Position numbers and translations under genes: made by a program
Notes under the pieces: model-generated
What the model was told of the DNA's origin: nothing
Database searches by the model: none
What the model saw: the letters and a program-made list of their open reading frames with translations, nothing else
NCBI GenBank assembly: GCA_002269645.1
Contig: NIVC01000237.1
Coordinates: forward strand, 186,001-250,000
DNA: 64,000 bases
DNA from: Macrostomum lignano
Lineage: Eukaryota
Direction of reading: 5' to 3'
In this document: positions 1-64,000 of the stretch, piece by piece
Position numbering within the stretch: position 1 is the stretch's first letter
How the letters are laid out: the number at the start of each line of letters is the position of its first letter

Positions 1-243
1 GTCCAATGAAACACGACGATTTTTCTTGGATAAAATTTGTCGCTACCAAAGATAATTCTTGCAATAGCTGTCCCATATCACCAGTTGCAAAGATTGAATA
101 CTCTGCAACTTGTATTTGTTATCCGAGTGTCCGAGAAGATTGTGCCTACATTAAGAAATCATTTCAACTAATTAAGAATTTAGACCCTTCATGGATATTA
201 GGTCATTTCGTAATAACTATATATTTATGACAAAATCCCTCAG

Positions 244-727
244 ACACCCGGATTTTAATCTAAAAGACGTCGGTTTGTGGAAAGTTTCGCTCAAGTCTGC
301 TTGTCTACACGTGGACGTGAGCGGCTGCTGGCCCTTCATCGACGTGGCATTCTACGAGGTGCAGGGCAGCTGGATGGTGCAAAAGTTCGGCAGGTTTTAC
401 GCGCCGACAAAGTACACGTTTCCGTTGCACAAGCGACCGTTCATGGGCCGCTGGGTGGACTCGCCCAGGGATACAGAAAAATTTCTTGAATACTTATATT
501 TTGGATTTTGGCCACTCGACTGGTGCTTAACATCGCCGTATTCTCACAAATATGAAAAGTCAATTTATTCTCGCAGTTCCATAAAATGTTCGAAGCTCCA
601 CGAGACCTACCCTTTTGTGATTCGTGTCCCGGACACGGAACCATGGTGTGCCGGCGTCGTGGAGACGTTGAAGCTTCCGAGCGGCGAAACGGTTTACACT
701 GTGATGGTCGATGAACCGGTGGCTTGA
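244..727 (+). CDS. LicD-family (fukutin-related) nucleotidyltransferase, last coding exon; 5' exons lie before the window
   Basis: Acceptor cctcag|a at 243, open frame to TGA at 725-727 (WPFIDVAFYE...FPLHKRPFMGRW...VMVDEPVA*). Colinear with the minus-strand paralogue whose upstream exon carries the LicD motif [20 protein letters not shown]. Confidence 0.75.
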
Positions 728-2274
728 TGAAACCTTTAGGAACTTTCTTCAAAGAGAATATTCTGCTACTAGTAATAATAAAGGTTACGAAAGATAGACC
801 TGCCTATGCTACGTGAATGCAATTTAGTATTTCTACACTACCTGTTCTCTTTGGCGTGTCAATACCTCGAGAACACCAGTCTTTAAGAAATCTATTAATA
901 ACAATAAGATTTGTATTGGTTTAACTTTTCCCTCTTATAATAAATTATCTTTTACAGTTATATATTTCTCAATATAGTATAGAAACAATTGCATTACATG
1001 TAGATGTAGTTTTAGGATATATGAGGGTAGAGCATGTATAATCCATAGAGGTACCTTAATATTCATGCCCTTTTTCTCCCCTAATGTTTATTTAATAGAT
1101 CATTACAGTGATTCAGCGTAGCTAACTAATACAAACTTATATTCGCTGTTTTCCTTTGTTGTCGTTAATTCCGTTAATTTATGTATATTGTATGTTGTAT
1201 GCCCTAATTTGTCAATCAAAGCTATGAATTACAGTCAATTGTGCGAATTTGACTCATGAAATACGTTTTTTTGTGTTTTCGTTAATACTGTTCTCTAGCC
1301 TCTGCTATACTCTTAATGAACATTCGACTCGCTTAAAGCTAATTATAATTCAGCTCATAGTCCTTTTTGAATTTAATATGCTAAGATTTAATGTTGAGAA
1401 TCCTGAAATCAAATCCTATCGACATACGGTCTGAACAGTAGATACATTTGTGCGTTTAATTTTTTAAAGAAGCGCAAGAGTCATTCAAAATTAGTATGGA
1501 ACACCCATGCCTGGATTCTTGTAATGCATTAAAGCAAGTCGAGGAAATATAAGTGGAAGTAAATAAGTACATCTACAGCCAACGTTTTGCGATCTTCCAA
1601 AATTGAAGGTTCTCTGGACAGGGACACAACTTCACTTGTTCATGGTTAACCTTATTACTTTGTCTATAGGCTAAGTTTAGCTTTCAAAACCTTGCCCAGG
1701 TTAGAATGTGCTGTTTTACTGGGATGCTTTCTATATCTTGGTGTTGTTAGTGATAATAACGCCAAGTGAGCAGCTAACCCTGTGGATTTGCACTAAATCA
1801 ATGGTCTTTTGGCCGTAGACACTCTCAGCCGGCGGGCAGCAGTGCATATCAAATTTTATTCATTTGTCAATAATGCAGCTTCCCAAACAGATTTGCCTAT
1901 TTTGATCAACTCGTGAAGGGACGAGTTCCCTGGAGGAATAAAAATATAGAAGAGAGCCTGAAGTAAGAAAGAAAACGGGATATAATTGTTCAATATATAT
2001 GACGCAAGCAAGCACCCAAATACTACGTATTATCATTCTTGCATAGAAGCAGACGAGACCTATGATTATGATGAAATTATAAATCATTTCAATTAGGAAA
2101 TTGCGCGTAGCATATATCAATGCGAAACAAACAGTTTGTGTAACACTGAGAACGATTGTTTAGCAAAATTTTCTATTCATTGACAAATTTATGACTTGAA
2201 TGGCGAATACATACACTCGTGCACCACCAGGAAATCTGTGCAGGACTTGTTTCACTCGCTTAACTCCGTGTCGA

Positions 2275-3802
2275 TCAGGCCACCGGCTCATCTACCATCA
2301 CCGCGTACACCATTTCACCGCCTGGAAGTCTCAGGACCTCCATGACGCCTCGACACGACGGTGCGCTGTCCGGGACACGGAAGACAAACGGGTAGGTTCT
2401 TGCGAGCTTGATGCGGAGTACGGAGTCTTTTCGGGGAAACATTATTTTTTCGTATTTATGCGAATAAATCACCGTTTGGCACCAATCCATTCCCAGGGAT
2501 CCATCGAACGCTTGGGCAAGGAAGCGCTTTTTATCACTGGGCGAGTCCACCCAGCGGCCCATGAACGGTCGCTTGTGCAACGGAAACGTGTTTATTATTA
2601 TTAGAGGCAGGGGGGTTGTGTGCACCCTGGCGCACTTTAAGCGACATTGTCACACAACCGGCGAGAGGCATTACTGCCCATTCCGCCGACTCCCCTGAGC
2701 AGGCATACAAGCGCGCGGATACGTACGCAGGCACACACTCACACAGGAGTGTACAATGGCCCTAACTTTATTTTATCGCTAGGAATGTACACTTCACTGT
2801 GCCTTGGGGGGTTGGCCCTCAAGGCCGTTAATTGCACGAGCAGAGCCAAGCTGAGATTCCAATTCAGCCCCAAATTAATGCGACTGCACTTGGAATCGAG
2901 CCTGGGTCGCTGGCACACCAGAGCAGCTGCGCTACCGCTGGGCTACGGCCCCAACGGAAACGTGTACTTTGTTGGCGCGTAAAAGTTGCCGACATCTGCA
3001 CGATCCAGCTGCCCTGCACCTCGTAGAATGCCACGTCGATGGAGGGCCAGCAGCCGCTCATGTCCACGTGCAGACAAGCGGACTTGAGCGAAACTTTCCA
3101 CAAGCCGACGTCTTTCACATTAAAATCCGAGTGCCTGGGGGCCATCCAGTGGTGTGAGAAGCGCACGATTAGATTAGCACCGTTTAGATTAGAAAACCAA
3201 AAACTAGACTGCGAAACAATGAGGACTGCGAGACCAAAAGATTCCTCACAAGAATGGGACCTGGCTCAAGTGACTTGTGGGGGGTAGAAAGTGAGGTTCA
3301 CTTCCTGTTTACGTGTTTTTTGAACTTTTATAGGATATTGCTCCTAAATCTGGTAATCTGGAATCTGATACCTGATACTAATAGTGATAATTGAGTCTGG
3401 AGGGTAGCCTTTATTCCCGAATGCAAAATCTCACATTTTCATAAATCTAAATGTTCATCATACCCTTGAAATGCCCCTAACAGCTTCTTGTTGTCGTCCC
3501 AATTGAGAAACAGGTCGAGGTCGTCATCCCACGGAATGAAGCCGTGATGCCGGTAGGAGCCCAGCAGAGTGCCTCCAAACAGCATCACCTGAACTCCGTG
3601 CTTCTCGCACAGGTCCAGAAACGTCCACAACAATTTCACAGTTGTTCCCAGCTCGGTCTCGTTAATCCAAGGATCGAACTCATCTGTCTTCTCAGCTTCT
3701 GGATGTAGAATTCAGAAGACAGCAATTGCGGCATCTGCCTTCTTGGCTTTGGTGCTCCCGTCGTCTGTTCGCATGTAATCTTGCTGCTCCGTGGCCAAAA
3801 CG
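2275..3802 (-). pseudogene. LicD-family pseudogene, inverted paralogue of 244-727
   Basis: Exon ~3802-3464 has [25 protein letters not shown] and an in-frame TGA at 3714-3712. Phase-2 intron 3463-3135 (gg|gtatg...ccccag|g). Exon 3134-2275 has a 1-nt deletion near 2992 relative to the + copy (atg tc ggc vs aag ttc ggc) and a SINE at 2592-2951. Confidence 0.8.
2592..2951 (-). mobile_element. tRNA-derived SINE, full length (~360 bp)
   Basis: Minus-strand head GGGCCGTAGCCCAGCGGTAGCG (A box) ... GGCTCGATTCC (B box). (TAA)n tail at 2592-2603. 14-bp target-site duplication CAACGGAAACGTGT at 2578-2591 and 2952-2965. Confidence 0.9.
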
Positions 3803-4685
3803 CTAATAATGAGCCTAGATTTAGTATTGAAGCGACGGTAAGAGTTGAAAGTTGGCGGTACTGACCTGATCTTGACCGCTATTTGAGTTGAGACAAAAAC
3901 ATTACTGTGCAGAGTCTATAACTGTTCAGCGCGAAGTTAGATCTCTGCTGTAGAAATAAAAAGTACCATCATTTTTCCCAGGCAGGCACTTAATCAAATC
4001 CCTTTAATACCATACTCGTAGACTACTTTTAAGCCTACATGAATGGAATAAAAGTTCAAGTGAAAACTTTCATTTAATGCCCACAAAAATTGCAAGTTTT
4101 GTTTTCATCAAATAAAAGTGTCCATGGTTGCAATGTGGGTTCTTTGCCCCTGCACCCCTACTTTCCCCACGCTCTTTCCCACGATTTTTCCTGCGGCTGA
4201 TGTCTATGGCCAAGCCTTATTCTATCCAGAAAGCGATGCAGTAGGTTCTGCAAAACATTTCTAAAATCAACTATACTTTTTGTAACACAATATAAATGTG
4301 TAAAAGTTTGCATTAAACGCAAAAAGTGTGCCTATAAATGGCTCGTGAAAGCGTATTAGTTAGAGTCATATAATATAATTCACAAGAAATCTATTTTGAG
4401 TGACAATACTCATTTTTTGAGCACTCGTAACCAAGACATTTAAGAACTCAGAACCAAGTATTTGAATCCTATATTTATTCGCGAGTGCTGCTCGAGGTAC
4501 ATCAGTGCAGTCTATATATTTCCTCATAATTAGTAATTCGCCAGTCTAATGTTGGAAATATGGGTCAAGCTATTCTATGGCTGCATTGATTCATAGGCGT
4601 CAATCAAAGGAAATACAAAGTGGGACTAAATTCATTACTAAGGGAAGTTGAGCATTCGTACAATAAAAAGCACTAAAGCTGAGAA

Positions 4686-7623
4686 ATGGCGGCCATTGTG
4701 AAATCTGCCCAACTTCTGGTCACGGCCTGCTGCCTGCTGCTGATGCTGCTGACTGCCCGCGCGACTGGCTGCATGTCCCTCGGCTCCAGTGAGTGGCCGC
4801 TGGATACCTTTGTGCCGCTTATTGTGAGACGGACTGGCAGTGAGGGACTGGCAGTGAGAGGGAGAGACTGGCAGTGAGAGGGAGAGACTGGCAGTGAGGG
4901 ACTGACAGTGAGAGGGAGAGACTGGCAGTGAGAGGGAGAGACTGGTAGTGAGAGGGAGAGACTGGCAGCGAGAGGGAGAGACTGGCAGCGAGAGGGAGAG
5001 ACTGGCAGCGAGGGGGAGAGACTGGAAGCGAGAGGGAGAGACTGGCAGCGAGAGGGAGAGACTGGCAGCGAGAGGGAGAGACTGGCAGCGAGGGAGAGAG
5101 ACTGGCAGCGAGAGGGAGAGACTGGCAGCGAGAGGGAGAGACTGGAAGCGAGAGGGAGAGACTGGCAGTGAGAGGGAGAGACTGGCAGCGAGAGGGAGAG
5201 ACTGGCAGCGAGAGGGAGAGACTGGCAATGAGGGACTGGCAGTGAGAGGGAGAGACTGGCAATGAGGGACTGGCAGTGAGAGGGAGAGACTGGCAGCGAG
5301 AGGGAGAGACTGGCAGCGAGAGGGAGAGGCTGGTAGTGAGAGGGAGAGACTGGCAGCGAGAGGGAGAGACTGGCAGCGAGAGGGAGGGACTGGCAGTGAG
5401 AGGGAGAGACTGGCAGCGAGAGGGAGAGACTGGCAGCGAGAGGGAGAGACTGGCAATGAAGGACTGGCAGTGAGAGGGAGAGACTGGCAGCGAGAGGGAG
5501 AGACTGGCAGCGAGAGGGAGAGACTGGCAGTGAGAGAGAGAGACTGGCAGCGAGAGGGAGAGACTGGCAGCGAGAGGGAGAGACTGGCAGCGAGAGGGAG
5601 AGGCTGGTAGTGAGAGGGAGAGACTGGCAGCGAGAGGGAGAGGCTGGCAGCGAGAGGAAGAGACTGGCAGCGAGAGGGAGGGACTGGCAGTGAGAGGGAG
5701 AGACTGGCAGCGAGAGGGAGAGACTGGCAGTGAGAGGGAGAGACTGGCAGTGAGAGGGAGAGACTGGCAGTGAGAGGGAGAGACTGGCAGTGAGAGGGAG
5801 AGACTGGCAGCGAGAGGGAGAGACTGGCAGCGAGAGGGAGAGACTGGCAGCGAGGGGGAGATACTGGCAGCGAGGGGGAGAGACTGGAAGCGAGAGGGAG
5901 AGACTGGCAGCGAGAGGGAGAGACTGGCAGCGAGAGGGAGAGACTGGCAGCGAGGGAGAGAGACTGGCAGCGAGAGGGAGAGACTGGCAGCGAGAGGGAG
6001 AGACTGGAAGCGAGAGGGAGAGACTGGCAGTGAGAGGGAGAGACTGGCAGCGAGAGGGAGAGACTGGCAGCGAGAGGGAGAGACTGGCAATGAGGGACTG
6101 GCAGTGAGAGGGAGAGACTGGCAATGAGGGACTGGCAGTGAGAGGGAGAGACTGAAAGCGAGAGGGAGAGACTGGCAGCGAGAGGGAGAGGCTGGTAGTG
6201 AGAGGGAGAGACTGGCAGCGAGAGGGAGAGACTGGCAGCGAGAGGGAGGGACTGGCAGTGAGAGGGAGAGACTGGCAGCGAGAGGGAGAGACTGGCAGCG
6301 AGAGGGAGAGACTGGCAATGAGGGACTGGCAGTGAGAGGGAGAGACTGGCAGCGAGAGGGAGAGACTGGCAGCGAGAGGGAGAGACTGGCAGTGAGAGAG
6401 AGAGACTGGCAGCGAGAGGGAGAGACTGGCAGCGAGAGGGAGAGACTGGCAGCGAGAGGGAGAGGCTGGTAGTGAGAGGGAGAGACTGGCAGCGAGAGGG
6501 AGAGGCTGGCAGCGAGAGGAAGAGACTGGCAGCGAGAGGGAGGGACTGGCAGTGAGAGGGAGAGACTGGCAGCGAGAGGGAGAGACTGGCAGTGAGAGGG
6601 AGAGACTGGCAGTGAGAGGGAGAGACTGGCAGTGAGAGGGAGAGACTGGCAGTGAGAGGGAGAGACTGGCAGCGAGAGGGAGAGACTGGCAGCGAGAGGG
6701 AGAGACTGGCAGCGAGGGGGAGATACTGGCAGCGAGAGGGAGAGACTGGCAATGAGGGACTGGCAGTGAGAGGGAGAGACTGGCAGCGAGAGGGAGAGAC
6801 TGGCAGCGAGAGGGAGAGACTGGCAGTGAGAGGGAGAGACTGGCAGCGAGAAGGAGAGACTGGCAGTGAGAGGGAGAGACTGGCAATGAGGGACTGGCAG
6901 TGAGAGGGAGAGACTGGCAATGAAGGACTGGCAGTGAGAGGGAGAGACTGGCAGCGAGAGGGAGAGACTGGCAGTGAGAGGGAGAGACTGGCAGCGAGGG
7001 GGAGATATTGGCAGCGAGAGGGAGAGACTGGCAATGAGAGGGAGAGACTGGAAGCGAGAGGGAGAGACTGGCAGCGAGAGGGAGAGGCTGGTAGTGAGAG
7101 GGAGAGACTGGCAGCGAGAGGGAGAGACTGGCAGCGAGAGGGAGAGACTGGCAGCGAGGGAGAGAGACTGGCAGCGAGAGGGAGAGACTGGCAGCGAGGG
7201 AGAGAGACTGGCAGCGAGAGGGAGAGACTGGCAGCGAGAGGGAGAGGCTGGTAGTGAGAGAGAGAGACTGGCAGCGAGAGGGAGAGACTGGCAGTGAGAG
7301 GGAGAGACTGGCAGCGAGAGGGAGAGGCTGGTAGTGAGAGGGAGAGACTGGCAGCGAGAGGGAGAGGCTGGTAGTGAGAGGGAGAGACTGGCAGCGAGAG
7401 GGAGAGACTGGCAGCGAGAGGGAGAGACTGGCACTGAGAGGGAGAGACTGGCAGCGAGGGAGAGAGACTGGCAGCGAGAGGGAGAGGCTGGTAGTGAGAG
7501 GCAGTTAGTCCCCAGACTCAGCACGCCAGCCGCTCCGCCATTGCAGTGATCGGAGACTACATCGGAGACACCATCGTCACCAAGGGCGTGTCCTATGCCA
7601 CCAGTGTGGACAAGCGCGGCTGA
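4686..7623 (+). CDS. Predicted 59-aa secreted peptide precursor, join(4686..4788,7547..7623): MAAIVKSAQLLVTACCLLLMLLTARATG/CMSLGSMIGDYIGDTIVTKGVSYATSVDKRG*
   Basis: Hydrophobic signal peptide with A-T-G cleavage site. Donor CA|GTGAGT at 4789, acceptor ttgcag| at 7546, phase 1 matches. 20 of 24 exon-2 sense codons end in G/C. An alternative donor at 4824 is possible. Confidence 0.6.
4830..7500. repeat. Intronic minisatellite, 20-bp unit GACTGGCAGCGAGAGGGAGA (~130 copies)
   Basis: Tandem array read directly; fills the intron of the 4686-7623 gene. Confidence 0.97.
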
Positions 7624-8099
7624 TAAAAGAAGTCCTGAGTCGGAACTTTGCAACTCAACTGTACAAAGCTGTCAGTTAATTTGCACTACTTTCTACTAAG
7701 AGTAGTGTAAAATGAGCGACTTTTTGTTTGTTTAAATTTTAAGTAAGTAGATTTATAAAAGCCTTCTATAGAGGCAGGTACAGCAAGGCTAGGTATCTCT
7801 AAAAAAGAAGAATTACAAGCATCTTAAGTCCGTACCACTACTTAGATTATTTTTTAAAGTTTTCAAAAAACCTGTATTTAAAGTGTGACTTCTTTTTTAT
7901 ACTTAATGTGTAATGATAGAAAGTAATAATGGATGCGTTTTTAGAATTTTCGCTTGCTGTATGGGTTATATATACTACTGTAGAAATTCTTTTTAAGTAG
8001 TATTTCCTATATCTCACCATTTAGAGTTCCGAATTTAAAATGAAGCAAGCAGAAAGGAGAGAGAGGGAGGCAGAGAGGGAGTTAAAAAAGTAGGGAAAG

Positions 8100-8520
8100 G
8101 GACAGACTGACAGTCAGAGACTAGCAGTGAGAGACTGACAGTCAGAGACTAGCAGTGAGAGACTGACAGTCAGAGACTAGCAGTGAGAGACTGACAGTCA
8201 GAGACTAGCAGTGAGAGACTGACAGTCAGAGACTAGCAGTGAGAGACTGACAGTCAGAGACTAGCAGTGAGAGACTGACAGTCAGAGACTAGCAGTGAGA
8301 GACTGACAGTCAGAGACTAGCAGTGAGAGACTGACAGTCAGAGACTAGCAGTGAGAGACTGACAGTCAGAGACTAGCAGTGAGAGACTGACAGTCAGAGA
8401 CTAGCAGTGAGAGACTGACAGTCAGAGACTAGCAGTGAGAGACTGACAGTCAGAGACTAGCAGTGAGAGACTGACAGTCAGAGACTAGCAGTGAGAGACT
8501 GACAGTCAGAGACTAGCAGT
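8100..8520. repeat. Minisatellite, 28-bp unit GACTAGCAGTGAGAGACTGACAGTCAGA (dimer of 14-mers)
   Basis: About 15 near-perfect tandem copies. Confidence 0.97.
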
Positions 8521-8566
8521 AGGTCGCTGAACATGCTTGCTTTTAGCGGCAGTCCGTTGTCTCCAT

Positions 8567-9305
8567 TTATTTTTTTATTAAGAGGCAGGGGTTGTGTGCA
8601 CCCTGGCGCACTTTAAGCGACATCAACACAACCGGCGAGAGGCATTACTGCCCATTCCGCCGGGACGCTTTCATAAGACCTAAATTACACAACGCCTAAA
8701 ATCAAAAGTGCAGCCTCCTTCACATCGCCTAAATTTCATATCGCCTAAATTTCACAACGCCTAAAATCTTTGCTTCTCTCCTTCACATTCAGTTTTAGGT
8801 GTTGTGAAATTTAGGCGATATGAAGTAGGATGCGCTAGCATTTTCGGTTTTAGGCGTTATGAAATTTAGGTAATGAGAAGGAGCGTGCAGAAATTTTAGG
8901 CGATGTGAAATTTAGGCGTTGTGAAGGAGGCTGAATTTTCGATTTTAGGCGTTGTGAAATTTAGGCGTTATGAAATTTAGGTGATGTGAAGTCATGCATG
9001 TGCTTTAGGCGTTGTGAAATTTAGAAAATTTAGAAAATCCGACTCCCCTGAGCAGGCATACAAGCGCGCGGATACGTACGCAGGCACACACTCACACAAG
9101 AGTGTACAGCGGCCCTAACTTTATTTTATCGCTAGGCATGTACACTTCACTGCGCCTTGGGGGGTTGGCTCTCAAGGCCGTTAATTGCACGAGCAGAGCC
9201 AAGCCGAGATTCCAATTCAGCCCCAAATTAATGTGACTGCACTTGGAATCGAGCCTGGGTCGCTGGCACACCAGAGCCTGCGCTAGACCGCTGGGCTACG
9301 GCCCC
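8567..9305 (-). mobile_element. Second copy of the tRNA-derived SINE, interrupted by a 376-bp insertion
   Basis: Near-identical to 2592-2951 over 8567-8662 and 9039-9305. 13-bp TSD CCGTTGTCTCCAT at 8554-8566 and 9309-9321. Confidence 0.9.
8663..9038. mobile_element. Foldback/MITE-like insertion with inverted arrays of a 16-bp motif
   Basis: Absent from SINE copy 1 and flanked by duplicated CCG. The left arm repeats GCCTAAATTTCACAAC-like motifs; the right arm repeats the reverse complement GTTGTGAAATTTAGGC. Confidence 0.6.
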
Positions 9306-9399
9306 CTCCCGTTGTCTCCATACGAGACAGTTCAGGTCTTCGGCCAGGCACATGTAGCAGGGCACACGGCACACTGGCTGTCTCTAGCATATAGATTCA

Positions 9400-9898
9400 G
9401 AGATTGCCTTGGATAGCCGTCTGAAATCCAGCTGGCTTGGTTGCTTCCTGCTCCAGCTTGCGCTGAATCTCCTGAAGGTCTGTCTCAGCAATGAAGGTTC
9501 ATTAACTTCCAGAAAGACTCCAATTCCAGCTCTCTCCATGCGCTCAGACAATGTCACTGTGGTTGCTCGCGGTGCCTTCTTGTCAAATCACAAGTAGATG
9601 GTAGCATTCTGCCGATTCTGGAAGATGGATGGAACTGCTCCAAGCTTCAGACCTCCTTGATAGCAACTCGCTTCTCTTCTTGCATGTGACGTTGCTATCC
9701 GCCGATGCTTCAATGAAGTCATTGGAATAAAAATCGCGAGATCAAATCTTGGAGAACTTCGCCGGCTCAAAGTCTCCTCGAGTTTGCTCGCTTCCATTTC
9801 TCAAGAGCAGCGTCTTGGAGAGGCTGGCTGTGGAAGCTCACTCCTGATTCCGGGATTGTTCGAGTTGAGCATCCGTAGGCTGAATATGCATGCAGCAT
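9400..9898 (-). pseudogene. Degenerate THAP zinc-finger ORF, probably a DNA-transposon remnant
   Basis: Pieces in shifted frames: SAYGCSTRTIPESGVSFHSQPLQDAALEKWKRA, then DFEPAKFSKI*SRDFYSNDF (cf. ICSxHF), then LKLGAVPSIF. These match the THAP C2CH/AVPTIF signature but carry a stop and frameshifts. Confidence 0.6.
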
Positions 9899-10465
9899 TT
9901 AAAGCTTGTACTGGAACAGGCTCTTGGAAATGATAGCCGTGTGCGTTTGTGATTTAAGGGGCAACCTGCAAAGTGCAAGGCATCATATACTCTTTGTCAG
10001 TGCTTGTCAGAGAAGCAAGGAAGAACTGGGACTTAGGAGGGTGACTAATTTCTTAAATTGTGCATAAACTGGCAACGAGCGCAAATCAGTGTCATGAGCT
10101 TGGTGCCCAAGCCCTGTACATTTCTATTCGTTTGTCTGTTTCCCTGCTCTTCCCCTCAGTCCCCATGCCCCAACTCGAAAGATCTAGCTTTTTTAGCTTT
10201 GTTAGCGAAATTTCTACCTTGCCACACTAGCGTAAAGGGGGGGGGTGTTTTATTCTAGCTTCCAGTCCAGTGGTGCCAGCTCTAGAAGTCCCTGTTCGTG
10301 CCGATGAGTTGCTTAGAGAGAAGACACGCTCGGGGGAAGGCAATAACGAGGGTTCTAAGGTCGCAGTCATAGACATAAATGAATGGGGCAATAGCAGGGA
10401 AACGCTAATCAGCAAAGTACGAGTATGAGCTAAAAGTATTAAGTGCATTTACAATGCACTTCACT

Positions 10466-10640
10466 CTCTCCCACTCCCCTCTCTCCCACTCCACTCTCCC
10501 CCACTCCCCTCTCTCACACTCCCCTCTCTCACACTCCCCTCTCTCCCACTCTCCTCTCTCTCCCACTCCTCTGTCTCCCACTCCCCTCTCTCCCATTCCC
10601 CCTCTCTCTCCATCTCCCCCTCTCTCTCCCACTCCCCCTC
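10466..10640. repeat. Pyrimidine-rich array, ~15-bp CTCTCCCACTCCCCT
   Basis: Read directly. Confidence 0.9.
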
Positions 10641-10707
10641 TAACAATGAAAACCGTTGCAAATACCATTAGTTTATTGAAAGTTTCTTGAGCGATTTAGA
10701 ACAGTTT

Positions 10708-11478
10708 ATACTGGCACTGAGAGACTGGCACTGAGAGACTGGCAGAGAGAGACTGGCACTGAGAGACTGGCACTGAGAGACTGGCACTGAAAGACTGGCA
10801 CTGAGAGACTGGCACTGAGAGACTGGCACTGAGAGACTGGCACTGAGAGACTGGCACTGAGAGACTGGCACTGAGAGACTGGCACTGAGAGACTGGCAGA
10901 GAGAGACTGGCAGAGAGAGACTGGCACTGAGAGACTGGCACTGAAAGACTGGCACTGAGAGACTGGCACTGAGAGACTGGCACTGAGAGACTGGCACTGA
11001 GAGACTGGCACTGAGAGACTGGCACTGAAAGACTGGCACTGAAAGACTGGCACTGAGAGACTGGCACTGAGAGACTGGCACTGAGAGACTGGCACTGAGA
11101 GACTGGCACTGAAAGACTGGCACTGAAAGACTAGCACTGAGAGACTGGCACTGAAAGACTGGCACTGAGAGACTGGCACTGAAAGACTGGCACTGAGAGA
11201 CTGGCACTGAAAGACTGGCACTGAGAGACTGGCACTGAAAGACTGGCACTGAGAGACTGGCACTGAGAGACTGGCACTGAGAGACTGGCACTGAAAGACT
11301 GGCACTGAGAGACTGGCACTGAAAGACTGGCACTGAGAGACTGGCACTGAAAGACTGGCACTGAGAGACTGGCACTGAAAGACTGGCACTGAGAGACTGG
11401 CACTGAAAGACTGGCACTGAGAGACTGGCACTGAGAGACTGGCACTGAAAGACTGGCACTGAGAGACTGGCACTGAGA
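10708..11478. repeat. Minisatellite, 14-bp unit GACTGGCACTGA(G/A)A
   Basis: About 55 tandem copies. Confidence 0.97.
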
Positions 11479-13159
11479 GGTGTCATTATAAAAAAGCGGC
11501 AACGCTAGAAGTACAGTTGTTGTTATCTAAATTGATTTCTCAAAGATGTGCTTGTTTGCCCAGCGCTGAATGGAGTTCTGCCATAGACAAAATCGGTTGG
11601 AGAAAAATCTCTCGAGAGAAGCCACAATTCAGTGAAACTTCGCTAGAACTTCGCTTCCTTGCCAGTCTCCAGTAGCAGTTCATTTAACAATGTATGATTA
11701 TCGAGACCGGCCTCGACGCTATGGCAGTTGTGTGTGAAGCGTGACCTCTCGATAGTGGAATTGTGTCTATTTTCGTCCAAAAACCAATTCAAAACGGCTA
11801 GGACACAACTTCCCAGACGTGAATTGTTCACTAAGTGATTCTAGGGATTTGTGTCATAGGCATTTTCCACTTGGCGCAAGCCAAATGATGGCCATAGACT
11901 AAACGTTTGGAACGAAAAGCTAAGCGGAACAGTCTGAAATTACCATAGACGAAACATGTTAAATGAAGTTGTGGTCTTATAAGCTGGAACTCTGCAGCAG
12001 AGGATACATGTTCCTGTTTCTTCTGTTTGCCCTAACCTCTGTACATGCCACTCATACGAATGATAAATTGGTCGAATTTGCCGATTGAAAGCATTTAAGG
12101 CTTGAATGGAAATGAGGTCAACTTTCTCAGCGACTTGAGTATAGGTGGACGTGACGAGGCGAATGACGAAGAGTTGATGGAGTCCATCCGGATTCATTGA
12201 ATGCGGTAACGATGATGCTCTGCCACCACTGCCAAGCAAAGAAGAGGCTTGCCCCGAGGATCCCATGCGGAACAAACCATGCAATTCGGCCGATGCGAGT
12301 GAAAAAAATATCCTCGCAAACGCTTGACCATAGACTATATGACCATATGACCATAGACTATATGACCATAGGCTTGACCATAGACTATTCGCAAATAAGC
12401 AATCTGTTGTATTCAGCTGTTTCGATGCCTGAAAGGCGCGCAAAAATTTACTTAGTTCACAATTTCCGTCGACACAATCGTTTGTGGCCCAAACGAAACT
12501 AGGCACAATGGCAGTTTGATAAACGTGCGCACTGAACCAGTGGTATTTTTGCCTTAACCTCTTTGTTTCAACCTTTTCAGTGCTGCAATACAGCTAGCAA
12601 ATTAAGCAATTGTGAGCTGCAGCTATTTGCAAAAGCAATTAATTAAAAACTGTTCGAAGCACTGCTCAATTTGAATAGCCAGGCATCTCGACTCTGCTTG
12701 GCAAAACGGCTTTTAGTGCGCCTGGCAACCGAAATTGCTTTCGCTAAAAGGCTGATTGAAGAGCGCGGTTAGCATATTTTTCAGAACAATACTGACGATG
12801 GAGACGCAAAGTCTGACTCTGGATTTTGTGCATTAACAAAAAGATTTTTTTTAATTTTCATTTTCAGTTAAACAAAATTTTGAAACGCAATTATTTAAAA
12901 GAGAACTTGCGATGTCATGGCTCATGATGGAGTTGCTGAGATGTGCTGCCTGTGCTCTTGACGTAGATCTCGCATCCCCTCCCCTAGCCAACAATCTGTG
13001 ATTGAACAACAGCGAGAGGCGCCAGTCAAATCTTTCCCAGCTTCCCCTGGCAACGCCCTCAAGCACATAAAAACCAATTTGCAATTTTGCGCCGCTCTTA
13101 GATCTGCTTTTAATAATTCTGACAAGATTAAATTTGCAAGCAGTGAAATTTTAACTGCA

Positions 13160-14174
13160 ATGAAGCTGCCGATTCTGCTGCTGCTGCTGCCGCAAATCCT
13201 TCTGGCGTCTCACGGGCTGCAGCGCCAAGCTGAGTTCCGCCGGCTGAGCAGCGCCAACGGCTCGGCAGCGCCGCTGCGCTTTCACTTGAGTGGCGACAGC
13301 TCCGCCATTTACTGCGGAAGTCGCTGCGCTGAGCTGGCCGACTGCTTTGGGTTCGCCTTCGTCAGGCTGCTCTGCCGGCTGTTCACCTTCGATGCGTTCT
13401 TCGACACCTGGACGGCCTCCGAGCCGGGGACCGCCGTTTTCACCCGGCCGCTCAGTGAGTCTATATGGATATCCTTAGTGCTGAAAGCAATGCAATTCAG
13501 GATTGATAAAACCAGCGCCGAGGCAATTCTGACCATTTCGCTGACCCTTGAGCACGATGCATGTACACCCTTGAGCACAATGCATGTACACCCTTGAGCA
13601 CAATGCATGTACACCCTTGAGCACAATGCATGTACACCCTTGAGCACAATGCATGTACACTCTTGAGCACAATGCATGTACACCCTTGAGCACGATGCAT
13701 GTACACCCTTGAGCACATGGAATCGATCAGTTATAACTTCAAGCATACAATTTATTAACCTGCTCAGATATGGTCCAGCTGCCGATGCAGAGCTGCTCTC
13801 AGAGTTCAGTATTTGATGACGGCGTCTGCTCCCGAGCAATCGACGGCAACACTGATCAAGATCTAACCCGAGGCTCCTGTACCCATACCGGCTGCTGGCC
13901 CAGTATGCGGCAGTGGTGGACCGCCAACTTCTCTGCTGCATCGTTTGTCTCTTACGTGATCATCTACAACCGGGTGGACTGCTGCTCAAGGAGGCTGGAC
14001 GCATTCTCCATCCTACTGGATGGAGTGAGCTGCGCTGAGAGAAACGAAACGTTCTCATTCTCGGTCGGCAACTTCACGTGCGGCAGATTCGGCAGTCAAC
14101 TGACTGTGCTCAACAGCCCGGCAGAGTGCCTGAGCATGTGCGAGCTTAAAGCCTATGGCTTCAGGTTCCCTTGA
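13160..14174 (+). CDS. Secreted PAN/apple-like + F-type lectin (fucolectin) domain protein, join(13160..13454,13768..14174)
   Basis: Signal peptide MKLPILLLLLPQILLASHG. PAN-like CGSRCAELADCFGFAF...CRL. F-lectin motifs QSS...RAIDGN...CTHT...WW...YNRVDCCSRRL (H...RxDxxxxR). Donor a|gtgagt at 13455, acceptor ctcag| at 13767, phase 1. Confidence 0.85.
13545..13716. repeat. Intronic minisatellite, 23-bp GCATGTACACCCTTGAGCACAAT
   Basis: About 7 copies in the lectin intron. Confidence 0.95.
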
Positions 14175-14509
14175 AATTCAAATTGCATTGGGATTTTTCC
14201 CAGAGATTTATTTATGACTAAAAGTGGAACCTAATTTAGGCTGTCAAGCAATTGTGAGCAAAATATAACGGCCTCATCATAACGCAATCTCTATTGTGAA
14301 GCAGACAGGTAGAACCTGCCTGTCAACCTTTTTGTTCAACTTTGATCACCCACACCGGGGCAGAGCAGCTCGTAGCGGCAACCTCATCTGCCTCTCGCGC
14401 CCCGACCCCTGGTTCGATTTCCTGTGCAGTCAACATTCATTTGGGGCTTGTGCGCGCGAAATTGGCCGGTGGCTTGTCGTGCGATTTACAGCCATTAGGG
14501 CCAATCACA

Positions 14510-15675
14510 CTCCCATTCTCTTCCACTCCCTTCTCTCCCACTCCCACTCTCTCTCACACTCCCTCTCTCCCACTCCCTCTCTCCCACTCCCTCTCTCCCA
14601 CTCCCTTCTCTCCCACTCCCACTCTCTTCTCTCCCACTCCCTTCTCTCCCACTCCCTTCTCTCCCACTCCCTTCTCTCCCACTCCCTTCTCTCCCACTCC
14701 CTTCTCTCCCACTCCCTTCTCTCCCACTCCCTTCTCTCCCACTCCCTTCTCTCCCACTCCCTTCTCTCCCACTCCCTTCTCTCCCACTCCCTTCTCTCCC
14801 ACTCCCTTCTCTCCCACTCCCTTCTCTCCCACTCCCTTCTCTCCCACTCCCTTCTCTCCCACTCCCACTCTCTCTCCCACTCCCTCTCTCCCACTCCCTT
14901 CTCTCCCACTCCCTTCTCTCCCACTCCCTTCTCTCCCACTCCCTTCTCTCCCACTCCCTTCTCTCCCACTCCCTTCTCTCCCACTCCCTTCTCTCCCACT
15001 CCCTTCTCTCCCACTCCCTTCTCTCCCACTCCCTTCTCTCCCACTCCCTTCTCTCCCACTCCCTTCTCTCCCACTCCCACTCTCTCTCCCACTCCCTTCT
15101 CTCCCACTCCCTTCTCTCCCACTCCCTTCTCTCCCACTCCCACTCTCTCTCCCGCTCCCTCTCTCCCACTCCCTCTCTCCCACTCCCTCTCTCCCACTCC
15201 CTCTCTCCCACTCCCTCTCTCCCACTCCCTCTCTCCCACTCCCTCTCTCCCACTCCCTCTCTCCCACTCCCTCTCTCCCACTCCCTCTCTCCCACTCCCT
15301 CTCTCCCACTCCCTCTCTCCCACTCCCTCTCTCCCACTCCCTCTCTCCCACTCCCTCTCTCCCACTCCCTCTCTCCCACTCCCTCTCTCCCATTCCCTCT
15401 CTCTTCTCTCCCACTCCCTTCTCTCCCACTCCCTTCTCTCCCACTCCCTTCTCTCCCACTCCCCTCTCTCCCACTCCCACTCTCTACATCTCCCCTCTCT
15501 CCCACTCTCCTCTCTCCCACTCTCATCTCTCCCACTCTCTACCTCTCCCACTCTCTCCCACCCCCTCTCTCCCACTCCCCTCTCTCCCACTCCCCTCTCT
15601 CCCACTCCCCTCTCTCCCACTCCCCTCTCTCCCACTCCCCTCTCTCCCACTCCCCTCTCTCATTCCCCCCTCTCT
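14510..15675. repeat. Pyrimidine-rich array, 15-bp CTCTCCCACTCCCT(T/C)
   Basis: Read directly; left flank of the LINE fragment. Confidence 0.95.
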
Positions 15676-15699
15676 CATGAATTAAATTAAAACCTGCTA

Positions 15700-17050
15700 C
15701 GAAGCCCTTTAAAAGGTGCAGGGACGTGCGTGCCGCATGATCCTGAATGCCCCGCTCTCTGCTCCCTTTGACGGCCTCTCAACGCTTTTCTCTGCCTCCC
15801 GCCCCTGGACATCTTCGTCCGTCGCGAGGCTGCTAAAACCACCCGCCGGCTCATCGAGGCTGGCGTTAGCTTCAAGCCACAAAGAGCGATGGCGAAGCGC
15901 AAGCTCCTGCCGCACTCTGACCTGAGCCTTAAAGTTCTGGAGGAGAGCGGGAGTGCGGCTGTCCTTTCGGACGCTTGAGCCGCGCTCCCTCAATCTCTAC
16001 CAACGCTTCAAGGTCACGATCCCTCTAGGGAGAACGCCAACGACAGCTGGGCCCCTCAGGAGGTTGGACTGCTTCACTGGATCCTCCAAAGACGGTTTAT
16101 CCGGTTTTGGAATCTGCATCCTTATCAACGGCCGCGTGATCGCTACTCACGCCCAACACACTGGCAGACTCTCCAGCGTCTTCCAGAACGAAGTCCTTGC
16201 CATCAACTCCTGTGCAGCTGAGCTCCACTGCAGGGACTTCAAGGACAGAAGAATCTTCTTCCACTCTGACAGCCAGGCCGCTTTACAGGCCCTGTGTCAC
16301 ACCACTACGAACTCCCGAACAGTCCGTGACTGTATCGGGCAGCTCAACAAGCTGGCTTGGAGAAACACCGTCCGGCTTACGTGGATCCCAGGACACGCCG
16401 CCTTCAAAGGTAACGAGCTCGCCGACTCCCTCGCTAAGGCAGGCTGTTCCGGCTCGCTCCTTGGCCCCGTGCCCCTGGCCCCCATCCCCGCCACAGTCAT
16501 TAATGTCAGATTAACGACTGGGCGGACATCCTGCACTTGCGCAGATGGGGTGGCATTTCCAACTGCCGCCAATCTCGTGCAGCTGTGCCCAATCCGTCCC
16601 TCAAGCTGCGGAGAATTCTTTTGAACCAAAATCGAAAAGATATCCGCGCTCTCACTATGACCTTCACTGGTCACGGTTGCTTTGCCAGGCACTGCTTCCT
16701 CCGAAGTGTTCGCCGGAGCGAACTCTGCCCCTTCTGCAACCTCGAGAACGAAGACGCCAAGCACTTCGTCTGCTACTGCCCGGCCTTCAACCGAGACCGG
16801 CTCAACCACCTTGGGCCCAACCCGTCCCTAGACGACGCTTGCCGGCCCGAGAACATCCCATGGCTCATCCGGTTCCTCCGGGCCACCAAACGAGCCTCCG
16901 TCTTCCCCACCGAAGACAACGCTGCAGACAGGACCGGCAGACCTCCCTGACCGGCCCCGCGCCCTAGCCTATGCGGGTCTTTCAGGGATTAGCGGAATGG
17001 GCGACGCTCGCCTCCCTGCTGCGTCTTCGGACCGCCCTGCAGCTAAGTCT
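15700..17050 (+). mobile_element. 5'-truncated, degenerate non-LTR retrotransposon (LOA/R1/I-group-like): post-RT linker, RNase H, CCHC knuckle, 3' UTR
   Basis: QGRACRMILNAPLSAP...PPLDIFVRREA (linker). SVFQNEVLAI...SDSQAAL...WIPGH...GNELADSLAK (RNase H). FTGHG...CPFC...EDAKHFVCYCPAF (zinc knuckle). Several frameshifts; the catalytic TDGS reads TGSS. Confidence 0.85.
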
Positions 17051-17056
17051 AAAAGC

Positions 17057-17858
17057 CCCCCTCTCTCCCACTCCCCTCTCTCCCATTCCCCTCACTCCCA
17101 CTCCCCTCTCCCCCACTCTCCCTCTCCCCCACTCCCGCTCTCTCCCACTACCTTCTCTCCCACTCTCTCCCACTCCCCTCTCTCCTACTCCCCTCTCTCC
17201 CACTCCCCTCTCCCCCACACTCCCTCTCCCCCACTCCCCCCTCTCTCCCACTCCCCTCTCTCCCATTCCCCTCTCTACCACTCCCATCTCTCCCACTCCC
17301 ATCTCTCCCACTCCCATCTCTCCCACTCCCATCTCTCCCACTCCCATCTCTCCCACTCCCATCTCTCCCACTCCCATCTCTCCCACTCCCATCTCTCCCA
17401 CTCCCATCTCTCCCACTCCCATCTCTCCCACTCTCTACCACTCCCATCTCTCCCACTCCCATCTCTCCCACTCCCATCTCTCCCACTCCCATCTCTCCCA
17501 CTCCCATCTCTCCCACTCCCATCTCTCCCACTCCCATCTCTCCCACTCCCATCTCTCCCACTCCCATCTCTCCCACTCTCTACCACTCCCATCTCTCCCA
17601 CTCCCATCTCTCCCACTCCCATCTCTCCCACTCCCATCTCTCCCACTCCCATCTCTCCCACTCCCATCTCTCCCACTCCCATCTCTCCCACTCCCATCTC
17701 TCCCACTCCCATCTCTCCCACTCTCTACCACTCCCATCTCTCCCACTCCCATCTCTCCCACTCCCATCTCTCCCACTCCCATCTCTCCCACTCTCTACCA
17801 CTCCCATCTCTCCCACTCCCATCTCTCCCACTCTCTACCACTCCCCTCTCTCCCATTC
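17057..17858. repeat. Pyrimidine-rich array, 15-bp CTCTCCCACTCCCAT
   Basis: Read directly; right flank of the LINE fragment. Confidence 0.95.
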
Positions 17859-17879
17859 CGAATAATGCGAGTATGGATT

Positions 17880-20800
17880 TCGCTAGAGTTGCCCCGGCCC
17901 TCTCCAACTGCAGCGCCATCTGAAGGAAGTTCGTAGCGGTGGAGTAGGGTCTCGAACCCGCGGCCATCTGGTACACTGAGCAGCCAAACGCCCAGATGTC
18001 CGATTTGCGGCTGTACCGCGGACCAGCCGCTGGGTCATCTGGCGCCAGCAGCTCCGGCGCTAGAAAGTTCAACGTGCCCTTTGGTGAAGAAGTAGACGCT
18101 GTCACGCGACTGACAGCTTGTTCAAGTTTGATTGACAGGCCGAAATCGATTAATTTTATGCGATTGTCAGCTAAGCAAACAATCATATTGCTGCAGTTGA
18201 TGTCTCTGTGTATCACCGGCGGCTTCCGGCCGTGCATGTAGCTCAGGGCGCTGCAGATCTGCCGGGGTGGGTGCGCCGGAGTCATTGAAGCTCATTCTAA
18301 CTGCTTCTTTTAGTTTGTTCATGATGAAGGATCCTGGTGCCATTCATTGATCAGATCCTGGTGCCATTCATTGATCAGATCCTGGTGCCATTCATTGATC
18401 AGATCATTGCGCCACTTCTTAATCATATCTTGGCACCCCTTGTTCTCATTCCCAGAATCCTTCCTGTGCGGTGAACTTCTTAATAACAGCTTCATCAAGA
18501 GGCTTGCTGTCGATAAAAGTCTCCAAGCTGCAACCGTCCAGCAGCTCCATGAACAGGACAATCTTGGCGGACTCCAGCTTGGCGATGTGAAAGAATTTCA
18601 CGATATTCGGATGGTCCAGCAGACAGAAGTTTCTCTCGCTCTCCACTACCCTTCTGACCTCTCTGGCTTTGAGATCGTCCTGCATCTGCTGATGCTGCAG
18701 CTGCACTGGCAGCTGGATGGTTTTGGCAGCGCAGCGGAACCGGATATCGGTGAGAACTTCGTGCACCTCGCCGAATCCTCCGCGGCCTAGCGGGCGTTTG
18801 TTGTCCCAGGTGTGGCGGAATGGCCGGCTGCAAAATGAAGCTTATCTTCTTTTAAGAGCTTATTTTTGGAAAATTTGAGAAACTAATTTTTCTGGAAAAA
18901 TGTTCTGCTCTTACGAATCGAGTTTGACGTCGTCAAAGTAGTTCCTGCCTTCGTACATGCGGTTGATTGGGGCAATAGGAAAGTCCTTTAGTTCCTGCAT
19001 ACTTCAGGTTATGTCTTATAATTCAGGTCCCACACCCTTCAGCTCCTGAGATCCCACACCCTTCAGCTCCTGAGATCCCACACCCTTCAGCTCCTGAGTT
19101 CCTACACCCTTCAGCTCCTGAGATCCCACACCCTTCAGCTCCTGATATCCCACACCCTTCAGCTCCTGAGATCCCACACCCTTCAGCTCCTGAGTTCCTA
19201 CACCCTTCAGCTCCTGATATCCCACACCCTTCAGCTCCTGATATCCCACACCCTTCAGCTCCTGAGATCCCACACCCTTCAGCTCCTGAGATCCCACACC
19301 CTTCAGCTCCTGAGATCCCACACCCTTCAGCTCCTGAGGCCCCACACCCTTCAGCTCCTGAGATCCCACACCCTTCAGCTCCTGAGTTCCTACACCCTTC
19401 AGCTCCTGAGATCCCACACCCTTCAGCTCCTGATATCCCACACCCTTCAGCTCCTGAGATCCCACACCCTTCAGCTCCTGATATCCCACACCCTTCAGCT
19501 CCTGAGATCCCACACCCTTCAGCTCCTGAGTTCCTACACCCTTCAGCTCCTGAGATCCCACACCCTTCAGCTCCTGAGGCCCCACACCCTTCAGCTCCTG
19601 AGATTCCACACCCTTCAGCTCCTGAGGCCCCACACCCTTCAGCTCCTGAGATCCCACACCCTTCAGCTCCTGAGATTCCACACCCTTCAGCTCCTGAGTT
19701 CCTACACCCTTCAGCTCCTGAGATCCCACACCCTTCAGCTCCTGAGATCCCACACCCTTCAGCTCCTGATATCCCACACCCTTCAGCTCCTGAGATCCCA
19801 CACCCTTCAGCTCCTGAGATTCCACACCCTTCAGCTCCTGAGATCCCACACTCTTCAGCTCCTGAGGCCCCATCGCTCACTCCAGCAGCAGCTCGACCAG
19901 GTCGCTGCTCCTGTGCTCCCTGGCCAAGTCCAGCGCTGTTCGCCCCTTCCAGTCTTTGAGGCTCCAGTCGGCGCCAGCCGCTAGCAGAGCGGCGCCAACA
20001 GCCGCGCCAGTCGCATCTGGCGCCAGCGCCGCCAGCATCAGCGCAGTGCTCGAGTTGAGATTCGGAGAATTCACCGGAGCGCCAGCCTCCACCAGAGATG
20101 AAGCTGCCACGAAATTGCATCCGCTAGCAGCCAAATGCAAGCAGTTGCCCGAGAACATGTTGCTGGCACAGGTCCCACAGGTCCACGCTGTTTAGATCCG
20201 GGTTCCCTGCCGCCCACATCAGCACCGTCCGGCCCTCGGTGTCCGGTAAGTCGCAGCTGTCCGCCGACGCCAAATTTTTAAGTCCAATTGAATCACCCTT
20301 CTTGGCGAGTGAAATCAGCTGATCGCGGATGGCCGCATCCTGGATTGACGACGGATTGTTTATTATTCAAAGTATTTAACTAAATGGCGCTTGAAATACA
20401 GGTAATGAATGAGTACAGGTAACTTACGAAATGAGACAAGCCGGAGAGCTCGATTCCCCTCAGTACGAGCTGCGTCTCCCAGCAACAGGGAATTGGATTG
20501 GCAGAAATCCGGCTTGTGCTACTTTAAGTAGAAACCTTTTAGTCTCGAGATGGACGGTTATGATCTGTTGTAGAAGGTGGTTGGTTCTGTGGAGTGGTTG
20601 GTGCTGTCGGTGGTGGGTGCTGTGGGGTGGGTGGTTCTGTGGGGTGGGTGGTTTCTGCAGGGTGGGTGGTTCTGTGGGGTGGATGGTTTCTGCAGGGTGG
20701 TGGGTTCTGTGGGGTGGATGGTTTCTGCAGGGTGGTGGGTTCTGTGGGTTGTGGGTGCTGTGGGTGGGTGCTGTGAGGTGGTGGGTGCTGTAGGTGGGGG

Positions 20801-21752
20801 GTTCTGTAGGGTGGTGGTTTCTGTGGGTTGTGGGTGCTGTGGAGTGGGTGGGTTCTGTGGGGTAGTGGGTTCTGTGGGGTGGTGGGTGCTGTGGGGTGGG
20901 TGGGTTCTATGGGGTAGTGGGTTCTGTGAGGTGGTGGGTGCTGTGGGGTGGGTGGGTTCTATGGGGTAGTGGGTTCTGTGGGGGGGTGGGTGCTGTGGGT
21001 GGTGGGTGCTGTGGGTGGTGGGTGCTGTGAGTGGGGGATGCTGTAGGGTAGTGGGTTCTGTGGGGTGGTGGGTGCTGTGGGGTGGGTGGATTCTATGGGG
21101 TAGTGGGTGCTGTGGGTGGTGGGTGCTGTGGGTGGTGGGTGCTGTGGGTGGTGGGTGCTGTGGGTGGTGGGTGTGTGGCACGAACAAGTCCTGCTATCGA
21201 CCAGCTCTTTCGCACCAGCAGCAAATGCCACAGCCTCGGCCTTACCGCTGAATATCCTTAGCCAGTTCTGGGAGACCGCAGCGAGCCGCCACACCCATGG
21301 CAGTGCGGCCGTCGAGATCCGTCAGCTTCAGCAGCCGCTTTCGGGTCTTGTCGGCCCGCCTCTCGCAGTCGCCGCAGTGCCTGGCCTCGCGCAGCAGGTG
21401 CAGAAGGTGCTTGGCGCACCTGCGGCTGCCAGACCGCGCCGCCTCAGTCAGCGGGGCGGCGCCTTGCTTGTTCTGCAGCCACTTGGCGTCGAACCGGAGT
21501 AGAGCCAGCACTCGCAGGTGGTCCCGCCTGGCCGCCAAATTCGCGGCCGTGTTGCCAGCCTCGTTCTTCGCTGTCGGGTCCGCGCCCAAGTGTAGCAAGT
21601 ACTCGATGCACTTTCCTGCCTCCGGTGATGAGCCGGAAGGGTCGGCCGCCCACGTGAGGACGGTGCGGCCGGTCTGGTCGGTGGCCGCCGCCAGCTGAGG
21701 AGTCAGGCGCTGCGGAGCTCGCTGAAGTCGCCTTTGGCAATCAGCTGGGCTC
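17880..21752 (-). CDS. Ankyrin-repeat + Ser/Thr protein kinase (STE/MAP3K-like domain), with apparent lesions
   Basis: Exons ~21752-21246 (ANK: DQTGRTVLTWAA, GNTAANLAA), tentative ~20522-20428, 20340-19881 (ANK: EGRTVLMWAA, TALMLAA), ~19001-18915, 18827-18464 (LGRGGFGEV, AAK, FMELL), 18258-~17880 (HRDINCSN, DFG, GTLNFLAPE, SDIWAFG). Frameshifts near 21710 and 20180; the donor at 18463 reads GA. Start and kinase C-terminal end unresolved. Confidence 0.7.
18328..18400. repeat. Intronic 24-bp repeat GATCCTGGTGCCATTCATTGATCA x3
   Basis: Read directly, in the kinase-domain intron. Confidence 0.9.
19025..19872. repeat. Intronic minisatellite, 24-bp CCCACACCCTTCAGCTCCTGAGAT (~35 copies)
   Basis: Read directly. 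Confidence 0.97.
20575..21180. repeat. Intronic G/T-rich degenerate array (GGTTCTGTGGGGTGGT / GGGTGCTGTGGGTGGT)
   Basis: Read directly. Confidence 0.9.
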
Positions 21753-21829
21753 CTGATTTTGGATTCGGTGGGTGATTTTGCATCAGATGTTCCTAAAAGT
21801 CTCTAATTCGGAGTTGAGAGGTTACAAAA

Positions 21830-22860
21830 CATCAGAATCCCACACCCCAGAATCTCACACACAAGAATCCCACACCCCAGAATCCCACACACAATAATCC
21901 CACACCCCAGAATCTCACACACAATAATCCCACACCCCAGAATCTCACACACAATAATCCCGCACCCCAGAATCTCACACACAATAATCCCACACCCCAG
22001 AATCTCACACACAATAATCCCACACCCCAGAATCTCACACACAATAATCCCACACCCCAGAATCTCACACACAATAATCCCGCACCCCAGAATCTCACAC
22101 ACAATAATCCCGCACCCCAGAATCTCACACACAATAATCCCACACCCCAGAATCTCACACACAATAATCCCACACCCCAGAATCTCACACACAATAATCC
22201 CACACCCCAGAATCTCACACACAATAATCCCGCACCCCAGAATCTCACACACAATAATCCCACACCCCAGAATCTCACACACAATAATCCCACACCCCAG
22301 AATCTCACACACAATAATCCCACACCCCAGAATCTCACACACAATAATCCCGCACCCCAGAATCTCACACACAATAATCCCGCACCCCAGAATCTCACAC
22401 ACAATAATCCCACACCCCAGAATCTCACACACAATAATCCCACACCCCAGAATCTCACACACAATAATCCCACACCCCAGAATCTCACACACAATAATCC
22501 CACACCCCAGAATCTCACACACAATAATCCCACACCCCAGAATCTCACACACAATAATCCCGCACCCCAGAATCTCACACACAATAATCCCACACCCCAG
22601 AATCTCACACACAATAATCCCACACCCCAGAATCTCACACACAATAATCCCACACCCCAGAATCTCACACACAATAATCCCGCACCCCAGAATCTCACAC
22701 ACAATAATCCCACACCCCACACCCCTGAATCCCCACACCCAGAATCCCACACACAAGAATCGGCCACACCCAGAATCTCACACACAATAATCCCACACCC
22801 AGAATCCCACAACCCCAGAATCCCACACCCAGAATCCAACACCCCAGAATCCCACAAATT
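21830..22860. repeat. Minisatellite, 30-bp AATCTCACACACAATAATCCCACACCCCAG
   Basis: About 30 near-perfect copies, decaying at the edges. Confidence 0.97.
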
Positions 22861-23149
22861 ATTACCTTTAAATCGTTACCATTGACCTCCATCGCTGCAG
22901 GTGACCAAGAGGCAAAACCGTAGTTTTTATTATAAAATTTCACGGGCCAAGAAAGCGTGCAGCATGCAGTTGAAAACCTCGAGCTTGCACAAGAATTTAT
23001 AGCCATTGGAAAGATCCTAAATAGATTTTTTCCACTCTTACTACTACTAGATAAGTAGAAAGGAAATATTGCTTTAATCAAATTAAAAAAACAAAAAACT
23101 GTCTTAACTTGGTTGTACTAGCGAACTAGCTCATATTCATGAATATTAA

Positions 23150-23460
23150 TAATAATATTAATATTATTTGATTTCACTTATTCTAATGAGCAAATTTGCA
23201 ACCGACAGCTCAACCGCAGCTATTGCGCGGCGCATCTGAAGGCTGCGTACGGCTGTTCAGTCCAAGGACTGGGGGGTCGCCACACACAGCCTCAATTACC
23301 CCAGCTAATGCTGGCACCCATTTTACATCTGGGTAAACTGAAGCAATATGTAGAGTTGGGTGTCTTGATCAATGACACAAACTGTTCCAGTGTAATCGGG
23401 AATCGAACCCCCGACCTTCAAGTCGCGAGTCCGACGCTCTAACCACTAGACAACAACCCC
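23150..23460 (-). mobile_element. tRNA-headed SINE with a CORE (MIR-type)-like central domain
   Basis: Minus strand reads GTCTAGTGGTTAGAGCG...GGTTCGATTCCC (A/B boxes), then GTGTCATTGATCAAGACAC...CTTCAGTTTACCCAGATGTAAAATGGG, resembling the CORE consensus. AT-rich tail near 23150-23170. No TSD found. Confidence 0.6.
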
Positions 23461-23509
23461 TCACAAACAAGGGGTTGTAGTTGTGAATATAGCAGGCATT
23501 TTTATAGTG

Positions 23510-23740
23510 TGAGGTGAGGTGGGTGTGTGGAGTGAGGTGGGTGTGTGGAGTGAGGTGAGTGTGTGGAGTGAGGTGAGTGTGTGGAATGAGGTGGGTGTGA
23601 GAAGTGAGGTGAGTGTGTGGAATGAGGTGGGTGTGAGACGTGAGGTGAGTGTGTGGAGTGAGGTGGGTGTGAGACGTGAGGTGAGTGTGTGGAATGAGGT
23701 GGGTGTGCGGAGTGAGGTGGGTGTGAGAAGTGAGGTGGAA
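23510..23740. repeat. 18-bp array GTGAGGTGGGTGTGTGGA
   Basis: Read directly; related arrays at 27115-27440 and 30230-30415. Confidence 0.9.
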
Positions 23741-23944
23741 TCATTGATTGAAAATTGAATTTCAAATAAAATCTCGTTAACTGAAGAATGCAGAGTACGT
23801 GCACTTTAGTCTATGGCAGAGACAGCAGTGATTAAGTTCATCTAGGCCGCATTGTATATTTTAATCTGCATTTCGCGGTGAATTACACTCAGTGGCTGAA
23901 GTCCGGAAATTGTATCTGCAATTGAATCAAACAACGAGAAGGAG

Positions 23945-24849
23945 ATGCGCGCCATCACTCAGTTGTTTCTGGTCAGCTGTCTGGTGCTGATTGCAGCAGC
24001 TGGTCTGAGCGAGGCCTGCCTAGCCCGTAAGTGGAGCCGCTTCGATTGGCCTGTTTCGAGTATAGGTATATATATATATATATATAAATACTTCGGATTT
24101 TCCTGATTTTTTTTGAAAAAAAGAGACTGATTAAGTGTCCAATGTATGAAAAAGTTAAAGGAAATCAAAGATCAAAAGGTCAAATCCGCCCCCTCTATCC
24201 ACACTGCGAACAATCCAATCCACCCCCTCTATCCACACTGCGAACAATCCAATCCGCCCCCTCTATCCACACTGCAAACAATCCAATCCACCCCCTCTAT
24301 CCACACTGCGAACAATCAAATCCGCCCATCTATTCACACTGCGAACAATCCAATCCGCCCCTCTATCCACACTGCGAACAATCCAATCCGCCCCTCTATC
24401 CACACCGCAAGCGATCAAATCCGCCCCCTTCTATCCACACTGCGAACGATCAAATCCGCCCCTCTATCCACACCGCAAGCGATCAAATCCGCTCCTCTAT
24501 CCACACCGCAAGTGATCAAATCCGCCCCTCTATCCACACCGCAAGTGATCAAATCCGCCCCCTTCTATCCACACTGCGAACGATCAGATGCACCCCCTCT
24601 ATCCACACCGCAAGCAATCAAATCCGCCCCTCTATCCACACCGCAAGCAATCAAATCCGCCCCCTTCTATCCACACTGCGAACGATCAAATCCGCCCCCT
24701 CTATCCACACAGCGAGTCATGGAGTGTCTCATCATGCTCAAAATCAACTCCCGCTACCCCACCCTCTGTCTGCAGCCATACTCGGTGCGGTGGGCGGCAA
24801 GCTGCATAAAATTATAGCAAAGAAGATCAAGTACGTCATCAAAGGCTGA
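23945..24849 (+). CDS. Predicted 51-aa secreted cationic peptide precursor A, join(23945..24026,24776..24849): MRAITQLFLVSCLVLIAAAGLSEA/CLAPILGAVGGKLHKIIAKKIKYVIKG*
   Basis: Signal peptide with S-E-A site. Donor c|gtaagt at 24027, pyrimidine-tract acceptor ccctctgtctgcag| at 24775, phase 1. Exon 1 is identical (82/82 nt) to copy B while the flanks diverge. Confidence 0.75.
24180..24712. repeat. Intronic minisatellite, ~34-bp CCACAC(C/T)GC(A/G)AGCGATCAAATCCGCCCCCTCTAT
   Basis: Read directly, in the peptide A intron. Confidence 0.95.
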
Positions 24850-25582
24850 GTTCAGAGGCTGACCAGCTGCACAAGATTCTGCTGTTCCAAAATTTACGGC
24901 ATGTTTTCAACTTTTTCACGAGGAAAATCACTTTGCTCGTGTACTTCTGTTTAAGAAGCAAACAATTGAGCTTATTAGCCGATTTTGTTTCAGTTTTATT
25001 TTGATACGCAACATGGACTGTAGTGTAGGGGCGCGTGTGTAAGTGCATAGCAAGTTTATTTTAGCATGGCATCAGCTGACCACACTGTACCAGCCTGTTT
25101 GCTGCAGGTATATAAATACATTGCTATATAGATGTACAATTGCTTTGCTTGCCTTTTGCTGCTGTGTGGAGGTCGGTCTGTAAACTGTGAATTTATGTGC
25201 TAACACTACTTAAAGTAGCTAGATAGTAAGCTATGCAAGAATAATCAAAGTTGGATTAAGGAGTGAGAGTTTAGATCAGAATGGCAATGGAGTCTGTGAG
25301 GCGGTTGGGATCCAGATTGGGAAGAGAATGAGATGAGGACGGGGATGAGGATGGCATGAGACTGCCTCATGATTAGGGCTGTGAAATATAATGTACGAAA
25401 GCATACGAAATAAGCAAGCAAGTTAATGACTAATGATGCCCTAGGTAGCTCTCTAAATCTTCAAGAACATTCCCATTTACCACTGAAACATTCCTATATT
25501 CTACTAACACATTCCCATACCCTACTGACAAATTACTACATCCCACTGACACACTCCCATATCCCACTGACACATTCTCATA

Positions 25583-25642
25583 TCGCGACCGGTGCGTGCC
25601 AACTCGAGAAACAGTCTGGCGCGCGGCGCGCTGTCTAACAGG
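25583..25642 (-). pseudogene. 60-bp remnant of exon 3 of the RERG-like GTPase gene
   Basis: Matches 31549-31608 (cgcga.cggtgcg.gccaactcgag.aacagtctggcgcgcggcgcgctgtctaacaggg). Confidence 0.85.
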
Positions 25643-25644
25643 GG

Positions 25645-26400
25645 TAAAATGGGGTGGTTTTTAGCTGATTGGAGTGGTTGTTGGCGGAGCGGGGTGAATT
25701 TTGGCGGAATGGGGTGGTTGTTGGCGGAGTGGGGTGGTTGTTGGCGGAGTGGGGTGGTTGTTGGCGGAGTGGGGTGGTTGTTGGCGGAGTGGGGTGGTTG
25801 TTGGCGGAGTGGGGTGGTTGTTGGCGGAGTGGGGTGGTTGTTGGCGGAGTGGGGTGGTTGTTGGCGGAGTGGGGTGGTTGTTGGCGGAGTGGGGTGGTTG
25901 TTGGCGGAGTGGGGTGGTTGTTGGCGGAGTGGGGTGGTTGTTGGCGGAGTGGGGTGGTTGTTGGCGGAGTGGGGTGGTTGTTGGCGGAGTGGGGTGGTTG
26001 TTGGCGGAGTGGGGTGGTTGTTGGCGGAGTGGGGTGGTTGTTGGCGGAGTGGGGTGGTTGGTTCTGTGGGGTGGTTGGTTCTGTGGGGTGGTTGGTTCTG
26101 TGGGGCGGTTGGTTCTGTGGGGTGGTTGGTTCTGTAGGGTGGTGGATTCTACGGGGTGGTTGGTTCTGTGGGGTGGTTGGTTCTGTAGGGTGGTGGATTC
26201 TACGGGGTGGTTGGTTCTGTGGAGTGGTGGGTGCCTTGAGGTATCTACGCTCGTATAATAGGTTCTGTAGAGTGGTAGCTTCTGTGGGGTGGTGGGTGCT
26301 GGGGTCAGAGGGTGCTATGGGGTGGTGGGTTCTGTGGATTTTTTTGGGAGGGGTGTTGTGTGTTAGTGGGTGTTGTGGGGTGGTGGGTGTGTGGCACGAA
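25645..26400. repeat. Chimeric array: 20-bp GGGGTGGTTGTTGGCGGAGT switching at ~26055 to GGTTCTGTGGGGTGGTT
   Basis: The left part equals the GTPase intron-2 array (31682-32112); the right part equals the ankyrin-intron array (20575-21180). Confidence 0.9.
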
Positions 26401-26461
26401 CAAGACCTGCTATTGACCAGCTCTTTCACACCAGCAGCAAATGCCACAGCCTCGGCCTTAC

Positions 26462-26773
26462 CGCTGAATATCCTTAGCCAGTTCTGGGAGACCGCAGCGA
26501 GCCGCCACACCCATGGTAATGCGGCCGTCGAGATCCGTCAGCTTCAGCAGCCGCTTTCGGGTCTTGTCGGCTCGCCTCTCGTAGTCGCTGCAGTGCCTGG
26601 CCTCGCGCAGCAGGTGCAGAAGGTGCTTGGCGCACCTGCGGCTGCCAGACCGCGCCGCCTCAGTCAGCGGGGCGGCGCCTTGCTTGTTCTGCAGCCACTT
26701 GGCGTCGAACCGGAGTAGAGCCAGCACTCGCAGGTGGTCCCGCCTGGCCGCCAGGTGCGCCGCCGTGTTGCCA
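26462..26773 (-). pseudogene. Truncated duplicate of the ankyrin exon
   Basis: Near-identical to 21246-21558 (GNTAAHLAARRDHL...AKDIQR). The 5' half is missing and replaced directly by the AATCCCACACCCCAG array. Confidence 0.85.
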
Positions 26774-27440
26774 GAATCCCACACCCCAGAATACCACACC
26801 ACAGAATCCAACATCTTAGAAACCCATGCACACCAGAATCCCACGTGCAATAATCCCACACACAAAATCCCACACCCCAGAATCCCACACCCCAGAATCC
26901 CACACCCCAAAATCCCGCACTTAGAATCCTACACACAATAATCCCACACACAGTGATCGCACACACAATAATCTCACACATAATAATCCCACAAACAACA
27001 ATCTCACACACAATAATCCCACACATTATAATCCCACAGAACAACAATCTCACACACAATAATCCCAACACACAATAATCTCACACACAATGATCCCAAA
27101 CCCCAGAATTCCATGTGGGGTGGGTGAACAGAAGTGGGGTGGGTTGTCGGGTGGGGTGGGGGTGGGAGTGGGGTGGGTGTGGGAGGGAGTGGGTGTTGGA
27201 GGGAGGTTGGTGTGGGAGGGAGGTGGGTGCGGGAGGGAGGTTGGTGTGGGAGGGAGGTGGGTGTGGGAGGGAGGTGGGTGCGGGAGGTAGGTTGGTGTGG
27301 GAGGGAGGTGGGTGTGGGAGGGAGGTGGGTGTGGGAGGGAGGTGGGTGTGGGAGGGAGGTGGGTGTGGGAGGGAGGTGGGTGTGGGAGGGAGGTGAGTGT
27401 GGGAGGGAGGTGGGTGTGGGAGGGAGGTGGGTGTGGAAGG
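26772..27440. repeat. Degenerate AATCCCACAC array (26772-27110) followed by GGGAGGGAGGTGGGTGT array (27115-27440)
   Basis: Counterparts of 21830-22860 and 23510-23740 in the duplicated block. Confidence 0.9.
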
Positions 27441-27661
27441 AAATGTTAGTTGAAAATGGATTTCAATGCAATCAAGTCTCATTTAACTGAAGAATGCGGC
27501 GTATGCTCTTTAGTCTATGGCAGAGACAGCAGTGATTAAGTTCAACTGGCGCCACATTGCATTTATTTTTAATCTGCACTTCGTGGTGAATATCACTCGT
27601 AGGCTTAAGTCTCAAATTCGCATCTAGAACTGAAGCATCAAAACAGGAATTACAAGCGTAG

Positions 27662-29218
27662 ATGCGCGCCATCACTCAGTTGTTTCTGGTCAGCTGTCTG
27701 GTGCTGATTGCAGCAGCTGGTCTGAGCGAGGCCTGCCTAGCCCGTAAGTGGAGCCGCTTCCTGGGTGGGTCTCTTTAAGTTTAGGTATATTATAATAAAA
27801 TATGCTATTTCAGAATTCCGGATTTTATGAAACTTCCAGCGACTGACTCAGTGCCCAATGTGAAAAAAAGTTGAAGAAATCAAAGGTCAAAAAATCCTAA
27901 ACCACCCCCAAAATCCACACCGTAAAAAATCAAATCCGCCTCCTCTATCCACACCGTAAAAAATCAAATCCGCCTCCTCTATCCACACCGCAAGCAATCA
28001 AATCCGCCCCCTCTATCCACACCGCAAGCGATCAAATCCGCCCCCTCTATCCACACCGCAAGCGATCAAATCCGCTGCCTCTATCCACACCGCAAGCGAT
28101 CAAATACGCCTCCTCTATCCACACCGCAAGCGATCAAATCCACCTCCTCTATCCACACCGCAAGCGATCAAATCCGCCCCCTCTATCCACACCGCAAGCG
28201 ATCAAATCCGCTGCCTCTATCCACACCGCAAGCGATCAAATACGCCTCCTCTATCCACACCGCAAGCGATCAAATCCGCCCCCTCTATCCACACCGCAAG
28301 CGATCAAATCCGCCCCCTCTATCCACACCGCAAGCGATCAAATCCGCTGCCTCTATCCACACCGCAAGCGATCAAATACGCCTCCTCTATCCACACCGCA
28401 AGCGATCAAATCCACCTCCTCTATCCACACCGCAAGCGATCAAATCCGCCCCCTCTATCCACACCGCAAGCGATCAAATCCACCCCCTATATCCAAACCG
28501 CAAGCGATCAAATCCACCCCCTCTATCCACACCGCAAGCGATCAAATCCACCCCCTATATCCAAACCGCAAGCGATCAAATCCACCCCCTCTATCCACAC
28601 CGCAAGCGATCAAATCCACCCCCTATATCCACACCGCAAGCGATCAAATCTGCCCTCTCTATACACACCGCAAGCGATCAAATCCACCCCCTATATCCAA
28701 ACCGCAAGCGATCAAATCCACCCCCTCTATCCACACCGCAAGCGATCAAATCCACCCCCTATATCCACACCGCAAGCGATCAAATCTGCCCTCTCTATAC
28801 ACACCGCAAGCGATCAAATCCACCCCCTCTATCCACACCGCAAGCGATCAAATCCACCCCCTCTATCCACACCGCAAGCGATCAAATCCACCCCCTCTAT
28901 CCACACCGCAAGCGATCAAATCCACCCCCTCTATCCACACCGCAAGCGATCAAATCCACCCCCTCTATCCACAACGCAAGCGATCAAATCCACCCCTCTA
29001 TCCACACCGCAAGCGATCGAATCCACCCCCTCTATCCACACCGCAAGCGATCAAATCCACCCCCCTCTATCCACAGAGCGAGTCATGGAGTGTCTCATCA
29101 CGCTCAAAATCAACTCCCGCTACCCCACCCTCTGTCTGCAGCCATACTCGGTGCGGTGGGCGGCAAGCTGCATAAAGTGATAGCAAAGAAGATCAAGAAA
29201 ATCAAGTTCCGAGGCTGA
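27662..29218 (+). CDS. Predicted 52-aa secreted cationic peptide precursor B, join(27662..27743,29142..29218): MRAITQLFLVSCLVLIAAAGLSEA/CLAPILGAVGGKLHKVIAKKIKKIKFRG*
   Basis: Same donor (27744) and acceptor (29141) as copy A; phase 1; ends Gly-stop. Confidence 0.75.
27895..29076. repeat. Intronic minisatellite, 34-bp CCACACCGCAAGCGATCAAATCC(G/A)CCCCCTCTAT (~34 copies)
   Basis: Read directly, in the peptide B intron. Confidence 0.97.
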
Positions 29219-29679
29219 CCAACTGCACAAGATTCTGCTGTTCCAAAAAGTCCGGCCTGTTGTCAACTTTTTCACGAGGAAAATCACTTTTCTTGTGTGC
29301 CGTATTTCTGTTTAAGAAGCAAACAATAGCTTATTAGCTGATTTTGTTTCAGTCTTATTGCTGAACGCAACATGTACTGTAGAGGCGTATGTAAGTGCAG
29401 AGCATGTATCGTATTTTAGCATGGCATCAGCTGACCAAACTGTACCAGCCTGTTTACTGCAGGTATATAAATACATTGCTATATAGATGTACAGTTGTTT
29501 TGCTTGTCTTTCGCTGCTCAAAGTTTTTCAGTTGTGTACAGGAGGTCGGTGTGTAAACTGTGAATTTATGTGCTAACACTACTTAAAGTAGCTGGATAGC
29601 AGCTATGCAGCAATAAAAAAGTTGGATTGAGGGGTGAGAGTTTAGATCAGAATGGCAATCGAGTTTGTGAGGCGGTGGG

Positions 29680-29970
29680 GATGAAGATGGGGATGAGGAT
29701 GAGGATGACAATGGGATGAAGATGGGGAGGAGAATGGGGATGAGAATGGGATGAAGATGGGGAGGAGGATATGGATGAGAATGGGGATGAGGATGAGGAT
29801 GAGGATGAGGATGAGAATGGGATGAAGATGGGGAGGAGGATGGGGATGAGAATGAGGATGAGGATGAGGATGGGATGAAGATGGGGAGGAGGATAGGGAT
29901 GAGAATGGGGATGAGGATGGGGATGTGGATGGGGATGAGGATGGGGATGAGGATGGGGATGAGGATGAGG
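29680..29970. repeat. (GATGAG/GATGGG)n array
   Basis: Read directly; similar array at 30790-30940. Confidence 0.9.
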
Positions 29971-30519
29971 TTGAAGATTGCCATATCTTTCGGTTGAGCT
30001 TTCGGTTATATACATTCAGCAAGCCTCTTACTTGTCCTATGGGACTGATGGAGAAGAATAATCGAAATAACTGATGAAATACTCAGAATGAATAAGAAAT
30101 TAACAGACGATATAAACCAACTTTTGAAAACAAAAGCAAAAAACTGCATATTATGCATGTAGATGATACTTCAAATGTACACACGTTTAACTTATGAGTA
30201 TGTTATTTTTTATGTACTACATGTATGTAGTGGGGTGGATGTTGGGGTGAGGTGGGTGAGGGAGTAAGCTGGGTGTGGGAGTGAGGTGGGTGCGGAAGTG
30301 ACCTGGGTGAGGGAGTGAGGTGGGTGTGGGAGTGAGGTGGGTCTGGGAGGGAGGTGGGTGTGGAAGTGACCTGGGTGTGGGAGTGAGGCGGGTGTGGGAG
30401 TGAGGTGGGTTTGGTATAAAAAATACAAATTAAGAATATTGTTGTACATGAAGAGCAGCGGTGTAAAATGTGTATGAATCAGTGGTTAACTCAATCTATT
30501 TATTGCTTCTGGCATCAAC

Positions 30520-32952
30520 TTAGCCGTCAGCCTGCTGCTCCTGCTGCTGCTCTCTCTTCTTTGCTCCCGATGTGGTCGCAGGCAGCCAGCGAGACTCGAG
30601 CGACATGAGGTCCTCTTCCCTGAGAGCCAGCATGCTCGGCCTCGAGTGTCGCTGCTGCTGCAGCTGCCCGCGGTCCGGCAGGCTGGCCTTGCGCAGGCTG
30701 TGGCCCTGCCCGATGCTCAGGTGGCCCTCGGCGATCAGGCCGGTGAAAATCAGGTCGATGATCTTCGGATCCTCAGCGGCGGATGTCTGAGATGAGGATG
30801 GGGATGGGGATGGGGATAAGGATAGGGATGAGGATGAGGATGAGGATGAGGATGGGGATGAGGATAGAGATGAGGATGATGTTGAGGATGTAATAAAAAT
30901 GGGGATAAGAATGGTGATGGGGATGGGGATGAGGATGGTATGAGACCGCCTCATGATTAGGGTTGTGAAATATGTACTAAAGCATATGAAAAAAGCAAGC
31001 AAGTAAATGACTATTGATGCTCTAAGTAGGTCTCTAAATATTCAAGAACATTCCCATATACCACTGACACATTCCTATATTCTACTAACACATTCCCATA
31101 CCCTACTGACAAATTACTACATCCCACTGACACACTCCCATATCCCACTGACACATTCCCATATCTCACTGACACACTCCCATATCCCACTGACACAACT
31201 CCCACATCCCACTGACACACTCCCATATCTCACTGACACACTCCCATATCCCACTGACACAACTCCCACATCCCACTGACACACTCCCATATCCCACGGA
31301 CACATTCCCATATCCCACGGACACATTCCCATATCTCAAAAATAAAAAAAGTATCAAAATTATTCCGGCTCGCCATCCGCTGGTGATCCCCGCTCACCAC
31401 GAAGTGCCGACAGCGGAACTGGCTGCTGAGAATCTCCATTTCGGCCTTGTTGTTGCCGTGGCCGCAGTAGGCCAGATCCGTCTTGTTGCCAACCAGCACG
31501 GCTGGCAGGCGGCGCTCCTTGGCTGTGCCAGCCGAAACCGCGGCGTTGTCGCGAACGGTGCGCGCCAACTCGAGGAACAGTCTGGCGCGCGGCGCGCTGT
31601 CTAACAGGGTGACGTCGTAAACGAATAGGAAACTGTCGGCCCAGCTCAGGCAGGCCGAGAGACCGTTGAACCCGCGGCGCTGGGGGTGGTTTTTGGCGGT
31701 GTGGGGTGGTTGTTAGCGAATTGGGGTGCTTATTAGCGAATTGGGGCGGTTGTTGGCGGTGTGGGGTGGTTGTTGGCGGAGTGGGGTGGTTGTTGGCGGA
31801 GTGGGGTGGTTGTTAACGAATTGGGGTGGTTGTTGGCGGAGTGGGGTTGTTGTTAGCGAATTGGGGCGGTTGTTGGCGGTGTGGGGTGTTTGTTAGCGGA
31901 GTAGGGTGGTTGTTAGCGAATTGGGGCGGTTGTTGGCGGTGTGGGGTGGTTGTTAACGAATTGGGGTGGTTGTTGGGCGGAGTGGGGTGGTTGTTGGCGG
32001 AGTGGGGTGGTTGTTGGTGGAGTGGGTGGTTGTTGGCGAATTGGGGTGGTTGTTGGCGGAGTAGGGTGGTTGTTGGGCGGAGTGGGGTGGTTGTTGGGCG
32101 GAGTGGGGTGGTGTCATCAATGAACAGCAATAAAACAATAATGCCACTAAATCGAGTTCACCTCGTAGGAAGAGGTGTCAAGAATCTCCACATCAATGGT
32201 GCTGTCTTGCAGCACAGCCCGGTGCCTGTAGAGAATATCGATACCGGACTGATAGGTCTCGATGAACCGCTTGGACAGGTAGCGCACTAGAAGGGCTGCG
32301 ACAGTCATAGAGAGAGTTTTTGTTGTAAAAAAAGTTGTTTTAGCTCGTACGAGCTCGTAGACCCCAGTCTGCAAAATGTTATGCCCACACGCACTCGCCG
32401 ATACAAAAAAACAAAATACGTGCAACGCAGCCAGCAGGCAGTCGACAAAAGCTGAGTGAGTGTCCGGGGCACCTGCAACGACTTAAAGATTCGTAGAGGC
32501 CCTGCTGGCCTAGCAGCGTCACTCATGAATTCACATATAAACTCGTTCATGAGCTCATGAACTCAGTGATTAAACCACTCATAAATCACTCGTGAAGTCA
32601 TTCATAACCTAGTCATAATCCCATTATGATCTCACTTGTGAACTTAATTATGATCTCACTAATGAACTCAGTCATGAACTCAGTCATGACCTCAGTCATG
32701 ACCTCAGTCATGAACTCACTCATGACCTCAGTCATGAACTCAGTCATGAACTCACTCATGACCTCAGTCATGACCTCAGTCATGAACTCACTCATGACCT
32801 CAGTCATGAACTCAGTTATGAACTCAGTCATGAACTCACTCATGACCTCACTCATGACCTCAGTCATGAACTCACTCATGACCTCAGTCATGAACTCACT
32901 CACCAGTTTTTCCGCAGCCATCCGGCCCAGCAATGACCAATCTGACTGGCAT
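30520..32952 (-). CDS. Ras-family small GTPase, RERG/RERGL/RASL11-12-like, join(32952-32904, 32295-32162, 31679-31398, 30786-30520)
   Basis: MPVRLVIAGPDGCGKT|ALLVRYLSKRFIETY...EILDTSSYE|...WADSFLFVYDVT...VLVGNKTDL...FV|TSAAED. G1, G4 and G5 motifs present; all three introns are GT-AG and in phase; no CaaX. Confidence 0.85.
30790..31335. repeat. GTPase intron-3 arrays: (GATGAG/GATGGG)n at 30790-30940 and ~21-bp CCCATATCCCACTGACACACT at 31040-31335
   Basis: Read directly. Confidence 0.9.
31682..32112. repeat. GTPase intron-2 array, 20-bp GGGGTGGTTGTT(G/A)GCG(G/A)A(G/T)T
   Basis: Read directly. Confidence 0.92.
32520..32903. repeat. GTPase intron-1 array, 12-bp TCATGA(A/C)CTCA(G/C)
   Basis: Read directly; begins at the splice donor. 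Confidence 0.92.
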
Positions 32953-34023
32953 AATAATCTCAATGAATAGAAGAAATGAAAAGCAATATTATTGAGAATG
33001 GATGCACTCAATCTGCGAGGCCAATGCGAATAAGGCTTGAATTATTCTGTCCAGATTTTTATATGGCTACGGCTGCTCCCGAGCTGGGAGAAATCAAGCT
33101 CAATAGAGGGAGAAGAGAATAAAGGAGCGGAGGGGACGGAGTTGGGAGCTGGGCAAGTCCGGAAGCGCGGGGCTTGAGAGGGCGAGTGGGGGGGGGGTGG
33201 GGAGTTCCCAACCAGATGGGGGGCTGGGGATTATATCGATTTTAGTTCCCCAGAGCGGCACAGAGGGAGCAGGGGAGCGGGAGGGTGACGGGGATGCTGG
33301 GGCATTCAGTATGCGAAGTCGGTTCTCCAGATTCAAGGCCGAGGCAGCAGCTGGGCCTGGGCTGGCAACTGGCTAGGAGGGGGGAGTGGGGTTGAGACGG
33401 CTTGTACTCGGAGTTGAGTTTCCGCCTGCTTGACTTTGATTGCTCACCCTGGCTGCCCCCCCCCCCAACACAACTTTCTCCGGTTGCAGCAGCAGCTCCT
33501 GGCATACCCCAGGCCACTTGTTGGTTGATTGGGCCCAATCTCGGGCAGTGCAAATACATGCCCAATTTATATTGCTGCTTTAATGATTCTAAAGTTAACA
33601 AGCTTGAAATGTTACTGATGACAAACACATCTCACTGAGTGGTTTTCTTAGAAACCAAACCGCACAATGCTGCAGCAAAGCGTATATTGTATAGAATTGA
33701 CATTATATTAGCATAATATATATAATTATGTACAGGCATATGAGTTATATAATAAAACATCGATTGTGCGCCCTACCGCATATACTACTGCACACAACAC
33801 AGACTGCCACTGTATAGTTTATAACAGGTAGAAGCTATATTTAATTACACGAGCACCGGTAGCGGAACTATTGCAAATTACCGATTAACGAGATTCGAAC
33901 CTAGGACGACTACTTGTCATTTTACTGTATCAAAACAACCGGGTAAGCAGATATATAATGAAGTAATAAGCTCGTTGCGCAAAAATAAAATAAAGTTACG
34001 ACTGGTCTGAATTGAAATAAAAG

Positions 34024-34165
34024 CAGAATAACAAATAAACAAATCACGTGACTTTGAAATCAGTTTATTTGTCAGCTGTGTCACGTGACTTTGAAATCAG
34101 TTTATTTGTCAGCTGTGTCACGTGACTTTGAAATCAGTTTATTTGTCAGCTGTGTCACGTGACTT
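34024..34165. repeat. 37-bp repeat TCACGTGACTTTGAAATCAGTTTATTTGTCAGCTGTG x~3.5
   Basis: Read directly, downstream of the Scm stop. Confidence 0.92.
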
Positions 34166-34330
34166 TCTTTAGCTCGCATGGATGATGGACGTTAGACTGG
34201 TTTCGGAGTTTCTTAGAAATAAATGTATCACGTGACTAAGTATAACAATTGTCGACTTTTGGTCAGTGAGTTTCTAAGAAATCAGCTGTGCCACGTGACT
34301 AAATTTTTACAAGGCCTGGCTCCGGAGTTG

Positions 34331-39811
<5,481 letters not shown>

Positions 39812-39889
39812 CTATGCAAGGTGTTGGCGCAAACTGAGCCTTTCATTTCTCATGAGATTATTCAGGGACATAGGTAAGTGTACAAGGAA

Positions 39890-40480
39890 CCAAGGTCCTT
39901 CGCCGTCACCTACCCCTGCCAAAGGACCGAGGTCCTTATTTGGGCCACTGCCTACCGGGGGACCCAGGTCCTTTGTCGAGCCGCCGCCTACCAGGGGACC
40001 CAGGTCCTTAGTAGGGCCGGTGCATACCAGGGGACCCAGGTCCTTAGTAGGGCCGGTGCATACCAGGGGACCCAGGTCCTTAGTAGGGCCGGTGCATACC
40101 AGGGACCCAGGTCCTTAGTAGGGCCACCGCCTACCAGGGGACCCAGGTTCTTAGTGGGTCACCGCCTACCTGGGGACCCAGGTTCTTGGTAGAGCCGCTG
40201 CCTAACAGGGGACCCAGGTTCTTGGTAGAGCCGCTGCCTAACAGGGGACCCAGGTTCTTGGTAGAGCCGCTGCCTAACAGGGGACCCAGGTTCTTGGTAG
40301 GGCCGCTGCCTACCAGGGGACCCAGGTCCTTAGTGGGTCACCGCCTACCAGGGGACCCAGGTTCTTGGTAGAGCCGCTGCCTACCAGGGGACCCAGGTCC
40401 TTAGTGGGTCACCGCCTACCAGGGAACCCAGGGTCCTTTGTTTGGCCCCCGTCGCCTACCAGGAGACCCAGGTCCTTTGT
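39890..40480. repeat. 36-bp array GGGACCCAGGTCCTTAGTAGGGCCGGTGCATACCAG upstream of the Scm ATG
   Basis: Read directly. Confidence 0.92.
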
Positions 40481-41013
40481 GGTGATCCCGCCGCCTACAC
40501 TGATCCTTTGTTGGGCTACGCTAGGCCAAGGTCCTACAATGACAAAAACCTAAGACACTGAACAATCATATTAATGAGAAATAAATAATGGTCGTAGCAA
40601 AAGACGCTGATATTAAAATTGACAAAATTCAAAGAGGCGACTAGGCCGCAACTGTGAATACTTAAGAATAGCAGTATAATTAATAGTAATATTATTTTTA
40701 GTAGTATTTTTAGTAGCAGTTCGCCGGGATTCAGATTAGTTTTACTTGAAAAATTTTTCGTCAACTCTTATCTTCACAAGCGGTTGAGTAAAAATAGGTA
40801 CATATTACAGGGAAACAATTTGGTTATTTTAAATTAGATAACAGAGAGAGAACATAGGGCTAGGGTGCTGTGCCTACAGAGAGCGACATGCGACAATGTA
40901 ATATATTTATAATATATATAGATAGGGTGCATTGCAGTATAAGGAATCATAACTACTGTATCGGGCCGCTAATGCGTTCAATTTTCTTGTCTCATCTTTC
41001 TTAGAATCCATTT

Positions 41014-50594
<9,581 letters not shown>

Positions 50595-52189
50595 TTTTGG
50601 TCAAATTTTTTAACCAGAAAGCTAACCTAATGCTAGGTCCTAACTATAATAAAAAGCGAAAACTTGAAGTTTTGTAAGTATCAAGTATCAAGGCCTAACT
50701 GACAAAAAATATTAACAAGCCTAGGCCTATCCTCTGAGAAAATTCTAAACCTGACAACACTTGAAGATGAAGACAGGCAATAATACTAATAGTGGCTTGT
50801 CAGCAAGATAATTGTAAAATGTCTAGACTGAAGGCCTAACCTACTTAAAATACAGGTGTGGACGTCGAGATCTGTTAGGCCTACTAATAAGATTTGATAC
50901 CTTTTAGCTGAGGCTGAATAACTGAAGCTAAAAAATACTTATAATTTAGTCAAGCAGAAACGCGAGTCTAAACTACACACACAGTATTAATTTCTTTTGT
51001 ACTACTAATTTATAAGTTAAACATTGATATAATGTTAATATGATTAGTTCGATAGGCACTAATCCTGGAAATACCTATAATTTTCAATAATAAGTTCACT
51101 TTTCTTTGGTTTAAATTTGTGCCAAATTATTAGGTGCTGATACTTTTAAAAAAAGCTTTCTAAAAAGATTTTAGTCGCTCATTATATTTTTTGTTTTAGA
51201 ATTGCCAGTTTTCACTAAAATGTTTGTTAACTTTTGTTAGAGCACGCATTTAATAATTTTAAAGATTATAAAAAAACAATTTTATGTATTATGAAAAACT
51301 TGCTTTATCAGTGGACTTGAGTCTCGCCAGTTGGATTTTTTTTGACAGTAGGGCAGGTGTCTAATTTTTATACTTTCCAATTTTTATTTTACTGCTATTT
51401 AATCCCGACATTAAGAATGTTTCATGAATAGACGTGTCATGCAATCATCTGATATGTTGTTTAAAGGCCCAGTGGTTAGTGGTAATGTTGAGCTCTTTGC
51501 CAATCGAAAGGTAAGTAGTAATGTGAATTTATTTTGAACTCAAGCAAAAACCGATGGCACACTTTTATGAAGTAAATGTTTTAACATTAACCATAAGCTT
51601 ATGTTTTGCATTGGGGCAATTAACAATAGTAGTATATTTTCTATAGGCCCTAATCTAACTTTTTTAATTTTAAGATCATAATGGATTTGCCAGAATAAGC
51701 AGAAATTTCTAGGCCTAGCATTTATTTGGACTGGCAATTATTTAAAATATTAAAAAAATTAAAACTGTTTTTTTATTATTCCTTATTCCTTGTTGACATT
51801 AACAGTGTTGTATATAGTGTATTTTAAGTAGGCCCCTAAAGTAAAGTCACTATTTGTTCCTAACATGTATGCAGATATGCTAGGCCTATACAGATATAAG
51901 CCAAAAAGTTTCCACTGTGTTATATATGCTGTATGCATTTTGATATTCACTAAAAAATGCCAAGTATCCTTCTTATATGCCAAGAAATCCTATTTAATAT
52001 TACTTTCCAAACTATAAGTTAAATCTTGATCTCAAAATTTTGAGACTTGGCTTTTTTGGGTCATTTCAAGGAATTCTCAAAATTTTAAGAATAGGCTTAG
52101 AATTTGAAAATAATCAAGCAAGAAAGTACATAAATTTTGTAAAGTTCCAAACAAAAATAAATAATGCATTGTCTAATGCATAATTAGCA

Positions 52190-52670
52190 CAAGGGAGACA
52201 AGGGAGATATGAGAAGTGAGTGAGAAGAAAGGAGGGGAGGGAAAAGAATCAAGAGAAAAGGGAAATTGGCAGAAAGGATAAGAGAGGAAAGGAAAGAGGA
52301 GAATGAAGAGAGGAGAGAGTAGAGAGACGAAAGATGGGAAAGGAGAGATAAAAGAGCAAAAGAAAGAAAGAGAGAGAGAGAGAGAGAGCAGAGCAGAAAG
52401 AAACAAGAAGAAATAAGAGAGAAAAGATAAAAGAAGAGAAAGGAGAGATGAGAGAGCAACGAGAGAGAAGAGAAGTAAGGGAAGAGACAAGAAACAAGGG
52501 GAAAGAGGAGAGATAAAACAAGAAAAGAGATGAGAGGAAAGAGAGAAAGGAAAGAGTAGAGAGGAAAAGGAAGAGACGAGAGAAAAGGGAGAGAGAGGAG
52601 AGGAGAAAGAGAAGAAAGAAGAGACAAGGGACGAGAGAGAAAAGAGGAAACAAAAGAGGAGATACAAGTT
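52190..52670. repeat. Cryptic polypurine (GA-rich) tract
   Basis: About 480 bp almost entirely A/G on the + strand, without a fixed unit. Confidence 0.9.
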
Positions 52671-54292
52671 GCAATCAATCCAAGGTACGTAGGGAGAGTC
52701 AGAGGCAGAGGCCAAAGTTTGCCAATACATGTTTAAGAGTCAGATAGACATTGCCCGAAATTCTGCGCAGCATGTACCCCAGCCAACAATATCAAATGTT
52801 TGCCTCAAATCCTAATTTTACACAAATGTACTCCATTTTATGTTTACTCCTACTAACTATTAACAAGTTTTTGCTAGAGTATGGCCTCAGCCCTCAGATC
52901 TCAGAGCACATGCACAAATATTTCTGGGAATCCGAATTCCCTGGGTTTAAAATCCATGGGTTTCAACAGCTTATAGGCTAATAAGTATAAAAAGCAAAGA
53001 ATATCAATGACAAAAAACCCGTTGTAGTTTTTCTTTCCTTATATCCCTTCCTACCTTTCCCTTTTCTCAGGTGCATATATTAAAAGGTGCCAGATAGGGG
53101 TCCTCATTTCTACAGCTTGGTATAGAGAATAATTAATTCATACTGGCTTGCCCAAAGGCCACAATCAGGAGAGGATTTGAATCTAACTTTTCACCCTATT
53201 TCCCCCTTTTCACAGGATGCTTACACTTCCCCATATTTTCTCTTCCCCAAAAATAAAATTGCAGACACTTTCACTTTCCCGAAAATTCACTTTCTATAAG
53301 TTTCTCCTTGTATTTTTTGACGTCTTATCTGGATAAAAGAGGGTAATATAAATTATAAAATATATTTAGAGGCAATCAAGCTATGCTCTGCATTTTTTAG
53401 GATTTTAAATAAGGCATATAATACCAAACATATAAGATATAAAATTAATATAAAAACCTAATTTTCTAAATGAAAAGCTCTATGAATTTAATAAATTTAT
53501 TTTAAAAAGCTAAATATATAAAGAATAAGCACAAAGCTGCCTCTAATTAAAAGTAATAACAATTTGGATGCTAAAAAATAAATCTCTATTCCAATATATT
53601 TATTTAAAAAACCTGTTCTGCATCTTAAAATTTTCTAAGACAGCTTCCTATCTTTCTATTTGAGTAATCCTTGGGATATATATATATAGATAAAATAAGT
53701 AAAAACCAGTTATTTCTTATATATATATTTGCAAAATAGACAAGAGGAACAAGATCTATGGTCTACCAAAGTCTAGTGGTTCAGACCTTGCACCTGCATA
53801 ATTGTATTTAACTGGAAAACAGGTTGAATATATGTTCCTAATATATATTGTAATTCCATTATTTGCTAGGGTATATCTATTTAATATAGAGCTATGAAAC
53901 TTTTATTGTCTCTTGATGCACACAAGGTAAGTTAAAAAAGTTGAAAATTAATACTTAAGCTTAAAGCCTTAGATACTTTGTTGCTTAAGATATTCAAAAG
54001 CTAATTGCAGCTTTGATAAATTTCAAATTAATGTCATGTCAAGTCATTTGAGAAAACTACATTTACAATGCATGTACAATTATGTTTGTAAAAGTCTCTA
54101 TTTTAATGTTACTGCAAAGTCCATTGACAATTACTAAACTGTCCTTGGTATTAATATATTATCTGATACTTTTTGTCTGAAATATCTTATATTCTAAATG
54201 TAATAGCATGTCTTGTACTTGACTATATTTAACTAAATTGACTATACATAAACCCATGTACAAATGTAAACCATTGTAATGCACATTTGCAG

Positions 54293-57200
54293 TTGAAACA
54301 ACGCTATTGTGTGATCAGCAAGCCTTCAAACTTTGCTAGTGAGTAATTTCTATTCCAATGATTAGATTATGTTAGAGTATTATAACCGAACTCTTACTGA
54401 CTTTTAATTCAACCACCCCAATGTCTTCAGCACATCTGAAGCTGTACATATTCAAATCCCAAGCTCAACACGATGCGGCTAAGGAGCGCGGCCAACTCGA
54501 ACCATTCGCCAATGTTTATGGCAGCTCCAATAGCGCCGTTCGGAATGGCAAATCAGCCAATAATTGCATTGTGCTCACCTGCGACACTGGCATTGTTATT
54601 CTGGCTATGAAAGATATTCACGATCTGCTGTCTTGGAGTGAAACTATTAAGAAATATGTCAGCGGTGAGTGCTACTTATATATTCATCTATAAGCTTTTT
54701 GAGTGCAACTAGATGCTACTGTGCTAGATGCTACCCCCGATCAGTGGAAAACTTACTCGACAGACCGCATACTGCTTTTATTAAAATTGAACTATCAATA
54801 TCGCTAGCAAAAACTGTCTAGAAGGTTCTGCTTCTGCAATGAAGTTCCTACAAGACGATATAAACACTACTGGCGAAGTTGGAATTCCGAATTCCCTTCT
54901 GCCTTGGCTTGGCATGCAGTTTTGCCAGCTATTAATAAGAATAAAATACACGGGCTGTGTATGTATTATTCTAATATGCCAGCTGCTATTTTAGTTAATT
55001 GAAGATCTAGCATCATATTATTATCAGCTAATTCAACTCTTGCACACAATGCAGAGCTTTAGTTCTCTGTTAATTCCGCTAATCGCGTGCAGCGGCACAG
55101 GCTCACTTGGCTGAGTCAGCGCCTCTCCTGCCTCTCTCCCGCTCCGCTCTATCAGTCTTGGAGTTTCTGTACTATTGCTAGACTTATTGAACAGTAATGA
55201 TGGGCAGGGCGTGCACGCTTTGTCGCCCGTTTGAGAGGCTCTTAAATAGCTCGGATTGTGCGTGTGGGGCTGGCCTTCTGTGTGCCCCCCCATTGTTATT
55301 CTCTTTATTCGTGTCTTACAAATATATTGCGATATGCATAATATATACCAGTATAAAATGGAATGCCCTCGGAGACTGGCTTTCCTGCGTCAGTAAAGAA
55401 TTGAGTTTCCCGCTGTTCCAGCACTTATTAAGAGCAAATACTGAGTTCTATACGAATCTGTAGACTGCTTGAAGAGGGACTCTGCTGCTGTGCTTCAATT
55501 CGACAATTTTTGTCTAGCGTAGCAAGAAGCCTTCAGTTGTGTCTCTGCTTTTTAATATTATTGTCTAGTCTGCCAGCAGTTTGATATGGGTCCTTAGTCT
55601 TGCTTAAAGTACAGTGCAACAAAAATCGATATGAACTGGTGCGGTGCCTGGATTGCAGTTATTAGACGGCATATATCTGTTATTGTTATGAATTTCCGTT
55701 GCTGTAAGCAGTATAAGAAATGCTAAGTTGTTGATAAGGGAGTTTATTTTTTTCTAGCCTAACTTGTGCTCTTTGATCTTTGCCACTTCGCTGTGCTGAG
55801 CCACTCGCCTCTGTCTCAGTTTTAGCTGGGTATCTTGCGCTTGGAACTGCACCAATGTGTAGCATAGTGCCCCTTTCCCTGCGTCTGTCTGTCTGCTTCG
55901 CACTCTTCCTTGAGAATTTGCTATCGCAAGCGAAAGCGAACCGCTACACGCGTTCGACAGGTGCAAGACTTAACAGAGTTTAGAATTACACTCTCGGCAA
56001 CATGTTGAAGTTTCCATCCCGAAAAGTGTGGTCTACAAGTGGCAGCTTTAAGCCAACTCTAGCTAATGCTGTGTGTGTGTGAGAGAGGTTGCTACTGGCA
56101 GCCGTCCTTATGCTGATGTCTATGGCCGAACGATCAACTTTCTTGCCTTTTCCGTTTATGTCTATGGTCAAGACCAAAACTACTGCTGCCAATTGGCAAT
56201 TCTCTATTTGGTTGACCGGCTGAACTAGCAGCTTTGGCTAATAAAAGCAATGTCGCATTTGACAATCTAAATGGGAATTCGGACAATCAAAACGGAACGC
56301 CATAGACATTCAAGCCACGCCACAGACTCGGGCTGCTTGGGAATACACAACCATAAGAATTTGGAATATACAATCAAAATTGGAAAACAAAAACCAAGAA
56401 TTCTCTCATTTCCTGATTGGCCTTGCACAATTCTTCTTTCCGACCACCGCGAGGAAGGGATTCCGCTCTGCCATGGCTCCATTGCGTGGGGTCGCTTTCA
56501 GGCCAAAGAGAAGCAAACGGGGCTTTTTCCCATATTGAATGTCCAAAGTTATAGTCTATGGCCAAGCCTCCCTCAGTAGACTTTGCTAAACTGCTTAAGT
56601 CCATGACTAGGGTAAGATCTGTGGCCTGACTTAAATGTCTATGGCGTCCCCCACAGAAACTAAACTCCAAAGTTTACTATGATTACCGTACTTAATCCCC
56701 CCCATTGCCAGACATTGACTATCGGGTCCGGCTGATTCGCACTGAGGGCTGCCGTCTTCAAGCCGGCGCGGAGGGCCGCCTACACGTGCAGAAGACCCGA
56801 CTGTGTTTCTATACTGAACCAGTTGAGAACTGCCGCCAATTAGCCGTCTGGAGTCTCAGCTCCGTGCGCAAGTATTGGATCGATTCGGATAAGAATTTCG
56901 TATTCGAAAGTAGCCGAGCTAAATGCGACAAGCCGGATAAGGGTATGCCACCCCTCTTTGGAGCTTTGATTTGCTCTGTTCGACTCAGGGGATGTGAGAT
57001 CCTATAGTACAAGGCTGAGGGAATGAGTGAGACTCCACTCTGGGTGTGAGTCTGAGAGAATAAGTGAAATTCCACTCTGACTGTGAGAGTCTGAGGGAAT
57101 GAGTGAGATTCCACTCTGACTGTGAGAGTCTGAGGGAATGAGTGAGATTCCACTCTGACTGTGAGAGTCTGATGAGGGAATGAGTGAGATTCCACTCTGA

Positions 57201-60200
57201 CTGTGAGAGTCTGATGAGGGAATGAGTGAGATTCCACTCTGACTGTGAGAGTCTGATGAGGGAATGAGTGAGATTCCACTCTGACTGTGAGAGTCTGATG
57301 AGGGAATGAGTGAGATTCCACTCTGACTGTGAGAGTCTGATGAGGGAATGAGTGAGATTCCACTCTGACTGTGAGAGTCTGATGAGGGAATGAGTGAGAT
57401 TCCACTTTGACTGTGAGAGTCTGATGAGGGAATGAGTGAGATTCCACTCTGACTGTGAGAGTCTGATAAGGGAATGAGTGAGATTCCACTCTGACTGTGA
57501 GAGTCTGATGAGGGAATGAGTGAGATTCCACTCTGACTGTGAGAGTCTGATGAGGGAATGAGTGAGATTCCACTCTGACTGTGAGAGTGAGGGAATGAGT
57601 GAGATCCTACTGAGTGTATCCGGCAGTCGCTAAACCCCCCCGATGCACCCTGCAGGCAGCGGTGTGCACCAGTTCGAGTCGGAGCAGGCGGAGCAAGTCT
57701 ACAACTGCATGCACGCCGCCTGTCACAACAAGCCGCTGCTGTCCGGTAAGTAAGGCATTTTTTGTGTTTTTTTTGTTTATAATTTATTTATTTGTGTCAA
57801 CTTTACACGAGAATTTGTTATAGAGAGGTACAGGTTCATATTGCAGGTGATGGGTGCCCTGGATCAGCCGGGGGGGGGGGGACTTAGGTCACCAATTCTC
57901 TACTGTCCAATTTAAGAGCACAATATTATTATAGCAAACCCACCTGCGCCCGTATCTTTACAGAAAATCTCCAGGCAGCACCCTGGAATTTTTTGTTTTG
58001 ATCTCAAAACAAATGAAGAATGAAAAGAGAGACGAGTTTTCTTGCGCTGTCTTTTTCTTGCTTCAACTTCAGAACTGGCAACTGTTTCTTTTGGCTTTTA
58101 TTTACCTTTGACGCTGGTATATCAGGAGTAGCGCACGGCTGTGCGAGTTTTGCTAATTAATTGCGAGAGTTGCTGTTACAGTAGGGGGTAGAAAGAAGGT
58201 GGGTGAGGGCAGAGAAGAGTGCTGGCTGAAATGCTAAAATTTCCATATATTTTTCTGCTATAAAGATTCTACTCTCTTACACTTTGACCGCCCTGAGCAA
58301 TTCTGCTCAGTCAGCTGATGCTCGCCCGGGGCAGGCCCTGGAATTCCAGACGAGGTGCGGCTTACAATTTCTAGAGAGACTTTCTGGGGTAGACTATGAG
58401 TAGTATGAACCGTTTTTTAGCAATTTCAATTCACTTCCCGGGTAATAAAATAGGGGATCAGGAGCCATAAACTGTATGGTGTGCGCTCTGTAAGTTAGTT
58501 TAATAAGTTTTATAACCTTGCTAATATTTTCCTACAGCTTATTGCCAATACCATGGGCAAATAAGAATGCCTCTGGCTAGTAGGGGGGGGGGGGTTATAG
58601 AAATGTTTCCCAGCTCAGAGTTTTATTGCTTGTTACTTTTTATGACTTCAAATAAACGTCCACTATGGCATTAGAGCAATTTTTATGTTATTACCAGTAT
58701 GCTCGCGTGTTATAACTCCCATTTATAGCTGGGGATCCCAATCCCACAGTTGAGGATCCCATTTCCACAGCTGAGGATTCCATTTCCACAGCTGAGGATC
58801 CCAATCCCACAGCTGAGGATCCCATTTCCACAGCTGAGGATCCCAATCCCACAGCTGAGGATCCCAATTCCACAGCTGAGGATCCCAATCCCACAGCTGA
58901 GGATCCCAATCCCACAGCTGAGGATCCCAATTCCACAGCTGGGGATCCCAATCCCACAGCTGAGGATCCCAATCCCACAGCTGAGGATCCCAATCCCACA
59001 GCTGAGGATCCCAATTCCACAGCTGGGGATCCCAATCCCACAGCTGGGGATCCCATTTCCACAGCTGAGGATCCCAATCCCACAGCTGAGGATCCCAATC
59101 CCACAGCTGAGGATCCCAATCCCACAGCTGAGGATCCCAATCCCACAGCTGACGACCCCATTTCCACAGCTGAGGATCCCAATCCCACAGCTGGGGATCC
59201 TATTTCCACAGCTGAGGATCCCAATCCCACAGCTGATGATCCCATTTCCACAGCTGGGGATCCCAATTCCACAGCTGATGATCCCATTTCCACAGCTGGG
59301 GATCCCAATTCCACAGCTGAGGATCCCAATCCCACAGCTGAGGATCCCAATTCCACAGCTGATGATCCCATTTCCACAGCTGGGGATCCTATTTCCACAG
59401 CTGAGGATCCCAATTCCACAGCTGAGGATCCCAATCCCACAGCTGAGGATCCCAATCCCACAGCTGAGGATCCCAATTCCACAGCTGGGGATCCCAATCC
59501 CACAGCTGAGGATCCCAATCCCACAGCTGAGGATCCCAATCCCACAGCTGAGGATCCCAATCCCACAGCTGGGTATCCCCAGGCTACGAATCCCAATCTC
59601 CTTAGCCAAGAATCCGATCCCTTAGCTCCCTTAGCAATCCCTACTGCTTAATCCGTTTCAAACTCCGCCCTTATCCTTGTTATCCTTATCGCTAATCCTC
59701 CCTTTCTACTCCAACAGCCTCTCCGCCCACGCATCCGCCCGGCGGCCAGCAGCCGAAGCCGTACGCGCTGCCGCAGTCGTCCGCAGTGACCTATTCGACT
59801 GTGTATTCGGGCTCCACTTCGTTGTCGATGTCGCATCCTTTAACTGGCACGGATGGGCGCAGTCACAACATGTACCACATGCAGCAGCGCCAGCTCAGAC
59901 AGCAGATGCTGCTTCAGCAGCGACAGGATCCGATCGGCTTCCGACTTCTTCAGCAGCAGCAGTTGCGATCGACAACAGACGCAGAGTTCGACGAAGCCGA
60001 GCCGACTCAGTTCAGTTTTGAGCCGTCTTCGCCGTCGGTAGTTGCCGCTACCGCTGCTGCCGCTGCCGCCGCCGCAGTTGCCGACAATTTAAACCACGGT
60101 GACCAAGTGGACTCTGTCGCCGACTTGCCGTCAAGTGGCGCAGCTGGGTCGGCCAGCGCTGGCGCCGCCGCCACCGCCGCTGACAATCACGACTATTGCA

Positions 60201-62766
60201 ACCTGCGCGACCGGACAAGCTATCTAAGCATGTCCGAGGTGCACCCGTACAGTTCGGCCGCTGCCGCCGGCGTCTCCGCCGTACGCTCCTCCGACAGCTA
60301 CGTGCAAATGTCGTCTAGTCCGGCCGCCGGGCCTGTGGGCTGCGACACGATTGGACGGCGCAGGTCTGAACGGAGCAGCGATTTTGACAGCGCCGGATTG
60401 GTGAGCCGAGCTGGTGGGCCCTGTGACAGAGCGGAGGGCATGGGAAAGTGACAGAGCGGAGGGAATGGGAAAGTGACAGAGCGGAGGGCATGGGATGGAA
60501 GAGTGACAGAAAGGAGGGAATGGGATGGGAGAGTGACAAAGCGGAGGGAATGGGAAAGTGACAGAGCGGAGGGCATGGGAAAGTGACAGAGCGGAGGGCA
60601 TGGGAAAGTGACAGAGCGGAGGGCATGGGATGGGAGAGTGACAGAGAGGAGGGAATGGGATGGGAGAGTGACAAAGCGGAGGGAATGGGATGGGAGAGTG
60701 ACAAAGCGGAGGGAATGGGATGGGAGAGTGACAAAGCGGAGGGAATGGGATGGGAGAGTGACAGAGAGGAGCCATGGGAGTGACAGAACGGAGGGCATGG
60801 GAGAGTGACAGAGCGGAGCCATGGGAGTGACAGAACGGAGGGCATGGGATGGGAGAGTGACAGAGAGGAGCCATGGGAGTGACAGAACGGAGGGCATGGG
60901 AGAGTGACAGAGCGGAGGGCATGAGAGTGACAGAACGGAGGGCATGGGAGAGTGACAGAGCGGAGGGCATGAGAGAGTGACAGAACGGAGGGCATGGGAT
61001 GGGAGAGTGACAGAACGGAGGGCATGGGATGGGAGAGGGACAGAACGGAGGGCATGGGAGAGTGACAGAACGGAGGGCATGAAAGAGTGACAGCGGAAGG
61101 AATGGGGGAGTGACAGAACGGGCAATACGAGCGAGAGTGGAGTGACATATCAGGTGGCTGAAGAGAACGGAGAGTGACAGCCTTTCATATCAGGCGCCCT
61201 TATAGATGGCCTTATCTATCTGTAAGCCGATTCCAATGCCACCGCCCACGCACTCCAGTCCTCGCCGGAGAACCAGTATGACGAGGTGGCTGTCGACTCC
61301 CCGCCATCCAGTCCGCAACTCGGGCCTTCGCCATCGGCTCAGTTTCCGCAGCAGCAGCAGAGACCTCAGCGGTATAAACAGCGGCCGCCTCCGCTGCCTC
61401 TAACCCTGAACCGATCCCAGTCTGAGGATCCCGCTGCCGCAGAGAGCGATGCCGCCGTGGCCGCCGCGGAGCTCCGCTCGCCGACAATGCGGACGCGTCC
61501 TGTGCCCCAGTCTGCCGGCGTCGGCGTGGACGGCTTCAGCACGCTGGCCCAGAGAAAGCCGCGCCACGGTAAAGAGTACATCAGCAGGGAGCGGCTGATC
61601 TCTTCGTCCTCTGATACGGCTGCCTCACCCACCCAGGGATTGGGGCCGATGGCGCAGGTGAGCTGACGGTGACAGCGCGACTGTTAGTGTCGAGTGAATC
61701 TCAGTGTCGGTGTTTAGGATTGTCTGTGAGTGTTTATGATTGTCTGTGAGTGTTTAGGATAGCCTGTGAGTGTTTAGGATGGCCTGTGAGTGTTTATGAT
61801 TGTCTGTGAGTATTGAGGATAGTCTGTGAGTGTTTAGGATAGTCTGAGTGTTTAGGATTGTCTGTGAGTGTTTATAGGGTAGTCTGTGAGTGTTTGGGAT
61901 AGTCTGTGAGTGTTTAGGATAGTCTGTGAGTGTTTAAGATAGTCTGAGTGTTTGGGATAGTCTGTGAGTGTTTGGGATAGTCTGTTAGTGTTTAGGATAG
62001 TCTGAGTGTTTGGGATAGTCTGTGAGTGTTTAGGATAGTCTGTGAGTGTTTAGGTTAGTCTGAGTGTTTGGGATAGTCTGTGAGTGTTTGGGATAGTCTG
62101 TTAGTGTTTAGGATAGTCTGAGTGTTTAGGATAGTCTGTGAGTGTTTAGGATAGTCTGAGTGTTTGGGATAGTCTGTGAGTGTTTAGGATAGCCTGTTAG
62201 TGTTTAGGATGTCTGTCAGAGCCAAGTCCATCTGCACTGTGACTGATATTTTAATCTTACAGAACGGCATCTCGCTCGCCCCGCAGCCTCCATTCCCGTC
62301 GATGTCCTACCAACAGCAGCCGCCGCAGGCGCAGCCGCCAGTCTACAATCCGCTCCGGGACTACGTGAACCTCCGACCGGCTGCCGTTGCTGCATACCCG
62401 GAGGAGCCGCCGCCCCGGCTGCAGTACGCCCAGCTGCAGCACCACCAGCAGCCTGACCCGCTGTATCCCGTTGCGGCCGTACCGCAGCTGGCGGTACCCG
62501 CCGGTGCCGCCTCCATTGCCGGAACCTCGGCTGCCGCGTCGTCCTCCATGTTGCAGCAGCAGCAGATGCTTGCCCAGCTCAACTACACGGAGCTGGATCA
62601 CAATAAGACTCGCGCCTTCCAGGAGATCGCCGAAGAGGAGGAGTCGCGGCGAAATCCCGCCAGCCGGTCGGCCTCCTCAGCCAGCGTCAACAACAACAAC
62701 AACAATAATGGCAGCGGCGGCAACGGTGGCGGCTTCAAGCAGCGTGTGCTGACCAAGAATCGGTGA
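54293..62766 (+). CDS. DOK/IRS-type docking adaptor (PH + IRS-type PTB + Tyr-motif tail), join(54293..54338,54431..54664,56712..56941,57656..57745,59718..60400,61259..61657,62263..62766); start exon uncertain (candidate 53894..53926)
   Basis: PH-like LKQRYCVI...LKLYIF...LLSWSETIKK. PTB-like YRVRL...WSLSSVRKY...FVFES...GVHQFES. Tail with YCNL, YLSM, YVQM, YVNL, YAQL, YTEL. All six listed introns are GT-AG and phase-consistent. Confidence 0.8.
56297..56647. mobile_element. Candidate MITE bounded by perfect 14-bp inverted repeats
   Basis: ACGCCATAGACATT (56297-56310) and its exact reverse complement AATGTCTATGGCGT (56634-56647). Confidence 0.45.
57015..57610. repeat. Intronic array, 42-bp GAGGGAATGAGTGAGATTCCACTCTGACTGTGAGAGTCTGAT
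   Basis: Read directly. Confidence 0.97.
58728..59600. repeat. Intronic array, 21-bp CCACAGCTGAGGATCCCAATC (~40 copies)
   Basis: Read directly. Confidence 0.97.
60424..61190. repeat. Intronic array, ~25-30-bp GAGAGTGACAGA(G/A)CGGAGGGCATGGGA(TGG)
   Basis: Read directly. Confidence 0.95.
61712..62212. repeat. Intronic array, ~20-bp GTGAGTGTTTAGGATAGTCT
   Basis: Read directly. Confidence 0.95.
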
Positions 62767-63693
62767 TTCAGACATTTGCGCGCCATTTCAATACCGTTTC
62801 ATTACCGAAGGACTTGGATTGCTAATCTAGCTGCACTGATGCTTATTTATTTTTCATAGTTATTAATTGTATCGGAAAAGCCACCGTTTTTCTCTATTTT
62901 TAGCGAAGTAATGCGCTCATCACGCTACTGCACCTATCAGTAGTAGAAGTAGCACTATTCGTACTTGTACATATTTGTTTGTTTTGCTCACCAATGTACA
63001 ATACAGATTTGTGCATACCAGCCCCACTGCCCAAAGCCAAACAGATTGAATATCGCGCCCGCTCAACGGTTCCCAGAATTTTGTAAATCACTTTTATTTG
63101 AAGTGATACCTTTTTATTTGAAAGGTTTTTTCATGGACTCGCGCGCGTTCACCTTGTTGTCAATCATTTTTCTCTCAAACTGTCGCTCAGCGTGCCAGTC
63201 GGACACCGTCAATAACCAAAACTGCCGTACTAAATTCCATGCCTTCGACCATATTTTATTTACATTGTTTACTATAATGATATACTACAAGGGAGTGCCT
63301 ATTTTACTACTGCTCAAGTAGTGAAGCAAGTAGGTAAATAGGAATTTGTATTGTGTAATTGTACTATATAAAGTTTTTCCCACCGACCAAATCCGTGTAT
63401 AACTGCGATTTGCATATATGTTGTTAATTTGCAGCCAAACAAAATATAATCTGCGCCTCATGCTTTATAAAATGCTTTTTCGGCGTTGCTCATCGGTGCC
63501 TTGCTGTACTCGATGACTCAAACATGAAAGCAGAGCTTGTTGCCGATAGTCTTGTTTTAACTGGCTATGAGAAGTGCACAATGCACTTTATTTACTCGCA
63601 AATAGTAAAACCGAAAAACCAGAAATAAGCATTGCATCGCCAGCCTACTAAAAGTAGACAAGCCAAGAATTTTGCTATCAAAATTGAAATTGT

Positions 63694-64000
63694 TCAAGCA
63701 AATTCCAATGGGTCTTGATCAGTTTTGGAGACGTGAAAAACCAGCGACGGCATGCGCTTGGCCAGGGCCGCAGCCGCTACGGGCAGGTAGGGTCGCTCGC
63801 AGTTTGAATGGCCTGTGACGATCACCGACCGGCCTTGGTCGGCGTGCCACAGCAGCTCGTGGTGCGACATCTCTCCAGTGAGCAGCAGGTCGCACTTGTC
63901 GCCGATGTCGCGTAGAAGAGAGGCGCCCGAGCCGGCGCATACGGCGACGCCTCTGGTCAGCTGGTGCTGCTGTCCGCTTGAGAGCGGCCTCACCACCTGG
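63694..64000 (-). CDS. NIF3L1: NIF3-like protein (NIF3L1/YbgI family), C-terminal part; gene continues beyond the window
   Basis: VAVCAGSGASLL...DLLLTGEMSHHELL...VIVTGHSNCERPYL...VSKTDQDPL* matches the NIF3 C-terminal signature (CAGSG, TGEMSHH, HSNxER, DxDPL). Confidence 0.9.
   Translation of the reverse strand, partial: QVVRPLSSGQQHQLTRGVAVCAGSGASLLRDIGDKCDLLLTGEMSHHELLWHADQGRSVIVTGHSNCERPYLPVAAAALAKRMPSLVFHVSKTDQDPLEFA

What the first reader, a model, noticed from the sequence alone, without database searches (positions are those of the whole stretch)
4686..7623. Third micro-gene with the same Cys-start/Gly-stop design: possible new secreted-peptide family
Seen: like the two cationic genes, exon 1 encodes a signal peptide plus a few mature residues starting with Cys. 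A phase-1 minisatellite-filled intron ends in TGCAG, and exon 2 is 77 nt (same length as copy B) and ends cgc ggc tga (copy B: cga ggc tga). The predicted mature CMSLGSMIGDYIGDTIVTKGVSYATSVDKR-G is near neutral, so its function may differ (hormone, pheromone or adhesive rather than AMP). Amino-acid identity to A/B is low, so homology is inferred from architecture only. A single free N-terminal Cys in all three suggests disulfide dimers or N-terminal acylation (speculative; cf. Hedgehog N-Cys palmitoylation).
Basis: partly seen in the sequence, partly recalled or inferred. Interest (0 to 1): 0.7.

Follow-up and report, generated by a model that had tools for sequence, protein, structure and literature searches.

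The report
Orphan flatworm secreted-peptide micro-gene
This is a real, already annotated but uncharacterised two-exon gene of the flatworm Macrostomum lignano that most likely makes a small secreted, amidated helical peptide; nothing beyond gene layout and position ties it to the two neighbouring cationic peptide genes.

Summary
Exon 1 (4686-4788) and exon 2 (7547-7623), joined across a phase-1 intron filled by 136 copies of a 20-bp minisatellite, encode a 59-aa product. That product is 100% identical to NCBI hypothetical protein BOX15_Mlig029347g3 of Macrostomum lignano, whose annotation is RNA-seq guided.

- **Real gene:** it occurs in three homeologous loci. Its coding sequence is 3-8 times more conserved than the flanks (p 0.001-0.004), and GC3 is 0.80 against 0.36 GC in the flanks.
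- **Family claim not supported by sequence:** similarity to neighbours A/B is not significant at protein, promoter or splice-context level. A phmmer scan of 1.84 billion proteins finds only itself.
- **The shared "design" is mostly generic:**
  - Tandem repeats cover 38% of the window.
  - A phase-1 intron after a signal peptide is common (background knowledge).
  - The 77-nt exon 2 contains its own 12-nt tandem duplication.
  - Published SignalP 4.1 output cleaves A/B five residues before the Cys.
- **Prior knowledge:** A/B are already listed as AMP-like peptides (Irvine 2023). Gene C is not.

Best reading: a lineage-restricted secreted peptide of about 30 aa, net charge 0, predicted helical, with a GxxxGxxxG motif and a single Cys. 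Its role is unknown. Interest is modest.

The parts
4513..4521 (+). TATA-like box (TATATATTT) about 170 bp upstream of the ATG; candidate core promoter
   Evidence: Sequence inspection. Conserved in all three homeologous copies. Function is inferred, not shown.
4686..4788 (+). Exon 1 coding part (103 nt): Met, signal peptide, then CMSLGS and the first base of the Met35 codon
   Evidence: The translation equals residues 1-34 of PAA87302.1.
4686..4769 (+). Predicted signal peptide (28 aa if cut at ATG|C, 26 aa if cut at ARA|TG): n-region MAAIVK, h-region SAQLLVTACCLLLMLL, c-region TARATG
   Evidence: Sequence inspection with the (-3,-1) rule. A weak Pfam hit to a bacterial signal region (TraW_N, E 0.017) reflects signal-likeness only. 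SignalP was not available.
4770..4772 (+). TGC codon of the only Cys outside the signal peptide (Cys29), at position +1 or +3 of the mature peptide
   Evidence: The cleavage site is unresolved.
4789..7546 (+). Phase-1 intron, 2758 nt, GTGAGT...TTGCAG
   Evidence: The gene spans 2938, 2773 and 1178 bp in the three homeologs with identical exon lengths, so intron length varies.
4842..7501 (+). 20-bp minisatellite (GAGAGACTGGCAGCGAGAGG, 136 copies) filling the intron; it carries 47 GTGAG and 110 GGCAG decoy splice-like motifs
7547..7623 (+). Exon 2 coding part (77 nt): (M)IGDYIGDTIVTKGVSYATSVDKRG plus TGA
7549..7572 (+). In-frame 12-nt tandem duplication ATCGGAGACTAC / ATCGGAGACACC (IGDY/IGDT); it contributes Gly9 and Gly13 of the G5xxxG9xxxG13 glycine-zipper motif (Gly5 lies in exon 1)
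   Evidence: Sequence inspection. The motif occurs in 2.1% of shuffles (a post hoc test).
7612..7623 (+). Lys-Arg-Gly-stop: the C-terminal Gly is a candidate amide donor, giving ...VDKR-NH2
   Evidence: Sequence. Amidation is inferred from the general PHM/PAL rule and was not tested.
23945..24849 (+). Comparator gene A (exons 23945-24026 and 24776-24849), cationic peptide, PAA87303.1 / Mlig003473g1
   Evidence: Listed as an AMP-like peptide in PMC10414684 file S5.
27662..29218 (+). Comparator gene B (exons 27662-27743 and 29142-29218), cationic peptide, PAA87304.1 / Mlig003880g1
   Evidence: Listed as an AMP-like peptide in PMC10414684 file S5.

Best explanation
Gene C is a functional, lineage-restricted (orphan) two-exon gene of Macrostomum lignano, annotated as Mlig029347. 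It encodes a 59-aa precursor of a small secreted peptide.

**Shown**
- The spliced ORF exists and matches the transcript-based annotation.
- It is kept in three homeologous loci under sequence constraint.
- It has no detectable relatives.

**Inferred mechanism**
1. The N-terminal 26-28 residues target the precursor to the ER and are removed, at ARA|TG or ATG|C.
2. The terminal Gly is consumed by peptidylglycine alpha-hydroxylating monooxygenase and its lyase (PHM/PAL). This leaves a peptide of about 30 residues ending in Arg-amide.
3. The peptide is a single helix. Its N-terminal half carries a GxxxGxxxG packing face. Its one Cys, next to the N-terminus, favours a disulfide-linked dimer.
4. 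It is released from a secretory (gland or epidermal) cell.

Because it is net neutral and not clearly amphipathic, it is not itself a classical membrane-lytic cationic AMP. Its link to the neighbouring cationic genes A/B is positional and architectural, not demonstrable homology.
For: - **Splice model and annotation:** the exact splice model equals the NCBI protein. The annotation pipeline is RNA-seq and transcriptome guided.
- **Copies:** three homeologous copies have variable intron length and conserved exons.
- **Constraint:** CDS divergence is 0.6-1.7% against 4.7-7.9% in non-coding flanks, Fisher p 0.001-0.004. The three distinct CDS substitutions are two synonymous changes and one change in the signal peptide.
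- **Coding signal:** GC3 is 0.80 against flank GC of 0.34-0.38.
- **Signal-like N-terminus:** it has small residues at -3/-1.
- **Fold:** AlphaFold2 in single-sequence mode predicts a helix over residues 4-28 of the mature peptide, pLDDT 82.
- **Motif:** GxxxGxxxG is present.
- **Physical chemistry:** net charge is 0 and amphipathicity is not above shuffles.
- **Orphan status:** there are no homologs among 5.8 billion clustered proteins or 1.84 billion representatives. The only other hits are repeat artefacts.
- **Families and structures:** nothing in Pfam or the PDB.
- **AMP catalogue:** gene C is absent from the published flatworm AMP-like list that contains A/B.
Against: - There is no direct expression, tissue, peptide or activity data. 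The gene ids are absent from the supplements of five M. lignano expression papers that could be searched.
- SignalP could not be run.
- AlphaFold2 without an alignment tends to give helices for short peptides.
- The K-R-G-stop order is atypical for prohormone processing. Cleavage after KR with no amidation is possible.
- The three copies are young, so the constraint signal rests on few substitutions. Gene conversion could mimic it.
- Absence of homologs is weak evidence for a 59-aa gene, which gene callers usually miss.
Confidence: 0.5

Rival explanations
1. Gene C is a highly diverged tandem paralog of A/B. All three then form one fast-evolving, architecture-defined family of Cys-bearing, C-terminally amidated peptides. 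C would have lost its cationic character and gained another role, for example as a neutral partner chain.
For: - The order LicD - C - A(-B) and the same strand are kept in all three homeologous loci, 12-19 kb apart.
- All are two-exon genes with a phase-1 intron 3-6 codons after a single Cys, and all end in basic-Gly-stop.
- All have a GxxxG-type motif shortly after the Cys.
- Short secreted effector peptides often diverge beyond recognition (background knowledge).
Against: - No test reaches significance: BLASTP E 0.04 and 0.67, shuffles p 0.04-0.67, anchored alignments p 0.07-0.43.
- Signal peptides are usually the conserved part of such families, but here they are not similar, and no third protein shares either.
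- Promoters, UTRs, intron ends and repeat units are unrelated.
- Unrelated genes lie between C and A: an F5/8-type-C lectin-like exon, a retroelement fragment and a kinase exon.
- The shared traits are individually common.
- The equal exon-2 length depends on a duplication private to gene C.
Confidence: 0.25
2. Gene C encodes a neuropeptide or peptide-hormone precursor. The peptide would be released from neurons or endocrine-like cells and act on a receptor.
For: - It has a signal peptide, a short single-peptide precursor, a C-terminal Gly and a dibasic KR site.
- Flatworms, including M. lignano, have many lineage-specific small prohormone-like genes. Repetitive KR-flanked precursors appear in the same published list.
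Against: - The order K-R-G-stop is the reverse of the canonical Gly-Lys-Arg.
- At 30 residues the peptide is long for a flatworm neuropeptide, and it has no conserved C-terminal motif.
- No relatives exist in any other flatworm.
- No expression data are available.
Confidence: 0.15
3. The ORF is a fortuitous small ORF on a transcribed but non-coding or pseudogenic locus, with no functional product.
For: - The product is only 59 aa and is annotated as 'hypothetical protein'.
- It has no homologs.
- The M. lignano annotation contains obvious repeat-derived pseudo-proteins.
Against: - GC3 is 0.80 in an AT-rich context.
- The frame is kept across a 1-2.8 kb intron in three copies.
- The CDS is significantly more conserved than its flanks, and the changes are mostly synonymous.
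- It has a well-formed signal peptide.
Confidence: 0.1

Closest known systems
Neighbouring genes A/B (BOX15_Mlig003473g1, Mlig003880g1, Mlig009903g1/g2), catalogued as 'ungrouped' AMP-like peptides of M. lignano in Irvine et al. 2023, PLoS Pathog (PMC10414684, file S5)
   Same: - Same locus and strand.
- Two exons with a phase-1 intron just after the signal peptide plus a few residues.
- One Cys near the cleavage site.
- Exon 2 of 74-77 nt.
- Ends in basic-Gly-stop.
- Restricted to M. lignano in the databases searched.
   Different: - No significant sequence similarity in any part.
- A/B carry +6/+8 charge and form amphipathic helices scored as AMP by 10 of 11 predictors. Gene C has net charge 0, is not clearly amphipathic and is not in that list.
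- The intron repeat units differ.
- The intron lies 3 codons (A/B) versus 6 codons (C) after the Cys.
Linear amidated alpha-helical host-defence peptides, and disulfide-linked dimeric ones such as halocidin, dicynthaurin and distinctin (background knowledge, not tested here)
   Same: - Short signal-peptide precursor.
- Predicted single helix.
- C-terminal Gly as amide donor.
- A single Cys that could make a homo- or heterodimer.
   Different: - Gene C lacks the net positive charge that defines the class.
- No activity or dimer data exist.
- No sequence relationship.
Glycine-zipper (GxxxGxxxG) helix-packing peptides, for example the PGLa/magainin-2 synergistic pair (background knowledge)
   Same: - G5xxxG9xxxG13 in gene C and G7xxxG11 in A/B.
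- Neighbouring genes could supply two partner chains.
   Different: - The motif in gene C was noticed post hoc (2.1% of shuffles).
- It arises partly from a 12-nt duplication.
- No evidence of interaction.
Flatworm prohormone (npp-type) genes and helminth defence molecules / mesco-type cestode AMPs (PMC2953531, PMC3708846, PMC11546468; abstracts seen)
   Same: Small, lineage-specific secreted peptide precursors of flatworms.
   Different: - No sequence similarity.
- Different processing signals.
- HDMs are about 8 kDa and confined to trematodes.

Membership tests
A/B cationic peptide gene family of M. lignano | Significant similarity of the prepro-region or mature peptide | tested here: not met
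   BLASTP E 0.041 (A) and 0.67 (B) for single comparisons. Shuffle p 0.04-0.67. Cys-anchored and intron-anchored gapless p 0.07-0.43. A/B were not retrieved by phmmer with gene C.
A/B cationic peptide gene family of M. lignano | Two-exon layout, phase-1 intron just after the signal peptide, short exon 2 ending in basic-Gly-stop | tested here: met
   exons are 103+77 (C), 82+74 (A) and 82+77 (B), all phase 1. The endings are KRG*, IKG* and FRG*. These traits are generic, and the intron position relative to the Cys differs by 3 codons.
A/B cationic peptide gene family of M. lignano | Shared non-coding homology (promoter, UTRs, intron ends, intron repeat unit), as seen between A and B | tested here: not met
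   A versus B is 82-86% identical over more than 1 kb. C versus A/B gives no blastn hit, no shared conserved 8-mers and donor/acceptor context scores within the null. Repeat units are 20 bp versus 33/34 bp and unrelated.
A/B cationic peptide gene family of M. lignano | Mature peptide begins with Cys | tested here: inconclusive
   For A/B, SignalP 4.1 output in PMC10414684 gives a mature peptide starting GLSEAC.... For gene C both ARA|TG and ATG|C fit the (-3,-1) rule. SignalP was not available here.
A/B cationic peptide gene family of M. lignano | Physical linkage conserved across homeologs | tested here: met
   C lies upstream of A on the same strand in NIVC01000237, NIVC01000089 and NIVC01004201. 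Unrelated exons lie in between.
Linear cationic alpha-helical antimicrobial peptides (functional class) | Net positive charge and an amphipathic helix | tested here: not met
   Side-chain charge is 0. The best 18-residue hydrophobic moment is 0.39 against a shuffle mean of 0.30 (p 0.16). A helix is predicted. Gene C is not in the published AMP-like list.
Amidated neuropeptide / peptide-hormone precursors | Signal peptide plus Gly-dibasic (GKR/GRR) processing sites, or a C-terminal Gly | tested here: inconclusive
   A C-terminal Gly is present, but the order is K-R-G-stop. There is no internal GKR site. Enzymatic processing cannot be tested in silico.
Amidated neuropeptide / peptide-hormone precursors | Orthologs or a conserved C-terminal motif in related flatworms | tested here: not met
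   No hit outside M. lignano. Other Macrostomum genomes and transcriptomes could not be searched at the DNA level.
Disulfide-linked dimeric peptides / N-Cys acylated ligands | Intermolecular disulfide, or N-palmitoylation of an N-terminal Cys | not testable with these tools
   Only the presence of one Cys in the mature region is shown.

The most novel reading that the evidence does not exclude
C and A/B would be the two chain types of a flatworm-specific two-component secreted peptide system. The neutral chain C, with its glycine zipper, would pair with a cationic chain through helix packing and an N-proximal Cys-Cys disulfide. It would act either as a synergistic heterodimer or as a trans-acting neutralising partner, since A/B precursors lack the acidic pro-piece that most cationic AMPs carry. 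In that case the gene cluster would be a new, architecture-defined effector family in a phylum said to lack the classical lophotrochozoan AMP groups (PMC10414684).
Probability: 0.08. Interest if true: 0.65.

Novelty: new member of a known kind. Interest (0 to 1): 0.3.

Why it matters
Free-living flatworms have almost no characterised secreted effector peptides, and homology searches find none of the classical lophotrochozoan AMP families in the phylum (PMC10414684). M. lignano is transgenic- and RNAi-tractable, so a small locus with two strongly AMP-like genes and a constrained neutral orphan peptide is a cheap entry point. It could be used to study how new secreted peptides arise and work. 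On present evidence, however, gene C is simply one more uncharacterised, lineage-restricted small secreted-peptide gene that is already in the public annotation.

Tried and rejected
**Searches that returned nothing**
I solved this by going through the search for homologous proteins.
- The three extra phmmer hits (P0006-P0008) are long repeat proteins that score by accumulation. I rejected them.
- Pfam TraW_N (E 0.017, below cut-off) is a signal-peptide look-alike. The PDB pilin hit (E 0.14) is chance.
- Gene ids were sought in the supplements of five M. lignano papers (genome, ageing, germline/neoblast, ploidy, intestine) and found in none. The ids and the peptide strings occur in no open main text.
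- Rfam and tRNA scans of the window are empty.

**Tests of homology between C and A/B that were negative**
- A DNA-level homology hint at the donor (GTRAGTGG..CCGCT in both C and A/B) is not above the null, because 20% of other GTRAGT sites score as well.
- A search for shared promoter motifs found none.
- A wider architecture scan (signal-like ORF, small residue then Cys, GTRAG donor) over the window and five loci found only C, A and B, their homeologs and one repeat artefact.

**Other rejected readings**
- The long minus-strand ORFs (up to 944 aa) across 4638-7653 are translations of the minisatellite, not genes.
- The alternative donor at 4824 would join in phase 0 onto TGA at 7547 and truncate the product. 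It is not the annotated form.

**Not used**
- I did not use the third large protein search. Both precursors had already been searched with all their words, so it would have added nothing.
Full report
**Observation**

- The ATG is at 4686 and exon 1 is 103 nt.
- The donor is CCA|GTGAGT and the acceptor is CCATTGCAG|TG.
- Exon 2 is 77 nt and ends aag cgc ggc tga. The intron is phase 1.
- The product is MAAIVKSAQLLVTACCLLLMLLTARATGCMSLGSMIGDYIGDTIVTKGVSYATSVDKRG.
- The 2758-nt intron is almost entirely a 20-bp minisatellite, GAGAGACTGGCAGCGAGAGG, 136 copies, at 4842-7501.

With corrected coordinates they are:
- A: 23945-24026 plus 24776-24849 (82+74 nt).
- B: 27662-27743 plus 29142-29218 (82+77 nt).

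**Identity of the sequence**

[quoted passage not shown] The window is part of contig NIVC01000237.1 of assembly Mlig_3_7. A and B are PAA87303.1 (Mlig003473g1) and PAA87304.1 (Mlig003880g1).

That annotation was built from RNA-seq and a de novo transcriptome using StringTie, TACO and TBONE (PMC5730564). An annotated protein identical to my splice model therefore means the 4788/7547 junction has transcript backing, although I could not see the reads themselves.

**Is it a real gene?**

The gene exists in three homeologous or duplicated loci of this neopolyploid genome: NIVC01000237, NIVC01000089 and NIVC01004201. The gene spans 2938, 2773 and 1178 bp, so the minisatellite length varies while exon lengths stay the same.
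- Pairwise CDS divergence is 0.6-1.7%, against 4.7-7.9% in 1.2 kb of aligned non-repeat flanks and intron ends. One-sided Fisher p is 0.001-0.004.
- The three distinct CDS changes are two synonymous changes and one in the signal peptide, T13K.
- GC3 of the ORF is 0.80, while the 200-bp flanks are 34-38% GC.

Together these argue for a translated, constrained ORF rather than a chance ORF.

**Relatives**

No other protein shares words with the precursor among 5.8 billion clustered proteins. A full phmmer pass over 1.84 billion representatives returns only the protein itself and three long repeat proteins that score by accumulation. Pfam and PDB sequence searches give nothing meaningful. The gene is an orphan as far as these data reach. 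This is weak evidence, because 59-aa genes are rarely called and other Macrostomum genomes could not be searched at the DNA level.

**Is it in one family with A/B?**

Every sequence-based test is negative.
- BLASTP E values are 0.041 and 0.67 for single comparisons, and the alignments lie mostly in the hydrophobic signal region.
- Local-alignment shuffles give p 0.04-0.67.
- Pre-specified gapless alignments anchored on the Cys or on the intron give p 0.07-0.43.
- blastn finds no similarity of the flanks, and no conserved upstream 8-mers are shared.
- The apparent GTRAGTGG..CCGCT match at the donors is equalled by 20% of other GTRAGT sites in the window.

By contrast, A and B are 82-86% identical over more than 1 kb and share their 33/34-bp intron repeat.

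The architectural arguments are weaker than they look.
- Tandem repeats cover 37.7% of this window in 44 arrays and 15% of the genome, so a minisatellite in a kilobase-sized intron is expected.
- Phase-1 introns just after signal peptides are common in secreted-protein genes (background knowledge).
- TGCAG is simply a good acceptor.
- The intron lies 3 codons after the Cys in A/B but 6 codons after it in C.
- The 77-nt length that C shares with B includes a 12-nt in-frame tandem duplication private to C: ATCGGAGACTAC/ATCGGAGACACC at 7549-7572, encoding IGDY/IGDT.

What remains in favour of common descent:
- The LicD - C - A(-B) order is conserved on one strand in all three loci. Unrelated exons lie in between: an F5/8-type-C lectin-like exon, an RNase H/RT fragment and a kinase exon.
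- All have a single Cys close to the cleavage site.
- All end in basic-Gly-stop.

I put common ancestry at about one in four.

**The Cys-start**

A/B are already in the literature. Irvine et al. 2023 (PMC10414684, file S5) list Mlig003473g1, Mlig003880g1 and Mlig009903g2 as ungrouped AMP-like peptides, positive in 10 of 11 predictors. The SignalP 4.1-derived mature peptide there starts GLSEACLAP..., so the Cys is at +6, not +1.

In gene C, both ARA|TG and ATG|C satisfy the (-3,-1) rule, so an N-terminal Cys is possible but not established.

Gene C does not occur in the held text of that file, including the place where "MAAIVK..." would sort. It was therefore not rated AMP-like, or it failed the signal-peptide filter of that pipeline.

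**Properties of the predicted peptide**
- Without the terminal Gly the peptide is 30 residues (32 if cut at ARA|TG). It has three acidic and three basic side chains, so net charge is 0.
- Its helical hydrophobic moment is not above shuffles (p 0.16). A and B are +6 and +8, and A is clearly amphipathic.
- AlphaFold2 without an alignment predicts one helix, over residues 4-28 of the mature peptide, with mean pLDDT 82.5. For the whole precursor it predicts a helix over residues 2-56. This is only indicative for so short a sequence.
- The duplication contributes Gly9 and Gly13 to a G5xxxG9xxxG13 glycine-zipper pattern (Gly5 is in exon 1). The pattern occurs in 2.1% of shuffles and was noticed post hoc. 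A/B have G7xxxG11.

**Most likely mechanism**

The precursor enters the ER and loses its signal peptide. The terminal Gly is probably converted to an Arg-amide, and the helical peptide is secreted. The single Cys and the glycine face make a dimer plausible. All steps after translation are inferred.

The peptide is unlikely to be a classical cationic membrane-lytic AMP. Rivals are a diverged A/B paralog or partner chain (0.25), a neuropeptide or hormone (0.15) and a non-functional ORF (0.10).

**Expression and function**

No data could be reached.
- The gene ids are absent from the text-held supplements of five M. lignano papers.
- The ids and peptide strings occur in no open main text.
- Literature searches for M. 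lignano antimicrobial peptides or neuropeptides gave nothing specific.

**Verdict**

It is a new, uncharacterised member of the broad kind "lineage-restricted small secreted peptide gene". Interest is modest at 0.3. The two-chain system reading is the most novel option not excluded, at about 8%.

Noticed in passing
window 1-64000: Tandem repeats (periods 12-150 bp) cover 37.7% of the window in 44 merged arrays, 31 of them at least 300 bp. Most lie in apparent introns or intergenic DNA. Long ORFs across them, for example 4638-7653 on the minus strand with up to 944 aa, are repeat artefacts.
   Followed up: partly
window 8104-8520 and 10710-11479: Two further minisatellites downstream of gene C have units (AGACTGACAGTCAGAGACTAGCAGTGAG; ACTGGCACTGAGAG) that share the ACTGGCAGTGAGAG core of gene C's intron repeat. 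This is therefore a locally dispersed repeat family, not an intron-specific one.
   Followed up: no
window 4842-7501: The intron minisatellite carries 47 GTGAG and 110 GGCAG motifs, so there are dozens of decoy splice-site-like sequences between the true donor and acceptor. How the spliceosome ignores them is unexplained.
   Followed up: no
L005 15193-16100 (NIVC01000089.1): A second, B-like cationic gene lies in this homeolog and encodes MRAITQLLLVSCLVLIAAAGLSEACLAPIFGAVGGKLHKVIAKKIKKIKFRG. It was not among the cluster members returned, so it may be unannotated. The third homeolog (L004) shows only one cationic gene within 10 kb.
   Followed up: partly
window 12998-14174 (+): This looks like a secreted lectin-like gene between C and A. 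One exon has a signal-like stretch (MKLPILLLLLPQILLASHG). A second exon matches the F5/8 type C / NedA-like galactose-binding domains (PF22633, E 8.9e-10).
   Followed up: partly
window 15953-16950 (+): RNase H / reverse-transcriptase-like ORF fragments (PF00075, E 1.7e-8), i.e. a retroelement remnant between C and A.
   Followed up: no
window 17725-18285 (-): A protein kinase domain exon (PF00069, E 2.5e-25) flanked by minisatellites.
   Followed up: no
window 38103-38930 (-) and about 41900-48850 (-): An MBT-repeat exon (PF02820, E 1.7e-27). Next to it is a multi-exon DEAD-box helicase of the DDX5/17 type, with the [11 protein letters not shown] and HRIGRTAR motifs readable in the ORF translations. 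Its introns are packed with minisatellites.
   Followed up: no
window 191-727 (+): This is the last exon of a 314-aa LicD-family (PF04991) gene that lies upstream of gene C in all three homeologous loci. The exon alone gave no Pfam hit. The family assignment comes from the precomputed annotation.
   Followed up: partly
L003 10001-10103 (NIVC01004201.1): The third copy of gene C carries T13K, which places a Lys inside the hydrophobic core of the signal peptide. This may weaken secretion of that copy.
   Followed up: no

Follow-up and report, generated by a model that had tools for sequence, protein, structure and literature searches.

The analyzed window, a 64,000-nt stretch of contig NIVC01000237.1 of the Macrostomum lignano assembly Mlig_3_7, carries two small genes on its plus strand, here called A and B, each lying in one unit of a tandem duplication. 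Features are listed by window position (+, plus strand).

20576..25650, +, tandem duplication unit 1: minisatellite blocks, a minus-strand ankyrin-like fragment and gene A (self-BLAST)
23739..23944, +, conserved 5′ flank of gene A, putative promoter and 5′UTR
23945..24026, +, gene A exon 1 CDS, 27 codons plus 1 nt: signal peptide and start of the mature peptide, with ATG at 23945
24027..24775, +, gene A intron, from GTAAGT at 24027 through a polypyrimidine tract to CTGCAG ending at 24775
24776..24849, +, gene A exon 2 CDS (PILGAVGGKLHKIIAKKIKYVIKG), TGA stop at 24847-24849
24850..25290, +, probable 3′UTR of gene A, with AATAAT at 25240 (signal scan)
26049..31600, +, tandem duplication unit 2: the blocks of unit 1 again, plus gene B (self-BLAST, array order)
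27450..27661, +, conserved 5′ flank of gene B, putative promoter and 5′UTR, with a TATA-like motif at 27564-27572
27662..27743, +, gene B exon 1 CDS, 100% match to gene A exon 1
27744..29141, +, gene B intron (GT..AG)
29142..29218, +, gene B exon 2 CDS (PILGAVGGKLHKVIAKKIKKIKFRG), stop at 29216-29218
29219..29660, +, probable 3′UTR of gene B, with a canonical AATAAA at 29612

After splicing, gene A encodes a 51-aa precursor (MRAITQLFLVSCLVLIAAAGLSEACLAPILGAVGGKLHKIIAKKIKYVIKG) and gene B encodes a 52-aa precursor ending in KLHKVIAKKIKKIKFRG. An earlier, sequence-only reading had described two 2-exon genes split by minisatellite-filled GT..AG introns, and its coordinates were confirmed to the base. 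The gene A intron contains approximately 16 copies of a 33/34-bp minisatellite (24180-24715) and the gene B intron contains 34.5 copies of a 34-bp minisatellite (27902-29075); the copy number of the gene A array differs in paralogous copies (approximately 8 and approximately 45). Two upstream acceptors had been named as possible sources of other frames: the one at 29076 (gene B) does shift the frame, whereas the one at 24712 (gene A) stays in frame and adds 21 residues. A motif scan placed a TATA-like T/A-rich motif at 23857-23864, 86-88 nt upstream of the gene A start codon, with no ATG between the two. In a four-way alignment covering both gene types at two loci, the blocks TTAACTGAAGAATG, TATGGCAGAGACAGCAGTGATTAAGTTCA and TTTTTAATCTGC of the 5′ flanks were invariant. 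Downstream of gene A, four-copy conservation stopped at approximately 25290, and the probable 3′UTR holds an out-of-frame second GGCTGA (approximately 24857-24862) homologous to the Gly-stop of gene B.

The genes had been thought hidden, but both are in GenBank as hypothetical proteins, with exactly the same protein sequences and CDS ends (gene A, PAA87303.1/BOX15_Mlig003473g1; gene B, PAA87304.1/BOX15_Mlig003880g1). The sole inputs to the GenBank annotation of Mlig_3_7 were RNA-seq/transcript assemblies and TransDecoder (PMC5730564); therefore, transcripts with the splice junctions of A and B were assembled. In the older ML2 assembly, an independent MAKER/SNAP model yields an identical 51-aa protein. 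A and B are thus real, transcribed genes of two exons each, whose small, strongly cationic products carry a secretory signal and end in Gly.

By self-BLAST of the window, 26233-26772 matched 21041-21556 at 91.5% and the flanks of gene A matched those of gene B; the order of tandem arrays was equal in both units. As the earlier reading had it, the signal exon is fully identical (82/82 nt, with identity extending 17 nt into the intron), the flanks have diverged (78-93% identical) and all coding differences between A and B fall in the C-terminal part (3′ of codon 39). At the divergence of the flanks, 82 nt would stay free of differences with a probability of 1e-5 to 1e-7. The C-terminal difference consists of a 10-nt indel and a relocated Gly-stop, rather than serial point substitutions, and both tails end in Gly-stop despite the indel. 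A second, diverged colinear locus has intact A-type and B-type ORFs, with non-coding DNA 82-93% identical. Between loci, coding identity was 97.6-98.7% compared with 91-96% in the flanks, and each gene showed 1-2 non-synonymous and 1-2 synonymous changes, too few for dN/dS; in one copy the Cys codon changed synonymously from TGC to TGT. From the comparison of copies, exon 1 is seen to evolve by gene conversion, at least in part, because a difference at residue 8 (F8/L8) follows the locus and not the gene type. The identical signal exon had been taken as the conserved signal typical of antimicrobial peptides (AMPs); gene conversion explains at least part of that identity, which is therefore no evidence of AMP-style selection. 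In frog-type AMPs, by contrast, the signal is conserved by selection. The pair evolves through local duplication, through gene conversion in its 5′ coding part and through remodeling of the C-terminal tail.

No homologue of A or B was found in Pfam (cecropin included), in PDB or among 1.84 billion representative proteins, and none was found outside M. lignano; the family is therefore lineage-restricted. Such a distribution would also suit a pair of young orphan transcripts, spliced but with an ORF that is untranslated, unstable or neutral, the AMP look being a by-product of Lys-rich, A/G-rich sequence. Tandem arrays make up 37% of the surrounding DNA, the substitution count is too low to demonstrate purifying selection, and one paralogous contig (L001) lacks a B-type copy. 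We nevertheless consider this explanation improbable: 5/5 sequenced copies (three loci or contigs) have kept the ORF intact together with splice sites, Cys and Gly-stop, while nearby non-coding DNA gathered many indels, and in the compared copies frame-breaking indels were present at the 3′ end of the intron and absent from the CDS. In addition, the peptide ORF begins at the first ATG of the model spliced mRNA and is its longest ORF, and it has a canonical signal peptide, which is rare in random ORFs.

The family was also not undescribed. The S5 File of Irvine et al. 2023 (PLoS Pathog 19:e1011508) lists the genes among flatworm AMP-like peptides (fAMP-LPs) in "Ungrouped" rows, with identical precursors in rows 536 (BOX15_Mlig003473g1), 537 (BOX15_Mlig003880g1), 538 (BOX15_Mlig009903g2) and 479 (an ML2 model), all with SP = Y and a prediction score of 90.9% (approximately 10/11 predictors). 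These peptides were dropped as "ungrouped" before prioritization, received no family name and were never assayed (Irvine et al. 2023). The paralogues appear to have been left ungrouped because a BLASTP threshold of at least 100 bits appears unreachable for 32-residue peptides. In the searchable supplementary files of five M. lignano papers, the gene IDs did not occur. The S5 listing does not describe how A and B are built and arranged in tandem, their gene conversion or the indel in their tails.

In each precursor a 26-32-residue peptide comes straight after the signal peptide, an acidic propiece being absent, and there are two good -3/-1 cleavage sites, AAA|G and SEA|C. That the N-terminal segment stays uncleaved as a signal anchor, with the Lys-rich tail lying against the membrane surface, is scarcely probable. 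Residues 4-21 are hydrophobic and long enough to span a bilayer, and AlphaFold2 predicted one continuous helix over residues 3-50, weak evidence at pLDDT 72. SignalP 4.1, which is trained to tell signal anchors apart from signal peptides, scores the segment as a cleavable signal peptide; besides the two cleavage sites, the 15 residues past the hydrophobic core are net neutral, which under the charge-difference rule would orient the segment like an ordinary cleavable signal. The signal peptide would be removed at A19|G20, the SignalP 4.1 site, or at A24|C25. In the published SignalP 4.1 output the cut is AAA|GLSEAC, not SEA|C, and the mature peptide accordingly starts GLSEACLAP... in the fAMP-LP entries (Irvine et al. 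2023, S5 File). It differs from the mature N-terminus of the sequence-only reading, and the mature peptide may therefore hold one Glu; the claim of no acidic residues stands if the cut follows SEA and fails with the published site.

The predicted peptides have a net charge of +6 to +9, and the Lys/Arg counts given before (6 Lys in A; 7 Lys and 1 Arg in B) were correct. The hydrophobic moment of peptide A was 0.41 (P = 0.02 vs. shuffles), and its amphipathicity was non-significant with the SignalP cleavage site (P = 0.08), as was that of peptide B over its full length (P = 0.19-0.35 vs. shuffles). The best 18-residue moments, both C-terminal, were 0.56 in A and 0.51 in B; the same computation gave 0.55 for melittin, 0.51 for magainin and 0.54 for pleurocidin. 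The proposed amphipathic helical spacing thus holds for the C-terminal halves, which are comparable to reference lytic peptides, but not for full-length peptide B (P = 0.19). On a helical wheel, five Lys of peptide A fall inside an 80-degree arc.

A and B are a real, lineage-restricted family of secreted peptides that are probably membrane-active. There is about an even chance that these tandem, transcribed prepropeptide genes encode a secreted antimicrobial or cytolytic effector. The N-terminal part of the product (CLAPILGAVGG) would be hydrophobic, flexible and rich in Gly and Pro, and would be followed by a C-terminal, Lys-rich amphipathic helix (KLHK[I/V]IAKKIK...) with a narrow cationic and a broad hydrophobic face, much as in melittin. 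A C-terminal Gly is the amide donor in amidated peptides, and the flatworm PHM/PAL enzymes would amidate the conserved Gly of A and B. The peptide would most likely bind and permeabilize anionic membranes and therefore act as a secreted host-defense (antimicrobial) or cytolytic effector in mucus, gut or gland secretion.

A signal peptide, dibasic sites and a C-terminal Gly are also the standard grammar of amidated neuropeptides, and A and B show all three, their dibasic sites being internal KK motifs. As neuropeptide or hormone precursors they would release IKYVIK-NH2 (A) and IKFR-NH2 or IKKIKFR-NH2 (B) by KK cleavage and Gly amidation. This is highly improbable, for conservation is reversed: the would-be bioactive C-terminal amide is entirely different in the two paralogues (YVIK vs. 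KIKFR), whereas the "spacer" is invariant. KR/RR sites and repeated peptide copies are absent, searches of Pfam and representative proteins found no similarity to known neuropeptide families, and the empty ProP column (PP) of the S5 rows means that no propeptide cleavage was predicted (Irvine et al. 2023).

The secretory signal and small size suit many secreted products, and the AMP look could be incidental to a non-lytic role, whether reproductive (seminal fluid), in mucus or adhesive glands, immunomodulatory or in signaling. Lineage-restricted, tandem, rapidly evolving small secreted proteins are typical of Macrostomum reproductive and gland-specific genes, the theme of PMC7336406. Trematode helminth defense molecules (HDMs) are a precedent: they resemble cathelicidins and have amphipathic helices, yet are reported to lack antimicrobial activity (PMC3708846). 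Of 20 synthesized predicted AMP-like helminth peptides, 12 were inactive (Irvine et al. 2023), which puts the success rate of predictions of this kind at approximately 40%. We still regard a non-lytic role as unlikely, since the charge of +6 to +9 on approximately 30 residues, the hydrophobic N-terminal half and the melittin-range moment exceed structural or signaling needs. The searchable supplementary tables of the Macrostomum reproduction-gene paper did not show the gene IDs, a weak argument in the same direction.

The proposed membrane-active peptides share with melittin, from honey-bee venom, a length of approximately 26 residues, a hydrophobic Gly/Pro-containing N-terminal part before a Lys/Arg-rich C-terminus, and a precursor ending in Gly as amide donor (predicted for A and B). 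There is no sequence homology with melittin, however; A and B have a conserved Cys, their lytic activity is only putative, and their precursors are without the acidic/Pro-rich propiece that is removed stepwise from promelittin. Magainin, pleurocidin/piscidin, cecropins and dermaseptin-type peptides likewise have a secreted precursor, positive charge and an amphipathic helix. Further features shared with these classical linear AMPs are multigene tandem families, a conserved signal with a variable mature region and frequent C-terminal amidation (predicted for A and B). A and B are without a Pfam or PDB sequence match and without an acidic propiece.

Among flatworm peptides, Mesco-1/2/3 (Mesocestoides corti), fAMP-LP-5, fAMP-LP-17 and SmDLP are also cationic, helical and secreted (predicted for A and B), and Mesco and other assayed AMPs were likewise found by genome mining, with criteria that paired a signal peptide with a cationic window. 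The sequences are unrelated, and the mesco genes are described as intronless, whereas A and B have two exons and come from a free-living macrostomid; mesco-2 has a 141-residue precursor, and its peptide is kinked at GRGIGRG and closed at the C-terminus by a disulfide loop, CLGRC, in contrast to the single Cys of A and B. Distinctin, halocidin and dicynthaurin are disulfide-linked dimeric AMPs with a single Cys per short cationic helical chain. They have no homology to A and B, in which the Cys lies at or near the N-terminus and dimerization is hypothetical. As a lead only, the single conserved Cys could permit disulfide-linked dimers, and two close chains encoded side by side could form homodimers or heterodimers.

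Genes A and B, neighboring two-exon genes for 51- and 52-residue cationic secreted-peptide precursors, lay at exactly the coordinates given by the sequence-only reading, and the GenBank CDS ends on NIVC01000237.1 coincided exactly with them. The spliced ORFs were MRAITQLFLVSCLVLIAAAGLSEACLAPILGAVGGKLHKIIAKKIKYVIKG for gene A and ...KLHKVIAKKIKKIKFRG for gene B. A related 33/34-bp minisatellite made up the bulk of both introns (16 copies in gene A, 34.5 in gene B). The two genes were enclosed by a tandem duplication of approximately 5.5 kb, each unit of which also held minisatellite blocks and a minus-strand ankyrin-like fragment.

Features of genes A and B and of their paralogs on two other M. 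lignano contigs, L001 (NIVC01004201.1) and L002.
20576-25650 and 26049-31600: units of the tandem duplication (~5.5 kb)
23945-24026, + strand: gene A exon 1, ATG at 23945, 82 nt
24027-24775, + strand: gene A intron, 749 nt, with GTAAGT donor, polypyrimidine tract, and CAG ending at 24775
24776-24849, + strand: gene A exon 2, terminating in GGC TGA; product PAA87303.1 (BOX15_Mlig003473g1), 51 aa
27662-27743, + strand: gene B exon 1, same layout as gene A
27744-29141, + strand: gene B intron, 1398 nt
29142-29218, + strand: gene B exon 2; product PAA87304.1 (BOX15_Mlig003880g1), 52 aa
24180-24715 and 27902-29075: intronic 33/34-bp minisatellite
L001 10240-11770, L002 10240-10510, and L002 15440-15960: the same minisatellite in the paralogs
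23945-24043 and 27662-27760: tracts 100% identical between genes A and B (corresponding L002 tracts, 10001-10088 and 15193-15280)

An exact look-up retrieved both predicted precursors as GenBank entries, each called "hypothetical protein"; the genes, which had been presented as hidden, are therefore already annotated (PAA87303.1 and PAA87304.1). The Mlig_3_7 annotation in GenBank was built from transcript evidence only, with RNA-seq reads mapped by STAR and assembled by StringTie and TACO, a de novo transcriptome merged in, and ORFs called by TransDecoder (PMC5730564). Since the annotated CDSs contain these junctions, spliced transcripts with the same junctions must have been assembled from RNA-seq, and the spliced transcript on which the sequence-only reading depended is supported. 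In the older ML2 assembly, an independent MAKER/SNAP model yielded an identical 51-residue protein.

At the 3′ end of each intron, 63 nt (24713-24775 and 29079-29141) contained no in-frame stop codon and kept the frame of both exons; an upstream AG would thus yield a 72- or 73-residue isoform. The claim that upstream acceptors would change the reading frame held for gene B at 29076|29077 (a second gene B acceptor, 29078|29079, preserves the frame) and failed for gene A, where use of 24712|24713 would insert 21 residues in frame. However, both copies at the paralogous locus lacked the upstream AG (CACTGCGAG), and in the A-type copy there an insertion of 4 nt into the downstream C-tract disrupts the frame. 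The segment is therefore probably noncoding, with the conserved CAG|CC as the real acceptor, and the 72-residue precursor from the in-frame acceptor at 24713 was rejected on these two grounds.

The minisatellite occupied the same position in every copy of the gene and is therefore old, and its copy number was approximately 8, 16, and approximately 45 in A-type genes and approximately 15 and 34.5 in B-type genes. L001 and L002 were approximately 100% identical around the gene apart from the number of minisatellite units, a pattern resembling a VNTR that differs between alleles or between very recent duplicates. The minisatellite intron was rejected as a special feature of these genes: 41 strong tandem-repeat arrays (TRF score ≥ 200; periods of 12-46 bp and multiples) filled 36.7% of the window (1-64000). 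Simple and tandem repeats make up 15% of the M. lignano genome (PMC5730564). Many mechanically called ORFs of 150-900 aa in the window were merely translated minisatellites.

Paralogs of the pair were found on the two other contigs (Mlig009903g1 and Mlig009903g2). L002 was colinear with the window over approximately 16 kb at 82-93% identity, and it carried genes of both types, the B-type gene being intact and located 5.2 kb downstream of the A-type gene. The presence of the same pair at L002 indicates that the duplication that produced A and B predates the divergence of the two loci. The L002 B-type copy (15193-16100) differed from gene B by F8L and L30F; it was missing from the gene calls for that contig and is apparently unannotated in GenBank. 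L001, searched from 12250 to 21907, contained an A-type gene and no B-type copy within approximately 10 kb downstream, an absence that may reflect either a structural difference or an artifact of assembly.

All five copies retained the ATG, both splice sites, the Cys, and the terminal Gly-stop. Between loci, coding identity was 97.6-98.7% vs. 91-96% in the flanks, a modest excess that amounts to just three substitutions per gene; no dN/dS result is therefore claimed. That the genes are young orphans with no selected peptide function seems unlikely.

Divergence between genes A and B was very uneven. All 82 nt of exon 1 matched, as did the first 17 nt of the intron; around the acceptor (final 60 nt of the intron, initial 38 nt of exon 2), identity was 97-98%. 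It fell to 82-93%, with many indels, upstream of the genes, in the 5′ part of the intron, and in the 3′UTR. At this background divergence, the probability of observing no differences in 82 nt is 10^-5 to 10^-7. Genes A and B both had Phe (TTT) at residue 8, where the three other copies had Leu (CTT); this difference tracks the locus and not the gene type, which points to gene conversion between tandem copies. Gene conversion is the simplest explanation of this concerted evolution. Purifying selection alone, the alternative for the identical exon, was rejected because of the 17-nt extension into the intron and the locus-shared F8/L8 state. Thus, the conserved signal exon had been correctly noticed (82 of 82 nt identical), but AMP-style selection alone does not account for it.

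The C-terminal tails of A and B did differ, as had been proposed, although the difference originated in a 10-nt indel (TACGTCATCA) and not in point changes (window 24826-24865 and 29192-29225). The 3′UTR of gene A retained a second, out-of-frame GGCTGA homologous to the Gly-stop of gene B. That both tails kept a Gly-stop despite the indel fits selection for an amidation donor; the relocated motif could instead stem from a small local duplication. GGC TGA closed all five copies, in both tail versions, and flatworms have the PHM/PAL amidation enzymes.

SignalP 4.1 results published for these exact proteins report a signal peptide (SP = Y; PMC10414684). In the signal sequence, an n-region (MR) preceded an 18-residue hydrophobic core, and two -3/-1 sites were acceptable, so that cleavage may occur at A19|G20 (AAA|GL, the SignalP 4.1 site) or at A24|C25 (SEA|CL, the site of the sequence-only reading). 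Beside this signal-peptide call, an uncleaved membrane microprotein is a very improbable reading. The earlier statement that the mature peptides have no acidic residues is correct for cleavage at SEA|CL but is not secure, because cleavage at AAA|GL leaves one Glu in the mature peptide. Predicted mature lengths were 26-32 residues. With a C-terminal amide, net charge was +6 or +7 for peptide A and +8 or +9 for peptide B, and mean Eisenberg hydrophobicity was 0.26 and 0.09, respectively.

Hydrophobic moments were calculated at 100 degrees on the Eisenberg scale, with P values from 5000 shuffles. For peptide A the moment was 0.41 (P = 0.02) from the C25 N-terminus and 0.29 (P = 0.08) from the SignalP N-terminus (G20), with 0.56 in the best 18-residue window. 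The corresponding values for peptide B were 0.30 (P = 0.19), 0.21 (P = 0.35), and 0.51. The same calculation on reference sequences gave best-window moments of 0.55 for melittin, 0.51 for magainin 2, and 0.54 for pleurocidin, so that the best windows of A and B lie within the melittin-magainin range. A helical wheel, a calculation that the sequence-only reading had proposed, showed a clustering of Lys in peptide A: five Lys fell inside 80 degrees, and a broad hydrophobic face remained. A narrow cationic arc with a broad hydrophobic face is the geometry usually tied to lytic peptides. In layout, too, the peptides resembled melittin: the N-terminal part is hydrophobic and contains Gly and Pro, the C-terminal part is Lys-rich and predicted to form an amphipathic helix, and the last residue is Gly. 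This is a resemblance and not a homology. AlphaFold2 returned one featureless helix (pLDDT 72, from a 3-sequence alignment), which adds little.

Homology searches placed the family within M. lignano. A word-indexed search of 5.8 billion proteins returned one cluster, all M. lignano, and a profile HMM search of 1.84 billion representatives returned only the query's own cluster, in libraries from which other Macrostomum transcriptomes are possibly missing. No Pfam-A family matched either precursor, and no PDB sequence matched either candidate mature form, at E up to 10 in both cases. With no relative outside M. lignano in Pfam, PDB, or the two large libraries, the peptides do not belong to the cecropin, dermaseptin, HDM, or mesco families; membership in the curated AMP families (cecropin, dermaseptin, and others) was rejected on the zero Pfam-A matches. 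The tested flatworm AMPs mesco-2, fAMP-LP-5, fAMP-LP-17, and SmDLP were unrelated to the M. lignano pair in sequence and in precursor design. The pair fits the linear cationic helical peptides by predicted function and not by homology.

The same genes had already been listed as AMP-like peptides (AMP-LPs) by Irvine et al. (2023), who ran SignalP 4.1, ProP, and a set of AMP predictors on the WormBase ParaSite proteomes, those of both M. lignano assemblies among them (PMC10414684). Rows 479, 536, 537, and 538 of their S5 File ("Flatworm AMP-LPs") are genes of this family, with signal peptide "Y", predicted peptide GLSEACLAPILGAVGGKLHKIIAKKIKYVIKG (or the B form), and a "Prediction %" of 90.9 (PMC10414684). 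All four rows carry the pipeline label "Ungrouped" (PMC10414684). To be grouped, a peptide had to match another AMP-LP by BLASTP with a score of 100 bits or higher, and ungrouped and single-genome peptides were dropped ahead of prioritization and testing (PMC10414684). Such a score is probably unattainable with 32 residues, which would explain why clear paralogs stayed ungrouped. This is a weak point of published AMP pipelines: peptides with a predictor score of 90.9% were nevertheless discarded by homology grouping and the removal of species-specific groups. The M. lignano pair was not among the peptides synthesized in that study, in which 8 of 20 synthesized candidates were active (PMC10414684), a fair prior for such predictions. 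The identifiers Mlig003473, Mlig003880, and Mlig009903 were not found in the main text of the literature searched, nor in the supplementary files searched for PMC5816591, PMC12732829, PMC12896417, PMC7336406, and PMC5730564, a search that turned up no site of expression. Thus, the pair is not undescribed, being public in the S5 File, though unnamed and unprioritized; its candidate status is published, the family is otherwise uncharacterized, and its kind is well known. What stands of the proposed AMP or toxin family is a secreted, cationic, lineage-restricted family, and what falls is that it was unrecognized and its genes hidden.

The best-supported reading is that A and B encode lineage-restricted minimal prepropeptides of secreted, probably amidated, cationic membrane-active peptides that would serve as host-defense or cytolytic effectors. 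The precursor would be cleaved at one of the two candidate sites, amidated at its C-terminus, and folded into a helix on membranes of a biological target, possibly with Cys-mediated dimerization. For the membrane-active effector itself we put the chances at about even. A secreted peptide with a nonlytic role is a tangible but minor possibility: trematode HDMs, reported to be devoid of antimicrobial activity although their helices are amphipathic (PMC3708846), show that a peptide of cationic amphipathic appearance need not be antimicrobial. A neuropeptide precursor is very improbable. Its would-be C-terminal amides are wholly different between A and B while the remainder is invariant, whereas precursors of that class keep the bioactive core, bordered by basic cleavage sites, alike among paralogs and let the spacers vary, and ProP gave no propeptide site in the S5 rows (PMC10414684). 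We give little weight to readings outside those named. The full combination is highly unlikely as a whole: a first functionally definable host-defense or cytolytic family of a free-living tractable flatworm, with amidated chains joined in a Cys-linked heterodimer, 5′ ends kept uniform by gene conversion, and a tail remodeled by frameshifting indels that re-create the Gly-stop.

M. lignano offers transgenesis, RNAi, and a transparent body, so that a validated peptide would give a tractable model. If a secreted lytic peptide with a putative compact promoter of ~200 bp were validated, this would be a model of flatworm mucosal or gut immunity and a source of a gland-cell reporter. The practical gain is modest, since the candidates are already public, and amounts to a sound bench lead in a tractable flatworm.

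Several other features were observed in the window. An ankyrin-repeat ORF (Pfam Ank_2, E = 5.5e-07) at 26461-26910 (- strand), also at ~21200-21556 (- strand), was duplicated with the 5.5-kb unit, and a protein-kinase-domain ORF (Pkinase, E = 2.5e-25) lay farther along the same strand at 17728-18285 (-). GenBank calls no gene at either. These ORFs may be left over from an ankyrin-kinase gene or may be exons of one that lack annotation; if they are exons, peptide gene A would lie between them. An RNase H-domain ORF at 15953-16621 (+ strand; RVT_3-like, E = 1.7e-08), amid minisatellite blocks, is probably a retroelement remnant. Neighbors were an annotated MBT/SLED/SAM gene (Scm/L3MBTL-like) at 34331-39218 (- strand) and exons, at 46193-48446 (- strand), of a DEAD-box helicase with minisatellites in its introns too. 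The stretch 48001-56000 was AT-rich (30-40% GC vs. approximately 50-59% elsewhere) and included a purine-rich low-complexity block at ~52170-52730.
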